Of a stretch of DNA of 64,000 bases, positions 1 to 64,000 are shown piece by piece. Origin of the DNA: a virus; the IMG/VR virus record IMGVR_UViG_3300022839_000011, positions 24,701 through 88,700 of that record; one strand, 5' to 3'. Numbering within the stretch: position 1 is the first letter of the stretch; the number at the start of each line of letters is the position of its first letter. The position numbers and the translations under genes were made by a program. Under the pieces are notes generated by a model, which saw only the letters and a list, made by a program, of their open reading frames with translations, had not been told where the DNA came from and did no database searches.

Positions 1-977
1 TACACGTTTTTCTTGATCATGTCCACAATATAAGATGATGATAATCCACTTGATACAAAATCATTTATGTCTTTTCCATACTTTGTCATCCCTTTAGGGA
101 ACAAGCATACTTTCATGCCTTTGTCAATTATTTTTTCAACACGTTTCATAATTTCTTTGTTTCTGTATTCCAAATCAAAAACGAAAACCGCATTTTCAAC
201 ATTATCTAGCCCTGAAAGATTTCCATCAGCACCCGCCATTGCAATAGAATTTGGAACAAACAAACTATCTATCGCACCTTCGAGTACATAATATTGTTTT
301 TTCGAATCGACTTTATCCAGACCAAATATTTTTGGCTTTTCATCCATCATGATAGTGAGGTATCGTAATCCATTAGGGTCAAATCCCCTACCCGTAAAGC
401 CAAACATTTTTCCTTTACTATCTAGAAAGGGGATGACAATTCTAGGCTCATCTCTTGTAAATATTAATTTTTCTGGTATAATAGAATTTACCCAAGTCTT
501 AAACTTGGGCGCATAAAATATCCTGTAATGCTGGTCGGTTGGAATTTTTCTTGATTCGATATACAGTTTTGCTGGGTGATCAAATTTCAACTGACTGACT
601 TTTTTGATCTTAGATAGATGGTTAATACTTAATTTTGGCGGTTCTTTGGTTGGTTCTATTTTTGCTGTTGGGGGTACATCTACCCTTGATACATTATTGA
701 CATATTTATCTGTAATGTATGAATTATATGCCATAGGGTCAAACCCGCGCAAGAATGAAACGAAAGAATGACTCTCGCCGCAGTTATGACAAAAATACCT
801 AAACGACTGATATTTGTCTTCAAGAAACCAAGCTCTTGCTTTTGATTTGGAGGTTTGTGAATCACCACAATATATGCATCTAAAGTTAATACGATAAGGG
901 GATTTATTTTTGATAGAAAAACGCTCAAGTTTATTAGACAGCATCATAACGTGCTGTAGATCAATATAGTCAACCAT
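1..977 (-). CDS. 61: T4 gp61-like DNA primase (3' end runs off the window)
   Basis: Manual translation from ATG 977: MVDYIDLQHVMMLSNKLERF..NFRCIYCGDSQTSKSKARAW..YFCHNCG (Zn ribbon), EPRIVIPF, VLEGAIDSLF, FVFD, KDINDF (TOPRIM). Absent from the ORF track because it is open at the edge. Confidence 0.95.
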   Translation of the reverse strand, partial: MVDYIDLQHVMMLSNKLERFSIKNKSPYRINFRCIYCGDSQTSKSKARAWFLEDKYQSFRYFCHNCGESHSFVSFLRGFDPMAYNSYITDKYVNNVSRVDVPPTAKIEPTKEPPKLSINHLSKIKKVSQLKFDHPAKLYIESRKIPTDQHYRIFYAPKFKTWVNSIIPEKLIFTRDEPRIVIPFLDSKGKMFGFTGRGFDPNGLRYLTIMMDEKPKIFGLDKVDSKKQYYVLEGAIDSLFVPNSIAMAGADGNLSGLDNVENAVFVFDLEYRNKEIMKRVEKIIDKGMKVCLFPKGMTKYGKDINDFVSSGLSSSYIVDMIKKNV

Positions 978-1054
978 GTTTATTTTATCTCTTACTTACT
1001 TACTATCTCATTCAATATAACATTGATTATATACATAGTGCAAGTACTTGTCAA

Positions 1055-1531
1055 CTAGAAAAATGATGAAAAAGGAAATTTTGACAAGATAAAAATTATG
1101 ACTGCACCTATACCAAGTATGTACCATCTCCAGTTTTCCAGAGAATTTATACGTTTATCTTGATGGTCTAGCTTGTCACTTAGTTTTTGGTTTGACTTAT
1201 TGATGGCATCAAGAACCTCTTTATGCCTTCTATCTCTTTCATGGTCAGATACATTTTTCATATCTTCCAACTTTTGATTTAATTCTTTACGAAAATCTAA
1301 TTCGTCTTGGGTATTCTTCATAGACTTTTCTTCGAGACTCGCAATTCTTTTTTCGTTATTTTGCAGAATGTTTTCCTGAACAGCTATATTTTTTATTACG
1401 TTAGTCATTTGTATGACAGCATCATCAATTTTTTGGAACACCCGTTCAATCTGCTTAACATCTTTTTTTATTAGGGCTATGTCTGTTTTGATAGAATTTG
1501 TTTCATTATCATTCATCTGATTGCCCGTCAT
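1055..1531 (-). CDS. coiled-coil protein with C-terminal TM helix, probably a lysis accessory
   Basis: Heptad-rich body, ends WRWYILGIGAVIIFILSKF; overlaps the holin gene. Confidence 0.55.
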   Translation of the reverse strand: MTGNQMNDNETNSIKTDIALIKKDVKQIERVFQKIDDAVIQMTNVIKNIAVQENILQNNEKRIASLEEKSMKNTQDELDFRKELNQKLEDMKNVSDHERDRRHKEVLDAINKSNQKLSDKLDHQDKRINSLENWRWYILGIGAVIIFILSKFPFSSFF

Positions 1532-1796
1532 AATCTGCCTTTATCCTTTGTATCTTTTCTTGGCCTCTTGTGAAAGCACTAATTCCCAAAACCGCGCCCA
1601 TAGCAGCATGAAAGACACCACCAGCTATTAATGTTAGAGGAGTCCATTGTAATGCAACACTACCAGAACCCCAAACTTGAATTAAACTCCAAAGTATAGG
1701 AGCTACGACAAAATCAAATAGAATAATAATCATATATACAACTGCCATCATTGGCCTCCAATGCGTCCGCAGCCAATTTTTTTTACCATCTTCCAT
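1509..1796 (-). CDS. holin (GTA 3TM-holin-like)
   Basis: WRPMMAVVY..FDF..LG..FTRGQEK pattern with hydrophobic segments; lysis context; late promoter upstream. Confidence 0.75.
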   Translation of the reverse strand: MEDGKKNWLRTHWRPMMAVVYMIIILFDFVVAPILWSLIQVWGSGSVALQWTPLTLIAGGVFHAAMGAVLGISAFTRGQEKIQRIKADYDGQSDE

Positions 1797-1801
1797 AAGA
1801 T

Positions 1802-1809
1802 TATTTATA
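1802..1809 (-). promoter_or_regulatory. T4-type late promoter TATAAATA
   Basis: Exact TATAAATA just upstream of the holin ATG. Confidence 0.7.
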
Positions 1810-1820
1810 CCTTTTGTAAT

Positions 1821-2195
1821 CTACTTTTTGTAAATTGCTATTACTTTTTGCTGTTGCCTAATCATAGCCATAATATCAGATAAATTGAATGCAATATTTT
1901 CGTACCCTTCAGATGTCAATGCAAAAAGAACTTTTTCGCCATTCATATCATCAAACAAATGATTTATGTTTTCAGGCGTGACGATAATCCATTTGACACT
2001 TTTAAGGCCAAGCTGGTCTACTTTAGGAACAATAGGTTTAGGTTTACTGACTTCAACTGTTCGTATCTCAATTGGTGTTACTGCAATATCTTTCGGGCCA
2101 ACTGAACAAGCACTAAGGAGTATTATTACCAGACCAAAACCAAGGACATTCGACATTAAATTCTTTCTCGTTTTTAGCATTTTTTTCCTTATCAT
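1821..2195 (-). CDS. o-spanin (Rz1-like lipoprotein); true start probably at MSNVLG
   Basis: Lipobox LLSAC after a hydrophobic stretch; overlaps the 3' end of the i-spanin. Confidence 0.75.
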   Translation of the reverse strand: MIRKKMLKTRKNLMSNVLGFGLVIILLSACSVGPKDIAVTPIEIRTVEVSKPKPIVPKVDQLGLKSVKWIIVTPENINHLFDDMNGEKVLFALTSEGYENIAFNLSDIMAMIRQQQKVIAIYKK

Positions 2196-2592
2196 TTAAT
2201 GGCACACCGGATAATAATTCGAAACACCTAAGCACATTTGCCGAAGCATTATTGACTGTTCTTTGGACTAATACTGGTTTTGCCGCAGCTAATGCATCTA
2301 ATTCATGGCGACCAAGACGTTCACGCAACTCATTATTTTCAATTCGTATAACTTGAAAATCGTTCTGGACAGCATAAAAATTACTAGTAACTTCTTCAAA
2401 ATTTTGTTCCATTTTATCAATTGTATTGATATTTTCAGTATTGGCCCTTAATAATTGGCCATTGTTCACAACCAACGTGGCATTGGCTTGTGTTAACGCT
2501 TCAATGCGCGTTTGAGTGGTGTTGTAATAATAGTATACAGCTCCACTCAATAACGCTATCAATATACCTATGAAAATCCAAGATTTCATCAA
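2113..2592 (-). CDS. i-spanin (Rz-like)
   Basis: N-terminal TM anchor, coiled coil, C-terminal Cys residues, overlap with the lipoprotein gene. Confidence 0.75.
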   Translation of the reverse strand: MMKSWIFIGILIALLSGAVYYYYNTTQTRIEALTQANATLVVNNGQLLRANTENINTIDKMEQNFEEVTSNFYAVQNDFQVIRIENNELRERLGRHELDALAAAKPVLVQRTVNNASANVLRCFELLSGVPLNDKEKNAKNEKEFNVECPWFWSGNNTP

Positions 2593-2599
2593 TTAGCCT

Positions 2600-2941
2600 T
2601 CAAGACACTATTCTTATATTTTTCTTACCAGCCGCTTGTAGTTTTTTTGCTGCAGCAGTAGCATCGGAGTAATCATTTCCATGACTTGAAACTACTTTAC
2701 CATTAACAGTAACCTTATGATTTACCGATTGGCTATCACGTCTATCTTGAACAGATCTAGCTTGGCCCATGTCAACTTCATCTAGTTCATCATCTCCATC
2801 TAATGAATCCTCATCTTCCATGTCACACATTTTTGCTTCAAGCGCAACAGCAATACGGCCACGAAGTTCGTTTTCAAGTGCTTCTTTAAGACCGATAGGA
2901 TTTTTATCTACTGACTCTTTGATTATTCTCTGTAGTGACAT
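2600..2941 (-). CDS. putative internal head protein
   Basis: N-terminus (NPIGLKEA..RI..ALE) shared with 4511..5491; acidic linker with LDE sites. Confidence 0.5.
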   Translation of the reverse strand: MSLQRIIKESVDKNPIGLKEALENELRGRIAVALEAKMCDMEDEDSLDGDDELDEVDMGQARSVQDRRDSQSVNHKVTVNGKVVSSHGNDYSDATAAAKKLQAAGKKNIRIVS

Positions 2942-2942
2942 A

Positions 2943-3806
2943 TTAGTTTCTCCTTAAAAGTTTATTTATCTGCTTTTGGTCTATAACACCATTAGCTATG
3001 AATCTATTTATTCTTTGCCAAGATTTGACTGCTGATTCTGTTAATGGCCCAAAAGAACCATCGGCATTGAGCTTCAATGCAGTTTGCACTTCTTTTACCA
3101 AGTTACTATTTGATCCTATTTTTAAGGTAATATCACTCGATGTGGAAGTCGCAGCCCCTATTGCAGATTTGGTATCAACGTTGCCTATGATGGATTTTGC
3201 AGAAATATATCTTCTACGTCTGTCATCAATGCCTATGTCACCGCCATTAATTCTTCTTGACATTCCATTAATGTCGTCTCTATCAGCGAAGCCTGAAATA
3301 TTGTTAGTTTCCCAAAACCAACAAGCAGACTCGAACGCACCTTCTTTAGTTCTGACATAATCAGCCGCTTGCTCAGGACTCATTTTCATAAAATTTGCAA
3401 ATACCGTGAAGTTGCTTCTTCCAGTAAGTTGTTTGATTCCGCCGCCTCTAAATCGCCAGCCATCACCAGCTACAGTATTACCTAGCGCACCTTTTTTAGA
3501 TCTAAATTCATCCATGTACACATAGTTAGCAATTTTTTGTGGGTTTCTGGCATATTCAGCGGCATTTCTTTTTCCTGCACCAAAATACCTACCAAACACA
3601 CGATTAAGAGCATCCTCGCTATAATTCAAGTTTTCTTCAAGTGCACGAAAATCATTAGATTCGTGTGCGCACTGTGCCATAAACCCAGCTATTCTATTTT
3701 GTGTATTAATTTGGTACTTCTCAAAGAATCTCATCGCTATCGCATACCAAGCATCTGGTTCTTTGTTACTTGGAATCATCTGTCTAAAATTTTGTAATGT
3801 TATCAT
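2943..3806 (-). CDS. endolysin, GH19 (chitinase-like) plus C-terminal peptidoglycan-binding domain
   Basis: AQCAHES, EENLNYS, DGWRFRGGGIKQLTGRSNF, RRINGG; C-terminal DGSFGPLTESAVKSWQ. Confidence 0.92.
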   Translation of the reverse strand: MITLQNFRQMIPSNKEPDAWYAIAMRFFEKYQINTQNRIAGFMAQCAHESNDFRALEENLNYSEDALNRVFGRYFGAGKRNAAEYARNPQKIANYVYMDEFRSKKGALGNTVAGDGWRFRGGGIKQLTGRSNFTVFANFMKMSPEQAADYVRTKEGAFESACWFWETNNISGFADRDDINGMSRRINGGDIGIDDRRRRYISAKSIIGNVDTKSAIGAATSTSSDITLKIGSNSNLVKEVQTALKLNADGSFGPLTESAVKSWQRINRFIANGVIDQKQINKLLRRN

Positions 3807-3824
3807 GCCTATTTCCTTTAGAAT

Positions 3825-4406
3825 TTATGCATTTCTGATGTCTGTAATCATATCTCTGAATTTTTTGGTCTTTTGATTACTTTTTTTGTATTTTCTCACT
3901 TGCGATGGTGTGAAACCAACTTCACCTTGCGGCCCAACACCCATCCCAGCAATATTACCAGAGCCGACATTCATAGTTGGCGCATCTTCATCAAATGCTT
4001 TTTCAAAAAGAGAATTGATATCATCTTTGATATTGACATTATTTTCTTTTATGATATTATTGACGTACATAGATAAATCTTCGAAGTTTAATTCGTTATC
4101 TGTAACATCTTCGGTCAGCATTGTGTTGTCTGAAAAATGATTCCACTCACGAATTAAATATAGTGCAGCTGCATAAGAACCAAGCCTTGTGCTTCCACCT
4201 GGGATTTTTTCTAATAGCTTTTTTATGTTAAGAAGCATAACATCATATATACCAAAAGCATTTTTTTCTTCACGTCTTGCAAGGGTTTTGCGCTTTCTAA
4301 GCACTTCCCCTTTTTCATCAATTATGCCAAGTTTATAGGCATCCCATTCCACAAATGGCGTGGCAAGCCTCCGAATGAACTGATATACGAGGAATAAGTC
4401 TAGCAT
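3825..4406 (-). CDS. conserved T4-like phage hypothetical protein
   Basis: DLFLVYQFIRRLATPF..WDAYKLGIID pattern recalled from T4-like phages. Confidence 0.6.
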   Translation of the reverse strand: MLDLFLVYQFIRRLATPFVEWDAYKLGIIDEKGEVLRKRKTLARREEKNAFGIYDVMLLNIKKLLEKIPGGSTRLGSYAAALYLIREWNHFSDNTMLTEDVTDNELNFEDLSMYVNNIIKENNVNIKDDINSLFEKAFDEDAPTMNVGSGNIAGMGVGPQGEVGFTPSQVRKYKKSNQKTKKFRDMITDIRNA

Positions 4407-4467
4407 ACAAAAATCTTTCTACTTATTTTTAGTTTCTTTGCCCTGATATACAATACACAAGGATATG

Positions 4468-4506
4468 AATCCCGAGTTAGATGAAACGGATATCTAACTC
4501 GGGATT
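4468..4506 (-). terminator. intergenic hairpin, probable terminator
   Basis: aatcccgagttagat/atctaactcgggatt inverted repeat. Confidence 0.55.
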
Positions 4507-4510
4507 ATAA

Positions 4511-5491
4511 TTAATCAGCGTAGTATATTTCCACACTGTCATCTTTGTATGATGTGCTGTCCATTTTCCACTTTGCATAAAACTGTGTTGGTTGATTCAT
4601 TTTCACCCAATCTTTAACAGCAGCAAGTGTTGGTTTTCCTTTTGCTCCTACAGAGCCTTTTTTAGCTTTAGCAGTGAATTCTTTTATTTTCTTTAGCGTA
4701 TCAAGTTGCCGACCAAAAGGTTGTTTGAAAAATTCGTTATCTGCGCCATTCAAATTTACCGCATAGCTGAATCCATCGTTGCTACCGAACACGGTTTTAG
4801 GCATCTTGGCTTCAAACATGTAGTCTTCTTTGGCAAATTGGAAGCTTGCATTTTTCATAATATTTTGCAGACCACCTACTTGTGCTGGTGTGAATGAATC
4901 ATTTTTTGCATAAAAATCTACAAGACCTTTTCCAAATGCTTTCGACTTTGCATCTTTGCCATTCGCAGCAAGTGACTTGGCGGCTTTTAGGACTTCTGAA
5001 TCATCCATCTTGGCTTCATCAAGACTTTCTTTTAGATTTTCGATGTTCCAACCACGAAGCCATGCTTTCATGAACTCTATCTTAGATTCATGTGATGCCG
5101 TACGCAAAATATCCGACAATGCAGGGTCGAGAACAGGAGCGTTGATCCCAGATTTGAATGCGTTGGCACCCATCTGTTGATACTTTTTAGTTTCATCCGT
5201 TGTAATTTTATACTTTTTGGCTTCATCAAGACTTTCTTTTTTGATTGCTTTAGCAATTGTTTTTCTGCGATTATGTAGATACTCATCTGAATCATCTTCA
5301 TCACCGTCATTGTCAATGTCTTTGTCGTCGCGGTCTTTAAAGTCTTTGCTAAGTTCTTTGGCGTCTACAGCATCGAGTTTCTTTTCTTCTAATGCAGTTT
5401 TAATTCTTTCATTAATAGCTAATGAGAATGCTTCTTTTAAGCCAATTGGATTAGATGCTATACTTGCGATTATTATATCTTTAAGTGACAT
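4511..5491 (-). CDS. modular internal head protein
   Basis: Repeated ESLDEAK and MFEAK putative prohead-protease sites; DKDIDNDGDEDDSDEYLHNRRK motif. Confidence 0.6.
   Translation of the reverse strand: MSLKDIIIASIASNPIGLKEAFSLAINERIKTALEEKKLDAVDAKELSKDFKDRDDKDIDNDGDEDDSDEYLHNRRKTIAKAIKKESLDEAKKYKITTDETKKYQQMGANAFKSGINAPVLDPALSDILRTASHESKIEFMKAWLRGWNIENLKESLDEAKMDDSEVLKAAKSLAANGKDAKSKAFGKGLVDFYAKNDSFTPAQVGGLQNIMKNASFQFAKEDYMFEAKMPKTVFGSNDGFSYAVNLNGADNEFFKQPFGRQLDTLKKIKEFTAKAKKGSVGAKGKPTLAAVKDWVKMNQPTQFYAKWKMDSTSYKDDSVEIYYAD
5010..5240. repeat. 24-bp direct repeat (5010-5033 and 5217-5240) encoding KESLDEAK
   Basis: ttggcttcatcaagactttctttt occurs twice. Confidence 0.85.
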
Positions 5492-5866
5492 TTATATCTC
5501 CTTTAATTTTTTTTCTATTGTGATGTCTGTTTCTATTGTATTAGTATATATAACATTTCCATTATACTCTATTTTTTCGGGTAGCATATTTAAAAAATTA
5601 ATAAACGGTTTTAATTTTGTGGCATACTCATCAAGTTTAAAAAATAGCATATTAGTAGCACCTGTTCCGAAAGTGTTATATATAATAATAATATGATTTA
5701 GAATCAACCTTTCTCTCAAATCACCATCAATATTATATCTATTAAAAAGTTTTCGAATATACTGAAATCTTTTAAGATCTTCTTCAAATTCCGCAATGTC
5801 GTGACAATGTGGGTTATCATAATGTTTCATTGCAAATTGGAGAAAGGTCGATTCATCTAATCTCAT
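5492..5866 (-). CDS. conserved T4-like hypothetical protein
   Basis: YDNPHC..EFEEDLKRFQYIRKLF..LRERLILNHII pattern recalled from T4-like phages. Confidence 0.7.
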   Translation of the reverse strand: MRLDESTFLQFAMKHYDNPHCHDIAEFEEDLKRFQYIRKLFNRYNIDGDLRERLILNHIIIIYNTFGTGATNMLFFKLDEYATKLKPFINFLNMLPEKIEYNGNVIYTNTIETDITIEKKLKEI

Positions 5867-5867
5867 A

Positions 5868-6296
5868 TTAGGACTTCAAAGCAACTAAAGTTTCAACTCT
5901 ACGTCTTGTATTACCATTTTGGTCTGTGTAGGTTTGTGTAGTGGTCCAACCGGGTGTTTTGACGCCTATCAAGCGAGATTCTAAGGTCTGTGCTGTTGCT
6001 ACAGATATTAGGTCGGCAGTGATAGCTTTGTCTAGTGGCAGATATTTTGGTACTTGATTGAAAGATCCCGCAACATCTACATACTCTGCGGTAGCGACAG
6101 GTTCTACTGTCATTTCTGTATCTGATACAATAGATAATACTCTATACATATCTTCTGTTGTGTCTAAAGCAACTACATTACGGACAGAAAGTTCTGACGT
6201 AAAAAGCGTTAAGGTGCCAGTTACCGTTGTGGTATCATCTGCTAACGATACTGTTCCAGTTAGTGGTGCACCGTTTAATTTTCCCCATAGTGACAT
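5868..6296 (-). CDS. putative virion structural protein
   Basis: MSLWG start, Thr-rich beta strands, PGW..Y..G..R..ETLVA end. Confidence 0.55.
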   Translation of the reverse strand: MSLWGKLNGAPLTGTVSLADDTTTVTGTLTLFTSELSVRNVVALDTTEDMYRVLSIVSDTEMTVEPVATAEYVDVAGSFNQVPKYLPLDKAITADLISVATAQTLESRLIGVKTPGWTTTQTYTDQNGNTRRRVETLVALKS

Positions 6297-6324
6297 TGAA
6301 ATCTCCTTTATATGTTATTGTTAT

Positions 6325-6906
6325 TTATTGGATATACATGTTCAATTCAAATCTGCCTTCATCATAATAAACTTGCATATGAAGTCTGCGATTTACTTCT
6401 TTACCATTTTTCATCAAATCAATTATATATCGGTTAGTCTTGCCACTACTTGGCTTTTTTGGCCCCATTGCAACTTTTCTATCCCATTCATCACCATCTA
6501 TCTCAAATCCCTGTTTTTCGGCTTGTGCTTGTGCATGTTGAACAGCAGAAGAAAATGTTTTGTGGTTTACGGTATATTTAGAATCTTCCGATAAGCTTTC
6601 TTTTTTCAATCCCCGACGGATCACCCTATTTTTTGCTAATAGACTAAGAAAATTTATATCTGATTTTGCTACAGTAGCAATTTGCTTATCTGACATGGCA
6701 TCAAGCATTTTTATCATCTTTTTATATGCTTCACTATCAGGGTCAATTTTTTTAATACCAGCATATGCTGTTTTAAGCATCTCCAGATGCGATTTACTAA
6801 AGTCAGCTTCCGCAAGTATTTCCACGGCTTCTTGTAATTCGTTTTTTTCTACAATAGTAGTTGGAGCGAATTCTTTCATAATTTGAATGAGTAATTCTTT
6901 TATCAT
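6325..6906 (-). CDS. putative internal head protein
   Basis: ILAE and KESLSE sites; late promoter at 6961-6968. Confidence 0.5.
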   Translation of the reverse strand: MIKELLIQIMKEFAPTTIVEKNELQEAVEILAEADFSKSHLEMLKTAYAGIKKIDPDSEAYKKMIKMLDAMSDKQIATVAKSDINFLSLLAKNRVIRRGLKKESLSEDSKYTVNHKTFSSAVQHAQAQAEKQGFEIDGDEWDRKVAMGPKKPSSGKTNRYIIDLMKNGKEVNRRLHMQVYYDEGRFELNMYIQ

Positions 6907-6960
6907 TTGAGCCTCTTTTTGTTAACTGGACTATTGCAATTTATTTAATTATGTCACTTG

Positions 6961-6968
6961 TATTTATA
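6961..6968 (-). promoter_or_regulatory. late promoter TATAAATA
   Basis: Exact motif in an intergenic region. Confidence 0.7.
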
Positions 6969-6999
6969 AGAAAAAGCATTTGGTGTTTATCCAAATGCT

Positions 7000-7731
7000 T
7001 TATTTTCTGCTCATATTTTGTTTGAATTTCATCGCAAGATCGCGCAACCCAACAGTTTTAGACAGTCCATATAGTAGTGACAATGAAAACAGTGCCGCTT
7101 GAGGTCCAGGCCAAGGAAAACTAAATAAAGTACCAGTTACAAAAAGTGTAATGAGTTTTATGCCTTCAGGCCCTGAAAATATATCTGATAAAGTAAAATT
7201 CCCCATCAAAGCGGAAATTAGGGTAGATTGATCAAAGTCATAGTCAAAGTCACCTGTAAAGCTCATATTCAGCCATATGTATAATAAGATAGCACCAACC
7301 GCAACGCCTGCTAATCTTTTTGTCTTTGGGTGCTTTGAAAGAAAAGCATCTAAACCACGAAGTTTTTCTTCTGTCCACTTAACAACTTTTGTAGACGAAA
7401 GATATTCAGAAATAGCTGAACGCAATTCTTTATAGTATTTGAACCCAAGTTTAACCTTAGAAAATATATTTACCATTGAAAATTTTATTTTTTGAAAAAA
7501 TTCAAAAATCTTCTTGTTCTTTAACATGGCAGCAATGTCTTTAATTCCGACCTTAACCTGTTGTGCTATATCCTTAATAAAGTCGTAATACTTTTTGAGG
7601 TTCCCAGCGATTCCTGAAATAAACTCGTTTAGTATATTACTTTCGTACAATTCAATAGCTTCAAGATAAAGGATGTATTCAGATTGATTTCTATGTTCTT
7701 GAAAACTTTTCACTTGGGTTCTTCCAATCAA
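7000..7731 (-). CDS. membrane protein with capsid-targeting-like N-terminus
   Basis: (M)KSFQEH start, ILNE site, several C-terminal hydrophobic helices. Confidence 0.5.
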   Translation of the reverse strand: MIGRTQVKSFQEHRNQSEYILYLEAIELYESNILNEFISGIAGNLKKYYDFIKDIAQQVKVGIKDIAAMLKNKKIFEFFQKIKFSMVNIFSKVKLGFKYYKELRSAISEYLSSTKVVKWTEEKLRGLDAFLSKHPKTKRLAGVAVGAILLYIWLNMSFTGDFDYDFDQSTLISALMGNFTLSDIFSGPEGIKLITLFVTGTLFSFPWPGPQAALFSLSLLYGLSKTVGLRDLAMKFKQNMSRK

Positions 7732-7732
7732 T

Positions 7733-8431
7733 TTACAGTTTATTTTCTAAGACATAAACGGAGTCATATCCATTTTCTTTTGCCCATTTTTTTGCAGATT
7801 GTTTTGCACCCGCAAATGTACCGTATGCTTGGTGAACTTCTTTTTTATTATTTATATCTACCTCACCCGTCTTTTTTGCGGTAAACATATAAGTGCCAGA
7901 ACCACCAGAATCTCTTGGGGCTTTGCCATGAGTTTTCATGTATCTACTTGTAGAGACTTCTATTGCCTCGTCAATATCCAAAGTTTCTGGATATCCTTCG
8001 TCGCCTTTTTCTTTGGGTGCAAGACCCTTTTTCTTGCGCTGATTTATATTATACCAAAGACCTTTTTTGGCAGTTTTGCCGTCTTTTGTTTTGTGGGTTT
8101 CTTTATTTTCACCATACATGTTATATCCATATTGACTATACGTTGGTTCGTCTTGGTAATATTCATCTTCATATTCGTAATCCATATCATCATCCATATC
8201 ATCATCCATGTCTGCGCTCATGCTTGAATATACAGATGCCAATTCATCAGATGCTTTCACAATAGCACTTATTTGCCACCTTTGAATCATTTCACCATCT
8301 TGAAGCATTTCAAGTATATTTTTAGCAGAATATATTGCAATTTTTAGTTCTTTTTGTGTCATATCATCGCCCAAATACTCTTCATGGCCTTCAATATAAA
8401 GTTCTTCATTTAGTGCTTTAAACGTCTTCAT
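7733..8431 (-). CDS. putative internal head protein
   Basis: MKTFKALNEE resembles the T4 capsid-targeting sequence; GLWYNINQRKKKG module; IDEA site. Confidence 0.55.
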   Translation of the reverse strand: MKTFKALNEELYIEGHEEYLGDDMTQKELKIAIYSAKNILEMLQDGEMIQRWQISAIVKASDELASVYSSMSADMDDDMDDDMDYEYEDEYYQDEPTYSQYGYNMYGENKETHKTKDGKTAKKGLWYNINQRKKKGLAPKEKGDEGYPETLDIDEAIEVSTSRYMKTHGKAPRDSGGSGTYMFTAKKTGEVDINNKKEVHQAYGTFAGAKQSAKKWAKENGYDSVYVLENKL

Positions 8432-8456
8432 TTTATCGTCCTTTTGTGGGTAAGAA

Positions 8457-10541
8457 TTAGACTCTTACTATTGTGTTGGGGGTGCGGAAGTCTTTTTTGC
8501 GCATTATCGTTTTAGCGACCACACGCAATTCATCTTTGCTTCTATCATATTCTACTGCAATAGGCATATTAAGATTTGATTGCATATCTTTTATGACCGC
8601 TTCAGTGTCAGTAAATTTTGTTAATGATTTACTATCTGCTTTGTTCAAGTCATATATTTTTTTAATCATAGCCGCCAATTCACGCATAGTAATACAAGGC
8701 GAATTTCTTTCATCAGACATTCTTTCTCTAAAATGCTTAGTGAAGTCAAAATCAATTTTAAACTTGGCAAATAGTTTGTCTACCAGTTTTTCAAATTCGC
8801 GCATTTGCGCCATAGTCAGAACAGTACAAGAATCGTTTTCATTAATCTCCGAAAATGCCTCATAAAGACCGCTCTCGTTTATGCCAACATTTTTTACTTT
8901 TGGGTACTTGTTGATCAATTTTATCAACTCTTTGGCCTTCATCGTTGCTTTAAGAGCAGGAATTTTTATGCCGAGGTTCTTTGCAGCTAACCATCTATGA
9001 TGACCATCAATCACATAGTTGTCAGAGCTTATGATTATAGCTTTTGGCTCTACATTAGATTTGTTCATCTTTGCCATTTTATCAGCAACTTTGTCAGCAT
9101 CAAATTCTTTTTGTGATGCCATTAGTTTTGATGGGTCTGCAATTTTTTTATCAATTGATACGTTATTGGATTTGAGATAATTCTTAAAATCATCCATGTC
9201 CTTACTAGAAACTTGTGGCATTTTATCTCTTTTGATGCCAAGTGTGTCTTTGGCTTTAGGTAGTGACATGCTGTATTCTTTCAGGCCCATTACGCTTCTG
9301 GATTCTAAAATTGCTTCTACATATTCATGCTTAACTATATGCAACTTACCATCTCGTTCGCGTATGCGCATTCTGCCAGTTTTAGCATCAGTTCCTACGA
9401 AAATGCCTTTGGTTGATATCGGTTGTCCTATAATAGATGGCTGTTCAAATGCCACATTCATACCACGTCGTATCATAGAGTTTAATGCTGACTCATTTTG
9501 ATATGGCGTGTCTTTTTTTAATATCCTTACCAAACTATCGGTGCCATATTCGCGCTGTGACGGCGTGGAGTTATTTTCCTTGAAACCATATTTTCCTTTT
9601 AATGCTGAATGATCTTTTGGTTCTTTTATATTTGGGTCGCCAAACTTTTTAATATACATGTTCATGATTTCTCTAGGACCGACGCTAACGCCTGCTGCAC
9701 CACTAATTTCATATGCTATGTCATACAAATTTGTGCCCTTCAAGACATGTTTATGAACTGCGCTTATAACTTTGTCCAATATCGTTTGTTCGTCCAGATT
9801 CTGGTAATCTATACTTTCGCCAAACAAATAATTTTCATATGCTTCAACCATTTCGCAAAGCTTTTCTGATTCCGCAATAGATTCAGTCTGCTCGCTATTT
9901 TTTTTGCTGAAAATCTTAAATCTGTTATCAAATTTTACAGAGTTGTCTTTTTCAAGTGCCATGTGATATCTTTTTTTGATGTTTGTGTCTGCTAAAGAAG
10001 CCTCATATAGAAAGTCTTCGAACCGATTGTCTAAAGATTCTTTCTTGGTTGATCTTAATTTTGACAATCTTTCGACTTCCGCCTTCCTAACTATGGGCAG
10101 TTGTCTTGTTGCTATTCTGTCTATCGCTGCTTTGGGAACTCTTGCCAGCCGCTTGTCTAGTGCCACTTTTTCAGAAGGTGTCATTTCACTATATGATTTA
10201 TTTTTCATAAGCCTTTGGCGTATCATATTACGAGCAGTTTTTCGAGCTCTTAGCTTCAACTTTTCTGGTGATGCTTTTCTTTTCTTTGAACGCGCCCTTG
10301 CAGCTACAATTTTACTTTTGAATTTACGCATGATCATAGCACGTTTTCTTCTTTGTGCAATATTCAAAGGGGCCTCATCTAACGAATCGAAATGTGATAA
10401 CAAATCATCATCATCTAACCCTTCAAGGTAAATATCCATTTCTTCTTCGTTCATTGTAGGCTCAGTCTCAATATATTTTTTGCTGTCATGAGTTTTGGAA
10501 TTGTCTTTTTTATTTGTCTTTTTTGTGTCATCATCAGCCAT
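8457..10541 (-). CDS. multidomain virion polyprotein with a ParB/Srx-like domain and a C-terminal putative RNase-like domain
   Basis: IIISSDNYVIDGHHRWLAA (ParB-N); FTKHFRER..KTIMRK C-terminal domain; many L/I-x-E sites. Confidence 0.6.
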   Translation of the reverse strand: MADDDTKKTNKKDNSKTHDSKKYIETEPTMNEEEMDIYLEGLDDDDLLSHFDSLDEAPLNIAQRRKRAMIMRKFKSKIVAARARSKKRKASPEKLKLRARKTARNMIRQRLMKNKSYSEMTPSEKVALDKRLARVPKAAIDRIATRQLPIVRKAEVERLSKLRSTKKESLDNRFEDFLYEASLADTNIKKRYHMALEKDNSVKFDNRFKIFSKKNSEQTESIAESEKLCEMVEAYENYLFGESIDYQNLDEQTILDKVISAVHKHVLKGTNLYDIAYEISGAAGVSVGPREIMNMYIKKFGDPNIKEPKDHSALKGKYGFKENNSTPSQREYGTDSLVRILKKDTPYQNESALNSMIRRGMNVAFEQPSIIGQPISTKGIFVGTDAKTGRMRIRERDGKLHIVKHEYVEAILESRSVMGLKEYSMSLPKAKDTLGIKRDKMPQVSSKDMDDFKNYLKSNNVSIDKKIADPSKLMASQKEFDADKVADKMAKMNKSNVEPKAIIISSDNYVIDGHHRWLAAKNLGIKIPALKATMKAKELIKLINKYPKVKNVGINESGLYEAFSEINENDSCTVLTMAQMREFEKLVDKLFAKFKIDFDFTKHFRERMSDERNSPCITMRELAAMIKKIYDLNKADSKSLTKFTDTEAVIKDMQSNLNMPIAVEYDRSKDELRVVAKTIMRKKDFRTPNTIVRV

Positions 10542-10602
10542 TTCGATTTCCTCTGAATAAGATAATATGTGTATTTATGATAGCGCAAATTGCACTTTAA
10601 TC

Positions 10603-10610
10603 TATTTATA
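10603..10610 (-). promoter_or_regulatory. late promoter TATAAATA
   Basis: Exact motif upstream of the internal-protein operon. Confidence 0.7.
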
Positions 10611-10655
10611 CAAAAAGGGGGCGCGATGCCCCCTTTTCAGTTCTCGATTTGATTT

Positions 10656-10826
10656 TTATATTTTGGCAAGAAACCTATTATACTTCTGTATCGGTGCATC
10701 ACCTTTCGACAAAAGACGCTGCCTTCTTTCTAATTCTTCAAGGTTTTCTGATGATGCCAAATAATTATACTCATCGTCATGGGATTTGAAAATAAAGTCA
10801 CGAAGCCATTTGATTGTGTTTTTCAT
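10656..10826 (-). CDS. 56-aa DUF3563-like protein (not in ORF track)
   Basis: MKNTIKWLRDFIFKSHDDEYNYLASSENLEELERRQRLL..; YLA.S....LERR motif. Confidence 0.55.
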   Translation of the reverse strand: MKNTIKWLRDFIFKSHDDEYNYLASSENLEELERRQRLLSKGDAPIQKYNRFLAKI

Positions 10827-11124
10827 TATATAATACCAGTAAATGGAATTCTACCATTTGTAATTTCATAGTAAGCAAACAGATAGTCTTTTTTATACTC
10901 TGTTTTTGCCCATCTCATTATATTAATGTCAATGGATACACTATTGTATCCAAAAATATTTCTTAAAAACCTCATGTCATTTCCTATCTTATTGATGTAC
11001 TTATTTATATCTACATTACACTAAAAAGAGAGTAAATTGTAATTTATTATAGCATATCTAACATGCATTTTTTGCATACCTAATATAAAAGGCGACCAGT
11101 TGGTTATACTGGTCGCCTCTTTTC

Positions 11125-12747
11125 TCACAACTGCAAATTGGTGCATTTTCCATTTATGACATTAATAAGCTGTCTCTGCCCATTTTCTGCCACCAAGCAA
11201 GAGGTGTGAGTCCAAGATGAAGGCCCTCTATTATAGCCTAAATCTAGTTTGGAAACAGTACCAACTCTAAACACTCCCCTTTGTATTGCGCCTGTGTGGT
11301 TATGTCCTACCACACAATCACCATACACCTGTTCTAAGCCATTAAGTGATGGTTTAGCACCATTCAACCCCAAATCGCCATGAGAACCACATTCTATATT
11401 TGCTACCTTTGAAGAGTCATCCCTTGATAAGAAAACCCAACTATTAGGTATCTTATTATTAGTCAACTTGAACCCGCGCTTCAACACGTCTTCATCTTCA
11501 AAAAGTGCAGTTGCAATCTTCAATGATAGGTAGTGGTTTTTGGGGTCTTCAACATATCTACCGCTTGATATGTATCTTGTGAGAAATTCATCGTGGTTAG
11601 ATTTTACGATATATATCTTGCTTGGTTTTAAAGCAATATCAATGCTTTTAATTAAATCGAAGGTTTGTTCGAGCTCATCATGCAAATCTTCTTCGCCGCT
11701 CAATGCCCTTTGGCTTCTTTCTACTATAGATTTGACATGATGGCTAATACTGTACCCATCAAATACATCATGTAGATAAATGCTTTTTACTTTCATTTTT
11801 GAAAAGGTGTTGATGAATGCATCAAGTGCGTCTTTATCCACACTTGTTCCATGAAGATCCCCAAATACAATATTAATTGGTATGTCTTTGACCTGACCAT
11901 TTGGCATATACATCTTACCAAGATCAACAAAAGCACCGCTTTCATCACATTGTATTTGTCTAAAATGAAATAACTTATCATCTTCAATTTCTACAATTAT
12001 AGCACCCATCTTGTGGTCGAAATCTGCAATATATGACAATCTCTTTGACATAAAAAAATCAGAATAGTATTGAGGTAAAGTACAAGCACCTGTTGTCATT
12101 ATTGAATAGTTTTTACCTCTACTGTTCCCAGCAGGAATATATTCTAAGAATTGTTTAGGACTTGCAAAAATATTAGACCCTTCACGGTTTCCGAGTCGTG
12201 ATAACCCAGTAATTGGTTTAATTTGTTTTGCCGAAACTTGAATACTACATAGCGAAATGTTTTCGTTTAATGGCGTGTCTGCTTGAACAAACAAATATGA
12301 GGGATCACTGAATACTGGATCAAAAACTGCAGTTTTGTTTTCGAAACTATTGGTTATGCTTTCACAAGGCATGATTGCAGCCTGCGCATCATTTCTTTTG
12401 CAAAATGTCTTAATAGCATCAAGAAACCCGTGATGGGCCTTACAGTTTCCTACCGCAGTAGTTACAATAAACACTTTTTTGTTGCTGTTAATCAAGTTTT
12501 TATTAGATGCAAATATGTCATCAACTGAAAAGAAATGCTCTGAAAGAAATTCTTCGTGATTGTCTTTTACAAATTGATGAAGGGTTTCTATTCCACCAAA
12601 TCTTCCTCTTAGTATATCTCTGGTTATGCCATGCACAAGAAAATCTTTATATACAGGCAACCCTTTCTTTTCTGCTATGATAGTTTTGTAGAGGTCTACT
12701 ATTTGTTGGTTTTTATCCTCGTCTTGCTTGTTGATATCTTCATCCAT
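11125..12747 (-). CDS. T5 A1-like calcineurin-type metallophosphoesterase/nuclease
   Basis: KVFIVTTAV..HHGFL N-domain; GDLHG, HDVFDG, SNHD, HGD.G.NG and GHNH motifs. Confidence 0.7.
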   Translation of the reverse strand: MDEDINKQDEDKNQQIVDLYKTIIAEKKGLPVYKDFLVHGITRDILRGRFGGIETLHQFVKDNHEEFLSEHFFSVDDIFASNKNLINSNKKVFIVTTAVGNCKAHHGFLDAIKTFCKRNDAQAAIMPCESITNSFENKTAVFDPVFSDPSYLFVQADTPLNENISLCSIQVSAKQIKPITGLSRLGNREGSNIFASPKQFLEYIPAGNSRGKNYSIMTTGACTLPQYYSDFFMSKRLSYIADFDHKMGAIIVEIEDDKLFHFRQIQCDESGAFVDLGKMYMPNGQVKDIPINIVFGDLHGTSVDKDALDAFINTFSKMKVKSIYLHDVFDGYSISHHVKSIVERSQRALSGEEDLHDELEQTFDLIKSIDIALKPSKIYIVKSNHDEFLTRYISSGRYVEDPKNHYLSLKIATALFEDEDVLKRGFKLTNNKIPNSWVFLSRDDSSKVANIECGSHGDLGLNGAKPSLNGLEQVYGDCVVGHNHTGAIQRGVFRVGTVSKLDLGYNRGPSSWTHTSCLVAENGQRQLINVINGKCTNLQL

Positions 12748-12762
12748 GCGTTATATTTCCCA

Positions 12763-13299
12763 TCACTCTATATTTTGTATTTCTGAAAGAACAACCATTC
12801 TTTCAATCGATTCCATGGCATATGTTCGGATAATAACCTTGTCACTGATACCACCTTGTGATTCTTCTGACGATTTAGGAGGCTCCAACCCTTCAATATC
12901 ATCTTTTTCAATTGGTTCGCCATCTAAGAAATATGTCGAAGCACCAGATTCTTTAAAAAAGCACTCTATGTAAAAGTTGCCTTTGTGTTCTACAAAAGGC
13001 GTGTCTTCGATTCTACTTCCCCATGGGCGTGGTTTGAGAACAAATTCTTCAGGGTCTTTGCCTTCTTTTTCCATGCGGGATTTTACCATACTTTCATAAG
13101 CATTCTTTACATTTGAGCACAAAACAACTTTAGAACCAGCGACCAACTTAGTTACTTTGCCTTGCATTGGATTCTTTTTTCCACCTTTTAGCTGGACTTT
13201 TGTTATGGTATCTATGTCAACCAGATAAGATCCTTTAAGAGCCTCAATTTTTGACCTAACGACATCAAAAGTTTCTTCCCTGCCTTCTATAATAATCAT
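12763..13299 (-). CDS. hypothetical protein
   Basis: ORF in operon; PRPWG..TPFVEHKG.Y motif. Confidence 0.6.
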   Translation of the reverse strand: MIIIEGREETFDVVRSKIEALKGSYLVDIDTITKVQLKGGKKNPMQGKVTKLVAGSKVVLCSNVKNAYESMVKSRMEKEGKDPEEFVLKPRPWGSRIEDTPFVEHKGNFYIECFFKESGASTYFLDGEPIEKDDIEGLEPPKSSEESQGGISDKVIIRTYAMESIERMVVLSEIQNIE

Positions 13300-13490
13300 G
13301 TTTTAATCCTTTTAAAATTCAAATCCGCAAAAAAATGTGGCGTGAAACCACGGAATCCAGCACCTGTGTTAAGATTTTTGCAAATGTTTTCTGCACTTGT
13401 TTCATTTGCACTTAATTTAATAGTCGTCTGCGTCACCTTTTCTACAATATCAAAATGCTGCTTTTCGTTGCGTATAACAGTATAGCTCAT
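13296..13490 (-). CDS. hypothetical protein
   Basis: Coupled to neighbours; LN.G.GF.GFTP.FF motif. Confidence 0.6.
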   Translation of the reverse strand: MSYTVIRNEKQHFDIVEKVTQTTIKLSANETSAENICKNLNTGAGFRGFTPHFFADLNFKRIKT

Positions 13491-14062
13491 TAAAAATCTC
13501 CTACATCAAATAATTTGTTTTTCTTAATCTTATGTATGTTATTATAGTTATTGTCTTGACTTATATTTTCAGTATGACTATTATTCTCATTCATTACTGT
13601 TTTTTGGACACTTGCATCTAAATTGCGCAGTTTCATTCTTGGCTTATCAAGACCTATCACAAATCTACGATTTACATTGATATCACCCCATCTATTTTTT
13701 AGCTGCTTGATCATGAGTTGCCCCATATTTTCAAGATCTTCCGATGTTATTAAGGCAAATATGGCATCCGCTGTATGTGTTATGCCCATACTATTTTTTG
13801 TTAATATGTCGTTGCAATAGAATAGCTGGTTTCCGGTTACAGATATATCAACAGTTTCTAATTCACCAACTTCTGAAATCTCTACGATCTCATCATCATA
13901 GTCTATTTTGCAGTCTTCTATTTGCTGCTTTTCTATCTTTTCAATTTCTATGGATATCAATAGATCTGTTAGCTGAAACACATCCATATCTTTTACCATT
14001 CCGTTGATTATCATATGCTCTGCTTTTAGATAACATACGGATTCCAATTTTTCATTCATCAT
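13490..14062 (-). CDS. 41: gp41 helicase C-terminal part preceded by split-intein C fragment (aa 1-90)
   Basis: ..ETVDISVTGNQLFYCNDILTKN|SMGITHTAD..QLKNRWGD: intein blocks F/G, Ser+1, helicase motif H4. Confidence 0.92.
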   Translation of the reverse strand: MMNEKLESVCYLKAEHMIINGMVKDMDVFQLTDLLISIEIEKIEKQQIEDCKIDYDDEIVEISEVGELETVDISVTGNQLFYCNDILTKNSMGITHTADAIFALITSEDLENMGQLMIKQLKNRWGDINVNRRFVIGLDKPRMKLRNLDASVQKTVMNENNSHTENISQDNNYNNIHKIKKNKLFDVGDF

Positions 14063-14072
14063 ATACTACCTT

Positions 14073-15455
14073 TCACTTGCTATTCAAGAAAGAGCCCACA
14101 TCCAAACCTTCGTTGTAAGAAAGTCTCGATACACGACCGTCTATTGATTTAGATGGGAAAACATGGTCTTTACTAACAATTATGGTTTTTCCTTTTTTTG
14201 TCTTTATGGATATACAATCTTTTAACTTGGGATGATGTACCATTGTTACTATTTTAGTACCATCTTCAGTCTGTACCCTATCGTTGGGCATTAGGTGTTG
14301 TATTTCGATTACATCCCCATTCGATTTGGTTACTTTTTCATGTTTGTATATACATTCTGAAGTATTTGTCAAATCTACGTCCGAATTTCCAAACCCAGAC
14401 CTGTTTAATTGTGAACTTGATACAATAGGGACATTATACTCTACCGCCAAGCCTCTAACTTCTTCTGCTATTGACTTCACTAAAGTATATGAATTCGCAG
14501 CCGCAGCCCCTCGAATTCTGGATGATGCACATATATTTATGTAGTCTAAAAATATGATGTCAGGTTTGAAGTTTTTCTTTTGTCGCAATTCATTCAATAG
14601 ATTTCTGAAATGCCCAACATGCGCAGAACTTGTAGGATACTCTTTGATAACCAATTTCCCAGGTGTATTCTCTTTGAATTTGTTTATTTTTTTGGTATAT
14701 GCAGTAAAAGGTAGATCCATTATTTCATCAAGTGTTATGTCTAAAATATTGGCATCAATTCTTCTACCTACTTCTTCCTCACTCAATTCTGCCGTAATAT
14801 ACAGAACATTTTTGCCAAAAAGTAAATGTGCCGCCGCCATATGGCACTTTACAATACTTTTGCCTGTACCAGTCGCACCTAAGAATAATGTAAGTGACTT
14901 CTTTGGCAATCCACCCTTAGTGATGGTATTGAACATATCAAGATCAAAGGGAATGCGTTCTTCTTTTCTATGATAGTATTCAAACCGCGATTCAAAATCT
15001 TCAAGGAAATCGTGCCCGATATGACTATCGAAACTAATTGACAGTGACTTTGAAAGAAGATCGGGGATTGCGCCTTTGTCTAACTCTTGGTCTTTGCCAT
15101 CTAGAATTAGGATAGATTTTCTAATTGAATTGAAAAGGTCTTTATCTTGGCAGAATTTTTCTGTCTCGTCTACCAACCAATCAATATTGGTTTCAGGGTC
15201 AACTTTCAGTTCTGATAACTTGTCAATAACTTCTTTAAATAGATTTTCGTTTAGGTCTTTTCTACCTTCCAAAGAAACCGCCAAGGCTTCTTTGGAAGGT
15301 GTTACTTTGTATTTTTCTACTAAAATAGAAAATGTGTCCAGTATTTTTTTCGAAGATATGTCGTCAAAATAATCTTCTTTGATGTATGGAAAAACCTTTT
15401 GGAAGTATTCAACATTGTATAGTAAGTTGGCAAGTATAGTGTTTTCCAATGACAT
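14073..15455 (-). CDS. 41: gp41 helicase N-terminal part followed by split-intein N fragment (93 aa, 14076-14354)
   Basis: Walker A GATGTGKS, DYINIC, SQLNRSG..TSE|CIYKHEKV..VSKDHVF (intein blocks A/B). Confidence 0.95.
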   Translation of the reverse strand: MSLENTILANLLYNVEYFQKVFPYIKEDYFDDISSKKILDTFSILVEKYKVTPSKEALAVSLEGRKDLNENLFKEVIDKLSELKVDPETNIDWLVDETEKFCQDKDLFNSIRKSILILDGKDQELDKGAIPDLLSKSLSISFDSHIGHDFLEDFESRFEYYHRKEERIPFDLDMFNTITKGGLPKKSLTLFLGATGTGKSIVKCHMAAAHLLFGKNVLYITAELSEEEVGRRIDANILDITLDEIMDLPFTAYTKKINKFKENTPGKLVIKEYPTSSAHVGHFRNLLNELRQKKNFKPDIIFLDYINICASSRIRGAAAANSYTLVKSIAEEVRGLAVEYNVPIVSSSQLNRSGFGNSDVDLTNTSECIYKHEKVTKSNGDVIEIQHLMPNDRVQTEDGTKIVTMVHHPKLKDCISIKTKKGKTIIVSKDHVFPSKSIDGRVSRLSYNEGLDVGSFLNSK

Positions 15456-15460
15456 TCTTA

Positions 15461-16006
15461 TTATTCCTCTTCTTCATCCACCTCCACATCATCATTGGGT
15501 ATGACTCCGTTTTGATTCATTTTAAACTTGCTTTCAATAAATTTCTTAAATACTGGGTCCGATATCAACTTTTTGAAAAATTTGTCATCTGTTTCAATGT
15601 CTTTGGCGCGTCTTTTGCTTTCATTGATCTCGCCTGTTTCCATATCTACAGTGCTATACCACCCTTGGTTTATCTTTACGATGCTACCATATTCTATAGC
15701 CAAATCGAAAAGTGATGACCATTTTTGGATGCCTGTCTCATACAATACTGTAAATGGCAGTTTGGCTTTTTCTCTCACAAATCTTGATTTTTCAATATTG
15801 ATTGTGAATTTGTATCCAGCGATTTCTGTACCTTCTTTTTCTTGCGCTTTGCCAATCACAAAAATTTGATTTGATGAGTAAGTTACCGCTGTATTATGTG
15901 TTACTACCCCATTTTCCAACACATAATGATGAACATCTTTCACTGTTATATCATATACTTCTTTTTTTCCTACACTCTTAATAGATTTAATTTTCAAGTC
16001 TTTCAT
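15461..16006 (-). CDS. uvsX: UvsX C-terminal part preceded by split-intein C fragment (38 aa)
   Basis: MKDLKIKSIKSVGKKEVYDITV..ENGVVTHN|TAVTYSS..EKSRFVREK; ATG 16006 preferred over 16033. Confidence 0.92.
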   Translation of the reverse strand: MKDLKIKSIKSVGKKEVYDITVKDVHHYVLENGVVTHNTAVTYSSNQIFVIGKAQEKEGTEIAGYKFTINIEKSRFVREKAKLPFTVLYETGIQKWSSLFDLAIEYGSIVKINQGWYSTVDMETGEINESKRRAKDIETDDKFFKKLISDPVFKKFIESKFKMNQNGVIPNDDVEVDEEEE

Positions 16007-16955
16007 CCTTTTTATACCGATTTTTACGACCATAATAGAAACCTTTTGGCAAAGGCTCTTCTGCTTTCAATTTAATATTTGAATCGCCATTGGTAGCCCA
16101 ACGGGACTTATTTGGTTTACCTTCATGAGCAAGTTTATACGGATTTTGCCATATTGTCAAATCATAGTCACACATTTCTTCTTTTTTTATTCGAATAGCA
16201 ACGCCAGTGTTTTTATTTTTTAACATTATCATATCTTTCCTCGATCTCTTTTTATTAGATTCGGGGCTTTTTGGAACTCCTCTGAAATTCTTTATGGCAA
16301 CTTCAGAATTTATTTTTTTAACTTCGGCATATCGTTCTGGATTTTCATCGTAAAAGTTTTTTCTTGTAACCAACATTTTACATTTAGAATCTTGGGTGTG
16401 CATTTTACCGTAGAATGAAGAATCTTCGCCATATCTCTTGTTTGAATCAATACGGCCCTTACTCCAACCATCAGGCGGTTCATCCAAAAATTGTTTCTCT
16501 ACATTGCCGTCGTTATAGGTTTTATATCCATAATTTGCATTTACGTACTCCCCGTTTATGACCAGAGGATGATCTTTTTTTAATTTGACGAAATCGCCCG
16601 TTCTGGCATTTCGATATGTGCCATATTCTGGGTTTGAATAATTTGATATGGTGGCCACTGCTTTATTGAAATATTTCGTATCAGATACAACATCCAAAAA
16701 AATGTGTAGATTTTTTTCGAAATCTAATGCATTGTCATAATCTTCAAAATAACCAAGAATTATGGTTTCTACATCACCTTCAATACATAATTGTTTATAT
16801 CCTTTCCATCTGGATGAACCGAAATATTTTTTCCCAGAATTTGTTATTATATTAGTACCGTCAAAAAAGCAGTTTGCTTTAGAGCCGATATAATAATACG
16901 GCTCTAAATTTTTTTCTTTTCTATCTTTTATAATTGTCATGTAAACTACGTTCAT
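15987..16955 (-). mobile_element. free-standing GIY-YIG (Seg-like) homing endonuclease with NUMOD-type repeats, inside fractured uvsX
   Basis: VVY..YYIGSK..YFGSS, E..H..YFN, FYGKMHT (NUMOD3-like); own late promoter. Confidence 0.85.
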
Positions 16956-16982
16956 TTAATAATCCTATACGTCGCATAAGTT

Positions 16983-16990
16983 TATTTATA
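16983..16990 (-). promoter_or_regulatory. late promoter for the endonuclease and uvsX-C
   Basis: Exact TATAAATA. Confidence 0.7.
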
Positions 16991-17003
16991 AGAACGGACT
17001 TTT

Positions 17004-17924
17004 CTATACGTCTAATGAAACGATATCATGGGAATCAGTGAGTTCACTCGCCTTGACCCAACCCTTTGTTGTCAAAAACGGGTGGTTGTGTGAACATACT
17101 ACAGAATGATCATCTTCAAATATAATTTCAAAACACTCTGGGGTTCCATTTTCTAATGTGTTTGGGTTCCAAGATTCTATAACTTCCTTGGGGCCTTCCA
17201 ATGTCAAAACCTCATCACCTGCTGAAATGTCTTGAACTTTTCTAAGAGAACCATCATGCATTACAATATTGGTATTTTTGGCCAAGCAACCTCCTGGGAT
17301 GATAGTTTTTGCATACATTGGGCCAATTTCAGTATATACATGATTTATCAGTATACATGGCAAATCTTTCATAGTCAAGTGTGGAGTTATGATTCTTAGC
17401 AAAGAACGAATAGCTTTTGCTCTTGACATATCTGCTACTGACTTTTCATTTTCCGCATCATCTACTTCTTTTTTAGAAGCAAGGTTTCCCAAAGAATCCA
17501 CCATGATGAAAACTTTATCACCACGTTTAATTTCTTCGAGCCGTTTCACAATATCAAATTTCAATTGCTCTACATGCTCAACTGGTATATGTATAACCCT
17601 ACCAGCATCAATGCCATTTGTCGCCAAATAATCTGGTGTGACGCCAAATTCCGAATCGTAAAGAAGTGCGACTGCATCAGGATATTTGTTAAAATATGCC
17701 TTCATACAATATAGTGCCAGCAATGTTTTGAAGCTTTTGCTTAGGCCAGCGAACACTGTAAGCCCAGGTATAAGGCCCCCATCTAACGAACCACTAAATG
17801 CGATGTTCAAAATTGGTAGGTCGGTAGGAATAACATCTTTGGTATTGAAAAATGTAGACTCGCTAAGTATGGCAGAAGTTTTGATTGCCCCTGATTTCTG
17901 CATTCGTTCTAGTAATGAACTCAT
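17004..17924 (-). CDS. uvsX: UvsX (RecA-like) N-terminal part followed by split-intein N fragment (94 aa, 17007-17288)
   Basis: AGLSKSFKT Walker A, YDSEFG, DSLGNLASKKE..IPGG|CLAKNTNIVMHDG..CSHNHPFLT. Confidence 0.95.
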   Translation of the reverse strand: MSSLLERMQKSGAIKTSAILSESTFFNTKDVIPTDLPILNIAFSGSLDGGLIPGLTVFAGLSKSFKTLLALYCMKAYFNKYPDAVALLYDSEFGVTPDYLATNGIDAGRVIHIPVEHVEQLKFDIVKRLEEIKRGDKVFIMVDSLGNLASKKEVDDAENEKSVADMSRAKAIRSLLRIITPHLTMKDLPCILINHVYTEIGPMYAKTIIPGGCLAKNTNIVMHDGSLRKVQDISAGDEVLTLEGPKEVIESWNPNTLENGTPECFEIIFEDDHSVVCSHNHPFLTTKGWVKASELTDSHDIVSLDV

Positions 17925-17967
17925 GTCAATTCCTTTCTGTTTGTTGATTGTTTTAGAGTGGGTGACA

Positions 17968-18250
17968 CTAACCCACTAAAAGTTTTTGTAGTCTATCTTG
18001 AAAATCATCTATTTTTGCCGTTCTGCCAGGCCAATATATAGTTGTTTTTTCTGGATTTTTTTTGAGATTTTCGAGAAACGGATTTATTGAATCAAACATA
18101 AGCCTAAGACGGTTTTGTAAATCTTCAATCATTTCTTCATCAGATTTGTTTTGTGTTTTCATTCTGGAAACTTCGATTTTTACTTCTTCAAAATCTTCGT
18201 CTACAAAGCTAAAGCCAAAATCATCATCTTGTGGTTTTAGATATTCTTTC
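17968..18250 (-). CDS. conserved T4-like hypothetical protein (start at MKEYLK, approximate)
   Basis: DDFGFSFVD..PFLENLKKNPEK..IYWP.R motif. Confidence 0.6.
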
Positions 18251-18306
18251 ATTTTATTCTCCAAGTAAGAAGGTTGTGGGAGGAGAAATGCCCCTCCCAC
18301 ATCTTT

Positions 18307-19290
18307 TTAGCGTTTGGCAAGTGACTTGAAAAATTCCATATCTTCGTCATCTTCAACAGAGTTTGTATCGTATGAAGATTTGTCTTGTGTAGCATTGCTT
18401 TCAAATGAAGATTTTGCTTGCACATTTTCTTTTGGTTTGTCTTCTTTAGATGAAGTTGCAAATCTAGACATATCAACACCTTCATCTTCTTCCGCAGATT
18501 CCGACATTTCTTTGCTGCGCGCATTTCCATTAAGATTCAACACCCGCTGTAGCTTTTCTTTAAGCTCATCGTATGATTTGAACTGCTTGGGATCTATTAC
18601 TTCTTGTAGTGAATGTACGTTGGTAAGTTTGGTTTCATACTCGCCATCATTATCAAAAAGCGATGCTAGATCAGCAAAGTCTGATTTGTCGTAGTTTGGA
18701 TAGCCTTCCACCTTACGTATTTTTAGACGGAAGTTTGCACCATTACCCCAAAGATCAAACGGGTCTACCGCTTTTTCGCCTTCGAATTCCGGATTTGGGG
18801 CTTCTTTTAGCTTATCAAAGATTTTCTTGCCATATTTAAACAAGAACACTTTACCCTCATTTTCTGGTTTTGCAGCATCAGAAACAACATAAACATTAGA
18901 GACGAAGCTTAGTTTGCGTTTTTGCTTTCGCGCCTGTGTACGTTCGGCTGACTTGTCATCCATATTTGAATTCCAAAGATCGCTGTTCATTTCATTAACT
19001 GGGTCGTCTTGCTTTAGAGTAGATAGGCAATTTTCGATGTACCATTGTCCTGTTGGACCTTGGAAGCCATGACTCCAAAGGCGTACAAAAGGAATATCTT
19101 CATCTTCTGGTGCTGGTAAAAATCTAATTACGGCATAACCATTCCCTGCCGTGTCAGTTGTGGGCTTCCAATATTTTCCTTCATCAGGATTTGAATAGCC
19201 TTTAGAGGAAACATCCTCCAACTGTTTGTTCAGCTTATCAAAAGAGCTTGAACGGTTCTTTTTTAGTTTATCAAAATTAAATGCAGCCAT
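18307..19290 (-). CDS. 32: gp32 single-stranded DNA-binding protein
   Basis: GNGYAVIRFLP, HGFQGPTGQWYIENC, RKLS, YGKKIFDK, NYDKS, acidic tail. Confidence 0.97.
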   Translation of the reverse strand: MAAFNFDKLKKNRSSSFDKLNKQLEDVSSKGYSNPDEGKYWKPTTDTAGNGYAVIRFLPAPEDEDIPFVRLWSHGFQGPTGQWYIENCLSTLKQDDPVNEMNSDLWNSNMDDKSAERTQARKQKRKLSFVSNVYVVSDAAKPENEGKVFLFKYGKKIFDKLKEAPNPEFEGEKAVDPFDLWGNGANFRLKIRKVEGYPNYDKSDFADLASLFDNDGEYETKLTNVHSLQEVIDPKQFKSYDELKEKLQRVLNLNGNARSKEMSESAEEDEGVDMSRFATSSKEDKPKENVQAKSSFESNATQDKSSYDTNSVEDDEDMEFFKSLAKR

Positions 19291-19356
19291 AATGGCATAT
19301 CTCCTATATTTTACGATTTTTTGCGATTTTTTTAATAGTATTGCTTATTAAGCAAC
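19291..19356 (-). promoter_or_regulatory. gene 32 late promoter and candidate autoregulatory operator
   Basis: TATAAATA (19349-19356), hairpin TTGCTTAATAAGCAA, A-rich AAAAATCG repeats before SD AGGAG. Confidence 0.55.
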
Positions 19357-19448
19357 TCTATTTATACATCAATGACATGCTCTGGATTCTTTTGGCATGT
19401 TGATTTTTCTATATTACAGAAATAGTGTTGTATTGTCAACACACTTTT

Positions 19449-19709
19449 CTAAAAAAGTGTGTTGGATTTTTTTATATCTTTTTTTACCATTCTTAGCACG
19501 ATTCCCTCTTCTTTTATTTTTTCACATATCAGTGAGGATTTCTTGACAATTTCTGCTAAGGTTTCAATTTCCATATTTTCTTGTTTCGCATATAGTACCA
19601 AAGCATCTATATGCGAAACACCTTTAGATAGCATATCAGCAATATCGTGATGTACTCTTTCCGGTGTTTTTGAAGCTATAAGATTTGCATGGTCTATCAC
19701 GCTGGTCAT
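19449..19709 (-). CDS. 33: gp33 late transcription co-activator
   Basis: IDALVLYA..NMEIETLAEIV..EKIKEEG..L; located upstream of 32. Confidence 0.75.
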   Translation of the reverse strand: MTSVIDHANLIASKTPERVHHDIADMLSKGVSHIDALVLYAKQENMEIETLAEIVKKSSLICEKIKEEGIVLRMVKKDIKKSNTLF

Positions 19710-19906
19710 CCGTTTAGTACCGTGATAGTAGATAGCCAGTTTTCAGCATAATGTTTGGCGGTATTGATGTCATTTATAGAACTTCCTGTTCTTACGTTGA
19801 CGCCACTTGAAGAATAACATTCTACAGTGAATACCCCATCATTTTCATGAATTTCTGCTCTATGCCCAGAGCTGGAGGATTCTTTAAAAAAAGTTTGTAT
19901 TAGCAT
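19706..19906 (-). CDS. hypothetical protein (start at MLIQTF)
   Basis: SD AAGGA; AKHYAENW end resembles 19917..20123. Confidence 0.55.
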   Translation of the reverse strand: MLIQTFFKESSSSGHRAEIHENDGVFTVECYSSSGVNVRTGSSINDINTAKHYAENWLSTITVLNG

Positions 19907-19916
19907 TTCATTTCCT

Positions 19917-20123
19917 TCATATAATTGCCCTATTGCCGTTCGCCCAAGATTTTGCAGCATTTACTACCAGTACAAACGGGCATTCCACATATTTTTCTGT
20001 GTGGAATTTTACACCAACATCATCAAAAAATGATATTGTGTGTGGCCCATCACCATTGATGGATGCGCTATAGCCATTTTCTTTTGTGTATTTTAGTTGT
20101 GAGTTTTCGATATCAGACATCAT
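19917..20123 (-). CDS. hypothetical protein
   Basis: SD and sigma70-like promoter upstream. Confidence 0.55.
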   Translation of the reverse strand: MMSDIENSQLKYTKENGYSASINGDGPHTISFFDDVGVKFHTEKYVECPFVLVVNAAKSWANGNRAII

Positions 20124-20233
20124 GTCTTTCCTTTAAATATTTCTGTGGGGGTTTATACTTTGCATTTGTTAATAAATGCATATGATGTATTAATGTAACA
20201 CTTAGCGGGTTACATGTCAACTATTAATTTAGC

Positions 20234-20785
20234 TTATTGCCAATTATTTTCTTCTAATTCTTCAAGAAATATTCTAACCATATCAAAGCAAACGATTGCT
20301 TCATCAGCAAGCCCATCATGAAGTTTGCTACGGATATTTGCCTTTAATGAATCCAAGTCACCTTCGAATTGGTATCTAAGCGCAGAACCGAAAACAAATC
20401 TTTTCAATATTTGGCCACCAGAAAGATCGCCCATATGATGTACATATACGTGTGAAAGAAGTTTTTCTGCATCACCAGATATACTCAAAATATATTCTTG
20501 GTAAGCTACCGTCGAATCAAACGGAGTTGGAATTTTAAAACCATGTAGTAGTTCTAATTCTTCCAAATCTTTCATTATCGGTATGGATCGTTTTACAGCT
20601 TTGATATCTTCAAATATTCCGAAATTATGTGCATGTTTTTCGAGTGTATCGTACATCAACCACATATTTGAAAGGTAAACATAATACTGGCCTACAGTTA
20701 TCTGGTGCTTCAGCATTTTCGTAATGAATTTTGATTTTTCTGTTCTGGTGTGATGAACTTTTGTTAGTTCTCTTAAATTACTCAT
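20234..20785 (-). CDS. hemO: heme oxygenase
   Basis: LRELTKVHHTRTE (proximal His) and HVYVHHMGDLSGGQIL signature; ATG 20785. Confidence 0.92.
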   Translation of the reverse strand: MSNLRELTKVHHTRTEKSKFITKMLKHQITVGQYYVYLSNMWLMYDTLEKHAHNFGIFEDIKAVKRSIPIMKDLEELELLHGFKIPTPFDSTVAYQEYILSISGDAEKLLSHVYVHHMGDLSGGQILKRFVFGSALRYQFEGDLDSLKANIRSKLHDGLADEAIVCFDMVRIFLEELEENNWQ

Positions 20786-20799
20786 TACTGAAATGTGGT

Positions 20800-21102
20800 C
20801 CTTTTTATTAAAGTTGGGACTTGGGTAATACGGCGTCCCTGACCGCAAGAGATTATGCTGCTAGGCGCATCTCTGGTTTTGCATTAGTATTTGCATTTAG
20901 TGTTTTATTCGCGTTAACCCAGCTTATATCGGGGCAACTCCATCCTGCTTAGTCCGTTTGTCGATCCCATTTCATCCCCAGCATAGATACATTGTTACAC
21001 TCATTTAAGAATAATGATATTAAAATATCACCAATGTATCTATGGTGGAGATGTCGGCTTCGAAGCCGAGTCCAAACCGTATTCAGTGAACTTCAACGTC
21101 AC
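20800..21102 (-). ncRNA. ssrA: circularly permuted two-piece tmRNA; tag ANTNAKPEMRLAA (20853-20894); outer ends approximate
   Basis: Acceptor piece ends ..CATCTCCACCA (21043); intervening segment with TAGATACATTG/CAATGTATCTA stem; coding piece starts GGGGATG (20979); G3-U70 pair; tag ends LAA. Confidence 0.93.
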
Positions 21103-21107
21103 GTAGT

Positions 21108-21115
21108 TATTTATA
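21108..21115 (-). promoter_or_regulatory. late promoter driving tmRNA (and possibly hemO)
   Basis: Exact TATAAATA. Confidence 0.75.
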
Positions 21116-21168
21116 CAAAATGGTGGCTAACCTATGGCCACCGCGTGTTTAAGAAACAACCTTTTTTA

Positions 21169-21765
21169 TCAGAAAGTTAGATTTAGAGATAGCTTTGCAT
21201 TTGTGCTTTCTAGGCCATCATCAAAGCTGCGAACCAGACTTGGTGTCAGTGTAACTTTTGATGCAACGGTTACTGGCACACCAACTTCCAGATATCCGCT
21301 TGTGCGTGACCAATCATTGCTGATATTCCAAGTATAACCAACTTCACCAAATACTGAAATCTGGTCATTTAGTGTATAGGTAACACCAACAGATGGGTCA
21401 AAAGAAAAATCGCCACTTGAAAGGTTGTTATTTGCAGTGGAGTATTCCAACCCAACTGTACCATACGCAACGGTCTGATCGGCAACCGCAATTGCAAGAT
21501 TATATTCACCACGAAGACCAATGGTGTCAGCATCAAGATTGTAGTTAAGTGCAGCACGAACTTCTGCATCAGCAGAACCCAATGAATGTGCAAGCCCAGT
21601 AACACCGACTTCAAAATCTGTTAGTGCATTTTGATTAGCGTCAACAGTAAAATCCATCATTCCAGAGTTTACAGTAAGGCCAAAGGTGGCATTATCAAAA
21701 TCATTCGCCATTGCAGATGTGGCCGTACCAAACATAAGTGCGATTGTTGTAATTGTAGTTTTCAT
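21169..21765 (-). CDS. outer-membrane beta-barrel protein
   Basis: Signal peptide ending AMA, alternating beta strands, terminal Phe (LSLNLTF). Confidence 0.8.
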   Translation of the reverse strand: MKTTITTIALMFGTATSAMANDFDNATFGLTVNSGMMDFTVDANQNALTDFEVGVTGLAHSLGSADAEVRAALNYNLDADTIGLRGEYNLAIAVADQTVAYGTVGLEYSTANNNLSSGDFSFDPSVGVTYTLNDQISVFGEVGYTWNISNDWSRTSGYLEVGVPVTVASKVTLTPSLVRSFDDGLESTNAKLSLNLTF

Positions 21766-21841
21766 TTTATTTCCTTAAATTATATAAGTACCCCATAATT
21801 GAGATACGATGGTTAGTAAAATTATTAGTGATTTGGCAGAA

Positions 21842-21976
21842 CTACATTTCAAGCTTCAAAGAAGTTTTACTTAGTTTGTTCATTTCTTCACGAGATGGCA
21901 TAACCTCGTCCCAAACAGAATCAACTTTAGTTGGAGGCGTGATGTTTTCCTTTTTAGATGCATCTTTTTTTGTCAT
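21842..21976 (-). CDS. 44-aa peptide homologous to the C-terminal tail of the ADP-ribosyltransferase (not in ORF track)
   Basis: SD AAAGGA; MTKKDASKKENITPPTKVDSVWDEVMPSREEMNKLSKTSLKLEM. Confidence 0.7.
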   Translation of the reverse strand: MTKKDASKKENITPPTKVDSVWDEVMPSREEMNKLSKTSLKLEM

Positions 21977-22024
21977 GTTATAGTCCTTTCTAAGGGTTAA
22001 TTATAACTATAAACGAAATAGATG

Positions 22025-24172
22025 TCAATACTTAATTTTCATCTTAGACAACTGCAATTCTTTCATTTTTTCGTGCGACAATAGGGTTTCATCCCATACA
22101 GTTTTGGCATCTTTGCCAGTATTGACTTTTGTGGTGTCTTGTACTTTAGCCTCAAACAACATTTTAAGTTCGCTTGGTCCCTTTTTGTATGCCTCATAAA
22201 AGCTACTTGCGCCATTGCCTGTATAAACACCAACCACAAATGGTTTAGTTTTGTTATTCAGTATTGTATGGTACACTTCGGTCAGTCTAATTCTACTAAA
22301 TGGGGGCAACATTATTTCTTTTTCTTTCGACACGCTTGAATAGTTTAATATCGGAATACACTTAGTACCTTTAGGCAAATAGATTTTCATTCGCGTAGAA
22401 TTTGGTTTGTTTCCCATTTTGACATCTGAACTTAATGAGGTGGATAGCCATGCGGGGTCTACGAATACATCACCTGGTTTAAAGTTTTTTTGGCTTGGGA
22501 CTTCACAATTTCGATACACCCACATATCTTCTTCCATCTCTACTGCGTATTCATTATAAAAAGCAAACATGGCATCTGATCGGGGGTCCAATATGAAATT
22601 TCCATCTTTCATAGTAGCCATAGAATTTCTAAGATTTGGATTTATTGACATGAATCCAGAAGCAGTGTAACTTTTGAAAGCTCTTATGGCTTTTTCTTGT
22701 TTGGCTTCTTCCACAGTCAATTTAGATGTGTCTATACTGTTCAAAACACCTTTAAAAATATCATCGAATTTTTTGTAGCCTTCGTTATTTTTTACTACAT
22801 CTATTTTTTTAGAAATGTCTTCGTTAAAATTCACAAATCCGATTGTTCCATCATCCCATTTGGTATCATTATCAGATTTGAAAGCTTCGTTTGTTGTGCT
22901 AATAGCAAATGGCATTTCAAGAACTTTTGCGGACAGAACTTCTCTTTCAAATTGTGTATTTGAAGGCGAATTGTTATCTATTTTCTTCAATTCTTTTAAC
23001 TCTTTAGAAGCCAAATTCGCTTCATATACAGGCATATCTATAGCATCGTTCAATACTTTTTCCCACATTGATTTATTTTTAACACCAACTTTTATTAATC
23101 CATTATCATTAGCCAATCCCATATTAACTATAACTTTTTTCATAGAAGGCGAAATTTCATAGTCATAAACTTGTTTAAATGCTTTTTTGAGATATTTTAC
23201 AACATTAGGATTATCCATCTTTTTTTCTGTCTTACCCATTTTAATCAAGGTATCTAATGTATATGGGTTCATTCTAGTTTTTATTAGGCCAGCAATTGGT
23301 ATGTTATTAGCATCAATTTGGTCATTTGGCGAATAATTTAAGTTAAACTTACCAAGCGGAACTTCTTCAACTTTATCACCAACAACTTCTTTATTTCCTA
23401 ACAAATCAACAACATTGCTGCCGCCTTTGCTCTGAACAGCTTTATTAGAAATGTCATCTATAAGTTTTATATCCGAACTGGCAATCTCATTTCCCAAATC
23501 TAATTTTTTGAATGCAAACAACTTGCTTGGTTTTGTACTCACAGTCTCTTTTTGTCTTTTATACGGGACAGCAATTGTTTCCAAATTTTCACTTGACACG
23601 ATATCTTGTATGTCCATTCCGGTCGGATCAAATTCGAAGTGTTTTGTGAATACAACAGTTTTGAATATTGTTTCTGGTTTGACACTTTTCTTGGTGACAA
23701 AGATGTAATTTCTTGCACCATCTGAAATCTTTTTGACTGGAACTACCCTAAATGTTTGGATGTATGTTTTTTTGATTATTTTTGTTAGAAGACTTTGGTA
23801 TCTTTCTGACCCTGCTTTACTTGGTATGTCAATAATAATACCATCCATTCTATTTTTTATAAATGGATACGAAGCCTCCATGAATTTTAGAAATGTTGCC
23901 AATACTGGTCGGATGTCTGCTGGGGTTTTAAATGACCATGTTCTTTTCTTGACATTCACAATACGATATAGTTCTATCATGTAAACTTTGTCATATGTTG
24001 TCTCTACCAATGACATACCGTAATCGGACCCATTGATAGAAGCAGAAGCATAAATTTGCTTTGGCAGCATAGTATCTTCGGTCATCTGAAACTCAACAGC
24101 GGTGTTAAGTGACTCAAAGAATAATTCTTGGTCTTTGAAATTGATAAAAGACTTCATGTAACTGCGCTCCAT
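22025..24172 (-). CDS. alt: Alt-like virion ADP-ribosyltransferase
   Basis: R-S-E triad: VYRN, WLSTSL, KEKEIMLPP; YTASGF.SINPNLR; MKSF capsid-targeting-like N-terminus; late promoter 24189-24196. Confidence 0.85.
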   Translation of the reverse strand: MERSYMKSFINFKDQELFFESLNTAVEFQMTEDTMLPKQIYASASINGSDYGMSLVETTYDKVYMIELYRIVNVKKRTWSFKTPADIRPVLATFLKFMEASYPFIKNRMDGIIIDIPSKAGSERYQSLLTKIIKKTYIQTFRVVPVKKISDGARNYIFVTKKSVKPETIFKTVVFTKHFEFDPTGMDIQDIVSSENLETIAVPYKRQKETVSTKPSKLFAFKKLDLGNEIASSDIKLIDDISNKAVQSKGGSNVVDLLGNKEVVGDKVEEVPLGKFNLNYSPNDQIDANNIPIAGLIKTRMNPYTLDTLIKMGKTEKKMDNPNVVKYLKKAFKQVYDYEISPSMKKVIVNMGLANDNGLIKVGVKNKSMWEKVLNDAIDMPVYEANLASKELKELKKIDNNSPSNTQFEREVLSAKVLEMPFAISTTNEAFKSDNDTKWDDGTIGFVNFNEDISKKIDVVKNNEGYKKFDDIFKGVLNSIDTSKLTVEEAKQEKAIRAFKSYTASGFMSINPNLRNSMATMKDGNFILDPRSDAMFAFYNEYAVEMEEDMWVYRNCEVPSQKNFKPGDVFVDPAWLSTSLSSDVKMGNKPNSTRMKIYLPKGTKCIPILNYSSVSKEKEIMLPPFSRIRLTEVYHTILNNKTKPFVVGVYTGNGASSFYEAYKKGPSELKMLFEAKVQDTTKVNTGKDAKTVWDETLLSHEKMKELQLSKMKIKY

Positions 24173-24203
24173 ATTTTGTTATTAAAGCTATTTATAAGAT
24201 GAA

Positions 24204-24653
24204 TTATCTAAGTTTAAATTCATCTCTTGTTACACCAAATACGTATTGATCTACCATGTCACCATTTTTGTCCAAAAACGATTCTGACAACACGCCTTCC
24301 TGCTTCCAACCTATTTTGTTTATCATGCGGACAAACTTTTTGTGTGGACTAATTCCGTAAATTTTTCGCAGCGTTTTCATATTTTCAAACATATAATCGG
24401 TTAGATATATCGCAGATGTTAAAGCCTGTTTTGCATTTTTGGTGTCTGAAAACACATTAAGTTTTGCAAGCCAAGGCGTCTCTGGCATCATGTAAAAAAC
24501 CATATCATCTTTTTCAAGTGGAAATGTGATGTTGTTATCCATATCCCTTAACATATCTATAAATATTTCATCTTTTGTCTTGTGTGGGCATTGCATAATC
24601 CATGGATCTATTTTTGCGTGGATAATTTCATATATATGATTGTTATATTTCAT
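24204..24653 (-). CDS. GNAT/RimJ-like acetyltransferase
   Basis: KIGWKQEGVLSESF..G.MVDQYVFGVTRDEF C-terminal motif. Confidence 0.65.
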   Translation of the reverse strand: MKYNNHIYEIIHAKIDPWIMQCPHKTKDEIFIDMLRDMDNNITFPLEKDDMVFYMMPETPWLAKLNVFSDTKNAKQALTSAIYLTDYMFENMKTLRKIYGISPHKKFVRMINKIGWKQEGVLSESFLDKNGDMVDQYVFGVTRDEFKLR

Positions 24654-25141
24654 CCAGAAAATAGCTCTTCTAAACTCATGACAGTGCCGATAGGGTATTG
24701 ATATCTTGTATTGACAATACCGACGCCCAATTTACCTGAATATGTTACTGTGTAACCTTGAATAATTTCTGCCAGCTCGCACACTATAATTGTTTCGCAT
24801 TGTTGTACATTTTGATACCCCATCAAAATGTTATTGCCATCAATCGAACCAATTAAAGAACCTATCACCACTCCAGCAAACGCACCACCATCGTCATTGG
24901 TCGCCAATTTACCTAAAACGCCACCTATGATGGCACCAGCAAGAATGTCACCATTACTAGAACGGTTATTTTGGTACACCGGAATACTTACGTCATAACA
25001 TCTTGTTTCTGGAACTTCGAGATGCCCTATCGTGTAATTGGGCGCTACTTCCATTATACGAACAAAAGTAAATGCATCAAATGCATTTACTTTTGTTGCA
25101 AAAATACATAAAGTAGCGATTGCCGATATTTTTTTAAACAT
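24650..25141 (-). CDS. glycine-zipper 2TM secreted protein
   Basis: Signal peptide; GAIIGGVLG..GAFAGVVIGSLIG. Confidence 0.7.
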   Translation of the reverse strand: MFKKISAIATLCIFATKVNAFDAFTFVRIMEVAPNYTIGHLEVPETRCYDVSIPVYQNNRSSNGDILAGAIIGGVLGKLATNDDGGAFAGVVIGSLIGSIDGNNILMGYQNVQQCETIIVCELAEIIQGYTVTYSGKLGVGIVNTRYQYPIGTVMSLEELFSG

Positions 25142-25156
25142 TGTAATTTTCCATTC

Positions 25157-25807
25157 TTAGTATTTCACCTCGCAGTTATTTTTTACTACAAATCCTATGC
25201 GATGTGGTTTCAAAAATCCATCAGCATCATCATAACTTTCGATATAAGAATACCCTAATTTTTCATAATTAGCAATCAAATAATGCTGGTCTGACCAAAT
25301 AGGAATTAGCACATCATAATCTGGGTCTGGCGTTTTTCTTAAATGCACTTCGATAATTTTTTGATCTATGAACTCTACATTTATATCATCGACGTCAGTA
25401 TGCAATTGATTAAAAATTTCACCTAACGCAAACTTTTGATTTTCACATCTAGACCATTTATTGAATCTTGGTAAATTATTTTCATTTCTATCTGCTTCCC
25501 AACAAGACACATCGCACCAAACACCATCTATCCATTTGAAGCACACCGAATATTGTGTTCCCGAAAACCATTCTGACCAAAAATATCCGGGCGGAACTTT
25601 CGATGAGTCTCCAACATCGATATAGATTTTTTTAGCGCCTAACCCCATACCGGAAAGGTTCATTATCGGCCTTACGACATACCAACCACTGCTATGTGGC
25701 GCTATACCCGAAGGCCCGCACTGATAACCTAACGATTCAGAAAGCCATAGCTTACTGAACCATTTTCTATGCGATTTAAATTTTGTGTAAGCTTCTGAAT
25801 CATTCAT
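25157..25807 (-). CDS. ATP-grasp-like phage protein
   Basis: YVVRPIMNLSGMG, EWFSG, INVEFI..IIEVHLR. Confidence 0.55.
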   Translation of the reverse strand: MNDSEAYTKFKSHRKWFSKLWLSESLGYQCGPSGIAPHSSGWYVVRPIMNLSGMGLGAKKIYIDVGDSSKVPPGYFWSEWFSGTQYSVCFKWIDGVWCDVSCWEADRNENNLPRFNKWSRCENQKFALGEIFNQLHTDVDDINVEFIDQKIIEVHLRKTPDPDYDVLIPIWSDQHYLIANYEKLGYSYIESYDDADGFLKPHRIGFVVKNNCEVKY

Positions 25808-25844
25808 CCTTTATTTATATCAAACACCTAACTTGTCACCAAAA

Positions 25845-26009
25845 TTACTTTTTAGCATCGCCTAGTAGGTAAATTGCTGCTATTGCAAAAAACCCCAAAA
25901 AGAAACCGCCGACAGCCCATGCGGCACCACTCCGATTTCGATTTTCCGCCATCTTATGTGAAACCATGGCAAGAATACCACTAATTACCAATACAAATAC
26001 TACTTCCAT
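25845..26009 (-). CDS. small membrane protein
   Basis: Two TM segments; A..RNRS..AW. Confidence 0.55.
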   Translation of the reverse strand: MEVVFVLVISGILAMVSHKMAENRNRSGAAWAVGGFFLGFFAIAAIYLLGDAKK

Positions 26010-26013
26010 TTTA

Positions 26014-26238
26014 CTATACCTTTTCATCTGTTTTGTTGATCGTTACATTTACTTCCAACTGTTTAACTGTTGGGGGCTCAATAAAAATTTCTACCGTTGC
26101 CCATAAAAACCAAATGGGTGTCAATAGCACAAATAACACTAAAGCAATACCCCAATTTCGTTTGAATGTTTGTATTCCACCTTTAATAAGAATGTAAAAT
26201 AGCAACAGTATAACACCAAGTCCAATAATTACGTCCAT
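26014..26238 (-). CDS. small membrane protein
   Basis: Two hydrophobic segments. Confidence 0.55.
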   Translation of the reverse strand: MDVIIGLGVILLLFYILIKGGIQTFKRNWGIALVLFVLLTPIWFLWATVEIFIEPPTVKQLEVNVTINKTDEKV

Positions 26239-26464
26239 TCTTTACACCATTATGTTTTATGGCATTATGTCAATATCAATTCCAGTCTGTTTTAATCATT
26301 AGTGCTGAATTCCATTTGTCGTAAACGAAATCAGATGGTGCCGCCTTTTCTATGAATTCACGACCTTGTGCATATCCGATAAACTCTATTTCTGTATTAT
26401 TTGGCAAGGTATCTAAAATTTTGCGCAGTTCATCTACAGTCATTTTGTGTTGCCTTTACATATA

Positions 26465-27154
26465 TCAAAAGTTGAGGTGATCTTCAAAAAGAAACTCATA
26501 AAATGCAACTGGACCCTGCTTGTTTTTGTGATATTCGGCAATTACAAACTTTCCGTAAAATACCGCACCAGCATCAAGATTTAACCGATTGGTTGTCATA
26601 ATTGGGCCATTCTTTTTTGGTGTATGTCCATGCGTAAGATATAACCCTTGATTTTGGTTATTGTATGGTTCGCTATCATGCATACGATACCATACACAGG
26701 AATATTCTACCTGATTTTCTGGCGAAAGAGAATCATCATAATAAGCATGGGCAAATACGTTCTTATCTTCAATGTGGTACAGTTTAAGAAAATGCATCCA
26801 TTCAATAACATCACGTGGAATACTACTTAGTACTGTTTGATACGTTTGAGTATCATTTTGACTATAACCAGCAATATCGAGTGCCGCTTTTCGATTGTGG
26901 AAACTCGTTCCTTTTTTATAAGATTCAAGAAACATACTTTCATGGTTTCCAAGCAGACATACAAACTCCCAATTTTCTGGGGGGTTCATTACAGTTTGAA
27001 GTGCCCCATAATTATCAGGGCCACGATCAATATAATCACCCAAAAATATAATTTTTCCACCTTCTGGGTTGCAATCATACACAGTCTGTAATGCTGTTTT
27101 CAAAACACTATTACATCCATGAATGTCTGGAAAACAATAATACCGTTCATTCAT
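26465..27154 (-). CDS. Ser/Thr protein phosphatase (NinI-like)
   Basis: DIHG, GDYIDRG, GNHE, HGHTP, LDAG. Confidence 0.9.
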   Translation of the reverse strand: MNERYYCFPDIHGCNSVLKTALQTVYDCNPEGGKIIFLGDYIDRGPDNYGALQTVMNPPENWEFVCLLGNHESMFLESYKKGTSFHNRKAALDIAGYSQNDTQTYQTVLSSIPRDVIEWMHFLKLYHIEDKNVFAHAYYDDSLSPENQVEYSCVWYRMHDSEPYNNQNQGLYLTHGHTPKKNGPIMTTNRLNLDAGAVFYGKFVIAEYHKNKQGPVAFYEFLFEDHLNF

Positions 27155-27166
27155 AATATTTGTCCT

Positions 27167-27511
27167 TTAGTTTAAGGTTGAAATCGCATCAAAAAGGCCA
27201 TTGATAAATTTGCCAGTCGCCTTTGCTTCTTTATACAATGCTGCGCGCATACCGTATTTTGGCAGTTGACTGAATGGCACATGCACATCAACGTGCATTC
27301 CATCAAGGATGCCGTGCACATATGAAATGTCCCAGAAAGGAAACCCTGGGTCTGAAAGCATACGAAAACGGGTAATGCGCAAGCCTTTGGTAGTCCAATC
27401 AACCTCATCAACGCCTCCATCCTGAGCGTGGCGAGTGTTATGGTATTGCATACCGTTCACAAGACCGTTTTGCTCACCTACAGAAGGACGATTCATTGTT
27501 TCAAAAGACAT
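27167..27511 (-). CDS. early hypothetical protein
   Basis: SD and sigma70-like promoter; RMLSDPGFPFWDISY. Confidence 0.6.
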   Translation of the reverse strand: MSFETMNRPSVGEQNGLVNGMQYHNTRHAQDGGVDEVDWTTKGLRITRFRMLSDPGFPFWDISYVHGILDGMHVDVHVPFSQLPKYGMRAALYKEAKATGKFINGLFDAISTLN

Positions 27512-27541
27512 GGTGTTTCCTTTTCATTTCTCTATACAATC

Positions 27542-27570
27542 AATGTATTACAAAGAAGATATGATGTCAA
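27542..27570 (-). promoter_or_regulatory. sigma70-like early promoter (representative of many GTTGACA sites)
   Basis: TTGACA-17 nt-TACATT. Confidence 0.7.
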
Positions 27571-27585
27571 CACAATTTTTTATTA

Positions 27586-28029
27586 TTATTCGCCTGTATA
27601 GGATTTGAGCATCCATTGCATTTTTTCGTGGAACTGAATTTGCGTTTCAAGAGTCGAAGTTAATCCTCTTTCCCCCAGTTCATCTGCAATATTTACCACT
27701 TCATTAAGCTCTTGTGTCAATAACATATTATCAGAAGCTAATCGAATTAGCATAAATTTTGGGCTTGGCACTGCAATTTCATCAGAAATAAGCGAAAGTT
27801 CTGAAAATCTTTTTAGCGAGCCTGGCGCATATGAGTCTAAAGCCCTGATGTGCTCTGCATATATATCTACTGAGTTATGTAAGTTGATATAGAATTCGGA
27901 AAAGAATCTGTGATACTCACTAAAATTTTGTCCTGTAACGTTCCAATGATAATTATGCGTTTTTAGATACAATGAAAAAGTAGTTGCTAATACGACTTTT
28001 AGGCGCTCTACTAAAATTGATTTGTCCAT
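27586..28029 (-). CDS. dps: Dps ferritin-like protein
   Basis: KTHNYHWNVTG..YHRFF..DIYAEHIRAL..HEKMQWML. Confidence 0.92.
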   Translation of the reverse strand: MDKSILVERLKVVLATTFSLYLKTHNYHWNVTGQNFSEYHRFFSEFYINLHNSVDIYAEHIRALDSYAPGSLKRFSELSLISDEIAVPSPKFMLIRLASDNMLLTQELNEVVNIADELGERGLTSTLETQIQFHEKMQWMLKSYTGE

Positions 28030-28060
28030 ACTTTTCTCCTAAATGTAAATTGGTATGCTA

Positions 28061-28300
28061 CTATTTATCAGTGCTTGTGTAGCTAACCCGATACATACCT
28101 TCTGGTTTTTTTAGTGCTTCTTGTAATTCATAAAACATCTGATGTGACGTGGAAATAAATTCGTAACTATTCAATGTCTCACACCACTGTTTAAGCCAAA
28201 CACCATCATCATCTATTAACAATTCAACATCATCATGTTCTGCTGTTTCATCCATCAGAACTGTTACTGTCTCATCAAATTTAATTTCGTTTGTGAACAT
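28061..28300 (-). CDS. hypothetical protein
   Basis: SD AGGAG; PEG.Y C-terminus. Confidence 0.6.
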   Translation of the reverse strand: MFTNEIKFDETVTVLMDETAEHDDVELLIDDDGVWLKQWCETLNSYEFISTSHQMFYELQEALKKPEGMYRVSYTSTDK

Positions 28301-28634
28301 TCAAATTTCTCCTAAATTTTAAGCTTGATATCAAACCCATGAAAATTGGCCGCGCCTATACCCACCGTTTACACAAAAGGCATTATCTCTTATCATGCCG
28401 CGCGGCAACATGATCGTAGTTTGAAAACAATACTGGTTTATTCCCATTCACTTAATGGCTTAGTCAAACACTATCCACCAAACTACCATCCCCAACTATT
28501 GGGATGAGAACTCTAACTTTTGTTTTTCCCAAAATAAATTTTGACTGTCATAAATGGTGGTTTGTGAGGCAAACCACCATTGAATTGCTTTGGATTTACA
28601 TGCAGATACACATATCTGCATGTAAATCACTATA

Positions 28635-29051
28635 TCACTTTTCTAATTTAGACCAATTAACAAGAGTTTCTTTTGACACTTCGGGGGTAGATTTATCCCG
28701 ATATTTGTTTACCATTGCTACAACGCGAGGAACGACAAATTGAAAAAAATCATATTCGCTATCTTGCTTTCTTTTATGTTCTACTGTGGTGTATAGTACA
28801 CCTGCAATATATGCACGGGCAAGATAAGTTGCTCTGTTTTCTTGGCGAACATCTTTTCGACGATGCCTGTTTAACGAGTAGTATTTACTATACATAGGAT
28901 CTTCATATTGGTTATATTCAATATTAGAACCAGCCGCATTATGCTGCTCTATGTTCCAACGAAACTGTTTTAACAATTTTCTTTCTTCAAAGCGAATTAG
29001 CTGCGCTTCTACTGAAAGGTGCTTTGATTTAATTTTTAGTTCTATAGGCAT
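28635..29051 (-). CDS. basic hypothetical protein downstream of the amber/RSPP uORF
   Basis: ELKIKSKHL..E..IRFEE..HRR..VR.E.RATYLARAY..G..Y..VE. Confidence 0.75.
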   Translation of the reverse strand: MPIELKIKSKHLSVEAQLIRFEERKLLKQFRWNIEQHNAAGSNIEYNQYEDPMYSKYYSLNRHRRKDVRQENRATYLARAYIAGVLYTTVEHKRKQDSEYDFFQFVVPRVVAMVNKYRDKSTPEVSKETLVNWSKLEK

Positions 29052-29058
29052 TTTTAGT

Positions 29059-29146
29059 CTCCTATTTGATTGAATTTGATTTACTTTACTTTTTAGCCAA
29101 ATAGGTTACGGCGGCGATCTAATCTACAACATTTGCATCTCCTTTT
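29059..29146 (-). promoter_or_regulatory. putative translational attenuator: uORF M-L-UAG-I-R-S-P-P-UAA (29106-29132) plus anti-SD hairpin
   Basis: SD AAGGAG before the uORF; CCTATTTG (29098-29105) pairs with CAAATAGG (29061-29068), which overlaps the downstream SD. Confidence 0.6.
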
Positions 29147-29203
29147 GGTTGTCAAATTGCTATGTATAATGTATTTATCAGTATCCCTACCTTATTTTTA
29201 TAT

Positions 29204-29332
29204 TGGTAGGTTTGAGAGGAATCGAACCCCCAAAGTAAAATGCGCTGTCTTACCTTCGTAACTTAGTCACCAGACTTGAAACAAAAATTTGCTTTCTAGA
29301 AAAGCAAATTTTCTATCCGTTACGTCATACCT
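29204..29332 (-). ncRNA. tRNA-like RNA with enlarged D-region
   Basis: AGGTATG/CAAACCT-A-CCA acceptor, GGGGGTTCGATTCCTCT T-arm, non-canonical 129-nt body. Confidence 0.6.
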
Positions 29333-29360
29333 ATATTTACTATAACACAATTGTTATATT

Positions 29361-29445
29361 TGGTGCCCCCTCCCGGAATCGAACCGAGACTCCATAAGGA
29401 ACCGAATTTTAAGTCCGGAGCGTCTACCTGTTCCGCCAAGGGGGC
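29361..29445 (-). tRNA. tRNA-Leu(TAA)
   Basis: Full cloverleaf, long variable arm, encoded CCA. Confidence 0.95.
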
Positions 29446-29471
29446 ATATTACTAATTATTTATGGTGGCTA

Positions 29472-30227
29472 CTAGCGTTTTCGCTTGAAGCACCTATCTT
29501 CGTAAAAATCTTTCATATGGCGTTTCACCCATAAGTTAACTTTCGGAGGAGTAATTCCAATGATTTTTGAAACTTCTGAAACCCAGCCAAATTTGCTAAA
29601 ATCTATATCGCTGTTTTCTACAGCAAGTATAACTGAACGGTATTTAATGTCCGTTTTCATTCTATGCTTCACACCAGGTAAAAGCGGTTTTTTTGCTTCC
29701 TTAGCAATTACTCTTTTCCTTTGCGTTTCAAAATACTCAGAATAATCTGGTTGTTCGCCAAGTTCTATAAGTTTTAGTACGTTGTCAGGATAGAAACATT
29801 GTGAATAGTGTATTTCCAATATTTTCCAACCTGCGCCTTCTATTTTATTGTGCCTCTCTTGATAATAATCACGCAGTGACCAATCGGAATTGTAATGCTG
29901 ATTTCCGTTTATTTCAATACCAAGTTTAATGTCAGGAAAGGCGATGTCTATGGAATAACTCATATCATCTAACGGAATCCACTCCTCAACAAATGATATG
30001 TTATTTGCTCTTAAAGCTTCCTTAATTTTTTCGCATGGCACTGAAACAAATTTGTCTCTTTGACGCCAAGGATGTTTGTCAGGGTTTTTCTTTAGGAACT
30101 TCTTTCGCGATTCTGATATTTTTTGCTTGGTTTCAGGTGAAACAATTTTCGCACACTTTATTGAACAGTATCTGCTTCTTCTTTCAGAAAATTCTGTATG
30201 GCATCTTAAACAATTTTTTGTTTTCAT
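29472..30227 (-). mobile_element. putative homing endonuclease (Vsr/DUF559-like PD-(D/E)XK domain with NUMOD-like N-terminus)
   Basis: YCSIKC, ETKQKISESRK, IDIAF..GIEING.QHY..GWKILEI; in tRNA cluster. Confidence 0.75.
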
Positions 30228-30273
30228 TCGAACCTCTGTTTGTATTATTTATATAAACGGGGGTTCGAATGAA
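30223..30273 (-). promoter_or_regulatory. start-codon-sequestering hairpin with a late promoter (30246-30253) at its apex
   Basis: TTCATTCGAACC/GGTTCGAATGAA inverted repeat covers the SD and ATG; TATAAATA inside. Confidence 0.8.
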
Positions 30274-30289
30274 ACGTGTATTTTAATTT

Positions 30290-30368
30290 TGGCGCACCCG
30301 GAGGGACTCGAACCCCCATCGATCCAATTACGGTACTACCGCTTAGAAGGCGGTTCCGATACGGGTGC
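30290..30368 (-). tRNA. atypical tRNA-Arg(TCT) with displaced D-arm
   Basis: GCACCCG/CGGGTGC-G-CCA; ACCGC-CTTCTAA-GCGGT; canonical T-arm; only 7 nt between acceptor and anticodon stems. Confidence 0.75.
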
Positions 30369-30377
30369 AGCAGAATT

Positions 30378-30416
30378 AAAAAAGTCCATTGCTCTATCCA
30401 ACTGAGCTAAGGTGCC
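30378..30416 (-). pseudogene. orphan tRNA 5' half, broken at the anticodon
   Basis: GGCACCTTAGCTCAGTTGGATAGAGCAATGGACTT; no 3' half follows. Confidence 0.7.
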
Positions 30417-30492
30417 ATCAAAATTAGTCAACTTAGACATTGTTCCTGATACAGATGTATCAAAATATTAGATATAATGGTAGAAGTCTTTG

Positions 30493-30576
30493 TGGAGGAG
30501 GTCGGACTTGAACCGACAGTGCTGTTAAGCGTTCCGTTATGAGCGGAAAGGGGATAACCAATTTTCCTACTCTTCC
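30493..30576 (-). tRNA. atypical tRNA(CAT) with long variable arm and no encoded CCA
   Basis: TTCCG-CTCATAA-CGGAA; GTCGGTTCAAGTCCGAC; flanks form an extended inverted repeat. Confidence 0.75.
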
Positions 30577-30999
30577 ACAAAGACTTCTATTCACCCATTA
30601 AAATTTAGCTACATGTTGGTTTTGCGCCAACCCCACCTTGTTCTAAAACTACTTATGATTACGGTGTTTATTCCAGTACATCAAATAAACACTATCTTAT
30701 CACTTTCGCCCAAGGTATATGCACTATTACACTTTTGTAGCTATATCAATCATGGTTTATTGGTTCGTCGCCATACATGATCTATATTGTTATCTTAGTC
30801 TATTTCTTTTCTGTTGTCAACTCTTTTATTTTAGAAGCTGGAAATTATTTTTGAAACTGCAATCGGCCCGTATATCACTACAATTGGTGTAATCATTAAA
30901 ACAAGAAGGCAACGAATCATAGGGAAGTTTCCGTATTTGTTTTTCATTTTGTTCTCCTTATGAAGTGACATTACAACATCACTTCACCATTGTAAAGAC

Positions 31000-31227
31000 T
31001 TATTTCCACTTTTTAGAAAGAGCAACAAATCCGCGACCTTTACCAGACAATTCATACACAATGGCTGGGCGACCGCGCGTATCAGACTTTACAGGTACTT
31101 GGACAAGCAGACCGCGACTTGCGAGTTTCAATTTCTGATAGCGGGACAGTTTAGAATCACAAAAGTTGGAAAGAATCGTAGCAACAAGCTTGTTATTTTC
31201 AGCAAGAGTTTTGGGACCGCGTTTCAT
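31000..31227 (-). CDS. small winged-helix-like basic protein
   Basis: RGRPAIVYELSGKG; promoter TTGACA-17-TATATT at 31259-31287. Confidence 0.6.
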   Translation of the reverse strand: MKRGPKTLAENNKLVATILSNFCDSKLSRYQKLKLASRGLLVQVPVKSDTRGRPAIVYELSGKGRGFVALSKKWK

Positions 31228-31580
31228 TTTAATCTCCTTTGTTTCTGTCTATGCTTTTAATATAGTAGAAGATTAAGATGTTGTCAACACATTTTTTCAA
31301 TTATCTAGCAAATGAAACAATTCTCTTCCGATTTTTTCAAAAAACTCAGTATCTTTTGTCTGCTCTTTGATCTCAAAAGGAATTCGCAAAGTTACTTCCA
31401 GCTCTGCACCGAAAGTTTCTGGATTGTGTGTTCTTTTAGCACTTACAAGTTTCATTTGTGTTTGCCTCTCTTTCTAAAATAGTGGTAACTTCCAACACCT
31501 TTTTGTGTTTTCGCCCACAATAATTTTGATGGCATAAAGCCAATATAATCACAATCTTTAAGGCTATCGAACAATTCTAT

Positions 31581-31671
31581 TGGTGTTCAGCGGGGGAATT
31601 GAACCCCACTTGGATTGTGCATCATGACGCCTGTGTTAATGCAAACCAGTTAAACCTAACCAATGCTGAAC
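31581..31671 (-). ncRNA. tRNA-like RNA (acceptor stem plus T-arm only)
   Basis: GTTCAGC/GCTGAAC-A-CCA; GGGGTTCAATTCCCC; non-cloverleaf middle. Confidence 0.65.
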
Positions 31672-31844
31672 GTATCTTTGTCAGGTATTTCGGGCCTGAC
31701 ACCCTAGACTGTTACTTACAACAGCCTACCAGTGGCCTCTTTTCTTTTAGATATGCTGCTACTAATAAAATGCGACTTTTACCACATATCTTATCCAATA
31801 CTTCACTGGACCTTTACAGGAGGACAATGGACAGTCCTTTGATT

Positions 31845-31942
31845 TGGAGCCGATTTTAGGAATTGCACCTATTGGAATATATCTGTACACACAAACATAT
31901 TTCTTATTGATTCATACCGTAAACTGAACGGACTTAATCAGC
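31845..31942 (-). ncRNA. tRNA-like RNA (acceptor stem plus T-arm only)
   Basis: GCTGATT/AATCGGC-T-CCA; TAGG-TGCAATT-CCTA. Confidence 0.55.
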
Positions 31943-31948
31943 GTATTA

Positions 31949-32025
31949 TGGTTGCGGGAGTAGGATTTGAACCTACGACCTTCAGCTTATGAGGCTGACG
32001 AGCTACCAGACTGCACTATCCCGCA
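31949..32025 (-). tRNA. tRNA-Met(CAT), initiator-like
   Basis: TGCGGGA/TCCCGCA-A-CCA; CTCATAA loop. Confidence 0.9.
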
Positions 32026-32447
32026 ATGATACATATAAAATAGCGTTTGTATAGTTATTTATACACTAATTATAATAGTTTGTCAATAGTTAATTTGTAG
32101 CAGGCTGCACACATTATCATTAAGGTGCGCTTCGAGATTTAACGCTGATTTAAATCAGCCGCACCGCCGTTTGCTGTCTATGGGATTAGACGCTACAAAT
32201 TAACTAACTGTATGGCTTAACCGTCATAGTCGATACACCGTTATTGTTGGTGTATGATTCTCCTAGTTATGATAGCAACACCTTCGACTTGCCTACAGTC
32301 GAAGGTGTTGGATATGTTAAAGTGTTTTCTTCACCAGACCGATTTTAAATCCTATAAACAGAACGATCCATTTTCTGCGTTTACTCCTCGTGATGCGCTT
32401 CACTGCAAAGGCATTAGCAGGATAGGCGTGAGGGGGCATATTAATTT

Positions 32448-32523
32448 TGGTGGAGTATATCGGACTCGAACCGATCACATCTACGTTGCAAACATAGCGC
32501 TCTCCCAGATGAGCTAATACCCC
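32448..32523 (-). tRNA. tRNA-Ala(TGC)
   Basis: Cloverleaf, G3-U70 pair, CCA. Confidence 0.95.
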
Positions 32524-32541
32524 ATTATTATCTACTATTTA

Positions 32542-32618
32542 TGGCAGGAGCAGCGGGAATTGAACCCGCGTCGCAAGGTTTTGGAGACCCGCATTTTTCC
32601 AATTAGTACCACACCCCT
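32542..32618 (-). tRNA. tRNA-Trp(CCA)
   Basis: CTCCAAA loop, G73, CCA; weak D-stem. Confidence 0.85.
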
Positions 32619-32703
32619 GTATTTATATTCTTATTATCAATCGGTCAAACCACAAAGACATTAGTAGAATATGCGTAAGGGGCTCATGTCGTATCTTAAT
32701 TTT

Positions 32704-32778
32704 TGGTGCTGATGGAGAGAATCGAACTCCCAATCTACTGATTACAAATCAGTTGCCTTACCATTCGGCCACATCAGC
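32704..32778 (-). tRNA. tRNA-Thr(TGT)
   Basis: Cloverleaf, CCA. Confidence 0.95.
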
Positions 32779-32900
32779 GTGTTAGTTTAAATGGCGCCTC
32801 CAAGTTACCGTCTAGGTATACAAGCAATACATGGTAGCTAATCCACAATGCGTTCCATTGATTTTAAGGCCAATATGTCTCGAATAACTCAGATATTGTT

Positions 32901-32955
32901 TAGAGCGGCATATGGGAATCTAATCCGTTTCTTTGGTTTGAAAAACCAATGCCGC
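32901..32955 (-). pseudogene. degenerate D-armless tRNA-like remnant
   Basis: GCGGCAT/ATGCCGC stem, TTGGTTT-TTC-AAACCAA arm, degenerate T-loop. Confidence 0.35.
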
Positions 32956-33071
32956 AAACTGTCTAGAGAGGGACCAATTGTCTCTAGCAGGTAGGAATTG
33001 CATAATCGCATCAACGAGTTGGGTCAAGCTCTCCGCATATGATTAGTGGTAATTCCTACAATTTTTTGAAG

Positions 33072-33281
33072 TTATTTTGTAAAATAACTTCGCCTTGAAC
33101 CGTTACCAAGAATTTCATCTGTATTCAGATACCGAAATCCTGCATAGTTATTAGTATCCATCAAAACATACTCAATCATTGCACATACCGCTTCGCGCCC
33201 ATCCGCAGTGCTATCTTTTGCAGACAGTGCAGCATTAGCAGCATTCAATAACTTACCGACTTCAATTGTCTTGCGTTTCAT
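33072..33281 (-). CDS. early hypothetical protein
   Basis: SD and promoter; E.VL..TNNYAGFRYL. Confidence 0.6.
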   Translation of the reverse strand: MKRKTIEVGKLLNAANAALSAKDSTADGREAVCAMIEYVLMDTNNYAGFRYLNTDEILGNGSRRSYFTK

Positions 33282-33350
33282 GTCATATTTCCTTTAGGTT
33301 TTATGCAACTTACAATTACATTAAACGAAGTTCTTAGTGTTGTCAACATC

Positions 33351-34037
33351 TTATTTAATTTCTGGAAAAAGACATTCTTGTATAAATGTTTTCACATCTT
33401 CTTCGGACAATCCCAAACTAACCATTGTTTTAGGTGTATGTGGGTTTTGCTTCTGATAATAGGCGTAGCGATTTTGTGCTTCTTGCACCGAAATTGTATC
33501 AGATGTATCGTTAGTTTTTCCTATACCCAAAAGATATTTATCTATGCTTTTGTAACTGACTTCTACAATCTGATCAATCTCTTCTGTATTATTTACATTA
33601 CCTGCTGCAATCATATGGGGGCTAAAAATAGCTTTTGCCCAATCTGGTAGATCGCGTTTCTTTCGCCATTCTAAACTATCAACTTCTTCACCAAAATTGA
33701 CAATCATTTCATGTTCAGTATCTACGCTTGCAGAATAATCATGAAAAAATCCAGTAATTTTATTTTTGCCTGCAATTACATCAAGACCGAAAATGGGGCC
33801 ATTATTGTGTAGGTGTGGAAATATGCAACAATGCATCATCCAAAGACCTTTTGTATCTCTAACATCTACTACATCAACGTGTGCGCGACGATAGTTTTCG
33901 CTGATCCATACTCTATTGACCCAGTTTGGTTTATTAAACTGCGCCATGCCTTTTTCAAATACTTCATGTCCATCAGATTCAAATCTTTGAACTAACCTAT
34001 CTTGAATACCGACAAGTGCATCCCAAACTTGACTCAT
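33351..34037 (-). CDS. pcyX: ferredoxin-dependent bilin reductase, PcyX/PcyA-like
   Basis: RRAHVDVVD..LWMMHCCIFP..PIFGLDVIAG..FHDYS..LPDWA.IFS..Q..Y..QKQNPHT. Confidence 0.88.
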   Translation of the reverse strand: MSQVWDALVGIQDRLVQRFESDGHEVFEKGMAQFNKPNWVNRVWISENYRRAHVDVVDVRDTKGLWMMHCCIFPHLHNNGPIFGLDVIAGKNKITGFFHDYSASVDTEHEMIVNFGEEVDSLEWRKKRDLPDWAKAIFSPHMIAAGNVNNTEEIDQIVEVSYKSIDKYLLGIGKTNDTSDTISVQEAQNRYAYYQKQNPHTPKTMVSLGLSEEDVKTFIQECLFPEIK

Positions 34038-34073
34038 AAGAAACTCCTAAATTTTAATACTAATAAGTAATAA

Positions 34074-34150
34074 TGGTAGGCCAGGTAGGACTTGAACCTA
34101 CAACCTCTCCCTTATGAGGGGATTGCTCAAACCAATTGAGCTACTGGCCC
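34074..34150 (-). tRNA. tRNA(CAT), probably Ile2
   Basis: GGGCCAG acceptor, CTCATAA loop, CCA. Confidence 0.9.
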
Positions 34151-34227
34151 ACGATTATTACTTCTTAATACAATGTACCATGTTAAACTTTTCGTGTCAA
34201 CATGTATTACCGAATTTTATTGTATTT

Positions 34228-34319
34228 TGGCGGAAATAGTGGGATTCGAACCCACGGGGGGCTTTCACCCCCTCTCGCTTTCAAGGCGAGTGCAATAAGC
34301 CAGACTCTACCATATTTCC
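34228..34319 (-). tRNA. tRNA-Ser(TGA)
   Basis: Long variable arm, G73, CCA. Confidence 0.93.
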
Positions 34320-34320
34320 T

Positions 34321-34980
34321 TTATGATACGTATACCTTATCACAATCATAAACAATTTCGCATATTCTTCTGCATTTACCAATGTCCAGCAAGTTATTAG
34401 TTCTAATACTTGATTCCATATCAATCCAATAGTTTTGATTTTTCATAGCATCACTACTAATTAATTCCTTGACATTATTTTCAGAAATTCCACCTGCATA
34501 TCCAACTAATTTGTCACCTGATGAATTAGAAGTTGGCCATGCATTAGGATGAATTCCTCTACCACCTGATGGGTCATAAAGCAAGTCACCAAAATCACTA
34601 TATGGTGACTCAAAAGTTGTGGGGTCTCGATGTTGAATTGCAAGGTCATAATAATAATGAAGATTACGCAAGGCATCTTTGTTGTAATTCTTAGCAATCG
34701 CATTTATCTGTACCCTATCAAACAAATGACAAATACTAGGCATTTCCGAAGTTAGTAAAGTAGATATTGATATAGATCCGCAAAGGTGAATTGACATCGA
34801 ACCTAACGCTTTGCGCGCGTAATTTATGAAGTCAAATGAAGGATACCTCGGATTATTCTTGGGATTTTCACTACATAAAATTCCCCATTCAATAGGATAC
34901 TCTTTTTGTAATGTATAAGCCTCGTACAAGTTTGTATGTTCATCAATTCCAGTAAAAGTAATAAATTTGGGTTTAGACAT
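34321..34980 (-). CDS. TrpF-like TIM-barrel protein
   Basis: ITFTGID, IEWGIL, DPSGGRG, GYAGGI, WIDMESS. Confidence 0.7.
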   Translation of the reverse strand: MSKPKFITFTGIDEHTNLYEAYTLQKEYPIEWGILCSENPKNNPRYPSFDFINYARKALGSMSIHLCGSISISTLLTSEMPSICHLFDRVQINAIAKNYNKDALRNLHYYYDLAIQHRDPTTFESPYSDFGDLLYDPSGGRGIHPNAWPTSNSSGDKLVGYAGGISENNVKELISSDAMKNQNYWIDMESSIRTNNLLDIGKCRRICEIVYDCDKVYVS

Positions 34981-35305
34981 ATTTCACCTATGTTTTGTGG
35001 TTATTTAGTGAATAAGTATCCTATGCAGGTCGCTAATCTGCTTACCTTTCGGCCCTTTGGGTATCCCCGATGTATCATTCCGCAGTCATTGAAACCCCGT
35101 TCCCTGTTGCTGCTTCATAGCTTATACTAATAGGATATTCTTTAGGTACTTTTTATGTGTTACCCTTAATGCAAAGCCTGAGAAAGCATTTAACGGTTTT
35201 ACCAGCATCTTTTCTGGGCATAAAGTAAGTGTCTCTGATACAAATACACCACATAAAATTGGTGGGTAGGGTTGGATTTGAACCAACGAGGGGCTTTCAC
35301 AATCT

Positions 35306-35393
35306 TATAAATAGTATTGTAACTCGCGGTGACATCCACGAAACCCAGTTACTCTAGAAACATAGAGGAGTTCCAGCATATGACTATTTATAG
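35306..35393 (+). promoter_or_regulatory. late promoter, structured leader and opposing late promoter of the HNH cassette
   Basis: TATAAATA (+) at 35306-35313; GTAACT/AGTTAC stem; TCTA/TAGA hairpin over GAGGAG; TATAAATA (-) at 35386-35393. Confidence 0.65.
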
Positions 35394-36390
35394 CAAATTT
35401 GTATACCCAGAAAAGTTAGTTTCACCTGACAATGGTTACATTTGTAGAAGAATAACTAAGCAAAATATTAAAAATTTTGGTTTTTCTTCTGTAGATGAAT
35501 TAAGATTAAAATATCCAGATTTTCCTCTATCTTGTTCTGATTTTAATATTAAGAATTCAGAAGCAATTAAAAGAGGGATCAAAGATACAAATCTTGAAAA
35601 ATCAAAGAGATTTGAAAAAACAAGACAATCAAGAGAACTAAAATATTTTGAAAATCCAAACATTTGCGACAGATGTAGTAACATCAAAGATTACAAAAGA
35701 AGAAATAATATGTTCTGTTCTAAATCGTGTGCCAATCGCCAAGAACATCGCTCTTCTACTAAATTGTCTATATCTAATGCTTTAAGATTACATTTTTCTA
35801 CTATATGTGATGTGAATTTCAGAGAATGCAACAAGTGCAAAAAACTATTTACCAGTTCCACAACTTTGAAGAATAACAAAACAAGTTTGTGTAAAGTGTG
35901 CATTAGTAAACTCAAAAAATACAATCCAAAAATATTATATTTAGGCGAGTATACCAAGGTAAAACCTTGTCTTAAATGTGGAAATTATACTAAAAATTAT
36001 TGTGGTAGACACTGCAACAATTGTATATCAACCCTATCAGAATACAGGAACCGTGCATCTTTTACTTTTAATGTTTTTGATTACCCTAGCGAATTTGATC
36101 TTGGTCTGATAGAATTATACGGATTTTATTCACCTAATGGATATAAGAGAAGGAATAAAACGCCAAACCATAATGGAGTTTCTAGAGATCACATGATTTC
36201 TGTGTCATTTGCATTTAAAACCAATGTTGATCCAGATTTAATTTCACACCCAGCAAATTGCAGAATAATGAAACACAACGGAGTTGATGGTAATAATTCC
36301 AAGAAAGGAAATTCATCAATAACACTTGATGAATTGCTATTAAGAATAAGTGAATGGAATAATAAATACGGTGTTGATACTAAAATGTAG
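35380..36390 (+). mobile_element. HNH homing endonuclease with multiple CxxC Zn ribbons
   Basis: SRDHMISV..HPANCRIM....NSKKG; FCSKSCAN; ATG 35380. Confidence 0.85.
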
Positions 36391-36495
36391 TCTCCCGCCA
36401 TCGACCACTCGGCCACCTACCCATTTCGTCAAGAACAATATTATAAACGTAGTTTTATTGTCATTACTACACGTTTCATAATCTTGTTCTCTGTG

Positions 36496-36569
36496 TCTCT
36501 CAAGTAGGATTTGAACCTACGACCTTCCGCTCCCAAAGCGGACGCGCTACCAAACTGCGCTATTAAGAG
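36496..36569 (-). tRNA. tRNA-Pro(TGG), no encoded CCA
   Basis: Cloverleaf with TTTGGGA loop. Confidence 0.92.
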
Positions 36570-36830
36570 TTAGATTATAGCTTCAACACTATCGTAGTTG
36601 ACAACGGCACAAATCTAAGTCTGTGCAGGTAACACTATTTTACATAGCCGCATTACCATAGCTCTCCTTAATTATGACCTGTAGATAATTTCTATAGACT
36701 TAACTACAGCCCCATAATTAAACTTTGAAGTTCTAGCAGAGAATGTGATATTCTCTGCTAGAACATACCGCAGTTACTAAGCATACAATCCCGCAAGTGG
36801 CATATGCTTTTTGCTTAGGTTATAAAAACT

Positions 36831-36907
36831 TGGTGGTGCTTTTTGGATTCGAACCAAAGACCTTACCATTATGAGTGGTATGCTCTCACCATCTGAGCTA
36901 AAGCACC
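36831..36907 (-). tRNA. tRNA-Met(CAT), elongator-like
   Basis: Cloverleaf, CCA. Confidence 0.92.
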
Positions 36908-36928
36908 GATACAATAGCACGTAATATT

Positions 36929-37012
36929 TGGCTCCAATGGTAGGACTCGAACCTACAGTGCTTTCGCGTCAGATTAACAGTCTGATGAGTTTACCAGTTC
37001 TTCTACATTGGA
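36929..37012 (-). tRNA. tRNA-Asn(GTT) with long variable arm
   Basis: TCAGA-CTGTTAA-TCTGA; GCGAAAGC arm; G73; CCA. Confidence 0.9.
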
Positions 37013-37085
37013 ATATTCTATTTTTTTATACATATCAACTTATAACTTTGTACATGTCAACATTTATTTTAGTATCTAATTGTTT

Positions 37086-37175
37086 TGGCGGAGTAGTTCG
37101 AGCTCGAATCGAATAGACATTTGCCTACGTTTTGTTTAGCAAACAAACCAGCCAACCTTGACTGCTATCTACTCC
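37086..37175 (-). tRNA. tRNA-Ser(GCT), divergent
   Basis: GGAGTAG/CTACTCC-G-CCA; TTGCTAA loop; long variable arm. Confidence 0.8.
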
Positions 37176-37793
37176 TTTTCAGACTTTTAATATCGTATAT
37201 AGTTATTTTCATATATTATTGTACCTCGGATATACTGTATACACATTATCCTGAACATTTCCGAGGGCAGCGATAGTAATATAAAATGTTCACGTGATTA
37301 CTTTATATTACTTGTGTAATGTGTTAGGCTCTATCCACTGCTGGACGATTTAACTAAGGGCATGGTTTGCCTTAGTACCATGTTTAGTTTCATATATGAA
37401 TTCACAAACTCACATATGAAACTAAAATTTACAATCTTGATTTATTGGCTCATCACCATACAAGATCAATGTTTCATTTCTATTATCGGCTTTTCAACCT
37501 AAGAACATTTATAGTTAGTTTTAAAGAGCGTGTTATTATCTTATGTATTCATTGTGGTCTATTTATACAGCGTTGTCAATAACTATATTTTTTTTCTTGA
37601 TTATTTCGTTACTGACAATAAAGTAGATTACCCCATATCAGCAAAATCTTCAAGTGTAGTTACCAAGCCATCAAAATCTTCATTTGGGCCAAGTAGATCT
37701 GCAAGTCCATAAACCATATCACCATATTCTTCTGCCAGCGAATCAAGATATTCTTCACGATTCACAAAACCATTATTTTCGTATGCATTCATA

Positions 37794-38015
37794 TTAGCGC
37801 TCCAAAATTACGATACTGCCAAAGTACCTATCAAATGTCAATACAAGATTTTCGTAATCACCACTTTTCATTTCGTTTATGATTGGCTCGTGATCTATAC
37901 CGATTTGCTTTGCAAAGTTTTTCGCATATCCCATTAGAGCATATGCATTACCATCAGGCCCTGTAAGGTCCAAAACAATTTCACGATTTTCACTTTTTTT
38001 ACGAATCATGTTCAA
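37794..38015 (-). CDS. conserved phage hypothetical protein
   Basis: DLTGPDGNAY.LMG..M.SGDYENL. Confidence 0.7.
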   Translation of the reverse strand: MNMIRKKSENREIVLDLTGPDGNAYALMGYAKNFAKQIGIDHEPIINEMKSGDYENLVLTFDRYFGSIVILER

Positions 38016-38260
38016 ACTTTCATTGGTAGTTTTGGATCAAGTCCAAGCGATGTTGCATGTTCAACGGCTTCTTTTTGTGTCCCAAAAACCATCGAAGAGT
38101 ATTCAAATAGTCCTTTACCTTCGCGGATGGCTCGCCCACCCATTATACCCGACATGGTTGCTTTTACGCGGCGGCAGCAAGAGGTAGGAAGACTACCTAC
38201 ATAACCGAAACGACCCGAAGGGAATTTAATCACATGAAGACCAATTTTTGCACCAAACAT
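38012..38260 (-). CDS. hypothetical protein
   Basis: SD and early promoter upstream. Confidence 0.55.
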   Translation of the reverse strand: MFGAKIGLHVIKFPSGRFGYVGSLPTSCCRRVKATMSGIMGGRAIREGKGLFEYSSMVFGTQKEAVEHATSLGLDPKLPMKV

Positions 38261-38313
38261 TTAAAATCTCCTCTTTCATTACTTTTCTAATGTAGGGTAT
38301 TTATTCTAACTTG

Positions 38314-38679
38314 TCAAGTTTTATTTTTTACATATTCTATAAGCGATTTAGTAATAACAACTTCCATCTCGTATGCTTCTTTTTCCCACCAGCGTTCCAT
38401 GTATGGAATTTTGTCGTCAAAATGAGCCGACAAATTATTTTTCATAAATTGCTTAACATGTGTCATTTCATGCGCAAGGGTAACAAGCATTTGACCAATA
38501 TCTTGTGATTTCAATACCACCATAAAATCATTTGGCGAATTTTCATAACATGCACCATTGGGCTTGATAGTATCATCAACAAAAATGTGAATGTTTGGTA
38601 CTTCGATTCCCAAACATTCGCACATATGCACAACACATTCTGTAATGAAATCGTCATTCATGCCTTCAATGGTCAGCAT
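38314..38679 (-). CDS. HExxH zinc-metallopeptidase-like protein
   Basis: LAHEMTHVKQ..WEKEAY. Confidence 0.7.
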   Translation of the reverse strand: MLTIEGMNDDFITECVVHMCECLGIEVPNIHIFVDDTIKPNGACYENSPNDFMVVLKSQDIGQMLVTLAHEMTHVKQFMKNNLSAHFDDKIPYMERWWEKEAYEMEVVITKSLIEYVKNKT

Positions 38680-38688
38680 AATATTTCC

Positions 38689-38907
38689 TCAATGCCGAAT
38701 ATCAAGACGAAAAAACCAAGTCTTCAGGTTTTCACTATAATTCGCATGAATCTTGCTTTCATCTGTGCCACGATACTTATGAAACAAACGAAGAGCAGCA
38801 ATTTCCGAACAAAAGGCATAGATGGCACCGCCAATTTGTTCAACTTTGATAGGCTCTTGGGCAATTTCTACCCAGTCGTTTTCAACTCGCTTCATGTTCA
38901 TTTGCAT
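38689..38907 (-). CDS. hypothetical protein
   Basis: SD GAGG before MQMN. Confidence 0.55.
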   Translation of the reverse strand: MQMNMKRVENDWVEIAQEPIKVEQIGGAIYAFCSEIAALRLFHKYRGTDESKIHANYSENLKTWFFRLDIRH

Positions 38908-38960
38908 GTCTTTACCTCTTTTTGACCACATTATGAATTTAGCTGATTTTTATACTGGTG

Positions 38961-39248
38961 TCAAGAGTTAAATGTGCCGATTTTATATTCTTCGCCATCT
39001 TTTGAAATTTTAATCAAAACCCCACTAAACGCACTATCAGAGGAGTATCCATCCCAACCTTTAAAAGTTTCCGTATCTGGCACATTCATAAATTCAGAAA
39101 CATGATACCAAGATTTCCGATATACAAAAAACCCATCAGTCTTTTCTTCTAACCAATCGAAATTTTCAGATAAAACTTTGTCAGGAACCTCGTTTCCGTA
39201 TTTGAATTGCTTTCATTTATTATCGGTGGTGACATTATTCATTTTCAT
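38961..39248 (-). pseudogene. 95-codon ORF with an in-frame TGA at 39213-39215
   Basis: MKMNNVTTDNK*KQFKYG..GWDGYSSDSAFSGVLIK..; frame stays open after the stop. Confidence 0.6.
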
Positions 39249-39501
39249 CATTCCATTCATATACAGCCCACACATCACCGTCTTGATATATAGTTGCACC
39301 ATCAGTAGATTCTTGTCCCTCTACGTCATCAGACCAAGCATCCCAATATTCTTCGTGTTCTGGGCCAGCCTCTAAGATACTCCAAACATCATTTTTGATA
39401 TCAGGAAACATTTCCCGATTTACTGTTTTGGCAAATACTTGTGGGCAGTAAATGCCATTTCTCGAGTCAACAAGTAACACACCACGCTTAATATCATACA
39501 T
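39235..39501 (-). CDS. hypothetical protein
   Basis: RNGIYCPQ.F..GPEHEEYWDAW. Confidence 0.6.
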   Translation of the reverse strand: MYDIKRGVLLVDSRNGIYCPQVFAKTVNREMFPDIKNDVWSILEAGPEHEEYWDAWSDDVEGQESTDGATIYQDGDVWAVYEWNDENE

Positions 39502-39868
39502 AACCTTGCTCCAAAAGTTTTTGTAGATTTTCACCTACCATTTTAATATAATTTTTACTTGAAATGTGGGTTGGTCTATTCATGAATTTCGATTTTACTT
39601 GAATTCGTTTGGCAGACACACCAACAACTTCACAGTATCCAGAAGATTTGCCTTCAAATACCATAACAACATCACCGACTTGCATCACATTTCACCATTC
39701 AAAGCAACCCAAAGAGTTTCAGGAATTACTTGAAACCCATTCTTGGAACGATCAGCACAGTACTCTTTGTAGGATTTAAATTTAGTACACATATTTTTGC
39801 CTCTTTTTTTTGATTACTCTGTTTTTGTACACCACCACATCAAAAATGTCAATAGTATAAATAACATC

Positions 39869-40150
39869 ATGCACATATATATCATCGGAACCAAAGACAA
39901 ACAAAAAATAGGAATTAGTGGGGATGTATCAAAGCGTCTTTCTACGTTACAAACTGGCAACCCAGACAGTTTGAAGATACACTATACCATTGAATTGCCT
40001 AAAGATAGGGCTAGGCTAGTCGAAAAAAAAATTCACAAAGAGTATAATCACTTGAAGATAAAAGGTGAATGGTTTAACATGATCCCGACACAGGCCGCAA
40101 ACATATTGGACTTCGCTTTGATACGTTGGGCAGAAGACATTCTAATATAA
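39869..40150 (+). CDS. GIY-YIG (T5orf172/MUG113-like) protein
   Basis: IYII..KIGIS..KRL..LQTGNP..E..IH..GEWF; late promoter at 39856-39863. Confidence 0.8.
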   Translation: MHIYIIGTKDKQKIGISGDVSKRLSTLQTGNPDSLKIHYTIELPKDRARLVEKKIHKEYNHLKIKGEWFNMIPTQAANILDFALIRWAEDILI

Positions 40151-40166
40151 CAGAGGAAAAACTTGA

Positions 40167-40496
40167 ATGAAAAAAGAACCACTAAAAACGATAATTTCAG
40201 AGATGGTAGACGTTTATCTAAACGAGTCGGCAAAATTAACAAATGGCGAATCTTTGAAAATCGGGAAAGAAGCCAAAAAAATGGCAGAAAAAATTAAAAA
40301 AGGAGGTGGATCTTTAGCCGACAGCGATGCGAGCTATCTTGAAAATTTTGCATCACTTGCATTCAATAGGGATTTGAAGATGATGACTCGCCAAATGGAT
40401 GGTGGCGAGACTGCAAACCGTGAAGATGTATTTGAAGTGGTTTCAAAAATCATTGGAAAAGATAGAGCACAACACCTATCACGCGGAAAATACTAA
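40167..40496 (+). CDS. putative internal head protein
   Basis: LKTIISEMV..YLNES N-terminus; late operon. Confidence 0.55.
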   Translation: MKKEPLKTIISEMVDVYLNESAKLTNGESLKIGKEAKKMAEKIKKGGGSLADSDASYLENFASLAFNRDLKMMTRQMDGGETANREDVFEVVSKIIGKDRAQHLSRGKY

Positions 40497-40513
40497 AGTA
40501 GAAGGGCGCTGAT

Positions 40514-41410
40514 TTAGCGCCCTTCATATTTTTCAATGACCGATTTCAATTCAGAAATCATTCGGTCAACTGGTACTTCCATCTTTACAGCATCACTTAA
40601 TGAACCATAATGTGATTCAAGACATTCAAATAGCAATTTCTTGATAAACTCTTCATCTGGCCCATGTCTTAGTGTAGATGTGACATACAAACTCTCAAGA
40701 TGTTTTTCTTTTTCATCGAACCAAGACCTCAACTTTTCTTCTGACCATTCACCACTTCGAACAGCTTTCAAAATTTTTGCATTTTTTCCGATGTCTAATT
40801 CATGCTCAATAAGAATTTGCTCCGACTGTAAAACCAATCTTACAATATGATATCCAAACTTTGTACAATACTTGTGCTTTTCAATAGATGCCAGTCTTTT
40901 GGGATTTGCTGAATTTACTTTAGTGCCGATTTTGTGCAATTGTGAATATGCATATCCCCTTAGCTTTTGGTAACTTCCTTTATGCAGGAATTTTGATCTA
41001 TTATCGCGGACCATTTGGCCAATACTTGATGCAAATAACACACAGTGCTGTGGCACATGCAACACATCAATAATATTAGGGTTATTTTCCATAGCAAGCT
41101 GAAAGAACTTTACGATAGAATAAATTGAAAAATCATATTCTTTGTCTGTTTCTTTATCAATAATATGATGCTCTTGCCAAACATCGAATCTCTGTGTTTG
41201 ATTGCCAAACCCCAAAATTTCACCTTTAAGATGAGGGAAAATATTGTCTTTTGGTGGGATACAAAATCCAACAACATCCATGTCCGAATCCGCAGTTTGA
41301 ACATTATAGCTTTGGCTTCCAGCCATAACCTCATAATGAATATTTGGTGGCAACCATTTTGGTGGTGAAATTAGATTTTTGGATTTAACCATTTGCACTC
41401 TTGATGCCAT
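40514..41410 (-). CDS. Pol-beta-superfamily nucleotidyltransferase (RlaP/YcgL-like)
   Basis: GSQSY....DSDMDV.G, NNPNIID, K..YH..RL. Confidence 0.8.
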   Translation of the reverse strand: MASRVQMVKSKNLISPPKWLPPNIHYEVMAGSQSYNVQTADSDMDVVGFCIPPKDNIFPHLKGEILGFGNQTQRFDVWQEHHIIDKETDKEYDFSIYSIVKFFQLAMENNPNIIDVLHVPQHCVLFASSIGQMVRDNRSKFLHKGSYQKLRGYAYSQLHKIGTKVNSANPKRLASIEKHKYCTKFGYHIVRLVLQSEQILIEHELDIGKNAKILKAVRSGEWSEEKLRSWFDEKEKHLESLYVTSTLRHGPDEEFIKKLLFECLESHYGSLSDAVKMEVPVDRMISELKSVIEKYEGR

Positions 41411-41652
41411 TTGATGCCTCTTCAAATAAATTTGTTGTCAAGGCAGTAGTTTCTGCCTTGACAACAATAAAAAATTAAACTGTCATTTCCAACCAACCAC
41501 GCTTAGATGGGAATGCAGCGGTAAGTTTCAAAATACTATCGAAATACTCGTATGGTCCTTGGTAGTCTCGAACCTCAAGAACAGTGGCAATATTTTCGCC
41601 ACCTTCATTTTTAATGCCAGTATTCCACCAAACTGGAATCTTATCGCCAACT

Positions 41653-42057
41653 TTATACATCATTTTTTTCCTTTAACAAAATTTGGGTTAGTTGTTCATC
41701 ATTAACACTGAAAGCAGCCTTTGTCAATAGATATTTAAATCCTTCACCAGCAAGTAATTCTGCTTGTTCTGGTGTAGCATCAAAAGAAACATTTGCGGAA
41801 CCATCTGGATTGCCGATGACAGATAAAATTTCAATGCTATTTTTAGGCTTTTCTAAGTTCAAACTTTTCACATAATCGGCATGTTCACCATCGAGCATGT
41901 AATAACCCAACACATCAACAAACGAATCCACAAGCATAAGAGCTCTTTTTGTATCATGATATAGGTAGTAAGGTTCTTCCAAAATCATAGCAATACTTTC
42001 TTTCATATTAGTAACTACCATCTCGTCAATCTGTTCTTCATCAATTTTAACCAGCAT
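41653..42057 (-). CDS. hypothetical protein
   Basis: Coupled to neighbours in the operon. Confidence 0.55.
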   Translation of the reverse strand: MLVKIDEEQIDEMVVTNMKESIAMILEEPYYLYHDTKRALMLVDSFVDVLGYYMLDGEHADYVKSLNLEKPKNSIEILSVIGNPDGSANVSFDATPEQAELLAGEGFKYLLTKAAFSVNDEQLTQILLKEKNDV

Positions 42058-42451
42058 AATAAATCTCCATCATTTCTTTTTCTAATCTAAATGCCTCTTT
42101 CTCCCAAGGCAATTCTAAGTATTCGCAGCTGTATGCAATTCCGCACCAAGTAGATGGCACCGAACCCTCGCCAACTAATAAATCACCATCTAACATCTGG
42201 CGAATATGAACCATTTCATGAAAAATAGTAGCTACTATTTCTTTAACATTTAGTTTTGGGTCTAACCAGAGTTTTACAACATCATCTTCAATATCGCAAT
42301 ATCCGCACTGAAATTCATTTAGTGTGCTGTCAAACTCTATTTCTAAATCTGTTTCAACTGGCATGGATAAAAAATCACAAGCAAATACTATTACGCTATC
42401 CAAAAGCTTATAGCTAATAGACTTTGGCATGTTTTCGACTTCGTACATCAT
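42047..42451 (-). CDS. HExxH zinc-metallopeptidase-like protein (paralog of 38314..38679)
   Basis: FHEMVHIRQ..LPWEKEAF. Confidence 0.7.
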   Translation of the reverse strand: MMYEVENMPKSISYKLLDSVIVFACDFLSMPVETDLEIEFDSTLNEFQCGYCDIEDDVVKLWLDPKLNVKEIVATIFHEMVHIRQMLDGDLLVGEGSVPSTWCGIAYSCEYLELPWEKEAFRLEKEMMEIYYAG

Positions 42452-42519
42452 GTTTTGACATCACCTTATATATCTCTTACTTCATTAGTACCAGAATTAC
42501 AAAGTGATGTCAATAATTT

Positions 42520-43131
42520 TTAGTCGAAATCCATTTCTTTTTCCATTTTCCCAACAAATATTTTTTTGCCTCTAATACCATTGATAGTTTGGGTGGGCTC
42601 TACTTCTTCAAATGCAAACTCTCTGCCTCGAATTCTGCTAAGAAATTGCCCAGAAGCTTTCCCGAATTTGCCACTACCTACAACTTCTTTTTTGTTGTAC
42701 GATGGATATGCATCATCCCTTTTTGATGTTCCATAGAGATAAGAACCTTTTCCACCCATTGGTATAATCAAAACAGAATCTTGATCGTACTTTCGCCCCA
42801 ATGCAATAAGATCCTTTTCTAAAATACCACCATCAGAACCTTCGACTTTTTGATTGCACACAAAAAAAGATTCTTCGCCAACTTCTTTCTCATTTTCGCT
42901 ACCAAAATTTTCAATGTAACTTCCTTTTATTTTGGTTACGGAATAACCCTTGCCCATCAAATAGGTTAGCATTTCTTTGTTGGTCTGTTTGTTTTGTGCT
43001 TTTGTTTTTTTGTCACGATGACTCGTGATAGTTCCGCATGAATGATTCTGGGTCTTTTGCCAAACCCGCGAAAGTGAAGATTCTTCAAGTTTGTTTTCGA
43101 TCATCTCTGCAATAATTTGCTTAATAGACAT
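42520..43131 (-). CDS. putative internal head protein
   Basis: IKQIIAEMIE..LEESSLSRV; G.Y.E..EESFFV; LGRKYDQDSVL. Confidence 0.6.
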   Translation of the reverse strand: MSIKQIIAEMIENKLEESSLSRVWQKTQNHSCGTITSHRDKKTKAQNKQTNKEMLTYLMGKGYSVTKIKGSYIENFGSENEKEVGEESFFVCNQKVEGSDGGILEKDLIALGRKYDQDSVLIIPMGGKGSYLYGTSKRDDAYPSYNKKEVVGSGKFGKASGQFLSRIRGREFAFEEVEPTQTINGIRGKKIFVGKMEKEMDFD

Positions 43132-43140
43132 TGTGTTCTC

Positions 43141-44484
43141 CTATAGTTCTTCCAAATCAGTATCAAACTGAATACTTGGGGTTGTGGTCTTCCAAAATTT
43201 CAATTCCTTTTTTGCATTGTCTTGTTCAGATTTAAGAGACTTTACCATTTCATCAGTAAGACTCATGATATTAATTCTCAAAAGCCTTTCAATGTCATCT
43301 GCCAGTGCAGTAGTATTTTGTAATATCTGTTCTGACACATCTACTTTTTTCTTGTTTTTGAATATGATGTTATTATCAATAACTTCTTTGATGAACTGCA
43401 TTTTTACATCCAACCATCGAAATTCCTCATTGTATTCCTTGACACGCAAATCAATGCGCTTTTGTAAAATTCCCAACCTATAGTCACAAAAATCTTTGAT
43501 AAGATCGCGTTCATCTGTATACTCGCGTAACTTACCATTTTGATCGATGACTGTCAAGTTCTCTGTTATTGGCTTAGTGAGCCTAAACTCTTTTTCAATT
43601 TTCGCATCATCCCAGTTTGCACTGGTGTTTTGCTTCAATTTGACTTCAAATTTAAACCCATCTTTATCACAAAGATCATCGTAACTTACAATTTCATCTG
43701 ATTCTTCTAGTTTATCTAAAATTGTAACATAACTTTCACGATCAACACCATAAGGAATTTCAGTAATCAAAAGGACTGTTTTTCCTCTTTTTTCGAACAG
43801 ACCTTTACAAAAATATCGGTTTTGTTCTTCTAAATCTTGTACTACAGTTCCATTAAATTCGGGAAATTTAATTTTCAATTTCTTGCTTATTTTGCCATTA
43901 GACAAATATTCTTTACATGCACGAATGATGTCTTTGGTTTCGCGGGGAAGAATGTTAGTAGCAAATCCAGTAGCAATTCCTTTTGTTCCATTAGAGAGAA
44001 CAAGTGGAATTACCGGAATGTAAAATGATGGTGGTTCATGCTCTGGGTCAGAATGCTCTGGTGCAATGTCAATATCTTTGATGTATTTACCAAAATTTTT
44101 ATGTAGCTTAGTATATGTGTATCTTGGTGCCGCTGCTGTTGGCACTAATCGAGTCCCAAAAGCACCACGGCCTTCCACCAAACATACATTATTATTCCAT
44201 TCTGCCGCCATTAATTGTCCAGCACCAGATGCACTTGTTTCGCCGTGCTGGTATCCATAATCTGAGATTGGCCCGCTAATGGCGGAAACTTTTTTAAATT
44301 CTGATTTGCTGTTCATAATAGAAGAATATAGGTAAAAACGCTGAACAGGTTTCATACCATCTATCATGTTTGGTATCGCTCTATTCTCTAAGGTATAAAT
44401 CGCAAAATCTTTCCATTCATTTTTTGCGATATCAGATACATTATATCTTTTCGGGGATTCTTCTTTGATAAAATCTGTTATCAT
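43141..44484 (-). CDS. 52: DNA topoisomerase II medium subunit
   Basis: RAIPNMIDGMKPVQR, YQHGE, AAPRYT (catalytic Tyr), NGTKGIATGF. Confidence 0.97.
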   Translation of the reverse strand: MITDFIKEESPKRYNVSDIAKNEWKDFAIYTLENRAIPNMIDGMKPVQRFYLYSSIMNSKSEFKKVSAISGPISDYGYQHGETSASGAGQLMAAEWNNNVCLVEGRGAFGTRLVPTAAAPRYTYTKLHKNFGKYIKDIDIAPEHSDPEHEPPSFYIPVIPLVLSNGTKGIATGFATNILPRETKDIIRACKEYLSNGKISKKLKIKFPEFNGTVVQDLEEQNRYFCKGLFEKRGKTVLLITEIPYGVDRESYVTILDKLEESDEIVSYDDLCDKDGFKFEVKLKQNTSANWDDAKIEKEFRLTKPITENLTVIDQNGKLREYTDERDLIKDFCDYRLGILQKRIDLRVKEYNEEFRWLDVKMQFIKEVIDNNIIFKNKKKVDVSEQILQNTTALADDIERLLRINIMSLTDEMVKSLKSEQDNAKKELKFWKTTTPSIQFDTDLEEL

Positions 44485-44490
44485 AACGTA

Positions 44491-45291
44491 TTACTCCATA
44501 AATTTATTTAGCGGATTTGCACCCTCGATTCGTTCTTTAGCTATCTTAAAGTATTTTTCATCAAGTTCAATACCAATAAAATTACGATTCAAGTTTTTTG
44601 CTGCAACGCCTGTCGTACCACTGCCAAGGAACGGGTCAAGCACTGTGTCGCTAGGGTTTGACCATGACAAGATGTGGTCTGTGGCGATTTGCAAGGCGAA
44701 TGGTGCGGGGTGGTTGTGCTTGTGTCTGCCTCTGCTTGTGTCTATAACCCAAACGTTGTGACGTGTCCCGAATGCTGCCACAGTTTTTCCGTTAATCGAG
44801 CCATGTAAAGAAACTGGCTCCCCGTTTGCCCCCCTTTTGTGTCCTGTAATTTTTCTACCTACACATTTATTTAATTTGTCTTTGATTATATTTACAGTTA
44901 TTGGGGAAGATTTAGAAAATACAAACATATATTCAAAAGAGTTTTCGTATCTATTTGACGGGAGTGGTATTATGTAGGGCTTGTTCCAAATCATCGTGTC
45001 GTGCAAATTAAAACCACACTCCATTGCCCAAAGCGCCTGTTTAAAACTCGTGCCGGTTTCGCAGCCCTTGATTGTTGCGTCACCTACGATCCACACCACA
45101 ACGCCACCTTGAGTAGTAACGCGATAAAGGTCTGCAATGACAGCCTTCCAGACGTGTTCGCCCCATTGGTCGTTGTTTCCGTTATACGTGCGCAGGTTGT
45201 CATAAGGTGGACTGGTCACGGTAAGATCAACCGACCCATCGGGAATGTTTTTCATCATCTCTAGACAGTCACCTTGCATCAAGTTTATCAT
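44491..45291 (-). CDS. beta-class N4C/N6A DNA methyltransferase (SPPY)
   Basis: TSPPY..HPAPF..DPFLGSGTT. Confidence 0.92.
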   Translation of the reverse strand: MINLMQGDCLEMMKNIPDGSVDLTVTSPPYDNLRTYNGNNDQWGEHVWKAVIADLYRVTTQGGVVVWIVGDATIKGCETGTSFKQALWAMECGFNLHDTMIWNKPYIIPLPSNRYENSFEYMFVFSKSSPITVNIIKDKLNKCVGRKITGHKRGANGEPVSLHGSINGKTVAAFGTRHNVWVIDTSRGRHKHNHPAPFALQIATDHILSWSNPSDTVLDPFLGSGTTGVAAKNLNRNFIGIELDEKYFKIAKERIEGANPLNKFME

Positions 45292-45421
45292 ATTATTACT
45301 CCATAAATTTATTTAGCGGATTTGCACCCTCGATTCGTTCTTTAGCTATCTTAAAGTATTTTTCATCAAGTTCAATACCAATAAAATTACGATTCAAGTT
45401 TTTTGCTGCAACGCCTGTCGT
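44491..45421. repeat. 126-bp identical repeat (44491-44616 and 45296-45421); near copies from 50408 and 51180
   Basis: Identical 3' ends of the MTase genes. Confidence 0.9.
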
Positions 45422-45985
45422 GCCACTGCCGATGAAAGGGTCCAAAACTGTGTCTTCAGGGTTTGACGAGTTCTTAATATATAATTGCATTAAACCAACC
45501 GGCTTTTCAGTGGGGTGCAACTTACATCCAATAGGATTTTGAAACTTGTGAACAGTTTTTGAGCCCATATTTTTAATAGGAAAAGCTGCCCCCTTTCTTA
45601 AAAATAACGTATATTCGCAATTCTTCATATACCATCGGTTAGCTGTTGCATTTTGCTTTTCCCAGACCAAAAGGTTATGAACTTGAAACCCGCACATTAC
45701 AGCAGAAGCCTGTAGGTTAAAAAGGTTTTTTAAGTTTGTCATAATATAGGCGTGACTGTCGGGCTTCATTTTTTGAAAAACAATCGGCATCCAATCTGAA
45801 AATAAAATATCGTTGTGTTGAAATATCTTTCCATTATTTCCGCCAAGAGATTTTGAAAGCGATGGATTACTATTACTGCCGCCGCCAATAACCCTGTACG
45901 GCGGGTCAGTCAACACCATATCAACCGACCCATCAGGGATGGTTTTCATCATTTCAAGGCAATCACCTCGCATTAAGTTTATCAT
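45296..45985 (-). CDS. beta-class DNA methyltransferase (DPPY)
   Basis: TDPPY..HPTEKP..DPFIGSGTT. Confidence 0.92.
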   Translation of the reverse strand: MINLMRGDCLEMMKTIPDGSVDMVLTDPPYRVIGGGSNSNPSLSKSLGGNNGKIFQHNDILFSDWMPIVFQKMKPDSHAYIMTNLKNLFNLQASAVMCGFQVHNLLVWEKQNATANRWYMKNCEYTLFLRKGAAFPIKNMGSKTVHKFQNPIGCKLHPTEKPVGLMQLYIKNSSNPEDTVLDPFIGSGTTGVAAKNLNRNFIGIELDEKYFKIAKERIEGANPLNKFME

Positions 45986-47805
45986 GACAACATAAATTCC
46001 TTTCTTTTGTCGGCTGCTTTACCAAACATCATTTCAAAATGAGTTTCATCATCAATGCCGACAACATCCAATACTGGATTGTTAACAATAACGTCATATT
46101 CTTTAGTCTCAAGCGAACCAAGACCTTTGATATAGCGATGATTATATCCTTTACTACTATTCTTAAACTCCATTGCATCACTATAGTTATAAAACCACTT
46201 TGTTTCATTGCCTTTAGTGGAAATCATAATAGGCGAACGAACAATACCAACACAACCATTTCTTACAAATTGTGGCCAAAACTTAAAGAAGAATGCGACC
46301 AACAAAGAAGCAATGTGATGCCCATCTTTATCAGAATCACACATAATTGCGATTTTAGCATAATTCATATTACTGTAGCTTTTAGGATTATTAATATCCA
46401 ATCCCAAAATAGAAACCAATTCACTTAGCTCTTTATTCTTTAGAACATCAGTTGATTTCATATCCCAAGTATTCATAACGACGCCCCGCAATGGATACGC
46501 ACCAGAAAGCTTAGGGTTTCTAACTTCCAAAAATTTAGAAATAGCCGAATCACCTTCGACTAAAAACAAAGATGCTTGATCAGATGAAGCAGCGATATGT
46601 TTTGCCACTTTTACCTTTTTGAGTTTCTTTTGCGCCACGATTGAACTTCTCAATTCGTCAGCATTTTTCTTTGCTATTTGTGCTTCTATGATTGGCGCAA
46701 TAATATCATCAGCCGCAAACAACTTTTTGGCAAGTAATTTGAAGTCTTTGTTACAATACTTTTCATAGTGCGATTTTACTTCACCAAGTGAATTTGTCAA
46801 TCTTTCTTTTGTCTGACTGTCATATTTTGGATTAACAAAATTTCTGGCAAACGAAATAAATGTGAGACCGTTTTTGACCACGCTTTTGCCGACTTCAATT
46901 TTATGCTTTTTCTTAATCAAAATTAGAAGTTCTTCTACTACAGAGTTCACAATATAGTCAACATAAGTGCCGCCTATCCTTGTGTTTACCCCATTATTGA
47001 AGCTGTTTGAGCGATATCCATCATTTGATGATGTAAAGAAAAAAGACAGATTGTCATTTTTTTCGAGTATTACCGAAGTTCCCTCACCACTAAACATTTC
47101 CGAATATTTTTTGATATCGCGCACTTGAATTTTCTTGCCATTGAACGAAAATGTAATTTCTGGAAATGACATTTGCAGACCTACCAAACGATCTTCTACA
47201 AGCGCGGCAGTATCAAGATCACCAAGAGAATCTACTTCAAACAAGGAAAAATCAGGTGTGAATGATACCGACGTTCCATTACCTGCTTTTTTAGATTCAG
47301 TAACTACAATATTTTCAGCGCCATTAGTACAATGCACTGTAAGGCATTTACCCAATTGCCAAGTAACCCCTTTAAATTCTGATGATACGAAATTAGTACA
47401 AGAGCTACCAACACCATTTGCGCCAATAGAAACCCTATCATCTGTGAAACTTGTCCCTGCATTAACACGTGTCCAAGCGGCAACTGGCCTTTTTATTTTT
47501 TCGCCTTCAGGTGTCACCACTAACTCTTGTGGAATACCAGTACCATTATCTGTTACTGTAACTTGATTTCCTTCGATAGTAACATCAATTTTATTGGCAT
47601 ATTTGTAGTTTTCTCTAATTGCACAGTCAATTGAATTGTCGATGATTTCATCAATAATTTTGTTTAGAGATGGGACATAACAAACAGTTTCCCATTTGCC
47701 GCCTAAAAACCTATCGACATATTCTTTAGATGATGAACCAAGATATAGACCAATTCTCTTGCGAACATGTTCTCTTGGCGACAAAATCTGAAATTCTGGA
47801 GTCAT
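45982..47805 (-). CDS. 39: DNA topoisomerase II large subunit (fused gp39+60)
   Basis: EIIDNSID, DNGTGIP, GANGVG, VEGDSA, PLRG, DSDKDG, KGLGS. Confidence 0.97.
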   Translation of the reverse strand: MTPEFQILSPREHVRKRIGLYLGSSSKEYVDRFLGGKWETVCYVPSLNKIIDEIIDNSIDCAIRENYKYANKIDVTIEGNQVTVTDNGTGIPQELVVTPEGEKIKRPVAAWTRVNAGTSFTDDRVSIGANGVGSSCTNFVSSEFKGVTWQLGKCLTVHCTNGAENIVVTESKKAGNGTSVSFTPDFSLFEVDSLGDLDTAALVEDRLVGLQMSFPEITFSFNGKKIQVRDIKKYSEMFSGEGTSVILEKNDNLSFFFTSSNDGYRSNSFNNGVNTRIGGTYVDYIVNSVVEELLILIKKKHKIEVGKSVVKNGLTFISFARNFVNPKYDSQTKERLTNSLGEVKSHYEKYCNKDFKLLAKKLFAADDIIAPIIEAQIAKKNADELRSSIVAQKKLKKVKVAKHIAASSDQASLFLVEGDSAISKFLEVRNPKLSGAYPLRGVVMNTWDMKSTDVLKNKELSELVSILGLDINNPKSYSNMNYAKIAIMCDSDKDGHHIASLLVAFFFKFWPQFVRNGCVGIVRSPIMISTKGNETKWFYNYSDAMEFKNSSKGYNHRYIKGLGSLETKEYDVIVNNPVLDVVGIDDETHFEMMFGKAADKRKEFMLS

Positions 47806-47920
47806 AGTAATTCCTTTGTATTAAATATAAACATCATAATATATCAAAAACCCAAGAATGTCAATATCATTCTTGGGTTTGATTCACAAAAACTTACTCA
47901 ATTGGACTAGGGACCGATTA

Positions 47921-49219
47921 TCAATTTTTCCACAATCTCAAAATTACGGTGTTGATATTTGTTCCACTTTCACTAAAAGATCCTACAGGCAAAGAACTCC
48001 ATCGCAAATGTTTCCAATTAACATCGTTTTTTTCAGCCCATTCTTTAGTAATCTTATTATGATCATATCTTGCTGTCACTGGCAAAATTGAAACCAATCT
48101 GCCACTGGGCTTCAACCACTTTAACGCGGTTTCGATATGTTGCAAGTAGTGCATTCCATAGAACGGTGGATTCATCACAACACCATCAAACATGGCCGTA
48201 GAAGGCTGGTCTAGGAAATTGCCGATAGTCACCTTATGGCCCTTTGCACGGGCTTCGGCAGCCCTCGTTGGGTCATATTCCACACCCCAAGTCTTGTATC
48301 CATCTTTTACTAACGCATCCATAATGCGACCACACCCACAAGAAGGCTCCAAAATAAGACCATCTTTAGCAACACCAAAATCGTAAATCAGTTGGCTAAC
48401 TACTGATACTGGTGTTGGGTAATATTGCAAATCTTTAGATACAGCAGTAGATTTACGCTTTTCGCTTTGTTGTTCCGCCGCATCTGGTAATGTATCGCCA
48501 TAATATTCGCCCAATGCGCGATTGACATCTAATAGTGTATATTTGTCAAAAATCACATGACAGTTTGAATTTTTAAACCGCTTTAATGTGATGCCATCAT
48601 TTTCAGTTGGTGTTTTCAAAGATTTGGCAATCCATTCACTCAATTCGACATATTCAATAGGTGCTTTGAGTTGATATGAACGAATAGCATTAATAAGATC
48701 GTTGAGTTTTTCACGACCATACCCATACGAAGACAAGTTGCTAATGATTACTCTTTTTGGCAATCCTTCAACACCAATTTTAACTTTACTATGTGACCTG
48801 TATGCAGGGTCCAAATCACAAAATACTTCCGCAAGACCCCTAAGAATATTTCCTCTTGGGTCTTTAATATAATCCCCAAATTCATTTCTGATATTTTGAA
48901 TAGTAAATGATGGTGGGTCTTGAAGCATCTTGTCGATTCTCGCCTTGTCTTTAGCCGTAGCAAGACTAACAATCCATTGGTCATATACCCGTCTCCACGC
49001 AGAACACAATAAAACATGTTCAAGTGTTCTCATAGAAGGGTCTGGTCTTCCAGAACGCCCCCAAACATCTCCACCATAAGAACCACCAATACTAACATTC
49101 ATTAGTATATCTTGTACCGATTGCGCCAATGCATTTTTACTTTCTACTAACGTATCACGCTTCTTTTCATATTCAATTACCCATTCAGAAGGCATTGGTT
49201 TTTTTGCAGGTAGATTCAT
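47921..49219 (-). CDS. DUF4942-like domain plus N6-adenine methyltransferase
   Basis: YYPTP, LEPSCGCG, MNPPF, FSESGT; KRFKNSNCH.IF. Confidence 0.8.
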   Translation of the reverse strand: MNLPAKKPMPSEWVIEYEKKRDTLVESKNALAQSVQDILMNVSIGGSYGGDVWGRSGRPDPSMRTLEHVLLCSAWRRVYDQWIVSLATAKDKARIDKMLQDPPSFTIQNIRNEFGDYIKDPRGNILRGLAEVFCDLDPAYRSHSKVKIGVEGLPKRVIISNLSSYGYGREKLNDLINAIRSYQLKAPIEYVELSEWIAKSLKTPTENDGITLKRFKNSNCHVIFDKYTLLDVNRALGEYYGDTLPDAAEQQSEKRKSTAVSKDLQYYPTPVSVVSQLIYDFGVAKDGLILEPSCGCGRIMDALVKDGYKTWGVEYDPTRAAEARAKGHKVTIGNFLDQPSTAMFDGVVMNPPFYGMHYLQHIETALKWLKPSGRLVSILPVTARYDHNKITKEWAEKNDVNWKHLRWSSLPVGSFSESGTNINTVILRLWKN

Positions 49220-49220
49220 T

Positions 49221-49829
49221 TCATTTCACCTTTTTGGGACGGTTAATGTAAGTACATTTCTTTTCGCCGTTAGAACTTGTCCAATGCGATTTTACCATCG
49301 CAACAAGACTAATTTTTTCACCAGTTGCACAATCAAGGGGCTTGGAACCTTTGTAAACAACTGGGTTGCCTTCAGAATCACGAAGCATATTGGTGTATTC
49401 CGGACCGTACATACCAACATTAGAAAATACCGCAATCAAAGTAAGATCAAATGCGCAACGCTTTCCCAAATCACCTACATGGGAAATGGTCTTGTCAAAT
49501 TCAAAGGTTTGATCTTTTGCAATCTCTGCACCAGCCTTAATTTGGCCTTTTGTTCCTTCAATTGTGTATACTTCACCATCACAGTATACCCACAAATTGT
49601 ACACTTTGGAACCTTGTGTTTCTTCAGTCAGTTCGAAAGGAAGATATTCGCCGCCCCGAAACAAACGATCTGTGTGTTCACACAGATATCCGTCATATGG
49701 CGCATGAGCACGACCGTTACGATCAATTGTGCAGTCAGGATAGTACTCGCGGATAACATCAACAACTGCACGGGGAGTCTTGGCCTCCATCGCGGTCTGA
49801 ATCGCGGCGATATTAGTTGCAAAGTACAT
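49221..49829 (-). CDS. hypothetical protein with C-terminal OB-fold-like region
   Basis: RAHAP.DGY..GGEYLP; HVG.LG.R..D..GN.VVY..INRP. Confidence 0.55.
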   Translation of the reverse strand: MYFATNIAAIQTAMEAKTPRAVVDVIREYYPDCTIDRNGRAHAPYDGYLCEHTDRLFRGGEYLPFELTEETQGSKVYNLWVYCDGEVYTIEGTKGQIKAGAEIAKDQTFEFDKTISHVGDLGKRCAFDLTLIAVFSNVGMYGPEYTNMLRDSEGNPVVYKGSKPLDCATGEKISLVAMVKSHWTSSNGEKKCTYINRPKKVK

Positions 49830-49918
49830 GTCGTATCTCCTAACTGCGTTACCTTATGAAAGTAATTTAGGCCAGAATCCTTGCAGTGTCAATAGAAAAA
49901 AAGAATATTGTCAAAAAA

Positions 49919-50089
49919 TCACACGACCTTATGACAATATTCTTGGTTCTGAAGGCTCACTTTTTCTTTTCTGCGCAAAGCTTTTTTGCTTTTTCCATGC
50001 GAACCAGCCCCTGCACCTTGACGATGAATAAGAGATACGACGAACTCGTTTCTCTCTTTCGGTTTATCTTTTTTGTGTTTTCGTTTCAT
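49919..50089 (-). CDS. small basic protein, candidate ArfA-like ribosome binder
   Basis: RNEFV..GAGSHGKSKKALRRKEK. Confidence 0.45.
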   Translation of the reverse strand: MKRKHKKDKPKERNEFVVSLIHRQGAGAGSHGKSKKALRRKEKVSLQNQEYCHKVV

Positions 50090-50112
50090 GTCTTTTCTCC
50101 TGTATGACAATA

Positions 50113-50403
50113 TTATTTATATGTTGCTGGAATTACTTCTTTCCATTTTAGTTTGCGGTCAATAGATCCTACCATAGCATGATTTTCATATTCATTGGCG
50201 GCGTAAATCATAGCAGACCTGATCATATTTTTTTCTTGTAGCTTTTCAGTTGAGTATAGCTTTGCTTCTTCAAGTGTGTCAAATGTCATACTCACCCTTG
50301 AAGAAGTCGCTGGTTGAAAAAATACTACATTATATCTAACAGCATTATCACGAATTTTTTGTTCGTGTTGATCCATCGGTTTCATTTCGCCTTTTTTGGC
50401 CAT
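50113..50403 (-). CDS. hypothetical protein
   Basis: ORF in operon. Confidence 0.55.
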   Translation of the reverse strand: MAKKGEMKPMDQHEQKIRDNAVRYNVVFFQPATSSRVSMTFDTLEEAKLYSTEKLQEKNMIRSAMIYAANEYENHAMVGSIDRKLKWKEVIPATYK

Positions 50404-50407
50404 ATCA

Positions 50408-51175
50408 TCATTCCATAAATTGATTCAGTGGATTTGCATTTTCGATTCGTTCTTTTGCTATCTTAAAGTATTTTTCATCAAGTTCAATACCAATAAAGCT
50501 GCGATTTGTGTTTTTACAGGCCACACCAGTTGTACCAGAACCCATGGTAAAGTCAAGTACCGTTTCGCCTTCATTTGTGTATGTGCTAATAAGATATTCC
50601 ATCAAATCAACAGGCTTTTGGGTGGGGTGTAGCGGTTTATGTTCTGAACCATATTTCAATACTGAACATGGATAATTGGAAACTGTTTGGCTATATCCTT
50701 TAATTACACCATTTTCACGCTGGAAACCATGCGGGTCATCAATCTTTTTTCTTTGTATATGTACATCTACTTCGATTGTTCCTTGTGGATTGTATGGCAT
50801 TCTTTTTTTTGTTTGTGCCTTATGACCAACAACACCATTCGAAAAAACGCATATGTCTTCGTGCTTTTTTAAAGGCGAATTTGGAGCCTGTTGAAAATTA
50901 CCAGCTTTTGTTTTTTCCCACACCCAACAATATTTAAAATCACGCGCATTACTTGATATAAGAATACTTGTGAATGGCTGTGTAGAAAATAACACAATAG
51001 CACCATAAGGTTTAATAACCCTGTTCAGTTCTATCCACATAGGTTCTAAAGGTATGATTGAGTCCCAAGATAGACTAGTTGTGCCATATGGAATATCGGT
51101 AATTATTGCATCAACACTACCATCAGGGATGCTTTTCATCATTTCAAGGCAATCGCCTTGCATCAAGTTTATCAT
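50408..51175 (-). CDS. beta-class DNA methyltransferase (DIPY)
   Basis: TDIPYG..HPTQKP..DFTMGSGTT. Confidence 0.92.
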   Translation of the reverse strand: MINLMQGDCLEMMKSIPDGSVDAIITDIPYGTTSLSWDSIIPLEPMWIELNRVIKPYGAIVLFSTQPFTSILISSNARDFKYCWVWEKTKAGNFQQAPNSPLKKHEDICVFSNGVVGHKAQTKKRMPYNPQGTIEVDVHIQRKKIDDPHGFQRENGVIKGYSQTVSNYPCSVLKYGSEHKPLHPTQKPVDLMEYLISTYTNEGETVLDFTMGSGTTGVACKNTNRSFIGIELDEKYFKIAKERIENANPLNQFME

Positions 51176-51179
51176 ATTA

Positions 51180-51959
51180 TTACTCCATAAATTGATTCAG
51201 TGGGTTTGCATTTTCGATTCGTTCTTTAGCTATCTTAAAGTATTTTTCGTCAAGTTCAATACCAATAAAACTGCGATTCAAGTTTTTTGCAGCTACACCA
51301 GTTGTGCCGCTGCCCATCGTGAAGTCAAGTACGGTTTCACCTTCGTTGGAATATGTGTTAATCAGATATTCCATCAGCGCGACGGGTTTTTGGGTGGGGT
51401 GTATGCGCCCGACTGTTCCCCGCTCATCTGCCGATATGTGGATCAAATTTCTAGGGTAACGCATACCGTCAGCGCAAATTGTTGTTGATTTTACTTGTGC
51501 GCCATAATTTTCTGATTCTCTCGAACCAGTAGCAACGTAAGGCTTTCCCTGTGTCATTTGCGGGTTGTAATGCACCTGATCGCGATAAAAAACAATTACA
51601 TCTTCTGTTTGCCTTAGAGGCTGTTTTTTAGCATTTAGGTGGCCCGTTGGCCTATTAACCTTATCCCAAACCCAGCAATACTTAAACATCTTGACGTTGC
51701 TCATAATCAACGCTGACGTGAACGGCTGCGAAGCCGTCATTACAATTGCCCCGTTGGGTTTCACGATCCGCTTTAGTTGCGCCCACATTGGCTCAAACGG
51801 TATAACAGTATCCCATTTGCAGGCGGTGGTTCCATACGGCTACGGAGGGTCTACGAGGACCATATCCACCGACGCGGCGGGGATATGTTTCATCACGTCA
51901 AGGCAATCGCCCTGACGCAAATCTGACCCTCGTAAACCCAAGACTCCTTCTTGGCTCAT
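51180..51959 (-). pseudogene. beta-class MTase with an in-frame TAG (51840-51842) at the DPPY tyrosine
   Basis: MSQEG..GDCLDVM..VDPP*PYGTTACKWD; ATG overlaps the HNH stop codon. Confidence 0.8.
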
Positions 51960-52699
51960 GTTAAATAGTCCTTCATATTTTCTTTAACTGCGTCCCATTC
52001 TTTCTGGGTCATGTCGCATTTTGCACGGTTTTCAAACCACGTTAGGAATTGGAGGTTGTCCAATCTGTTACATCCGCCATTAGCGCGCGGATCAATGTGG
52101 TCTATCGTCGGTCTTTTCCATTTGCATTGTTCTGAGTGTAACCACCTTTCATATATGCAGTTGAACTGAGCATCGTTATAAAACTTAAAAACATAAGCTT
52201 TATAATCATCAGTTGTCATGTCAAACCTGCCGCCCCTGCACGTTATGGAACGATTGAGAAATTTAAGCTTTTCAATATCTTCAAACGACAAAAGCCATTC
52301 CGCAGAAACATCAAAGCGAAGGTGGCTGGCCATATTCTTGTAAAGGGACAACTTCGGCATCTTCTTTCCTTTTGCCCAGCTAGTCCTACATTTGCTTGCC
52401 GCGCCTATTTTGGCACGATGCTGATCCGAAAACGGCGCAAGCTTTCCCTTGACGATTGCTATTCCGTTTTGTTCAAGAACTCTCTTCACTCTATGGTGGT
52501 CAGTACTGCACGTTCGGGCCACGCTTCGCAATGTGGTAACATAGGGGACATAAGTAGACAAAATCATTTTATCGATGGTTTTCGCGCCGTCATATGTGCG
52601 CAGGTTATCATTGGGCGGATCAGTTAGTACCATATCAACACTACCATCAGGAATGTTTTTCATGATTTCAAGGCAATCACCTTGCATCAAGTTTATCAT
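51956..52699 (-). CDS. MTase N-terminal stub fused to an HNH endonuclease
   Basis: MINLMQGDCL..TDPPNDNLRTY, then HRAKIG (NUMOD3-like) and TIDHIDP..GG.N..DNLQ..EN.AK. Confidence 0.8.
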   Translation of the reverse strand: MINLMQGDCLEIMKNIPDGSVDMVLTDPPNDNLRTYDGAKTIDKMILSTYVPYVTTLRSVARTCSTDHHRVKRVLEQNGIAIVKGKLAPFSDQHRAKIGAASKCRTSWAKGKKMPKLSLYKNMASHLRFDVSAEWLLSFEDIEKLKFLNRSITCRGGRFDMTTDDYKAYVFKFYNDAQFNCIYERWLHSEQCKWKRPTIDHIDPRANGGCNRLDNLQFLTWFENRAKCDMTQKEWDAVKENMKDYLT

Positions 52700-52945
52700 A
52701 TTATTACTCCTTTTAGAAAACATAACACAAGAAATAATATTTGTAAACATGCATTTTATGTCTTGACAAATATAAAAATCCTGGTATAATAAATGTTAAT
52801 GGGATGAAGATAAAGTAACCTAGTGATTTTTATAAATTTAACAATAAAATTCTATATATTTAAAATCAGCTTCCAAAAACCTACAAATGTAAAAGGCTGC
52901 AAAATATCACAGCCTTTAATTTTCATATACATATTTATACTAATT

Positions 52946-53239
52946 TCAGTAAACATTTCCTGTCTTGTGTATGCCCACAGTGACTTTGACTTCTTCGCCC
53001 AAAATAAAATATCTATCTGATGCAGTTCGCAAGTTACTACTAAATGCTCTTACCAGCATGTCGTCGCCTTCAATCAACATTACATTTCTACCATCTGATG
53101 TGCTATGGACACAAACATATGTTGTTGATTTTTCTGCTTGTTTGATAATAGGCCCGTTGTTTTTTTGACAACCCGATTCTATACAATCTGCATAATCCCA
53201 TGCTTCTTTTCCACAAGAACACCCCCTATCATGACTCAT
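52946..53239 (-). CDS. hypothetical protein
   Basis: Cys-rich N-terminus; coupled in operon. Confidence 0.5.
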   Translation of the reverse strand: MSHDRGCSCGKEAWDYADCIESGCQKNNGPIIKQAEKSTTYVCVHSTSDGRNVMLIEGDDMLVRAFSSNLRTASDRYFILGEEVKVTVGIHKTGNVY

Positions 53240-53675
53240 TATATTTTGTGCTCTCTTTTAAAGTTTTCATTCTACGATTTGAGCAGTCTTGTAAAAACAA
53301 ATCTACATTTTTGCTTCGCTTACCTACACGGTAACAAAACTGACCACCAAAGTAAACGAGAAATTCGCTTGTGTAATTACATTCAAGTATAATTGTATAT
53401 GCATCTGTCATACTTGAACCACCCATACCACCATGTCCTAATGCGGTAGATGGCCAAGATTCTGCAAACATGGCAAAAACACAAAAATCACGAGTTGTTG
53501 GACGCCTTGCAAATTTTACTCTTTGTTCTTTAGCCAAAATTCTAGCTTCCGGTGTTTTTGCATTTAGCATAGCTTCATGATCATATGAGGCATATTCAAT
53601 ATCACTAAAACCTTGATACTGTGCGTGTGCCATACATTCATGTAGATCACGAATAGGATTTTCAACGTAATTCAT
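53229..53675 (-). CDS. hypothetical protein
   Basis: F...W.STALG.GG.GG..MT.AYT motif. Confidence 0.6.
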   Translation of the reverse strand: MNYVENPIRDLHECMAHAQYQGFSDIEYASYDHEAMLNAKTPEARILAKEQRVKFARRPTTRDFCVFAMFAESWPSTALGHGGMGGSSMTDAYTIILECNYTSEFLVYFGGQFCYRVGKRSKNVDLFLQDCSNRRMKTLKESTKYNES

Positions 53676-54076
53676 TTTGTTTCCTCTGCATTAATTACAA
53701 TTCTACCATGGGTAAGGGTAGTTGTGACACCGTTATGGTCTTCTGTCCAAGTTTTATTCCATGGCCCGCGAATAGTAAAACACCAAGATGTCTTATCAGC
53801 TATGACTCTATGATTTCTTTCGCGCCGAGTGATCTTAGGAATAAAACTGCGTTCATATGGCATATACTCTGGATTACCATTATATAATTTTTCTTCGTAC
53901 ATGTCACCTGAAATGAACCATGTGAATGCATTAAAAGCGTGGGTGTGATGTGCTTCGCGGCAACCTTTATTAAATTTCAATAATGCAACACTACATAGTG
54001 ATTTAATCTCGAATAAAAAATATGCATCAACTGGCGATTCTGGACCACCATCTTTTGTCTTAGTTAAAAATTTCAT
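53672..54076 (-). CDS. cupin-like protein
   Basis: HHTHAF....G...E..HRV..W....RGP. Confidence 0.6.
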   Translation of the reverse strand: MKFLTKTKDGGPESPVDAYFLFEIKSLCSVALLKFNKGCREAHHTHAFNAFTWFISGDMYEEKLYNGNPEYMPYERSFIPKITRRERNHRVIADKTSWCFTIRGPWNKTWTEDHNGVTTTLTHGRIVINAEETK

Positions 54077-54188
54077 GTTTTCCCCTTATTAAGGTTTATA
54101 TTGGCTACTAACTCATTACCGTCTATTGGCTCGCCTCTAGCCTCAAAGAATATTGCCACGGCTAGGCATAAGATTTTACCTGTCATAT

Positions 54189-54626
54189 TTATGGCGAATC
54201 TTTTGGGTTCTTGGCAGGGCTTACCTGAATAATTTGTAGGATAAGGTTTAGGTGTCTCTCAGCCCAAGATAAAGTGTCGTCTTTATCCATGCTGGAAACC
54301 CAAATACGACCTGCCTCAGTGTCCCAACGGGACCACTTTTCAATGGCGTGTGTTTGGCAACCTACCTGTAGTGTGTCATGAGTATAGCCTACTTGCCACT
54401 TATCAATCTGCATAGTCTTTAGGTAAACCATATCCCCGTAAGCTCGTAGATCGGCACACTCAAGATCGGCACCAATAAGATCAGCACCACGAAGACTTGC
54501 ATCACGAAGATCAGCATCACGAAGATCAGCATCACGAAGATTGGCACCAAGAAGATTGGCACCACGAAGATTGGCACCACTAAGATTGGCGTTTGGACCG
54601 ATTGCGTAACCATTAACGATATTCAT
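54189..54626 (-). CDS. pentapeptide-repeat protein
   Basis: ANLSG/ADLRD repeats; LQVGCQTH..W. Confidence 0.9.
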
Positions 54627-54693
54627 TGTATATACCCTTTGCTTTGTTTCAATTCTTTATCTCACAATTCTCTATGTGAGTCAATCGCTAAAT

Positions 54694-55413
54694 TCATTTT
54701 GCTAAATTTTCTTTTTGTAGATGAATTAATTGTTTCCAAGTATCACGCCAATCAACAACCTGATAACTATTTTTTATTATTTTTGCAAGTGGTTCATCAT
54801 TTCCACCCTGTTCCATCTTGTCACCAAAAAAATAAAGATTGTCATACTTCATATCAAAGTCTACAATTATTTGACCTTTATCCCAACCAGTAGGATGAAT
54901 ATCAATACCAGTATCACCACCTACTGTAGCGGTTATAAACTCAAATTTTTCGTTGATGGCGGCAGCAATGTTTTTACGTTCTTTATGGGCAGTATCCCAT
55001 TTAACGTAAATTTCTCTGTCAGATATAGAAGCACCGCGACCAACAATACTAAAATTAATCATGCCAGTTCTTTGTTCTATATGGTGCCCTTGCCTAATAG
55101 GAAATTTGCTTTCAGCAAGCCAATAATTTAAAGTATGAAAAATTTCTTTAGGAGCTTTCCATATTTTTTCGCGTATCAATAACTCATTGTATCTTACTTC
55201 GTTCCCTGCACAATTATATACATAAATTGGCAAACGTAGCAAGTATTCACCTAATTGCTCTTGTGTTTTTGTATAATCGCTACCAGTCACAATATAGACT
55301 TTGTTATCGATGCAAAATTTCACAAAAAAATCTTTAAAATTGTCATCTATAGATTTGCGGCTTGGTGTTAGTGTCCCATCTACGTCAAAAATAAACTTAT
55401 TCGTTTTGACCAT
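54694..55413 (-). CDS. HAD-IIB phosphomannomutase-like enzyme
   Basis: FDVDGTLT, VTGSD, RTGMINFS, GWDKG, FFGDK..GGND. Confidence 0.85.
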   Translation of the reverse strand: MVKTNKFIFDVDGTLTPSRKSIDDNFKDFFVKFCIDNKVYIVTGSDYTKTQEQLGEYLLRLPIYVYNCAGNEVRYNELLIREKIWKAPKEIFHTLNYWLAESKFPIRQGHHIEQRTGMINFSIVGRGASISDREIYVKWDTAHKERKNIAAAINEKFEFITATVGGDTGIDIHPTGWDKGQIIVDFDMKYDNLYFFGDKMEQGGNDEPLAKIIKNSYQVVDWRDTWKQLIHLQKENLAK

Positions 55414-55612
55414 TTACCATTTCCAAATACGAATAGAACAATGCTATGACAGCATTGTTCTCTACTAATTCACTATGGCGTTCGCCATTACGAAACCAAA
55501 AAGTTGGTCTATCGTTATTCATTGGGTCATACTCTATTGACCATTTGTCATCAATTTTTAGAATTTTCATTGCACTATTCCCTAATGTAGCATTCACGCA
55601 TAAAATCAGATA

Positions 55613-55963
55613 TCACCTTGTGATTTTTTCAATGTAACCTGCCCCAATATTTTCAGAATCAAAAGAGTTGAAGAAATCTACAAAATTATAAACTTCTTTG
55701 GTTATCATAAAACGATGGGGTATTGAAGAAAGACCAATTTGTCCGCATACAGGGGGGTCAACCATAAGATGTAGAACGCCGTTATACACACCTGCCGAAA
55801 AACTATGTCTTGGATATCTTTTCTTCCAAATTTCAAGCTGCTTGATAATAATTTTAGTCAAGCCTGTATTAACTTTGTTGCGCAAATTTTCAATGCCAAT
55901 TTCAACGTCATCTTGTAATTTTAGTTGTGCTGCACTTAAAGCATGATACTGATTTTTTGGCAT
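55613..55963 (-). CDS. hypothetical protein
   Basis: SD AAGGA. Confidence 0.5.
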   Translation of the reverse strand: MPKNQYHALSAAQLKLQDDVEIGIENLRNKVNTGLTKIIIKQLEIWKKRYPRHSFSAGVYNGVLHLMVDPPVCGQIGLSSIPHRFMITKEVYNFVDFFNSFDSENIGAGYIEKITR

Positions 55964-56699
55964 CATTAATCCTTTCAAGTAGTAATATATTGTGATACTA
56001 TGCCTATGTCGGCTTTGAGCCGTACTTGATTATATATCATATTTTCATGCCTTGTATTTCAGAAGGTATTGGTGTTGCATTGTATAATACTCCGTTTATT
56101 TCAAGTTTTACAATACACAGTAATCGTGTTCATGTCAACCAAAAAGATATACACCAGAAGCAGCCCACATAGCAAGCAGGAGACTTACTTTCCAGAAGCA
56201 AAATTCACTTGCCCGTATGTCATTTTTTTTGAAAAAATACCTGTCGGCAATACTGACAAAAATAACCAAAAGAATTGACAAGGTCGAAAGAGCAAACACA
56301 GAAGAGGCTAAGATAATACTGAACATTTATTTTGTTCCTTCATTAGATCGTTTCAATTCATTTTTTAGAGTGGCAACAAGCGCAGGCACCAACTGCATGT
56401 TGATGCATAATAGCAGATCGGATTCCAGATTATCAAAAGGTCCGTCCCATACTTCCAGACACCCAGATTTGTTTCTTGTGTTAAATCTCATGATATCCCT
56501 TATCGTAATATGTTGCACGCTCGTATGACGAAAGGTCATTTAGCGAAAGATAATCGGACTCTGTAAAGCCTTCAATGTCAACGCCTTCACCAAACCCAAC
56601 GAGGTTGTTCTCACTGTCGAAGCAGGAATACCCATAACTGTCATATCCGTTTTCATACGTTATCAATACAACTACACGAGTCATAAGTCAATAACAATA

Positions 56700-57026
56700 T
56701 CACTTTTCTAATATTATTTTTGACAAATCCCAAAGTGTTGCCTTGTAGTCGTCTAGTTCCACTGATACCATTGTAACAATCTTATCTGGGGAAGTTTTTG
56801 ACCATCCCCGCATCACACGATATTCAATATTTACTTTTGAAACTGTACCGGATATTCGCTTTGGTGTGTTTTCTTCTGGAAGCTGAAGATGCTTTGGGTA
56901 TACAGAAGGCATATCTAACCAATAGTATACCTGATCACCAACTCTTGGTATGATGTTAGAATATACTGTAACTGACACATCATCATCTTTAGAATCATAC
57001 AGGTGTATACTTGTAGTTTCATTCAT
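56700..57026 (-). CDS. hypothetical protein
   Basis: IPRVGD motif; in operon. Confidence 0.55.
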   Translation of the reverse strand: MNETTSIHLYDSKDDDVSVTVYSNIIPRVGDQVYYWLDMPSVYPKHLQLPEENTPKRISGTVSKVNIEYRVMRGWSKTSPDKIVTMVSVELDDYKATLWDLSKIILEK

Positions 57027-57258
57027 CAGTAAATCCTATCTGAATTAATTTGTCTCTTTACAAATTCTTGATATTGTGAAGGGTGCATATATATCGTTTT
57101 GCCTTCTATTATAAAAATTGATGGCATTTCAGTAAATTGTGGTCCAAGTTTTTTGTCAATTTTTTATAAAGTCTGGACGATCTTTTTTTATTTGGCCAGT
57201 TTTCTTTACGTTCTATTGCTGCTTCTGTTATGACAATATCTAGACCCAAATATCTCAT
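57026..57258 (-). pseudogene. small ORF requiring a -1 shift at A_AAA_AAC (A6 run 57149-57154)
   Basis: Start and stop overlap the neighbours; length 233 nt is one base short of in-frame. Confidence 0.45.
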
Positions 57259-57593
57259 TCTTTTTCCTTTAATTTTTGGTCATTACAAACCAAAACAGAC
57301 CTAATTTTTTCCACGATCCAATCATAAACTGGGTCATCTGGATCTTCCTTATATTCTGGGGCATTTAGTCCATACCCATCAAGAATATACTCTAACGCAT
57401 TTTTATAAATGTCTTCCCGCGCTTTAGATTCGGTTTCAATGGCATTTCGAAACCAAGTCTCTAGAAAATCCCTATCATATGATACCCTTGGGCCAGCTTC
57501 ATATCCTGCTGGATAATCTACTTCTGCTTCGCACATTGTTTCTTCAACACATTGCATAAGGACTGTAATAATTTTTGTGTGTTCTTTTTCCAT
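57255..57593 (-). CDS. hypothetical protein
   Basis: Coupled in operon. Confidence 0.55.
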   Translation of the reverse strand: MEKEHTKIITVLMQCVEETMCEAEVDYPAGYEAGPRVSYDRDFLETWFRNAIETESKAREDIYKNALEYILDGYGLNAPEYKEDPDDPVYDWIVEKIRSVLVCNDQKLKEKE

Positions 57594-57594
57594 A

Positions 57595-57888
57595 TCAGTT
57601 TTCCTCTAATGCTTTAATAGTAAGATCCATAAGTTCGTAACCATAATTTAGCCCACTATCTGCAGGCTCGTGTCCACAATCCATTGCACTTCCATGATTG
57701 ATCATATCATTACCACAACAACAAACACCCGTTGCCATTGAAGTGTTTTCATATTCAATTTTCCACATATACAAAACATTTTTGAGTAAATCTTCTTTTT
57801 CTTTCAAAATTGAGATTTCTTTTCTCATGCTGTTATTTGTATCTTGTAACAATTCTGATAGATTTTTATAATGATTCATCAATGTCAT
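57595..57888 (-). CDS. hypothetical protein
   Basis: GVCCCG..H....GH. Confidence 0.55.
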   Translation of the reverse strand: MTLMNHYKNLSELLQDTNNSMRKEISILKEKEDLLKNVLYMWKIEYENTSMATGVCCCGNDMINHGSAMDCGHEPADSGLNYGYELMDLTIKALEEN

Positions 57889-58207
57889 CTGTACTCTCCA
57901 TGATTTCCATTTGTAATATTTTTTGATAATCTAAAGCAGATTGCATATCTTCAAATGTAGCTTTTCTTCTAAGACCACACACCTTACATTCACCTTCTGT
58001 GTATTTTATTGGTCTTGTGAATGTTGGGTGCCAATCATGCGCAGAGCCATTCAAACAATCGGCTTTTTCTGGTTCATAGTGTATGGTAATACTGGTTCGA
58101 TATATGAAAATCATACCACACGACTCACATTCATAGTCGTGTATTTCATCTTCTTCACAATTTACATTATCAACATCACAAACATATTCACAATATGGGC
58201 ATTCCAT
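57866..58207 (-). CDS. zinc-ribbon protein
   Basis: CPYC, CESC, CKVC. Confidence 0.65.
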   Translation of the reverse strand: MECPYCEYVCDVDNVNCEEDEIHDYECESCGMIFIYRTSITIHYEPEKADCLNGSAHDWHPTFTRPIKYTEGECKVCGLRRKATFEDMQSALDYQKILQMEIMESTDDIDESL

Positions 58208-58641
58208 ACTATTTACTTTCTACATTGTTCTTTCGGAAATCGCAGTATAATTCCCAAACAGTTAGAAGAATTCCAAGAAATACACCAAAGAAAATGCCAA
58301 TGATAAGAGGAAAAGACATTCCGATAATAATCACATTTAACATAACGTATGCCATCATAGAAGCAAACACAAAGTCATACCATTTCATAATCAACCTCAC
58401 TTAATAATTGTGCGACACGAACCAAATTATTAGCCCATGTTCCTTTTATATTAACATAGTATAACGTATCTGTGTTGTCAAGAACTTTTTCGGTATTGAA
58501 ATCAAATAAAATTTCGTCTTCCATCAACAGTTTTAAAAAATTACGAATTTGTACCTCATCACGGAAATAAAATTCTAGTTCCCAGTTGCATACACTTGCT
58601 CTATCTAAATTTTTATCTCTGACAGTCAACTTATTTCTCCT

Positions 58642-58995
58642 TTATTTTCTATCAAACTTCAATTTTTCGATGTATTTATCAGCTTCATCTTTCGTAAGAA
58701 ACCAATTATGTAGATATGAATCATCTTCTTCTGGCCAAACTTGACCATCTGGATATTTAAAATGATATGAATTTAGGTGATCTTCGTCAAATCTTATAGT
58801 TCCTTTTTTTGAAAACCAAGCCATTCCGCAATATTCTGTAACTACAATCTCATATTCCCAATTATCTCTGTCATATCTATACCATTCAATGCCATCTACA
58901 TCTACCATCGTAAACTTCACTTTTTTAAATGAATTATTGATTTCTTTGACATTGTATACTTTATCGCCAAGAACCATGCTTTCGAAATTTACCAT
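58642..58995 (-). CDS. hypothetical protein
   Basis: SD GAGGG. Confidence 0.55.
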   Translation of the reverse strand: MVNFESMVLGDKVYNVKEINNSFKKVKFTMVDVDGIEWYRYDRDNWEYEIVVTEYCGMAWFSKKGTIRFDEDHLNSYHFKYPDGQVWPEEDDSYLHNWFLTKDEADKYIEKLKFDRK

Positions 58996-59025
58996 AATAT
59001 CCCTCTTTTAGTTAATTTATAGGTG

Positions 59026-59433
59026 TTAAATCGTCTGGTTATACTTTTTTTGTAATTCCAAGAAATGCTCGTACTCTGCACGCTTTTTTTCTTGATCATA
59101 GGCATCTTTACGGTGTTTTTTTTCTTCAGCCGCAGACTTTTTTCTTTCTTCGTAATTTGCCAAATACGATGTTGGTTCGGCAAAATTTAAAAAACTTAAA
59201 GCATATTCTTTTTCCGTGCTTTCTTCTTTACTATATCTATATCTCGTATAGAATATACTGTGAACAGTGATATAGTCTTCATCGAATTCAAACCTGTCAT
59301 ATGTATAAATATTATGATACTTCTCGTCGCTGTATTTTTCATCAATTTTTTCAATACTTTTAATGATGTATTCTGCCTGCTGGGCAATTTTAAAGTATTG
59401 TTCTTGGAAATTTTTAATTTCGTTTACGTTCAT
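59026..59433 (-). CDS. hypothetical protein
   Basis: Coupled to the upstream gene. Confidence 0.55.
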   Translation of the reverse strand: MNVNEIKNFQEQYFKIAQQAEYIIKSIEKIDEKYSDEKYHNIYTYDRFEFDEDYITVHSIFYTRYRYSKEESTEKEYALSFLNFAEPTSYLANYEERKKSAAEEKKHRKDAYDQEKKRAEYEHFLELQKKYNQTI

Positions 59434-59846
59434 TTCTCCAAACTCCATTGTGAATTGTCACGCATTTCTTCATAAGCAGCAGCTTTTTCTTGGTAGTAAA
59501 CTATCAAAGTTGCATTCATTGTAATCTCTTCCTTGGTTAAGCTACCTTCGCCGTTCGTTGCCATTAACATAAGTGCTTTCAGATGGCAGCTGGTAATTGC
59601 ATCTTGAAACAGATACCCTACCATAAGGGGGTCTTTGTACTTAATAGTAACAAAGCTTTGTTCTTGGGCGCAATGGCTGTTTGCTTTTTGTTTGGCTTCT
59701 TCTAATGTGAACCCATGACCCAGAGAAAGATCATCGAAATCTACCAGAAATCCATCATCAAACTTAATTAGAGTATAGGCACCACTGGAATAATGTGCTC
59801 CGCCATTTTCTTCCCATACTAGTTCTTTGAACTTGTTTTCGGTCAT
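59430..59846 (-). CDS. hypothetical protein
   Basis: Early promoter and SD upstream. Confidence 0.55.
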   Translation of the reverse strand: MTENKFKELVWEENGGAHYSSGAYTLIKFDDGFLVDFDDLSLGHGFTLEEAKQKANSHCAQEQSFVTIKYKDPLMVGYLFQDAITSCHLKALMLMATNGEGSLTKEEITMNATLIVYYQEKAAAYEEMRDNSQWSLEK

Positions 59847-59918
59847 TTCTATACCTTTTTTTCTATCAGAGTACTTATGGTTATGTATAAACTACAGAGT
59901 TGTATTTGTCAACAACCT

Positions 59919-60302
59919 TTATACATTAGTGTCGGGTTTCCAGAGTTTAGCGTATTTCAAAACATTGGGCAATTGAGTGCCGTCTGGATATGGACAAACG
60001 ATTGCGCAACTTTTTTGCGCACCCAGTGTAGTATTTTCATGACCCAGATACACATCAGGTAGTGCAGCAATCTTATCAAATTCTTTTTGGTTTACCCGAA
60101 CAGTAACTTTCTTGAATGAGTTTTCGAGCCAATCAATATATGCAGGGTATTTCGGCAATCCCAACATACGAAAATCGGTGCTGTTGCTGAGAAGGTTGAC
60201 TTCCGAAAACATAATATGCGCTGCAAGAACAGCATGAGCAACCAGAGTTGGAGTCATGTAGTCTGGGAATTCATCAAGAACAGCAATGTAAAGTTTACTC
60301 AT
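59919..60302 (-). CDS. PTH2-like peptidyl-tRNA hydrolase
   Basis: KLYIAV..LVAHAV..W....FKKVTVRV..P..L pattern. Confidence 0.6.
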   Translation of the reverse strand: MSKLYIAVLDEFPDYMTPTLVAHAVLAAHIMFSEVNLLSNSTDFRMLGLPKYPAYIDWLENSFKKVTVRVNQKEFDKIAALPDVYLGHENTTLGAQKSCAIVCPYPDGTQLPNVLKYAKLWKPDTNV

Positions 60303-60478
60303 TTTCACTTCCTCAACTTTTAACTCTACAAAATCAGTTTCTTGGGCAATACGAGCAACAGTAGCATCCATGGCAATTCTCCTTTGTCTACTGGGTATAG
60401 TATCAATATATATTGATTCTCAGCAAATGTCAAACTTTTATAAATAGAAGAAGAAATTAACCAGCATGGAGAAAAATA

Positions 60479-60886
60479 ATGTCAAACCCACTACTTAGAA
60501 CAATAATTTTTGAAATGGTAGGCGACTACCTAAATGAATCGCACGAAGATTATTTGGTTAAATCTATCTTCGAAGAAGTTTCTTCTGAAACTTGGGACGC
60601 AATCCAAGAAGCAATTTTGAATGAGTTGAGCCCCAAAACACTTGAAAAATACAGGAAAAAAGCTGGTAAACAAGCTGAAAAAGCTTGGGATACAATGAAG
60701 ACACAGCAAAGAGTATCTGCAAGAGCAGATTCAAGTGGTTTTAAGTACCCAAAAGGTAGCGGAGTCAGAACCGATTATGATCAAAAATCATCAGACGCTT
60801 GGGCAAAAGCTAGAGCCGCAGAAAAGTTGCATGACAAAAGAGGTGATGGTTATAATCTAGCTGGTAAAAAGCTGGAAACAAAATAA
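60479..60886 (+). CDS. putative internal head protein
   Basis: Late promoter at 60439-60446; LRTIIFEMV..YLNES; LNELSPKTLEKY. Confidence 0.65.
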   Translation: MSNPLLRTIIFEMVGDYLNESHEDYLVKSIFEEVSSETWDAIQEAILNELSPKTLEKYRKKAGKQAEKAWDTMKTQQRVSARADSSGFKYPKGSGVRTDYDQKSSDAWAKARAAEKLHDKRGDGYNLAGKKLETK

Positions 60887-61493
60887 ATTTATTAATCTAA
60901 GAAAAAGGAGCCAAATCTCCTTTTTCTTTATCAATTATTTTGTTCGGTGCTAACTATAAAGTCTTCGAGTGTCATCATATCGTGATCAGAGTCAGCACCA
61001 TTGTACCAGTACTCGCAATATACATTTTAGTCATAATGGGCCTCAACTTTCAGATACAATTGTAAAATCATCTAATGACATGGCAGTAGTAAAGTCTCGA
61101 AATCTTGAATGTGAAGTAAATTTTACACCAATTTCAATTTTGTGATTATAGGGGTGTGCTTTGTAGCCCCCGCCTCTACCGTTTGTTGTTATAGTATACA
61201 ACATGTTATTTTTTGTATATCGAAATATTTTCATAATATCATCCTTAGTCTATATAGATGGTATATCCGCGCGATGCTGCTTCGTAATCTACTCGCACCT
61301 CGGAACCGTCGTCTTGAATCTTATATAACTGCACCGCATGATCGCTTTCTAATAGATCTGACATCTCGCTCTTGATATTTTCCAAGTTATCTGATACATA
61401 TGGCCTAATAGATACACCGCCGCCGTCATATCCTTGTGCTTTAATTCTATACATTATTTTTCCTAATCTACTAAGTTATATAGTCTCATGTCA

Positions 61494-61790
61494 TTAATAG
61501 TTAAAAATTCCGAACGGCCAGTTACCTTGTATACAGCCCATAGAATCAAAAACATAGGTTCTCGTTTCTGTGATAATTTCGACATCATTTTTATTGATGT
61601 TACCGTATTCTATTTGCTCACCAAGCATATTGACTACAGTATCTGAGTACACACGAATATTCAGAAAATCATTTACTTTGACTAATTCCAATACTTTTTC
61701 TACCAAAAGATTTGGCATAAGATTGAATTGCGTATCTGTATACTCTGTTTTCATATTTGGTTTTGCATTTCCGACATATACAGTAATCAT
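61494..61790 (-). CDS. hypothetical protein
   Basis: NWPFGIF end; promoter upstream. Confidence 0.55.
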   Translation of the reverse strand: MITVYVGNAKPNMKTEYTDTQFNLMPNLLVEKVLELVKVNDFLNIRVYSDTVVNMLGEQIEYGNINKNDVEIITETRTYVFDSMGCIQGNWPFGIFNY

Positions 61791-61840
61791 TTTGAACCTC
61801 TTTGTTTACAGTTTCTTATACAAGATATATATACCCATGT

Positions 61841-62772
61841 CAATCACTTATTGTCTTTTATTAATATAATTATGCGGCAGGACTGAAATTGGTCACTATT
61901 CCTTTGTCGCTATGAAACGATTCCACAGATATACGGTAATATGCGGCAAGAAAAATATCGTTATTATGAAAAAAAATACAGTAATAATAATAACAAAAAC
62001 TACTATATCATAAAAAAATGTAAAAATAAGTAAGAGCACAAATAGTAATATAATTAAGCAGAATGCTGCATCTTCAATGTTGATATGTGGTATTTTCATT
62101 TGATTCTCTTTTTATGATATATATAACAATCACTTATTATCTTTTATTAAAACCAATGACTGCTCTTGCGTTTCTTTGTTAGGTTTGGTCATCTAAGATT
62201 AGAAAATTGTACCTTGGGTTTTGGCATCGATAAGGTTGGCACCTTCAAGATCAGCACCACTAAGATCAGCACCACTAAGATCAGCATAGCGAATGTTGGC
62301 ACCACTAAGATTGGCATCAACAAGATTTGCACCACGAAGATTGGCGTCTGGACCGATTGCGTAACCATTAACAATATTCATTGTGTTTCTCCTCTATGTT
62401 TATTTTTACTGTTTTAATATAAGAAAAATTTGTAAGTTTGTCAAGTGTTATTTTAGTAAGCCTTCAACAAGAAGCCTCAAATGCTTTATTACGGATGCCA
62501 GTCCATTCAAACCACGCAGACGCTTCAGTAATCTCCAAATTAAGTGTAGAGTTCTGAACGAACTGCTTGGCATCAGACTCCATTAGGAATACACCAACAA
62601 CAGTATTAAAGTCTGTTTGGTGGTTCTTAGGGATATAGGCTACATACAGCATGGTTTATCTCCTTTGATTTGATTTATTCACAAGTATTTGTTTGGAAGT
62701 CATCTCTGACCACATCAACTTAGTCCTTGATGTTATTTTTAATCACTTATTATCTTTTAGTAAAGCCAATGC
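61841..62772. repeat. three ~25-30 bp dispersed repeats (near 61841, 62127 and 62741)
   Basis: aatcacttatt(a/g)tctttta(t/g)taa. Confidence 0.7.
62199..62381 (-). CDS. truncated pentapeptide-repeat paralog of 54189..54626
   Basis: Same [11 protein letters not shown] start; lacks the C-terminal domain. Confidence 0.75.
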
Positions 62773-63030
62773 GGCAGCCGATTCAATATTCAACTTTTTG
62801 AGATCTGATCTTATATAGGCAAGTTCGGTTTCGCTATACATACTGGTTCCGTATATAGAATTTAGATATTCTTTTTGGCTGGAACGGGACTTTCGAATAT
62901 ACTTTTCAGTATATTCTTTTGCTTCTTCTGGCGGAAAGTGCTTCAAATAATATAACATAATAAGGGTCTCGATGCTCGGTTCATCAGTACCCGCACCTAT
63001 ATTTGGTTGGTATTTGAAAATATTATTCAC
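62743..63030 (-). CDS. hypothetical protein
   Basis: Promoter and SD upstream. Confidence 0.5.
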   Translation of the reverse strand: MNNIFKYQPNIGAGTDEPSIETLIMLYYLKHFPPEEAKEYTEKYIRKSRSSQKEYLNSIYGTSMYSETELAYIRSDLKKLNIESAAALALLKDNK

Positions 63031-63662
63031 ATCATATATCCTTCTGTTTCATATTATTAAGTGTTGCTATACTATATACAGTTCACAATGTCAACACAAG
63101 TTATTATTTTTATAGATCACTGTAATTAATAATGGTTACTGTCTCAGGGTCTGCCCATATAATGCGACGTTCAACGACCCAACTTTTGAAAATCTTAATA
63201 CCAAACAGTCGTCGTTGAATTTCTATATACTGGTGCGGGCCACCATCTGGTCCGCCGTTTACCACTTTGCACAGTCCAGTAGTTTCTATTTTTTTCCAGC
63301 GTCTTAAAAACGCTGACATTTTGTAAGCTTGTTTCATTTTATCCTCTATTGCTATAATTAATAAATCTATATGAGTGAGAAATGTATTCAAGTTCTACTT
63401 CTAACTATACGGCTATAATATCATATTTCTTTTGTTTTTTTAGATTAAGATATATACGCATTATTTTCAGATACATTTTCATATTATTAATGCTATGTTT
63501 TAATAAGAGTCGGTCCTATGTTTTCACCTAACATTTTAACTGTTTTTTACAGTAGTATTAACAGAAAACATCTTTGGAATATATGGGCAGAAGTATCCGC
63601 CGCTGTTGTCTTCAAAAATTCCCCACCGTGCGCAGACAGTCTCAGATTAACAAAGCGATATA

Positions 63663-64000
63663 TTATTGGTCACGACATATCCAGTGTTTAATAAAGTTTT
63701 CCATATAGCAGCGAATATTTTCAGCACCTATTGGGTTCATTGAATGTATAGAATACACAAAGTTTTCGGGAAAGTCAAGATCATTATCCATGATATATTG
63801 ACAAAGCCATCTTGCAAAAGTATACCCAGTATTTTCCCCATCATCGGTAGTATAATGAATGTCTGCTAAATCATGATCAAAACTAATCTTTGTTGGCAAC
63901 CCATACTGTGTTACACACCATACGGCATCGTCCATAGTACGACAAATAATTAAATCTTTGTATGCACCTAAATCATAGGGAACATCTTCGGGAAATCTCA
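63663..64000 (-). CDS. cyclic-phosphate-processing receiver-like domain protein (5' end off the window)
   Basis: RFP..ISFDHDL..TGYTFARWL..HSMNPIGAENI. Confidence 0.75.
   Translation of the reverse strand, partial: RFPEDVPYDLGAYKDLIICRTMDDAVWCVTQYGLPTKISFDHDLADIHYTTDDGENTGYTFARWLCQYIMDNDLDFPENFVYSIHSMNPIGAENIRCYMENFIKHWICRDQ

What the first reader, a model, noticed from the sequence alone, without database searches (positions are those of the whole stretch)
21842..22150. Free-standing peptide duplicates the ADP-ribosyltransferase C-tail: possible cis and trans inhibitor
Seen: the Alt-like tail after LFE|AK reads KDAKTVWDETLLSHEKMKELQLSKMKIKY. The unannotated next ORF reads TKVDSVWDEVMPSREEMNKLSKTSLKLEM (shared VWDE...S.E.M..L....K) and has its own SD. 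Known: T4 Alt is processed by the gp21 protease, which cuts after L/I-x-E. Inference: the tail is an autoinhibitory peptide removed in the capsid, and the separate peptide neutralises injected or superinfecting enzyme, forming a phage toxin-immunity pair.
Basis: partly seen in the sequence, partly recalled or inferred. Interest (0 to 1): 0.75.

Follow-up and report, generated by a model that had tools for sequence, protein, structure and literature searches.

The report
Early-made copy of an injected enzyme's propeptide
A marine T4-like phage carries, right behind the gene for its head-packaged ADP-ribosylating enzyme, a tiny conserved gene that copies the enzyme's removable C-terminal tail but is switched on early, so it probably binds and regulates the tail-less enzyme once it has been injected.

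Summary

- **The pair.** The 44-aa ORF (21842-21976, minus strand) is colinear with the last 41 residues of the 715-aa Alt-like ADP-ribosyltransferase (ART, 22025-24172). It is that tail's only look-alike in the 88.7-kb record.
- **The tail is probably a propeptide.** It follows a conserved [LIMF]-x-E site, and T4 Alt is known to be cut by gp21 at both ends.
- **The copy is a selected gene.** Free-standing copies occur in at least three ART lineages and seven database clusters, and each resembles particular ART tails. In locus L011, copy and tail share 17 identical residues while their DNA differs at six sites, all synonymous.
- **Timing differs.** The ART sits behind a T4 late-promoter motif. 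The small ORF has a perfect TTGACA-N17-TATAAT promoter, conserved in relatives.
- **Structure.** AlphaFold places the shared Trp-containing core on the catalytic domain with fair confidence. ART tails end in a basic tip that the free peptides lack.

Best reading (about 45%): an early-made propeptide mimic binds the injected, processed enzyme and modulates it, probably switching it off. Inhibition is not shown, and unprocessed T4 Alt is active. This is a new variant of known kinds and is readily testable.

The parts
24189..24196 (-). TATAAATA, the T4-type late promoter motif upstream of the ART gene
   Evidence: the motif lies about 20 nt before the first ATG (24172) and about 35 nt before the ATG at codon 6, where the homologues start. 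The window has 17 copies on the minus strand and 5 on the plus strand.
22025..24172 (-). Alt-like ADP-ribosyltransferase gene, 715 aa. The likely true start is Met6 at 24157.
   Evidence: Pfam PF03496, E 6e-11. There are 28 homologues of 583-856 aa. The AlphaFold model matches C3/VIP2/ExoS/Vis-type ARTs with Z 12-14. R554, S577-T578 and E617-x-E619 are invariant.
24113..24172 (-). Candidate N-terminal propeptide (capsid-targeting type), ending at E20
   Evidence: [LIMF]-x-E followed by [SA]-L is kept at this position in 26 of 28 homologues. The window itself reads F-F-E|S-L. T4 Alt is cut at ITE-6.
22193..22720 (-). Catalytic ART domain (about residues 485-660)
   Evidence: Pfam match to residues 495-643. 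Structural alignments end at about residue 652-660.
22151..22159 (-). L672-F673-E674, candidate prohead-protease site in front of the tail
   Evidence: E674 is nearly invariant and is preceded at -2 by L/I/M/F in almost all homologues. It lies at the end of a helix, just before a linker with pLDDT below 50.
22028..22150 (-). C-terminal tail (candidate propeptide), residues 675-715: a charged linker, a Trp-containing core (about 22052-22105) and a basic tip (22028-22051)
   Evidence: The motif is conserved down to 27-31% ART identity. The core has pLDDT 75-79, with beta-bridges, both in the full model and in the domain-only model. The basic tip carries +2 to +7 in all ART tails.
22000..22028 (-). 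TTGACA-N17-TATAAT, a perfect sigma-70 consensus promoter overlapping the ART stop codon
   Evidence: 12 of 12 matches, the only such site in 21100-24700. A relaxed pattern matches 3 times in 64 kb against 0.19 expected. TTGAC[AT]-N17-TATAnn sits at the same place in L002-L004, L008, L011 and L018/L019.
21984..21989 (-). Shine-Dalgarno AAAGGA, 7 nt before the ATG of the small ORF
   Evidence: Read directly from the sequence.
21842..21976 (-). 44-aa free-standing paralogue of the ART tail (Trp22 at 21911-21913)
   Evidence: Colinear with the whole tail (alignment A7). Kept with 0-2 nt changes in three 91% relatives. Homologous peptides are present in L008 and L011, and seven small-protein clusters were found by profile search.

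Best explanation
**What it is.** The 715-aa protein is a head-packaged, injected ADP-ribosyltransferase built like T4 Alt. It is made late and carries short propeptides at both ends that the prohead protease removes after [L/I]-x-E. The C-terminal propeptide has three parts: a charged linker, a Trp-containing core that folds back onto the catalytic domain, and a basic tip.

**The small gene.** The 44-aa gene just downstream is a free-standing paralogue of that propeptide. It keeps the linker and the Trp core but lacks the basic tip. It has its own ribosome-binding site and a consensus sigma-70 (early) promoter.

**Proposed mechanism.** The virion delivers the tail-less enzyme with the DNA. Host RNA polymerase then makes the peptide at once. 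The peptide occupies the site on the catalytic domain that the propeptide core used to fill. It thereby modulates the enzyme, most likely switching it off after a short burst, and would do the same to enzyme arriving with a superinfecting particle.

**Shown here:** paralogy, conservation under purifying selection, co-variation with cognate tails, the promoter and cleavage-site motifs, and the predicted cis-docking.

**Inferred:** cleavage in this family, binding in trans, and the direction of the effect (inhibition).
For: - **Paralogy beyond chance.** Shown in three independent ART lineages. The peptides are colinear with the entire tail, 44-46 aa against 41-48 aa.
- **Selection.** In L011 the shared 17 residues are encoded by DNA differing at 6 of 51 positions, all third-position synonymous. 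P is about 5e-5 under neutrality.
- **A family, specific to this enzyme.** A profile of tails and peptides against 1.84 billion representatives found only ART-length proteins (matching at the C-terminus), seven clusters of 44-60-aa proteins, and two spurious repeat proteins.
- **Co-variation.** Peptides match particular ART tails at 20/31 to 24/30 identity. The L011 peptide matches its own tail (score 110) far better than the tails of other clades (24-49).
- **Timing.** TATAAATA lies before the ART. A perfect TTGACA-N17-TATAAT lies before the peptide and is conserved in position in relatives.
- **Propeptide status.** Both [LIMF]-x-E sites are conserved. T4 Alt is cut at ITE-6 and LTE-619. A PF03420 protease is encoded in relatives.
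- **Docking.** The Trp core has pLDDT 75-79 with beta-bridges, next to a linker with pLDDT below 50. This holds when only residues 481-715 are modelled (pTM 0.83).
- **A systematic difference between the copies.** All ART tails end in a basic tip; the peptides do not.
- **A parallel in the same slot.** In a lineage without the peptide, the position after the ART holds a Macro domain and a SLOG protein, which are ADP-ribose-related functions.
Against: - No binding, inhibition or toxicity was tested.
- The tools gave no coordinates, so it is unknown whether the docked core lies near the NAD pocket.
- AlphaFold confidence for a short amphipathic segment is weak evidence.
- Full-length, unprocessed T4 Alt is active from a plasmid and as recombinant protein. 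T4's propeptide is unrelated in sequence, but it shows that a C-terminal propeptide need not be inhibitory.
- Cleavage at E674 is inferred from a three-residue motif. The window's own 88.7-kb fragment does not contain the protease gene.
- The early promoter may exist mainly for the downstream genes, since no terminator follows the small ORF.
- The peptide is absent from Vibrio phage relatives that keep the tail, so it is not essential to the enzyme.
Confidence: 0.45

Rival explanations
1. **Shared outside partner.** The Trp core does not act on the enzyme. It binds a third party, either a host protein or a phage head component. After cleavage the propeptide may stay in the head, held by its basic tip on DNA, and be injected as a small effector of its own. 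The early gene then supplies more of the same peptide. Tail and peptide co-vary because both follow the same host or phage target.
For: - T4 keeps some cleavage peptides in the head (table).
- The authors who found the C-terminal cut of Alt list targeting and tethering as possible roles.
- Unprocessed T4 Alt is active.
- The basic tip is the one systematic difference between the two copies.
- In ExoS and ExoT, which are among the best structural matches, the segment after the ART core binds a host cofactor. The structural matches are; the cofactor role is from general knowledge.
Against: - In the library searched, the motif occurs only on this ART family and on the small peptides, not on other packaged proteins. 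That argues against a general head-targeting signal.
- AlphaFold docks the core on the ART domain itself.
- An early promoter is an odd fit for a head-assembly role.
Confidence: 0.25
2. **Release or exchange factor.** The cut propeptide stays bound to the enzyme through its Trp core. Its basic tip tethers the enzyme to the packaged DNA so that the enzyme leaves the head with it. The early peptide has the same core but no basic tip. It displaces the tether and frees, or re-targets, the enzyme in the new cell. In this reading the peptide activates rather than inhibits.
For: - The core is shared, but the end is basic in ART tails (+2 to +7) and neutral or acidic in peptides (-7 to +3).
- The core is predicted to be docked, while the cut site lies in a flexible linker some 15 residues away.
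- The peptide has an early promoter.
Against: - This is entirely inferential.
- No evidence exists that the tip binds DNA or that the cut tail remains bound.
- T4 propeptides are generally thought to leave the head.
Confidence: 0.12
3. **Relic.** The small ORF is the leftover 3' end of a lost tandem ART paralogue or of a local duplication. It stays open by chance in lysine- and glutamate-rich sequence and has no function of its own. The promoter serves the downstream genes.
For: - T4 has exactly such relics. Its alt.-1 and alt.-2 are annotated as a broken duplication of the first part of alt, and an earlier scan note describes them as the remnant of a full-length second gene.
- The antisense frame across the small ORF is also open.
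- No terminator separates the small ORF from the next gene.
Against: - An intact ORF of 44-60 aa with a start codon is kept in at least nine sequence clusters and three ART lineages. A ribosome-binding site could be read in the loci with DNA context.
- All six DNA differences in L011 are synonymous.
- Every copy begins just upstream of the linker and core.
- No relative examined has a second full-length ART downstream.
Confidence: 0.1

Closest known systems
Bacteriophage T4 Alt (gpAlt), the head-packaged and injected ADP-ribosyltransferase with N- and C-terminal propeptides
   Same: - About 700 aa, with a C-terminal R-S-ExE ART domain and a late promoter.
- An [L/I]-x-E site shortly after the start, and another 41-63 residues before the end.
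- T4's cuts at ITE-6 and LTE-619 are experimental.
- The role of the C-terminal propeptide is an open question in T4 too.
   Different: - No detectable sequence similarity outside the ART motifs.
- T4's C-terminal propeptide has no second copy anywhere in the T4 genome.
- T4 has no known partner peptide.
T4 alt.-1 / alt.-2 (broken duplicate of the first part of alt)
   Same: Small ORFs directly downstream of the ART gene that copy part of it.
   Different: - They copy the N-terminal part and are a decaying remnant of a full-length paralogue.
- Here the copy is the C-terminal propeptide. It is under purifying selection, has its own early promoter, and recurs across lineages.
Free-standing propeptide-like inhibitors of proteases (for example subtilisin-propeptide-like and cathepsin-propeptide-like inhibitors). 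This comparison is from general knowledge and was not tested here.
   Same: A small separate protein, homologous to the enzyme's own removable propeptide, that can rebind the mature enzyme.
   Different: - The enzyme class is different (ADP-ribosyltransferase).
- Inhibition is not shown.
- The setting, a virus-injected enzyme with a temporal switch, is new.
ART toxin-immunity pairs (for example Tre1-Tri1, PDB 6dre; the Listeria ART-ARH pair, PDB 8za7) and the proenzyme form of the mosquitocidal toxin MTX. The roles are from general knowledge.
   Same: - The ART fold is the same (Z 12-13).
- The partner is encoded in an adjacent gene.
- There is precedent for a short peptide segment blocking an ART active site, and for activation by proteolysis.
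   Different: - The immunity proteins are unrelated folded proteins, often hydrolases, and are co-expressed with the toxin.
- Here the partner is a 44-aa copy of the enzyme's own tail, under a different temporal promoter.

Membership tests
T4 Alt-type head-packaged injected ART | R-S-ExE ADP-ribosyltransferase domain | tested here: met
   PF03496, E 6e-11. Fold Z 12-14 to C3, Vis, ExoS and iota toxin. R554, S577-T578 and E617/E619 are invariant.
T4 Alt-type head-packaged injected ART | N-terminal propeptide ending in L/I-x-E | tested here: inconclusive
   [LIMF]-x-E|[SA]L is conserved in 26 of 28 homologues. The window reads F-F-E. Cleavage was not measured.
T4 Alt-type head-packaged injected ART | C-terminal propeptide removed after L-x-E | tested here: inconclusive
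   L-F-E674 is present and the position is conserved. The T4 precedent is LTE-619. Cleavage cannot be tested with these tools.
T4 Alt-type head-packaged injected ART | Late transcription | tested here: met
   TATAAATA at 24189-24196, upstream of the start. This is motif evidence only.
T4 Alt-type head-packaged injected ART | Sequence homology to T4 Alt over its length | tested here: not met
   BLASTP E above 4. hhalign aligns only the ART motif region, with probability 6%.
T4 Alt-type head-packaged injected ART | Presence in virions and ejection into the host | not testable with these tools
   This needs virion proteomics of a cultured relative.
ART toxin-immunity pair | Adjacent, co-directional genes | tested here: met
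   A 48-nt gap on the same strand. The same arrangement is found in L008 and L011.
ART toxin-immunity pair | The partner binds and neutralises the ART | not testable with these tools
   Only cis-docking of the homologous tail is predicted.
ART toxin-immunity pair | Co-expression of toxin and immunity | tested here: not met
   The two genes have different promoter types, late and sigma-70. Read-through from the late promoter remains possible.
Propeptide-like free-standing regulator | A separate protein homologous to the enzyme's own propeptide | tested here: met
Propeptide-like free-standing regulator | The propeptide itself inhibits the enzyme | not testable with these tools
   Indirect evidence is against a general rule, because unprocessed T4 Alt is active.
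Relic of a tandem paralogue (as T4 alt.-1/alt.-2) | Decay: broken frames, no constraint | tested here: not met
   Intact ORFs are kept in all clusters seen. All 6 differences in L011 are synonymous.

The most novel reading that the evidence does not exclude
A phage uses a free-standing, early-expressed copy of an injected enzyme's own propeptide as a built-in timer. The enzyme is uncapped by the head protease, acts for the first minutes of infection, and is then re-capped in trans. This would be the first propeptide-derived regulator of an ADP-ribosyltransferase, and the first dedicated off-switch for a virion-delivered phage effector. It would also assign a function to the C-terminal propeptide of Alt-type enzymes.
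Probability: 0.35. Interest if true: 0.8.

Novelty: new variant of a known kind. Interest (0 to 1): 0.62.

Why it matters
**An open question becomes testable.** Alt-type enzymes are the classic example of proteins that a phage injects with its DNA, and they are now also known as anti-defence factors. [quoted passage not shown] This family offers a natural experiment. The same segment exists both attached and free, under different temporal control, with co-varying sequences.

**Consequences if the peptide binds the mature enzyme.**
- It would show how a phage limits the action of an injected effector.
- It would give a compact, specific peptide regulator of a C3/ExoS-type ADP-ribosyltransferase fold.

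**Consequences if it binds something else.** It would reveal a new small early effector whose injected twin is a processing by-product.

Tried and rejected
**Searches that found nothing**
- Nucleotide and protein searches of GenBank phages with the region and with two peptides. Only six Vibrio phages carry a distant ART.
- PHROGs has no family for the ART or the peptides.
- The word-index search with the peptide found only near-identical sequences.
- The metagenome scan gave one locus.
- Scans of IMG/VR gave little new: with P0011 none, with P0008 only known loci, with a peptide alignment only L011.
- The protein atlas gave only a sub-threshold hit, score 0.77.

- The structure tool returns no coordinates and accepts no complexes, so the docking site and binding in trans could not be examined.

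**Readings rejected**
- A general C-terminal head-targeting signal. The motif was found on no other protein family.
- The antisense 51-aa ORF as the real gene. The homology, ribosome-binding site, promoter and synonymous-only changes all fit the minus-strand frame.
- The small ORFs after the ART in L010 and L018/L019 as significant tail copies. Their scores of 24 and 27 are within shuffles. They may be degenerate homologues.
Full report
**What is there**

- The window comes from an 88.7-kb IMG/VR virus record estimated to be 42% complete. It is a T4-like phage. A gp32-like gene lies at 18307-19290, and most genes are on the minus strand.
- ORF 22025-24172 (-) encodes 715 aa with a C-terminal ADP-ribosyltransferase domain (PF03496, E 6e-11).
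- 48 nt downstream lies ORF 21842-21976 (-), 44 aa. AAAGGA sits 7 nt before its ATG.

**Is the similarity more than chance?**

- BLASTP aligns 23 residues without gaps, 9 identical and 16 similar.
- Among all 2,540 six-frame ORFs of the record, the ART tail is the peptide's best non-self hit (blastp E 0.008; phmmer E 0.087).
- None of 2,000 shuffles reaches the score.
- Both V-W-D-E motifs begin exactly 24 residues before the stop, and nothing else in the record has the motif near an end.
- This is suggestive by itself. The relatives settle it.

**The tail is a conserved module that looks like a propeptide**

- Twenty-eight homologues of 583-856 aa were found, down to 27-31% identity, including six Vibrio phages.
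- Two short sites are kept in nearly all of them:
  - [LIMF]-x-E followed by [SA]-L near residue 20;
  - [LIMF]-x-E at the position of E674.
- After the second site comes a charged linker of variable length. Then comes a motif with an almost invariant Trp and Ser, and then a basic end of the G-K-I-K-I type.
- T4 Alt is cut by the prohead protease at ITE-6. By mass spectrometry it is also cut at LTE-619, which removes 63 C-terminal residues. [quoted passage not shown]
- A gp21-type protease (PF03420) is encoded on the contig of the 65% relative and in the Vibrio phage. It is not in the window's own fragment.
- The enzyme is Alt-like in architecture but not in sequence.

**The small ORF is a gene family**

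- Three 91% relatives keep it with 0-2 nucleotide changes.
- In L008 (ART 65% identical) a 46-aa ORF in the same place carries the same core and aligns with its own ART tail over nearly its whole length (score 79; 0 of 2,000 shuffles).
- In L011 (ART 34% identical) a 46-aa ORF shares 17 consecutive identical residues with its own ART tail (score 110). The encoding DNA differs at 6 of 51 positions, and all six are third-position synonymous changes. Under neutral change this has a probability of about 5e-5.
- So both copies are translated and constrained, and the copy is not a fresh duplication.
- All peptides are colinear with the complete tail from just after the cut site (alignment A7).
- A profile of tails plus peptides was searched against 1.84 billion representative proteins. 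At E of 1e-3 or better it found only:
  - ART-length proteins, matching at their C-terminus;
  - seven clusters of 44-60-aa proteins;
  - two obviously spurious repeat proteins.
- The free peptides resemble particular ART tails: 24/30, 21/28 and 20/31 identical.
- Within the window/L008 clade the peptides are closer to each other than to the tails. The L011 peptide, in contrast, is far closer to its own tail than to any other peptide clade.
- This pattern means either repeated duplication or gene conversion. Either way, selection keeps a free copy matched to the tail.
- The peptide is not universal:
  - a complete Vibrio phage genome has no second copy;
  - L013/L023 has a Macro domain and a SLOG protein after the ART instead;
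  - the small ORFs in L010 and L018/L019 are not significantly tail-like.

**Different timing**

- TATAAATA, the T4 late-promoter motif, lies just upstream of the ART start.
- Between the ART stop and the small ORF lies TTGACA-N17-TATAAT, a 12-of-12 sigma-70 consensus overlapping the stop codon.
- A relaxed form of that promoter occurs three times in 64 kb against 0.19 expected.
- TTGAC[AT]-N17-TATAnn is at the same place in L002-L004, L008, L011 and L018/L019. It occurs only once or twice in each of those 5-7-kb loci.
- These are motif-level inferences. They fit an enzyme made late for packaging and a peptide made by host polymerase as soon as the DNA enters.
- No terminator follows the small ORF, so the promoter also serves downstream genes. 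However, those genes differ between the window and L011, while the promoter and peptide stay with the ART.

**Structure**

- The full-length AlphaFold model has mean pLDDT 72.6. In it, residues 674-686 fall below 50. Residues 691-700 rise to 79, with a beta-bridge at 696 and a helix at 700-707.
- A model of residues 481-715 alone has mean pLDDT 84.9 and pTM 0.83. It keeps the same picture: linker below 50, core at 75-79, bridges at two positions.
- The canonical ART fold ends near residue 652-660, so the tail is an addition that is predicted to pack on the catalytic domain.
- No coordinates were available, so the site is unknown.

**The one systematic difference between tail and peptide**

- After the core, every ART tail ends in 8-14 residues with net charge +2 to +7.
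- The peptides have 9-23 residues there, with net charge -7 to +3.

**Reading**

The best-supported account is a propeptide mimic. The virion delivers the processed enzyme. The early peptide takes the place of the removed core on the catalytic domain and modulates the enzyme, most likely turning it off.

- In favour:
  - the motif is specific to this enzyme family;
  - the core is predicted to dock on the enzyme;
  - the timing fits;
  - peptide and tail co-vary.
- Against a simple inhibitory tail: unprocessed T4 Alt works from a plasmid and as recombinant protein (PMC13716836).
- Rivals:
  - a shared outside partner, with the cut tail itself possibly an injected peptide;
  - an exchange or release role based on the basic tip;
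  - a functionless relic like T4 alt.-1/alt.-2, which the selection data argue against.

**Comparison and novelty**

- Known pieces are Alt's two propeptides, ART-immunity gene pairs, and free-standing propeptide-like inhibitors of proteases.
- I found no description of a free-standing copy of an ART propeptide, or of a partner for an injected phage enzyme.
- I rate it a new variant of known kinds.
- The gene and its paralogy are solid. The mechanism is a testable inference.

Noticed in passing
window 21169-21765 (-); L008 4733-5344: A phage-encoded outer-membrane beta-barrel protein of 198 aa with a signal peptide (PF13505, E 1.6e-7). It lies directly after the small ORF and is conserved in the 65% relative. 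It is probably in the same early transcript.
   Followed up: partly
window 22733-23272 (ART residues 301-480): The middle of the ART differs at 17% of nucleotides from three relatives whose first 300 codons differ at only 0.6-1%, and whose tail and peptide are nearly identical. This is either a mosaic or a fast-evolving central region, possibly the target-recognition part.
   Followed up: partly
L013 3875-4719 (also L023): In a 31% ART relative without the peptide, the gene overlapping the ART stop encodes a Macro domain (PF01661, E 1.2e-7). It is followed by a YspA/SLOG protein (PF10686). Together these form an ADP-ribose-handling module in the same slot.
   Followed up: partly
L027 (T4, AF158101) 5066-5451: T4 alt.-1 starts with the same six-residue propeptide as Alt (M-E-L-I-T-E) and copies its first 58 or so residues. 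alt.-2 copies the next segment. T4's 63-residue C-terminal propeptide has no second copy in the genome.
   Followed up: yes
window 59900-63100 (-): Five matches to TTGAC[AT]-N17-TATAnn cluster on the minus strand, out of ten on that strand and one on the other. This is probably an early-gene region with strong host-type promoters.
   Followed up: no
window 24204-24653 (-): The 149-aa gene upstream of the ART gives a weak match to a PHROG annotated as head morphogenesis (phrog_651, E 1.8e-4).
   Followed up: no
window 21828-21983 (+): A 51-aa ORF is open on the strand opposite the small ORF, and the same is true in L008 and L011. This is a composition effect of lysine- and glutamate-rich coding sequence, not a gene.
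   Followed up: partly
L010 5070-5189; L019 2999-3217: Small ORFs also follow the ART in these lineages. One overlaps the stop as ATGA and the other lies behind a TTGACT-N17-TATAAC promoter. Both carry an S-[RY]-E-E-[LVM] stretch but no Trp. They may be degenerate relatives of the peptide.
   Followed up: partly

What the first reader, a model, noticed from the sequence alone, without database searches (positions are those of the whole stretch)
28635..29146. Amber-gated RSPP leader: candidate sensor of UAG read-through controlling an unknown protein
Seen: on the minus strand, SD AAGGAG is followed by ATG TTG TAG ATT AGA TCG CCG CCG TAA (M-L-amber-I-R-S-P-P-stop). Directly after it, CCTATTTG pairs with CAAATAGG, which covers the SD of the 138-aa gene at 29051. 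Known: R-x-P-P (RAPP-like) motifs and Pro-Pro before a stop codon stall ribosomes. Inference: with normal RF1 termination the ribosome leaves at codon 3 and the SD stays hidden. If UAG is read through (RF1 depleted or poisoned, or a suppressor present), the ribosome stalls over the anti-SD and switches the gene on. The Arg/His-rich product may rescue termination or counter a host defence aimed at termination.
Basis: partly seen in the sequence, partly recalled or inferred. Interest (0 to 1): 0.9.

Follow-up and report, generated by a model that had tools for sequence, protein, structure and literature searches.

The report
Stop-codon-gated leader sensing phage suppressor tRNA
A T4-like phage puts a tiny leader gene with a built-in UAG stop and a ribosome-pausing Pro-Pro-stop end in front of an unknown protein, so the protein is probably made only when a phage tRNA that reads UAG overrides the stop. 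Over a hundred related phages share the design, but this genome has deleted that tRNA.

Summary
SD, ATG TTG TAG ATT AGA TCG CCG CCG TAA, and a CCTATTTG/CAAATAGG stem over the SD of the 138-aa gene all sit where stated.

The window's fold alone is no better than shuffles. Comparison with relatives makes the case:
- Of 108 distinct homolog loci, 97 have a short ORF with an in-frame stop (95 TAG, 2 TGA) 2-6 codons before Pro-Pro. In 84 a stop follows Pro-Pro directly.
- After it comes a covarying stem that covers the SD of the main gene.
- 95 of the 108 loci carry a suppressor-type tRNA upstream on the same strand. Both TGA leaders have a UCA tRNA.
- In two clades an 83-aa conserved protein lies between the TAG and the Pro-Pro-stop, so the TAG must be read as sense there.

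Best reading: a translational switch that reports working suppressor tRNA.

The window itself is a 426-nt deletion variant that has lost the tRNA-CUA still present in near-identical relatives.

The gated protein belongs to a large phage-only family (2215 clusters). It is a helical hairpin with no known fold relative, and its function is unknown.

I found no published description. This scan has already noted the same design in at least 16 other genomes. Nothing has been tested experimentally.

The parts
29139..29144 (-). Shine-Dalgarno (AAGGAG) of the leader ORF
   Evidence: An SD-like site precedes an in-frame start in 96 of 97 parsed leaders.
29106..29132 (-). Leader ORF ATG TTG TAG ATT AGA TCG CCG CCG TAA. 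The gate codon TAG is at 29124-29126, Pro-Pro at 29109-29114, and the terminal TAA at 29106-29108.
   Evidence: Conserved design in 97 of 108 distinct homolog loci. Third positions of the Pro codons vary freely.
29098..29105 (-). 5' arm of the stem (CCTATTTG), starting right after the leader's stop codon
   Evidence: In 78 of 88 relatives the segment after Pro-Pro pairs with the SD region better than 95% of shuffles do. Swap test.
29059..29068 (-). 3' arm of the stem (CAAATAGG, 29061-29068), overlapping the SD of the main gene (AGGAG, 29059-29063)
28635..29051 (-). Gated gene: a 138-aa helical protein of a large uncharacterised phage family
29180..29190 (-). Deletion junction GTAGGGATACT. Near-identical relatives have 426 nt here, between this repeat and GTAGGGAAACT. 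That segment carries the tRNA-CUA.
28553..28628 (-). Two strong hairpins just after the gene's stop codon; they probably end the transcript
   Evidence: sequence; 13-bp stem at 28553-28581.

Best explanation
The leader is a translational switch that reports whether a stop codon is being read through by a suppressor tRNA.

Off state: a ribosome starts at the leader's own SD, meets UAG at codon 3, and is normally released by RF1. The stem just downstream stays closed and hides the SD of the 138-aa gene.

On state: if a charged tRNA with anticodon CUA decodes the UAG, the ribosome goes on for five codons. It pauses at Pro-Pro followed by a stop, with its footprint lying on the 5' arm of the stem. 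The SD is freed and the 138-aa protein is made.

In relatives the tRNA-CUA is encoded directly upstream, probably on the same transcript. The gene is therefore tied to functional suppressor tRNA.

In this window the tRNA gene has been lost by a 426-nt deletion. The switch here is expected to be off unless a suppressor is encoded in the unsampled part of the genome.

Shown: the conserved architecture, the linkage to the tRNA, the stop-anticodon match, and the deletion.
Inferred: read-through, pausing, unmasking of the SD, and co-transcription.
Unknown: what the protein does.
For: (1) The sequence is as described.
(2) Of 108 distinct upstream regions, 97 have an in-frame stop 2-6 codons before Pro-Pro (60 of them exactly 3 codons). 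84 have Pro-Pro directly followed by a stop. 96 have an SD-linked in-frame start.
(3) The frame is kept although the spacing varies. TAG counts by frame relative to Pro-Pro are 96, 16 and 4. There are 59 distinct leader peptides.
(4) 95 of 108 loci have a suppressor-type tRNA upstream on the same strand. It is the nearest upstream tRNA in 94 of those 95, at a median of 166 nt from the main ATG. 86 of the 87 suppressor-type tRNAs in the loci lie upstream of the gene.
(5) The only two TGA leaders, L009 and L139, have UCA tRNAs, and no TAG leader does. The two are not sisters in a quick tree, and their tRNA bodies differ.
(6) In two clades an 83-aa conserved ORF starts M-S-x-TAG-V/I-E and ends in Pro-Pro-stop plus the stem. 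The TAG there must be decoded for that protein to be made.
(7) In other variants the read-through frame runs up to the main start (L053) or overlaps it as ATGA (L055), which is classical translational coupling.
(8) The stem covaries: 68 distinct arm pairs, mean z of -3.9, and cognate arms beat 95% of non-cognate partners in 42 of 75 loci.
(9) The base after the gate stop is A or G in 92 of 97 leaders. Sequence context and C-terminal prolines are known to weaken termination (PMC6412442; Hayes et al. 2002 as cited in PMC12856214).
(10) Distant family members (33-46% identity) and two cultured phages have the same module.
Against: There is no experimental evidence of any kind: no reads, no ribosome profiling, no reporter assay. 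The window's own stem is weak (8-9 bp, 27-nt loop) and its fold is not better than shuffles. The window's contig has no tRNA-CUA, so here the switch lacks its presumed input. Exceptions exist: L145 has no leader, L109 is frameshifted, L204 has a Val(UAC) tRNA where the others have CUA, and L092 and L159 have no suppressor tRNA within the DNA held. The loci are related to each other, so counts overstate the number of independent events. The two TGA/UCA cases sit on long branches, so one shared origin is not excluded. RNAalifold found no single consensus stem, because the register of the stem differs between clades.
Confidence: 0.8

Rival explanations
1. The leader senses the host's termination capacity (RF1 depleted, inhibited or attacked) through near-cognate read-through, independently of any phage suppressor tRNA.
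For: The window's genome lacks a tRNA-CUA in the 88.7 kb held, yet the leader and the gene are intact. UAG is read only by RF1 (established knowledge). The competition at the UAG is between RF1 and the tRNA, so RF1 activity necessarily affects the read-out.
Against: The linkage to a suppressor tRNA is nearly universal, and the leader's stop codon matches the tRNA's anticodon (TAG with CUA, TGA with UCA). The window's state is a recent deletion: flanks differ at 2 of 270 and 3 of 560 positions, so it says nothing about selection. The contig is only 42% complete.
Confidence: 0.1
2. TAG is simply the true stop of a start-stop or very short upstream ORF. The conserved Pro-Pro-stop stretch and the stem are RNA-level elements (a processing or stability signal of the tRNA array), and the nearness of the tRNA is only shared location.
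For: 28 leaders have the start codon directly before TAG. The gene sits inside tRNA arrays, where processing signals are expected.
Against: The spacing between the gate stop and Pro-Pro varies only in whole codons. TAG is strongly enriched in frame. The third positions of the CCN CCN codons use all four bases. An 83-aa conserved coding region follows the TAG in two clades. The stop codon covaries with the anticodon. The suppressor type is 87 of 561 tRNAs in these loci, yet it is almost always the one directly upstream of the gene.
Confidence: 0.05
3. Inverse logic: read-through of the leader represses the gene instead of activating it. For example, the paused ribosome or a refolded RNA blocks initiation, so the protein is made only while the suppressor is absent.
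For: Sequence alone cannot fix the direction. The protein is retained in the window variant that lost the tRNA.
Against: The stem occludes the SD in the resting state, and its 5' arm begins right after the leader's stop codon, inside the footprint of a ribosome sitting at Pro-Pro-stop. The leader's stop lies 44-62 nt from the main ATG, too far for steric blocking. Variants in which the read-through frame ends at or overlaps the main ATG are typical of positive coupling.
Confidence: 0.04

Closest known systems
Leader-peptide translational attenuation (ermC/cat leaders) and 'monitoring substrate' arrest peptides (SecM-secA, MifM-yidC2; PMC7897499)
   Same: A short upstream ORF with its own SD. 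A stem sequesters the SD of the regulated gene. A ribosome held at the end of the leader opens the stem.
   Different: Reaching the pause site depends on decoding an in-frame stop codon, not on an antibiotic or on export activity. The pause is at Pro-Pro before a stop codon. The input is a tRNA encoded next door.
RAPP/RAPG arrest peptides ApdA, ApdP, ApcA (Sakiyama et al. 2021, PMC7897499)
   Same: A proline-rich C-terminal arrest element in a small upstream ORF. The window's leader ends R-S-P-P.
   Different: The essential R-A-P-P/G motif is not conserved: only 10 of 97 leaders have R-[AGS]-P-P. The regulated gene is not a Sec or YidC component. Arrest is expected at termination, not at elongation.
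prfB (RF2) autoregulation through an in-frame UGA (established knowledge)
   Same: An early in-frame stop codon is used as a sensor of how efficiently that stop is recognised.
   Different: There is no +1 frameshift site and no internal SD. The read-out is suppression by a tRNA in a separate leader ORF, and the product is not a release factor as far as can be seen.
Amino-acid operon attenuators (trpL, hisL, pheL), which sense charged tRNA (established knowledge)
   Same: A leader peptide whose translation reports the availability of one particular charged tRNA.
   Different: The reporting codon is a stop codon. Presence of the tRNA switches the gene on. Control acts on translation initiation, with no terminator/antiterminator pair.
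Engineered UAG-in-leader switches for unnatural amino acids (reviewed in PMC6412442, section 6)
   Same: A TAG placed in a leader peptide makes the downstream gene depend on a suppressor tRNA. Doubling the TAG tightens the gate, and locus L163 has two TAGs.
   Different: Those switches are synthetic and act on transcription (tna/trp leaders). This one is natural, phage-borne and translational.
Stop-codon-recoded phages (TAG read as an amino acid; crAss-like and others; PMC7886860, PMC10879173)
   Same: A phage-encoded suppressor tRNA with anticodon CUA.
   Different: This phage uses TAG as an ordinary stop in 16 of 126 ORFs, and I found no in-frame TAG in its large genes. Only the leader carries one.

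Membership tests
Leader-peptide translational attenuators (ermC/cat type) | A short ORF with its own SD directly upstream of the regulated gene | tested here: met
   96 of 97 parsed leaders have an SD-linked in-frame start.
Leader-peptide translational attenuators (ermC/cat type) | A stem that sequesters the SD of the regulated gene, with its 5' arm inside the footprint of a ribosome paused at the leader's end | tested here: met
   The stem is conserved and covaries. The window's own stem is weak.
Leader-peptide translational attenuators (ermC/cat type) | Stalling triggered by a small-molecule ligand (an antibiotic) bound to the ribosome | not testable with these tools
   Nothing in the sequence suggests this; the gate is a stop codon.
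RAPP/RAPG arrest peptides (ApdA/ApdP/ApcA) | The R-A-P-P/G arrest motif, essential for arrest (PMC7897499) | tested here: not met
   Only 10 of 97 leaders have R-[AGS]-P-P. The residues before Pro-Pro are mostly K or R at -1 and T, R or I at -2.
RAPP/RAPG arrest peptides (ApdA/ApdP/ApcA) | Location upstream of a protein-localisation gene (sec, yidC) | tested here: not met
   The downstream gene is an uncharacterised 138-aa helical protein.
prfB-type stop-codon autoregulation | An in-frame stop with a +1 shift site (CUU UGA C) and an internal SD, inside the release-factor gene itself | tested here: not met
   The continuation is in the zero frame, in a separate leader ORF, and the product has no RF-like family hit.
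Transcription attenuators of amino-acid operons | Alternative terminator and antiterminator hairpins with a U-run | tested here: not met
   No terminator-like site lies between the leader and the gene. The stem's 3' arm is the SD itself.
Stop-codon-recoded phage (genetic code 15-like) | Many genes with in-frame TAG that become whole when TAG is read as sense | tested here: not met
   TAG ends 16 of 126 ORFs, and coding density is normal under code 11. The one long in-frame continuation after a TAG is a separate gene with its own SD and ATG.
Suppressor tRNA + gated-gene module (the family defined here) | A tRNA with an anticodon matching the leader's in-frame stop, upstream on the same strand | tested here: not met
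   This applies to the window itself: there is no CUA tRNA in the 88.7-kb contig, and it was removed by a 426-nt deletion. The feature is met in 95 of 108 relatives.
Pth2-linked amber-gated operons noted earlier by this scan | A PTH2-like gene (PF01981) co-gated downstream of the leader | tested here: not met
   There is none in the window's genome. Of 5 relatives' genomes, 2 have one, but 4.5 kb and about 25 kb away from the module. No downstream partner is conserved.

The most novel reading that the evidence does not exclude
The suppressor tRNA, the gate and the 138-aa protein form a self-contained feedback controller of UAG decoding in phages that otherwise use the standard code. In this reading the protein acts on RF1, on the ribosome or on the suppressor tRNA itself. 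The phage would then set and measure its own level of stop-codon read-through during infection, a regulated and partial switch of genetic code.
Probability: 0.3. Interest if true: 0.9.

Novelty: new variant of a known kind. Interest (0 to 1): 0.85.

Why it matters
Many phages that use the standard code carry 'orphan' suppressor tRNAs with no known purpose. This module gives them a defined, testable target: a leader that turns stop-codon read-through into gene expression. It would be a natural counterpart of the engineered UAG switches of synthetic biology. It would also be the first natural regulatory element known to sense nonsense suppression.

It singles out a large unknown protein family (2215 clusters) as functionally tied to suppression or termination. 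Two cultured phage-host pairs carry the full module, so the idea can be tested directly: Ruegeria phage DSS3_MAL1 and Synechococcus phage BUCT-ZZ01. The window adds a natural deletion variant that has lost the tRNA and kept the switch.

Tried and rejected
- The window's leader fold alone gives z = +1.0, so it offers no support by itself.
- RNAalifold on 61 aligned leaders found no consensus pairs, because the register of the stem differs between clades. I replaced it with per-locus duplex tests.
- A canonical tRNA at window 29204-29332: not called by ARAGORN at default settings and no Rfam tRNA hit. The CTA-bearing hairpin is a perfect palindrome.
- Recoding of the genome: rejected.
- Protein family and fold: no significant hit in Pfam, PHROGs or PDB sequences. 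Foldseek against PDB gave nothing at E <= 0.001. VIA wide gave only generic helical hairpins at Z < 8, among them the seryl-tRNA synthetase arm and an ABCF linker, which is not evidence. BFVD returned only uncharacterised family members. The ESM Atlas gave nothing usable.
- Fused forms: a single 333-aa protein with PF00867 on a 1.3-kb contig, probably a gene-calling artefact.
- Pth2 linkage, a lead from earlier scan notes: not found in this family.
- Conserved downstream partner: none.
- Literature: six searches found no description of a natural suppressor-sensing leader.

Full report
**Observation.** On the minus strand the window reads AAGGAG-ATGCAA-ATG TTG TAG ATT AGA TCG CCG CCG TAA, from 29144 down to 29106. 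Directly after it comes CCTATTTG (29105-29098). This is complementary to CAAATAGG (29068-29061), which overlaps the SD AGGAG (29063-29059) of a 138-aa ORF starting at 29051. The description is exact. Folded on its own, the 131-nt region is not more stable than shuffled sequence (z = +1.0). The window alone therefore proves nothing.

**The gated protein.** It has no Pfam, PHROG or PDB-sequence relative. It does belong to a large family:
- 457 clusters at 90% identity;
- 2215 representatives at 50% identity with E <= 0.001, all stand-alone proteins of about 105-185 aa.

The N-terminus M-S-I-E-L-K-I-K-S-K-H-L is almost invariant, which fixes the start codon. AlphaFold gives a confident model (pLDDT 90): a long helical hairpin (residues 3-39 and 52-82) plus two further helices. 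The invariant H-R-R-x-D-V-R-N-E-N-R-A-T-x-L-A-R-A stretch lies on the second helix. Fold searches return only generic coiled-coil hairpins (Z < 8) and uncharacterised phage proteins. The family is essentially confined to phages. Among 185,579 species genomes there is one hit, on a 156-kb MAG contig. The window's phage is T4-like, with a gp32-like SSB, a gp41-like helicase and topoisomerase II subunits.

**Conservation of the leader.** I fetched homolog loci from viral and metagenome contigs and reduced them to 108 distinct upstream regions.
- 97 regions have a short ORF with an in-frame stop 2-6 codons before Pro-Pro. The stop is TAG in 95 and TGA in 2. The spacing is exactly 3 codons in 60.
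- In 84 of the 97 a stop follows Pro-Pro directly (over all 97, terminal stops are TAA 71, TAG 12, TGA 12).
- 96 have an SD-linked in-frame start, 0 to 9 codons before the gate stop.
- Spacing varies only in whole codons. In the 4-24 nt before Pro-Pro, TAG occurs 96 times in frame and 16 and 4 times in the other frames.
- The Pro codons use all four third bases.
- The codon after the gate is mostly ATT, ATC or ATA (62) or GTT or GTA (22). There are 59 different leader peptides.
- The base after the gate stop is a purine in 92 of 97 leaders. The 3' context and C-terminal prolines are both known to weaken termination (PMC6412442; Hayes et al. 2002, cited in PMC12856214).
- The strict R-A-P-P/G arrest motif of ApdA, ApdP and ApcA (PMC7897499) is not conserved: 10 of 97 leaders.

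**The stem.** In 78 of 88 loci the segment from the second Pro codon to 14 nt past the stop pairs with the last 24 nt before the main ATG better than 95% of shuffles do. The mean is -12.4 kcal/mol and the mean z is -3.9, with 68 distinct arm pairs. I then used only the 16 nt after the stop and swapped partners between unrelated loci. The cognate pair beats 95% of non-cognate pairs in 42 of 75 loci, where about 4 are expected. The 3' arm always includes the GG(A) of the SD. RNAalifold found no single consensus, because the register differs between clades.

**The suppressor tRNA.** ARAGORN finds a tRNA with anticodon CUA directly upstream, on the same strand, in nearly every locus. Counts over the 108 distinct loci are:

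| tRNA type upstream | loci |
|---|---|
| CUA | 86 |
| odd 6-nt loop holding CUA | 6 |
| 8-nt loop, CCUA | 1 |
| UCA | 2 |
| none found | 13 |

Most of the 13 without one have less than 650 nt of upstream DNA available. The suppressor is the nearest upstream tRNA in 94 of 95 loci, at a median of 166 nt from the main ATG, and often about 30 nt from the leader's start. Of the 87 suppressor-type tRNAs among 561 tRNAs in these loci, 86 lie upstream of the gene.

The only two leaders with TGA instead of TAG are L009 and L139. They are also the only two loci with a UCA tRNA. Their tRNA bodies differ, and a quick tree does not make them sisters. Both sit on long branches, so a single origin is not excluded.

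**Variants that bear on the mechanism.**
- In two clades (L042 type and L025 type) the ORF that ends in Pro-Pro-stop is 83 codons long, conserved as a protein, and begins M-S-x-TAG-V/I-E, with no other plausible start in the L042 type. The TAG there must be decoded. That protein has no known family either.
- In L053 the read-through frame ends 4 nt before the main ATG.
- In L055 it ends in a TGA that overlaps the ATG, which is classical coupling.
- L163 has two in-frame TAGs.
- Exceptions: L145 has no leader, L109 is frameshifted, and L204 has a Val tRNA at that place.
- More distant family members (33-46% identity) show the same module.
- Two cultured phages have it complete. Ruegeria phage DSS3_MAL1 has the tRNA-CUA and the leader M-K-S-TAG-I-R-P-P-P-stop. 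Synechococcus phage BUCT-ZZ01 has the tRNA-CUA and the leader M-G-G-D-A-S-TAG-I-N-L-K-P-P-stop.

**The window itself.** Its 88.7-kb contig is 42% complete by CheckV and holds no CUA tRNA. Three near-identical contigs from other samples carry, in order: tRNA-Leu(UAA), a 129-nt tRNA-like element, 426 nt containing the tRNA-CUA, the leader, and the gene. The window lacks exactly those 426 nt, between the imperfect direct repeats GTAGGGATACT and GTAGGGAAACT. The flanks differ at only 2 of 270 and 3 of 560 positions. More than a hundred relatives have the tRNA, so this is a deletion in the window's lineage. The switch here has lost its presumed input, unless another suppressor lies in the unsampled part of the genome. 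The genome is not recoded: TAG ends 16 of 126 ORFs. The one long in-frame continuation after a TAG, behind the topoisomerase gene, is a separate gene with its own SD and ATG.

**Mechanism.**
- Shown: the conserved codon-level architecture, the SD-sequestering stem, the linkage to the suppressor tRNA, and the stop-anticodon match.
- Inferred: RF1 normally ends the leader at UAG, too far upstream to disturb the stem. A charged suppressor tRNA lets the ribosome reach Pro-Pro-stop, where slow termination holds it over the 5' arm. The SD opens and the gene is translated.
- The function of the protein is unknown. A role in tuning suppression or termination is an attractive guess without evidence.

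**What is known.** The output resembles erm/cat leaders and arrest-peptide 'monitoring substrates'. The input resembles prfB's in-frame stop and the charged-tRNA sensing of amino-acid attenuators. The closest analogue overall is the engineered UAG-in-leader switch (PMC6412442). Six literature searches found no natural example. Earlier notes of this scan describe the same design in at least 16 other genomes, some gating Pth2-like genes. In the present family Pth2 is not linked, and no downstream partner is conserved.

**Verdict.** It is sharpened in one respect: the trigger is the phage's own suppressor tRNA. All of this is comparative inference, and nothing has been tested experimentally.

Noticed in passing
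window 29204-29332 (minus strand): A 129-nt tRNA-like element with an acceptor-like stem, a canonical T arm and an ACCA end. Its interior is a perfect palindromic hairpin (AAATTTGCTTT-TCTAGA-AAGCAAATTT), whose loop can be read UU-CUA-GA. ARAGORN does not call it at default settings, and there is no Rfam tRNA hit. It is 99% conserved in the relatives that also keep the canonical tRNA-CUA, so it does not replace that tRNA.
   Followed up: partly
L042:2177-2440, L138:1180-1443 and relatives (L025, L143, L160, L169, L106, L133): A conserved 83-aa protein of no known family (motifs HFNKKHLED and STKETPDNPSTKG). Its ORF begins M-S-x-TAG and ends in Pro-Pro-stop. It would be a protein-coding gene that needs amber read-through in phages that otherwise use the standard code.
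   Followed up: partly
window 26014-26238, 28061-28300, 29472-30227 (minus strand): Three of the 16 TAG-terminated ORFs of this genome have a second stop directly after the TAG (TAG TAA, TAG TAG, TAG TAG). All three lie within 3.5 kb of the leader.
   Followed up: no
window 29472-30227 (minus strand): A 251-aa ORF with weak Vsr/REase_MTES_1575 and HNH or homing-endonuclease-like hits. It lies inside the tRNA array, next to tRNA-Leu(UAA).
   Followed up: no
window 29172-29179 (minus strand): GATAAATA, which resembles the T4-type late promoter core (TATAAATA). It lies between the deletion junction and the leader, and it is kept in the undeleted relatives. Not tested.
   Followed up: no
L007, L010, L020, L039, L128, L171 and L081: Suppressor tRNAs with unusual anticodon loops: a 6-nt loop ccCTaa in six loci and an 8-nt loop with CCTA in one. 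All sit upstream of normal TAG leaders.
   Followed up: no
L062:1725-2190 and L174:3385-3803: Phage-encoded tmRNA genes (tag peptides ending in LAA) lie within 1 kb of the suppressor-tRNA module in two loci. This is another translation-quality-control element in the same tRNA region.
   Followed up: no
window 42520-44484 (minus strand): The topoisomerase II subunit gene ends in TAG and is followed in the same frame by a 203-aa gene with its own SD and ATG. It looks like a read-through candidate but is two genes.
   Followed up: yes

Follow-up and report, generated by a model that had tools for sequence, protein, structure and literature searches.

To our knowledge, the cloverleaf is treated as universal for tRNAs that work on bacterial ribosomes; the known exceptions, mitochondrial tRNAs of reduced size, depend on partners adapted to them. 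Pan, Gutell and Uhlenbeck (Science, 1991) reportedly engineered circularly permuted versions of yeast tRNA-Phe, the tertiary fold of which tolerates moved chain breaks, including breaks in the D loop and the variable loop. Among natural molecules, the mitochondrial tRNAs that lack a D arm (metazoan tRNA-Ser(AGY) and nematode tRNA-Ser) are described in PMC4013460 as functional molecules that, shrunken to as little as about 54 nt and devoid of the D-loop/T-loop contact, depend on mitochondrial factors adapted to them. In Cyanidioschyzon and some green algae, according to PMC3978253, circularly permuted genes encode the tRNA parts out of standard order, with the 3' half before the 5' half, and processing restores the cloverleaf. 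Here we describe a phage tRNA-Arg(UCU) gene with a split D arm, the layout of which, as judged from sequence, would be a new structural variant of tRNA; no description of it was found in full-text literature searches, which took in two reviews of non-canonical tRNAs (PMC7609411, PMC7954030).

The gene lies at 30290..30368 on the minus strand of a 64,000-nt stretch (the window; positions 24,701 to 88,700) of the IMG/VR virus record IMGVR_UViG_3300022839_000011, which is 88.7 kb long and has a CheckV completeness of 42%. The G+C content of the DNA is about 36%, and the long ORFs are nearly all on the minus strand. With its tRNA cluster, two-piece (permuted) tmRNA, bilin reductase and ferritin-like gene, the genome fits a large marine phage; a megablast search of the 4 kb surrounding the rewired gene against cultured phages returned just one 37-nt match. 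The tmRNA (20853-21102, minus strand; Rfam RF04321, 91.8 bits) is of the two-piece kind typical of Alphaproteobacteria, cyanobacteria and marine phages. The ferredoxin-dependent bilin reductase-like ORF (33351-34037, minus strand) and the ferritin-like ORF (27586-28029, minus strand) are situated in or near the tRNA cluster and look like auxiliary metabolic genes of a marine phage. ARAGORN leaves the rewired gene uncalled and calls ten other tRNAs in the same cluster, between 29.3 and 37 kb; four calls in the cluster are tRNA-Met(CAU). Two low-scoring tRNA matches were also noticed on the minus strand, one at 30493-30576 (38.9 bits, with a CAU anticodon and a poorly paired D stem) and another at 32545-32618 (33.3 bits), the latter uncalled by ARAGORN.

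Read on the minus strand from 30368 to 30290, the gene consists of 76 nt plus an encoded CCA: GCACCCG / UAUCGGA / ACCGC CUUCUAA GCGGU / AGUACCGUAAUUGGAUCGAU / GGGGG UUCGAGU CCCUC / CGGGUGC / G / CCA. Its acceptor, anticodon (UCU) and T arms are perfect, as the original prediction had stated with correct coordinates. GCACCCG (30362..30368) forms 7/7 acceptor pairs with CGGGUGC (30294-30300; with discriminator G73, 30293..30300), the anticodon arm ACCGC CUUCUAA GCGGU (30338..30354; anticodon at 30345-30347) has a 7-nt loop with U33 and A37, and the T arm GGGGG UUCGAGU CCCUC (30301..30317) has a canonical T loop. These parts agree with the cloverleaf in having a 7-bp acceptor stem, a 5-bp T arm with a UUCRANY loop and a 5-bp anticodon arm with a 7-nt loop. 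The D stem-loop hairpin between positions 9 and 26 is absent. Only 7 nt (UAUCGGA, the predicted TATCGGA) separate the acceptor stem from the anticodon stem, and the anticodon arm is followed by 20 nt, where a class I tRNA has 4–5 nt. This region is neither a class I variable region nor a self-paired class II arm, a hairpin within it being unsupported; the D-loop-like sequence that had been predicted to follow the anticodon arm is indeed found here, and its D-loop residues are conserved across the family described below.

The pieces can be assigned as follows, all on the minus strand. U8 A9 (30360..30361) are invariant in 125/125 aligned members, TA at this place having been a requirement of the pattern scans and of the parse. 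They are followed by U-CGG (30356..30359), a putative stand-in for the 3' strand of the D stem (positions 22–25), and by an A (30355) equivalent to position 26, the one base that separates the D-type helix from the anticodon stem in 124/125 aligned members. Beyond the anticodon arm there is a linker AGUA (30334..30337), which would correspond to positions 44–45 and a turn back to position 10 and which is 3–8 nt long in the family, with a final A in 105/120. Next come CCG-U (30330..30333), the stand-in for the D-stem 5' strand (positions 10–13), the D-loop equivalent AAUUGGAUCGA (30319..30329), with A14, A15, G18 G19, A20 and A21, and a U (30318) equivalent to position 48, the Levitt partner of A15 (30328). 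The D-loop residues A14, R15, G18G19 and A21 together with Y48 accordingly sit between the D-type helix and the T stem (AAUUGGAUCGA-U, 30329..30318). In the family as a whole, the 5' linker runs U8 A9, then Y22 C23 G24 G25 and N26, and the 3' segment runs C10 C11 G12 U13, A14 (invariant), R15, 0–3 variable bases, G18 G19 (GG nearly invariant), A20, a few bases, an A and the last base before the T stem; the penultimate base of the segment is A in 183/184.

The rewired gene shares with canonical class I tRNA-Arg(UCU) (RF00005; loci L536, L538 and L543) the 7-bp acceptor stem, the 5-bp anticodon stem with its CUUCUAA loop and the 5-bp T stem with a UUCGANU loop, as well as U8, A14, R15, G18G19, A20, A21, Y48, G/A73 and CCA; the acceptor stem of L536 (GCACCCG/CGGGUGU) is nearly the same. 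It differs in that the 3' strand of the D stem precedes the anticodon arm, with the 5' strand and the D loop placed beyond it, so that the D stem encloses the anticodon arm and the four-way junction of the cloverleaf becomes a three-way junction. A missing D hairpin and a short connector between acceptor and anticodon are likenesses to the D-arm-lacking mitochondrial tRNAs, but the phage RNA is 76 nt long, has all D-loop residues, G18G19, a canonical T loop and a covarying D-type helix, and presumably works with ordinary bacterial factors. Parts encoded out of standard order recall the algal permuted genes; in the phage gene, however, the acceptor strands are at both gene ends with CCA at the 3' end, there is no sign of processing, and the permuted core would be present in the mature RNA itself. 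Whereas the engineered tRNA-Phe is an artificial permutation of the whole molecule with new 5' and 3' ends, the phage tRNA would be a natural case, in which the D/anticodon domain is permuted internally and the ends are normal.

Such a gene is easily overlooked. The Rfam tRNA model (RF00005) matches 30293-30368 (minus strand) with 39.1 bits, the gathering score being 29, and its alignment deletes the D arm and accommodates 17 inserted nt in the variable region. With a covariance model derived from 120 relatives (R1), the rewired gene scores 95.4 bits (E = 4e-28), a match far beyond chance, and the ordinary tRNAs of the window score at most 27 bits. In the GenBank records of cultured phages with a rewired gene, the site is unannotated in 3/4 and labelled tRNA-Ser in 1/4. 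As gene finders mostly miss the family, Arg (and Ile) tRNAs are undercounted in phage tRNA repertoires and codon-compensation analyses. When the 79-nt sequence was folded alone, its minimum-energy structure (z = -1.45) had a broken T arm and showed no tRNA structure; it was discarded as uninformative for a tRNA.

Pattern scans revealed the same layout in at least 184 distinct sequences from viral contigs and a few bacterial genomes; the parse was blind to structure and yielded 187 candidates, of which 184 were left after a pairing filter. An exact 20-nt probe taken from the 20-nt region retrieved divergent copies in which changes in the acceptor and T stems compensate each other. In two scans, only UAYCGG, the anticodon loop and GUUCRA were fixed and the 20-nt region was left free; they detected 120 distinct sequences with good acceptor and T stems; the free region of all 120 has the motif N(3-8)-CCG-U-A-R-N(0-3)-GG-A-N(1-7)-A-U. 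Further scans fixed the linker as UAUCUC or UAUCAC with the 3' segment free, and a descriptor scan left the 5' linker free; all of these brought up variants of the linker triplet. The 184 members comprise 178 Arg tRNAs (UCU 138, CCU 24, ACG 11, CCG 4, GCG 1) and 6 Ile tRNAs (GAU, UAU), so the rewired layout is not limited to arginine. UCG members were added by covariance-model search. Two or three rewired Arg isoacceptors can occur in one phage (e.g. L171, L139, L123). Cultured carriers are Agrobacterium phage Atu_ph04, Stenotrophomonas phage SOVA965, Limnohabitans DC31 and Alishewanella Slicko01, and these phage-host pairs allow direct tests. The Ile members, which have U after G18G19 and A73, are located at L199:396-472, L484:9034-9110, L337:2298-2374, L503:4514-4590 and L416:4482-4558, and in L420 (minus strand; outside alignment A2). 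A rewired tRNA-Arg(UCG) at L180:3407-3493 carries about 12 extra nt in the D-loop-equivalent strand, which may form an additional small hairpin.

Covariation among the phage homologues was analyzed in an alignment of 125 members (A2) that was fitted to the model; the relevant triplets, however, abut invariant anchors (UA, UAR), and a structure-blind regular-expression parse gives the same triplet table. In this alignment the acceptor, anticodon and T stems are 94–99% paired (acceptor pairs 98.5%, all seven covarying; T stem 99.3%, covarying; the 5-bp anticodon stem covaries as well), and the canonical stems contain 776 double-change cells vs 202 in shuffles. The rewired helix joins the three bases after U8-A9-Y to the three bases before U-A-R and encloses the anticodon arm; its copy in this gene is CGG (30356-30358) with CCG (30331-30333). 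The first sequence set had an invariant helix (CGG:CCG) and was therefore uninformative on pairing. In the family, the triplet pairs are CGG:CCG 137, CUC:GAG 17, CAC:GUG 16, ACC:GGU 3, CCC:GGG 3, GCC:GGC 1 and UCC:GGA 1, and in the scans with a variant linker (UAUCUC, UAUCAC) the partner triplet, in the free 3' segment, is the exact complement. The helix is 98.1% paired vs 64.8% in shuffles, with a covariation score of 0.724 vs 0.135 that 0/500 shuffles equalled, a result to be read with the helix having only three standard pairs and the covariation perhaps reflecting 5–8 independent changes and not hundreds. Shifting the partner by 1–3 columns lowers pairing to 29–36%. The middle pair is GC in 72 members, AU in 17, UA in 17 and CG in 14, with none unpaired, and RNAalifold independently predicts the same helix. 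The Levitt 15-48 pair also covaries (AU 103, GC 11, other 6), which brings the covarying elements of the family to all four helices and this pair. The proposal that the upstream CGG pairs with CCG beyond the anticodon arm is thereby borne out.

The D domain looks complete but permuted, in the order 22–26, anticodon arm, 44–45, 10–21, 48, and the layout would amount to a circular permutation of the D/anticodon domain. In the proposed fold, the chain would lead from the acceptor stem through U8-A9, the D-stem 3' strand (U-CGG) and position 26 into the anticodon arm, and from there through the D-stem 5' strand (CCG-U), the D-loop nucleotides (A14, A15, G18, G19, A20, A21) and U48 into the T arm. 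Because CGG and CCG pair across the anticodon arm, the D stem and the anticodon stem would be joined into a single continuous arm of a three-way junction, with the "D loop" as the junction strand that runs to the T stem. The residues of the core and elbow are all retained: U8-A14, 15-48, G18G19 for contact with the T loop, and the ArgRS determinant A20. Of the claim that an L shape is rebuilt with permuted strand order, the strand order, the D-arm parts and the helix hold, the last on the strength of covariation; the conserved residues make the usual L shape the most likely outcome. The family would then demonstrate that a tRNA core of different chain topology can keep every tertiary contact, and that such tRNAs are common in phages; its members would also be natural scaffolds for the engineering of orthogonal tRNAs.

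In E. coli, the identity set of bacterial ArgRS consists of A20, the classical determinant, C35, and U or G at position 36. The rewired gene has these elements, A20 in the sequence GGA and C35 and U36 in the anticodon UCU. Across the family, the base after G18G19 is A in 171/178 Arg members and U in 6/6 Ile members, and A73 is present in all Ile members; with A20 kept in the former and U in the latter, the RNA appears to be selected as a synthetase substrate. The gene is positioned inside a tRNA cluster. No other Arg tRNA occurs in the 88.7-kb record, and among the Arg codons of the window ORFs AGA is the most frequent (188/447, 42%). The split-D-arm gene is a real and strongly conserved phage gene. 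We consider it likely that in a large marine phage it encodes a functional elongator tRNA-Arg(UCU), which reads AGA (and probably AGG) and belongs to a widespread family of non-cloverleaf phage tRNAs; charging by the host ArgRS and function on the host ribosome would most likely follow.

The surroundings of the gene bear on how it came to be there. Thirteen nucleotides upstream is an orphan 5' half of a canonical tRNA-Arg(UCU) (30382..30416, minus strand), broken in the anticodon loop: GGCACCU-UA-GCUC-AGUUGGAUA-GAGC-A-AUGGA-CUU..., that is, an acceptor strand, a D arm and an anticodon-stem strand. It is identical over 28 nt (an exact 26-nt query match, with identity extending 2 nt further) to the full-length canonical tRNA-Arg(UCU) of L536, L538 and L543, GCACCCG UA GCUC AGUUGGAUA GAGC A AUGGA CUUCUAA UCCAU AGGUC AUAGG UUCGAAU CCUAU CGGGUGU A CCA. 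A matching 3' half was looked for, and no complementary acceptor strand (AGGTGCC) was found within 3 kb. L142, L131 and L211 likewise have orphan 5' halves immediately upstream of the rewired gene. An orphan canonical half without its 3' half and with the rewired gene adjacent suggests that a canonical tRNA-Arg(UCU) gene at this site was disrupted and that the rewired gene replaced it. A split or intron-containing gene made up of the orphan half and the rewired gene was rejected, since the 3' strand is absent within 3 kb, other members lack the half, and it matches canonical genes, as expected of a remnant. In the close relatives L003 and L014 the orphan half has a T-to-C change in its D loop and seems unconstrained. 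Just past the rewired tRNA of L004, positions 4823-4870 (...UUCAAAUUCUCCCAGAGGCACCA) resemble an orphaned 3' end from another broken tRNA, comprising T loop, acceptor strand and CCA.

On its other side, the rewired gene precedes an ORF of 251 aa (29472..30227, minus strand) that resembles homing endonucleases (PHROG HNH/homing endonuclease families, E about 2e-6; a weak Pfam match to REase_MTES_1575) and may be a mobility partner. Homologues of this ORF adjoin the rewired tRNA in L004 and L005, the one in L004 being 50% identical and on the opposite side of the tRNA, and SOVA965 has an annotated HNH homing endonuclease the end of which is 3 nt ahead of the rewired gene. A hairpin at 30220-30274 (minus strand; -21.3 kcal/mol, z -6.3), the 3' arm of which holds the AUG of the 251-aa ORF, looks like translational masking, as is known from homing endonucleases of phages. 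Pfam matches among 140 ORFs located no more than 250 nt from a rewired tRNA were HNH_2 15, HNH 7, HNH_3 4, MTES_1575 3, PDDEXK_5 2, HNH_5 2, DUF559 2 and SegE 1, vs HNH_3 6, HNH_2 3, HNH 3, DUF559 2, Endonuclease_7 1 and PDDEXK_5 1 among 140 ORFs by other tRNAs of the same loci. This excess of HNH-type matches is about two-fold, modest and only suggestive, as the family counts can overlap. Given the orphan canonical half-tRNA and the endonuclease-like neighbour, the local evidence points more to gene replacement, perhaps by an endonuclease-driven mobile cassette, than to the evasion of host tRNA-targeting toxins that the original prediction had suggested. The layout might even be adaptive at the DNA level, as a functional tRNA-Arg gene that escapes homing endonucleases cutting canonical tRNA-Arg, the endonuclease and the rewired tRNA spreading together as a cassette at the expense of resident tRNA genes, which it would destroy and replace; this scenario, which would make the Arg and Ile members a class of non-cloverleaf tRNAs working on ordinary bacterial ribosomes, is conceivable and we advance it tentatively.

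The same evidence could be taken to mean that the RNA folds as described without being mainly a decoder, either as a decoy or substitute of tRNA shape that eludes the tRNA-targeting nucleases of the host or as a nuclease-immune allele of a homing cassette, translation being secondary. The broken and replaced canonical tRNA-Arg(UCU), the orphan halves at the other loci, the endonuclease-like neighbour and the roughly two-fold frequency of HNH-type matches within 250 nt would all suit such a role, and phage tRNAs are known, from PMC10264068 and PMC11555353, to counter tRNA-cleaving defences. However, neither a pure decoy nor a DNA-level immunity allele would need the ArgRS identity elements (A20, C35) and the normal anticodon loop that are conserved here, and the endonuclease enrichment is modest. 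We regard a role of this sort as unlikely.

A second alternative is a functional tRNA that truly lacks a D arm, as mitochondrial tRNA-Ser(AGY) does, with no equivalent of the D stem and with either a variable-arm hairpin (CCG-UAAU-UGG) or an ATCG:CGAT pairing in its stead. Both pairings can be drawn on the single sequence, the second having been offered as an option in the original prediction, and tRNAs without a D arm do function in mitochondria, as PMC4013460 reports. In the family, by contrast, the hairpin is 75.0% paired vs 74.3% in shuffles, its first pair being broken in 49/120, shows no covariation and was rejected, and ATCG:CGAT fails likewise, being 64.5% paired vs 61.6% in shuffles with no covariation; it is the CGG:CCG-type helix that covaries instead, which renders a D-arm-lacking fold very improbable. 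Finally, the orphan tRNA fragment 13 nt upstream, the missing ARAGORN call and the low Rfam score of 39 bits might suggest a functionless pseudogene, decayed or recombinant, as the by-product of a rearrangement that left an orphan half-tRNA, but 184 distinct sequences share the layout and show compensatory changes in each helix, close relatives keep the rewired gene identical while the orphan half has a substitution, and the gene supplies the only Arg tRNA of a record in which AGA is the commonest Arg codon, so that decay is hardly credible.

A cellular scan, with one genome per species, found 24 members, several of them on MAG contigs with large tRNA arrays. A host core gene was ruled out for the Rhizobiales: a canonical tRNA-Arg(UCU) is also present in 5/5 tested genomes of carriers, and the rewired copy occurs in only 2/150 other Rhizobiales genomes, as befits a sporadic accessory gene. 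The family is mainly viral, and its cellular copies are sporadic. Chromosomal rewired tRNA-Arg(UCU) genes were seen in the Rhizobiales isolates Brucella cytisi (L297), Manganibacter manganicus (L320), Gellertiella hungarica (L346) and Devosia elaeis (L298). The Brucella cytisi copy is beside housekeeping genes, and the copies of Manganibacter and Gellertiella, the latter with three, have a tRNA-Pro(GGG) nearby.

Follow-up and report, generated by a model that had tools for sequence, protein, structure and literature searches.

DNA methyltransferases are a main phage counter to bacterial restriction and are among the most variable of phage genes, yet to our knowledge the origin of this variation has rarely been resolved at the nucleotide level. 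Near-identical phages differ by the insertion, deletion or replacement of orphan methyltransferases, a pattern taken to reflect adaptation to host restriction systems (Bellas et al. 2020, PMC7468147; Murphy et al. 2014, PMC4190342). Recombination at promoter/stem-loop elements (PeSLs) in T4-type phages likewise leads to insertion, deletion and replacement between close relatives (PMC2839356, PMC4122927). Here we describe a locus in a T4-like marine phage that is probably best understood as a set of orphan beta-class methyltransferases spread over three slots of the genome, with the conserved blocks of the genes acting as crossover sites.

The sequence analysed, hereafter the window, is a stretch of 64,000 nt corresponding to positions 24,701 to 88,700 of the IMG/VR record IMGVR_UViG_3300022839_000011, from a phage whose genome has 36% GC. 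The array lies at window positions 44491-52699, with all of its features on the minus strand. A megablast search with a 10.5-kb region against 50,697 phage records gave no match, and even in the nearest isolates, the Vibrio schizoT4 phages, gp39 is just 47% identical at the amino acid level. Two IMG/VR relatives, G001 and G002, are 98-99% identical to the window in nucleotides across gp39, gp52 and their flanks (98.97% to both for gp52); a fully degenerate back-translation of the cassette tail, searched against IMG/VR, recovered only these two. Together with the window phage they make up a comparison clade of three genomes, all of them metagenome assemblies, each from its own sample; nine cassettes, some of them orthologous to one another, underlie the slot and type statistics given below. 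Slot 1 lies between orf97 and orf96, slot 2 upstream of gp39, and slot 3 between gp39 and gp52. The genes and slot boundaries in the window are:

43141..44484, minus strand: gp52, topoisomerase II medium subunit, downstream boundary of slot 3
44491..45291, minus strand: methyltransferase A, 266 aa, motif IV SPPY, second cassette of slot 3 (PF01555, 2.4e-43)
45296..45985, minus strand: methyltransferase B, 229 aa, motif IV DPPY, first cassette of slot 3 (PF01555, 6.4e-36)
45982..47805, minus strand: gp39, topoisomerase II large subunit, upstream boundary of slot 3
47921..49219, minus strand: DUF4942 plus class-I methyltransferase gene, 432 aa (PF13708, 4e-28), outside the shuffled set
50113..50403, minus strand: orf96, downstream boundary of slot 1, conserved in G001 and the more distant L027 and L028
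50408..51175, minus strand: methyltransferase C, 255 aa, motif IV DIPY, last cassette of slot 1 (PF01555, 5.8e-31)
51180-51959, minus strand: gene D, whose separate N-terminus is divergent and GC-rich and whose DPPY is interrupted by an in-frame TAG
52946..53239, minus strand: orf97, upstream boundary of slot 1, conserved in G001

A, B, C and the body of D match PF01555 over their full length, with 149, 125, 109 and 108 bits, respectively, against a cut-off of 26.7; the 88.7-kb record holds six matches to this family, two of them in genes just upstream of the window. The order of motifs is the permuted one of the beta class, with residues 27-30 reading SPPY, DPPY or DIPY, with GSGTTG some 45 residues short of the C-terminal end, and with the recognition domain placed between motif IV on the N-terminal side and motif I (FxGSGTT) on the C-terminal side. 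Relatives of the set in the PDB are CcrM, DpnA, MboIIA, RsrI and PvuII. Those of A include N4-cytosine methyltransferases, and with its SPPY motif IV this gene may possibly encode an N4-cytosine enzyme. A first-pass annotation, made from the sequence alone, had called the middles of the genes unrelated and partly GC-richer. They instead belong to one family and fall into three distant subfamilies, A (SPPY), B, and C/D (DPPY), with 24-28% amino acid identity between subfamilies and 46% between C and D. Nor is the recognition domain of A its GC-rich part, at 42% GC against 49% for the N-terminal half. The DUF4942 gene is conserved in G001 with 97.4% nucleotide identity. Further contigs holding A, B and C exist, up to 27 kb in length.

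What the genes share lies at their ends. The near-identical start MINLM(Q/R)GDCLE.MK.IPDGSVD, which the first-pass annotation had assigned to four loci, is found at 45291 (A), 45985 (B), 51175 (C) and 52699; the first three are genuine gene starts, while the last belongs to a 34-codon fragment fused to an HNH ORF and is not the start of D. The likewise described end NR.FIGIELDEKYFKIAKERIE.ANPLN.FME is indeed present in four genes, A (44491), B (45296), C (50408) and D (51180), and A and B are exactly identical over 126 nt of coding sequence, or 128 nt counting two bases past the stop. Also as described, the junction GGAGTAATAATATGATAAACTT recurs, in three exact copies against 0 expected from shuffles, and one pair of cassettes, A and B, sits between the two topoisomerase genes. 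The shared end and the junctions are located as follows:

44491..44625, minus strand: shared 3' end of A, containing the 126-nt run identical to B
45281..45302, minus strand: junction 22-mer, copy 1, between B and A
51165..51186, minus strand: junction 22-mer, copy 2, between D and C
52689..52710, minus strand: junction 22-mer, copy 3, ribosome-binding site and start, upstream of the first slot 1 cassette

The start of B overlaps the stop of gp39 (ATGA). The last codons of each cassette, ATG GAG TAA, as at the B/A junction, provide the GGAG of a ribosome-binding site for the next cassette, so that a cassette entering through a crossover in the tail or in the N-end would be expressed at once. 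The resemblance of the ends has two layers. As protein, the constant ends are the ordinary conserved motif blocks of the PF01555 family, carried by methyltransferases of the A, B and C/D types from many metagenomic and phage sources that are unrelated; their presence alone is therefore no evidence for an adapter role. As DNA, the last 34 codons are homogenised, with 23-33 of 29-33 codons identical against about 15-17 expected, whereas the N-ends within the window are alike in protein only, with 9-12 of 18 codons identical against 8.3-8.5 expected.

The arrangement of cassettes differs among the near-identical genomes. In the window, slot 1 holds the HNH gene, the broken gene D and C, slot 2 is empty, and slot 3 holds B and A; in G001 and G002, slot 1 holds C' and B', slot 2 holds A2, and slot 3 holds either D' and A' or A'' alone. 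B', the 95% identical counterpart of B, thus sits in slot 1 of G001, as against slot 3 for B. The first-pass annotation had anticipated variation in copy number and middle segments among related phages, and both the sets and the positions of cassettes do vary; the relatives do not carry one fixed set, and the histories of middles and ends are incongruent. More distant relatives lack such genes in slot 3: where gp39 is 54-69% identical, the interval up to gp52 is free of methyltransferases and contains at most small ORFs of unrelated kinds, and in distant relatives the gp52 orthologues directly follow gp39. The slot 3 methyltransferases are, on this comparison, a lineage-specific insertion. L027, a distant relative, carries a single C/D-type gene in slot 1. 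Two features lie at the empty slot 2, which is occupied in G001:

47836..47880, minus strand: hairpin over a TTGACA-17-TATTAT promoter-like site, upstream of gp39, beside slot 2
47884..47908, minus strand: A2-type 3' tail remnant, 25 nt, aligning with the last codons of G001 A2 (…SPLSKFL and stop)

A2 was gained or lost in slot 2 without involvement of the shared ends. The hairpin motif seems to resemble a PeSL (PMC2839356). It has no second copy at <=3 mismatches in the window, and the repeats that flank the cassettes are coding ends, not PeSLs; promoter and terminator scans gave nothing above chance.

Where do cassettes recombine? The last 87 nt cluster by slot, with 2.9 differences within slots against 7.6 between them (permutation P=0.009), and do not group by cassette type (P=0.26), whereas the adjoining 45 nt cluster by type (P=0.002). 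B has a slot-3 tail and B' a slot-1 tail, and the tails of the tandem cassettes A' and D' share a private SNP. At the other end, D' matches the N-end of A with 100% identity for 91 nt, up to the TAT of SPPY, and is D-type thereafter. C is 95% identical to C' of G001 except for 11 clustered substitutions at nt 67-88, around motif IV. Inside the A gene, one segment stands out:

44680..44985, minus strand: replaced recognition-domain segment of A, which differs in the sister alleles A' and A''

This segment has no nucleotide match in G001 or G002, and both of its intragenic flanks are 100% identical; identity between A and A' is 100% across nt 1-295 and across the final 180 nt, and about 45% in the part between them. 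When middle and end are compared separately, the nearest relatives of the recognition-domain segment of A differ from those of its C-end, as the first-pass annotation had expected. A metagenomic chimera, P0011, joins an A2-type N-half to a C/D-type C-half, so that crossovers are intragenic as well, at recognition-domain borders and in this A2/C-D chimera. With the last ~90 nt going with the slot and the adjoining 45 nt with the type, the points of crossover are the common 3' end, DPPY and the borders of the recognition domain. The suggestion that the constant ends act as recombination adapters therefore holds largely for exchange at conserved ends, as seen in cassettes in different slots, in slot-specific tails and in the A/A' and D' mosaics; adapters in the sense of ends that evolved for this purpose remain an inference.

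Slot 1 of the window contains an additional element, made up of the following parts:

51180..51839, minus strand: body of D, frame open past the stop, 47% GC
51840..51842, minus strand: in-frame TAG within 6 nt inserted among the codons for DPPY in D (GAC CCT CCG TAG CCG TAT)
51843..51959, minus strand: spare methyltransferase 5' end ('N-term2'), 39 codons, its ATG overlapping the HNH stop
51956..52597, minus strand: HNH homing-type endonuclease gene (PF01844, phrog_1035)
52598..52699, minus strand: 34 N-terminal codons of a methyltransferase (…TDPPNDNLR), continuing in frame into the HNH ORF

The whole HNH ORF, including the fused fragment, spans 51956-52699. Its HNH domain matches PF01844 at 9.7e-4, below the curated cut-off (19.7 vs 21.4 bits), and the ORF matches phrog_1035 (endonuclease VII) at 2e-10, together with three HNH phrogs. 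The first 86 nt of the fused fragment resemble the slot-1 N-end of C' in G001, and the spare 5' end is 100% identical in nucleotides to L036 through the TAG inclusive. D is not intact, its reading frame being interrupted in motif IV by this TAG; stop-bearing inserts of the same kind, 6-9 nt long, occur at seven related loci, and none of the 10 tRNA genes of the record is an amber suppressor. The HNH gene and the spare 5' end are 92% identical in nucleotides to a phage contig of 59% GC, the HNH-D module as a whole has 45-47% GC, and the last 135 nt of D, its slot-1 tail, have 37% GC against 47% for the body. On composition and matches, the module is foreign, and its joints with the array fall within the N-end and the tail that the cassettes have in common. 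The HNH gene is missing from the same slot in G001, and its homologues are found in Shandongvirus H101, in phage VnaP and in Firmicute (pro)phage regions; such sporadic presence and transfer between unrelated genomes are those of a homing gene. Its insertion contexts suggest that the endonuclease would aim at motif IV. A search of Rfam over 43000-54000 (E<=1) matched neither a group I intron nor any other RNA family near the HNH gene, the ORF is without intein motifs, and gene D has its own start. We also considered HNH and D as a Type II restriction-modification pair and rejected this, since in unrelated phages, too, the HNH gene is accompanied by truncated 5' pieces of methyltransferase genes and by a target gene that is broken. 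An HNH homing element at motif IV is an additional driver that the first-pass annotation did not anticipate.

These observations suggest a scheme in which two blocks common to all cassettes, a family 5' block reaching to motif IV and a 3' block of motifs I-III with a short tail, would serve, together with the recognition-domain borders, as crossover sites in this lineage. Ordinary homologous recombination in vivo, between paralogues of one genome and between co-infecting relatives, would allow whole cassettes to change slot, to be gained, lost or duplicated, and to swap N-ends or recognition domains. A mobile HNH cassette, presumably aimed at motif IV, has imported the foreign D-type gene and probably adds double-strand breaks that stimulate exchange. 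An anti-restriction role of the methyltransferases is probable, and the enzymes would then protect phage DNA from host restriction. One can go further and imagine a dedicated diversity-generating system in place of passive mosaicism, in which HNH cuts the common motif IV, repair from paralogous or co-infecting copies through the shared ends continually re-sorts specificities, as in the cassette switching of antigenic variation, and a little D protein is still made by ribosomes that hop across the TAG from one CCG to the next; we regard this as a tentative and rather unlikely extension.

Could the locus be explained without exchange? Old tandem duplications that have since diverged, with ends alike as catalytic and AdoMet-binding motifs, would account for protein motifs at both termini that recur throughout the family, in many members that are unrelated, and for N-end synonymous sites that are at chance level in the window. 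This explanation is scarcely credible, since it is already contradicted by sister phages that differ in sets and positions, by tails that track slot and not type, by exact runs of 126 nt and 91 nt on genes otherwise 24-28% identical, by the clean A/A' mosaic, and by the conservation of synonymous sites in the last 34 codons. It is also very unlikely that the shuffling is an artefact of assemblers mis-joining co-occurring strains at the repeated ends. All three genomes are indeed metagenome-assembled, and their repeats, 126 nt in A/B and 91 nt in A'/D', have the length of assembly k-mers; yet the links from B to gp39 and from B' to C' and orf96 run through sequence with exact repeats of <=43 nt, and the 126-nt repeat joins immediate neighbours only, so that a wrong path would delete a gene and not move one. 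The three contigs come from three samples and are each internally coherent, and neither the domain replacement between A and A' nor the private SNP of A' and D' can come from mis-joins.

If exchange is real, the endonuclease might be its main cause, with cuts at motif IV and co-conversion of the flanks leaving general recombination a minor part. A homologue stands beside methyltransferase 5' fragments truncated at or near motif IV at nine loci in unrelated phages and prophages, several chimera junctions fall exactly at DPPY, the clustered motif IV substitutions in C belong to the HNH-bearing genome, and nucleases at exchange boundaries are documented in other phages (PMC10055350). However, the cassettes of G001 and G002 differ with no HNH gene in the available sequence, and motif IV is far from many of the crossovers, which fall in the 3' tail or at the edges of the recognition domain; this makes a primarily HNH-driven process doubtful. 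A further alternative concerns function: the methyltransferases might serve the phage's own regulation, packaging or the exclusion of competitors, their turnover being neutral drift in a hyperplastic region, and T4-type genomes do have plastic regions with frequent neutral gene flux (PMC2839356, PMC2993671). We consider this unlikely, as no variable genes are more frequent in phage metagenomic islands than orphan methyltransferases, which have been shown to protect other phages against restriction (PMC7468147, PMC4190342), and as selection on specificity would be expected to exchange the recognition domain alone and leave the rest of the gene 100% conserved, as seen here.

Recombination at conserved blocks, with its probable anti-restriction benefit, is the reading we prefer, and it gives the locus its interest. 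The crossover points are mapped, to motif IV, the recognition-domain borders and the last 90 nt, and the junction would make any incoming cassette translatable. A mobile endonuclease apparently aimed at a catalytic motif is linked to the import of a foreign methyltransferase gene. Because A and A' are a natural allele pair differing only in the recognition domain, specificity swapping is directly testable.

How does this compare with known systems? The locus shares with the methyltransferases of metagenomic islands the gain, loss and replacement among near-identical genomes; here, in addition, several loci share a homogenised 3' end and an identical junction, the same cassette occurs in different slots, and crossovers map to intragenic conserved blocks. 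The central domain swap between near-identical catalytic flanks seen in A and A' is that of Type III mod and Type I hsdS genes (PMC1557822, PMC3311624, PMC7394358). Those genes encode subunits of bacterial restriction-modification systems and are often phase-variable, whereas here the enzymes are stand-alone beta-class methyltransferases of a lytic phage, with no partner endonuclease, and whole genes move too. PeSL cassettes (Arbiol et al. 2010, PMC2839356; Comeau et al. 2014, PMC4122927) come from the same phage group and likewise use short flanking repeats as substrates of homologous recombination, but PeSL repeats are intergenic regulatory motifs, in contrast to the coding ends and the 22-nt ribosome-binding junction of this array. 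The HNH element recalls T4 MobA/gene 60 and further free-standing HNH homing endonucleases such as MobE (PMC2790892), as well as the HNH insertions of actinophage methylases ('ShiLan domain', PMC11855218), where a mobile HNH gene likewise lies in or beside a conserved gene, spreads between phages and interrupts its target at a conserved motif; the spare methyltransferase 5' end and the 6-9-nt stop-bearing insert in motif IV, within an array of several cassettes, set the present case apart. The locus clearly illustrates, in detail, a process whose outlines were known before.

The window belongs to a T4-like phage, and its PF01555 beta-class methyltransferase genes lie in cassettes whose content differs between phages that are otherwise nearly identical. 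The source record is 88.7 kb long, with an IMG/VR estimated completeness of 42%, and the window takes up its bases 24701-88700. For gp39, the nearest isolates are Vibrio schizoT4 phages, at only 47% identity, and a megablast of the 10.5-kb region against a collection of 50,697 phage records returned no match. The genes are listed below in order of transcription, all on the minus strand; gp39 and gp52 encode the large and medium subunits of topoisomerase II.

Gene order around the cassettes
orf97
HNH ORF with a methyltransferase N-terminal fragment (slot 1)
methyltransferase D (slot 1)
methyltransferase C (slot 1)
orf96
orf202
47921-49219, 432-aa fusion of a DUF4942 domain and a class-I SAM methyltransferase (NPPF-type motif in the latter)
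gp39 (slot 2 lies upstream)
methyltransferase B (slot 3)
methyltransferase A (slot 3)
gp52
Also tandem PF01555 methyltransferases F and G (232 and 231 aa) at record 23248-24638, immediately ahead of the window, flanked by frd/td and the primase gene

The start of B overlaps gp39 as ATGA and only 7 nt separate the end of A from the start of gp52, so B and A lie within the topoisomerase transcription unit. Two relatives in IMG/VR, G001 (23.5 kb) and G002 (15 kb), were located by exact match to a 41-mer of the 3' end, with backbones at 97-99% identity to the window and a different cassette content; the fixed set of genes expected of simple old duplications is not what they carry.

Cassettes by slot in three near-identical phages (primes mark counterparts; D* is D with an in-frame TAG; A2 is a further methyltransferase type)
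Window (G000): slot 1, HNH + D* + C; slot 2, empty; slot 3, B + A
G001: slot 1, C' + B'; slot 2, A2 with divergent ends; slot 3, D' + A'
G002: slot 1, outside contig coverage; slot 2, empty; slot 3, A'' only

B and B', though in different slots (3 and 1, respectively), have 95% identity. No methyltransferase lies between gp39 and gp52 in 11 distinct contigs of distant relatives (gp39 54-69% identical), and hence the slot-3 genes are a lineage-specific insertion; the two topoisomerase genes are directly adjacent in most of these contigs, three have small unrelated ORFs between them, and in one of these three gp52 falls past the end of the stretch examined. One distant relative, L027, has a single C/D-type gene before orf96 with the tail …ERIENANPLGNFME, and the shared tail may derive from such a resident C/D-type gene. 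The DUF4942-methyltransferase is 97% conserved in G001 and stands outside the shuffled set. The pentapeptide-repeat gene is another variable spot between these sister phages, encoding 145 aa in the window (54189-54626) and 179 aa in G001 (contig L016, 13707-14246).

Are the constant ends of the cassettes unusual? The near-identical C-terminal ends described in the first-pass annotation are real, as is the run shared by A and B, which spans 126 nt of coding sequence or 128 nt with trailing bases. The starts do share N-terminal sequence, but position 52699 is not a full gene start: it opens a fragment of 34 codons that is joined, in frame, with the HNH endonuclease ORF. Nor are the middles unrelated, as had been thought; they are distant homologues, each part of a full-length PF01555 protein; A, B and C/D are 24-28% identical to one another, and C is 46% identical to D. 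At the protein level the constant ends are not special. The last 55 residues of A find thousands of matches, many 75-89% identical over most of the stretch, A-, B- and C/D-type methyltransferases of unrelated metagenomes start MINLM.GDCLE… and end …FIGIELDE.YF.IAKERIE..NPL..F.., and a Vibrio siphophage methylase has the N-terminus MINLMKGDCLEVMKGIPSGSIDMILTDPPY. F and G, whose N- and C-ends are divergent, provide an internal baseline of unhomogenised family members. At the codon level, the last 34 codons use the identical codon at 23-33 of 29-33 conserved residues, versus ~15-17 expected from codon usage. In the motif I stretch (the 16 codons before these), different-type pairs other than A/B are at expectation, and between the neighbours A and B 11 of 15 codons agree, versus 5.6 expected; over the first 28 codons every pair tested is near expectation. 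Because the excess is seen in the tail and the N-ends are near expectation, homogenisation within this genome is limited to the last ~90-130 nt.

The position of the crossovers can be read from the variation itself. Over their last 87 nt the cassettes cluster by slot (mean differences 2.9 within versus 7.6 between, permutation P=0.009) and not by cassette type (P=0.26), whereas the adjoining 45 nt show the reverse, grouping by type (P=0.002). The tail of B has 0 differences from its neighbour A, that of B' differs from B at 8 positions and from the neighbouring C' at 4, and the tandem pair A'/D' has a private A>C change in common in its 3' tails. At the other end, D' matches the A N-end with 100% identity over its first 91 nt, as far as the TAT of SPPY in motif IV ((D/S)PPY), and is D-type from there. 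A and A' match at 100% in nt 1-295 and again in the last 180 nt; the replaced interval that separates these stretches, with ~45% identity, is bounded by a W.K block and an HP..FP block. Beta-class methyltransferases have the motif order IV-VIII, recognition domain, X, I-III, and from this order we take the replaced interval to be the recognition domain. As anticipated from the sequence, the middle and C-end of A have different nearest relatives: the four proteins closest in the recognition segment (P0122, P0123, P0133 and P0146; 63-76% identical) have C-ends only 44-50% like that of A, and among proteins whose C-ends come closest to that of A (74%), recognition-domain identity is only 41-45%. 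The metagenomic protein P0011 is itself chimeric, with an A2-type N-half joined to a C-half of C/D type. Slot-following tails, the N-end swap, domain replacement and this chimera support the original proposal of exchange at cassette ends and middles.

Old duplication without exchange is contradicted by the differing relatives, the slot-following tails, the motif IV swap and the replaced recognition domain. Assembly chimerism is an unlikely source of the differences: the links that place B and B' pass through sequence whose exact repeats are no longer than 43 nt, the long repeats connect only neighbouring genes, and a mis-join could yield neither a recognition-domain replacement nor a shared private SNP. 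An exchange driven by the HNH endonuclease may contribute, but it leaves the tail and recognition-domain crossovers unexplained, and G001 and G002 differ although their available sequence, including the corresponding slot of G001, contains no HNH.

The junction at the cassette borders, a 22-nt sequence noted as recurrent in the first reading, is present in three exact copies where none is expected. The last codons of a cassette, ATG GAG TAA, supply GGAG seven bases ahead of the next ATG, and a non-coding copy of the identical 22-mer lies ahead of the first cassette of slot 1. Because the junction carries GGAG before ATG, a cassette recombined in via its tail or N-end would bring a ready ribosome-binding site. 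The empty slot 2 of the window retains a 25-nt remnant of an A2-type tail (47884-47908), beside a perfect 12-bp hairpin (whole element 47836-47908) with TTGACA in the loop and 3' arm and TATTAT 17 nt beyond. This hairpin/promoter is similar to the PeSL promoter/stem-loop motifs known from T4-type phages, and the 64-kb window contains no second copy with three or fewer mismatches.

The HNH element has a history of its own. Homologues of its ORF occur in Pseudoalteromonas phage H101, Vibrio phage VnaP, five IMG/VR contigs and three bacterial genome records, and the cassette (window 51840-52699) is found in unrelated phages and Firmicute (pro)phage regions (loci L036-L041, L044, L045, L023 and L024). 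At nearly all HNH loci a methyltransferase 5' fragment ending at or near motif IV precedes the HNH; seven further loci continue with a second methyltransferase start, after which comes a stop-bearing insert of 6-9 nt (TAG, TAA or TGA), always a multiple of three in length, in or just after DPPY. In the window, D begins at 51959 with a divergent, GC-rich start of its own, and its in-frame TAG (51840-51842) belongs to a 6-nt insert within the DPPY codons. The D-type body stays in frame after the insert at five of the seven loci; L039 soon shifts frame and L044 is internally deleted, and decay by body frameshift is also seen in L037. A contig of 59% GC matches the segment 52597-51840 at 92% nucleotide identity, rising to 100% in the final portion of the HNH gene and throughout the spare 5' end of 39 codons, TAG included; past the TAG, 55 codons comprise 28 identical, 18 synonymous and 9 non-synonymous. 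GC content is 36% in the window, 45% in the HNH element and 47% in the D body, falling to 37% in the terminal slot-1 tail. Since the left junction lies within the slot-1 N-end and the module ends in this tail, the whole HNH-D module was captured via the shared ends. Identical CCG codons flank the stop of D (CCG…CCG) and would permit a +6 ribosome hop, although the corresponding codons at other loci are CCG…CTG or CCG…CTT. D could be a dead gene, a gene expressed by read-through or one expressed by such a hop. C and C' are 95% identical, with 11 substitutions clustered in nt 67-88 (window 51089-51109), giving DAIITDIPY in C versus DMVMTDPPY in C'. As a variant of motif IV, DIPY is unusual, and the clustered changes may confer resistance to cleavage by the resident HNH. 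Before the window, at record 19109-21774, another HNH-type ORF (329 aa) adjoins a ribonucleotide-reductase-like ORF with an intein-like end.

Several features of this system have documented counterparts: near-identical phage genomes with variable orphan methyltransferases (PMC7468147, PMC4190342), recognition-domain swapping between conserved flanks in Type III mod and Type I hsdS genes (PMC1557822, PMC3311624, PMC7394358), modular shuffling through repeats in T4-type phages (PMC2839356, PMC4122927), nucleases at exchange boundaries (PMC10055350) and HNH endonucleases inside phage methylase genes (PMC11855218). The distinctive point is the combination: a 3' coding end that is homogenised and a junction ready for translation, both common to several slots of one genome, one cassette in different slots, clean replacement of a recognition domain, and an HNH cassette, apparently targeted to motif IV, captured into the array.
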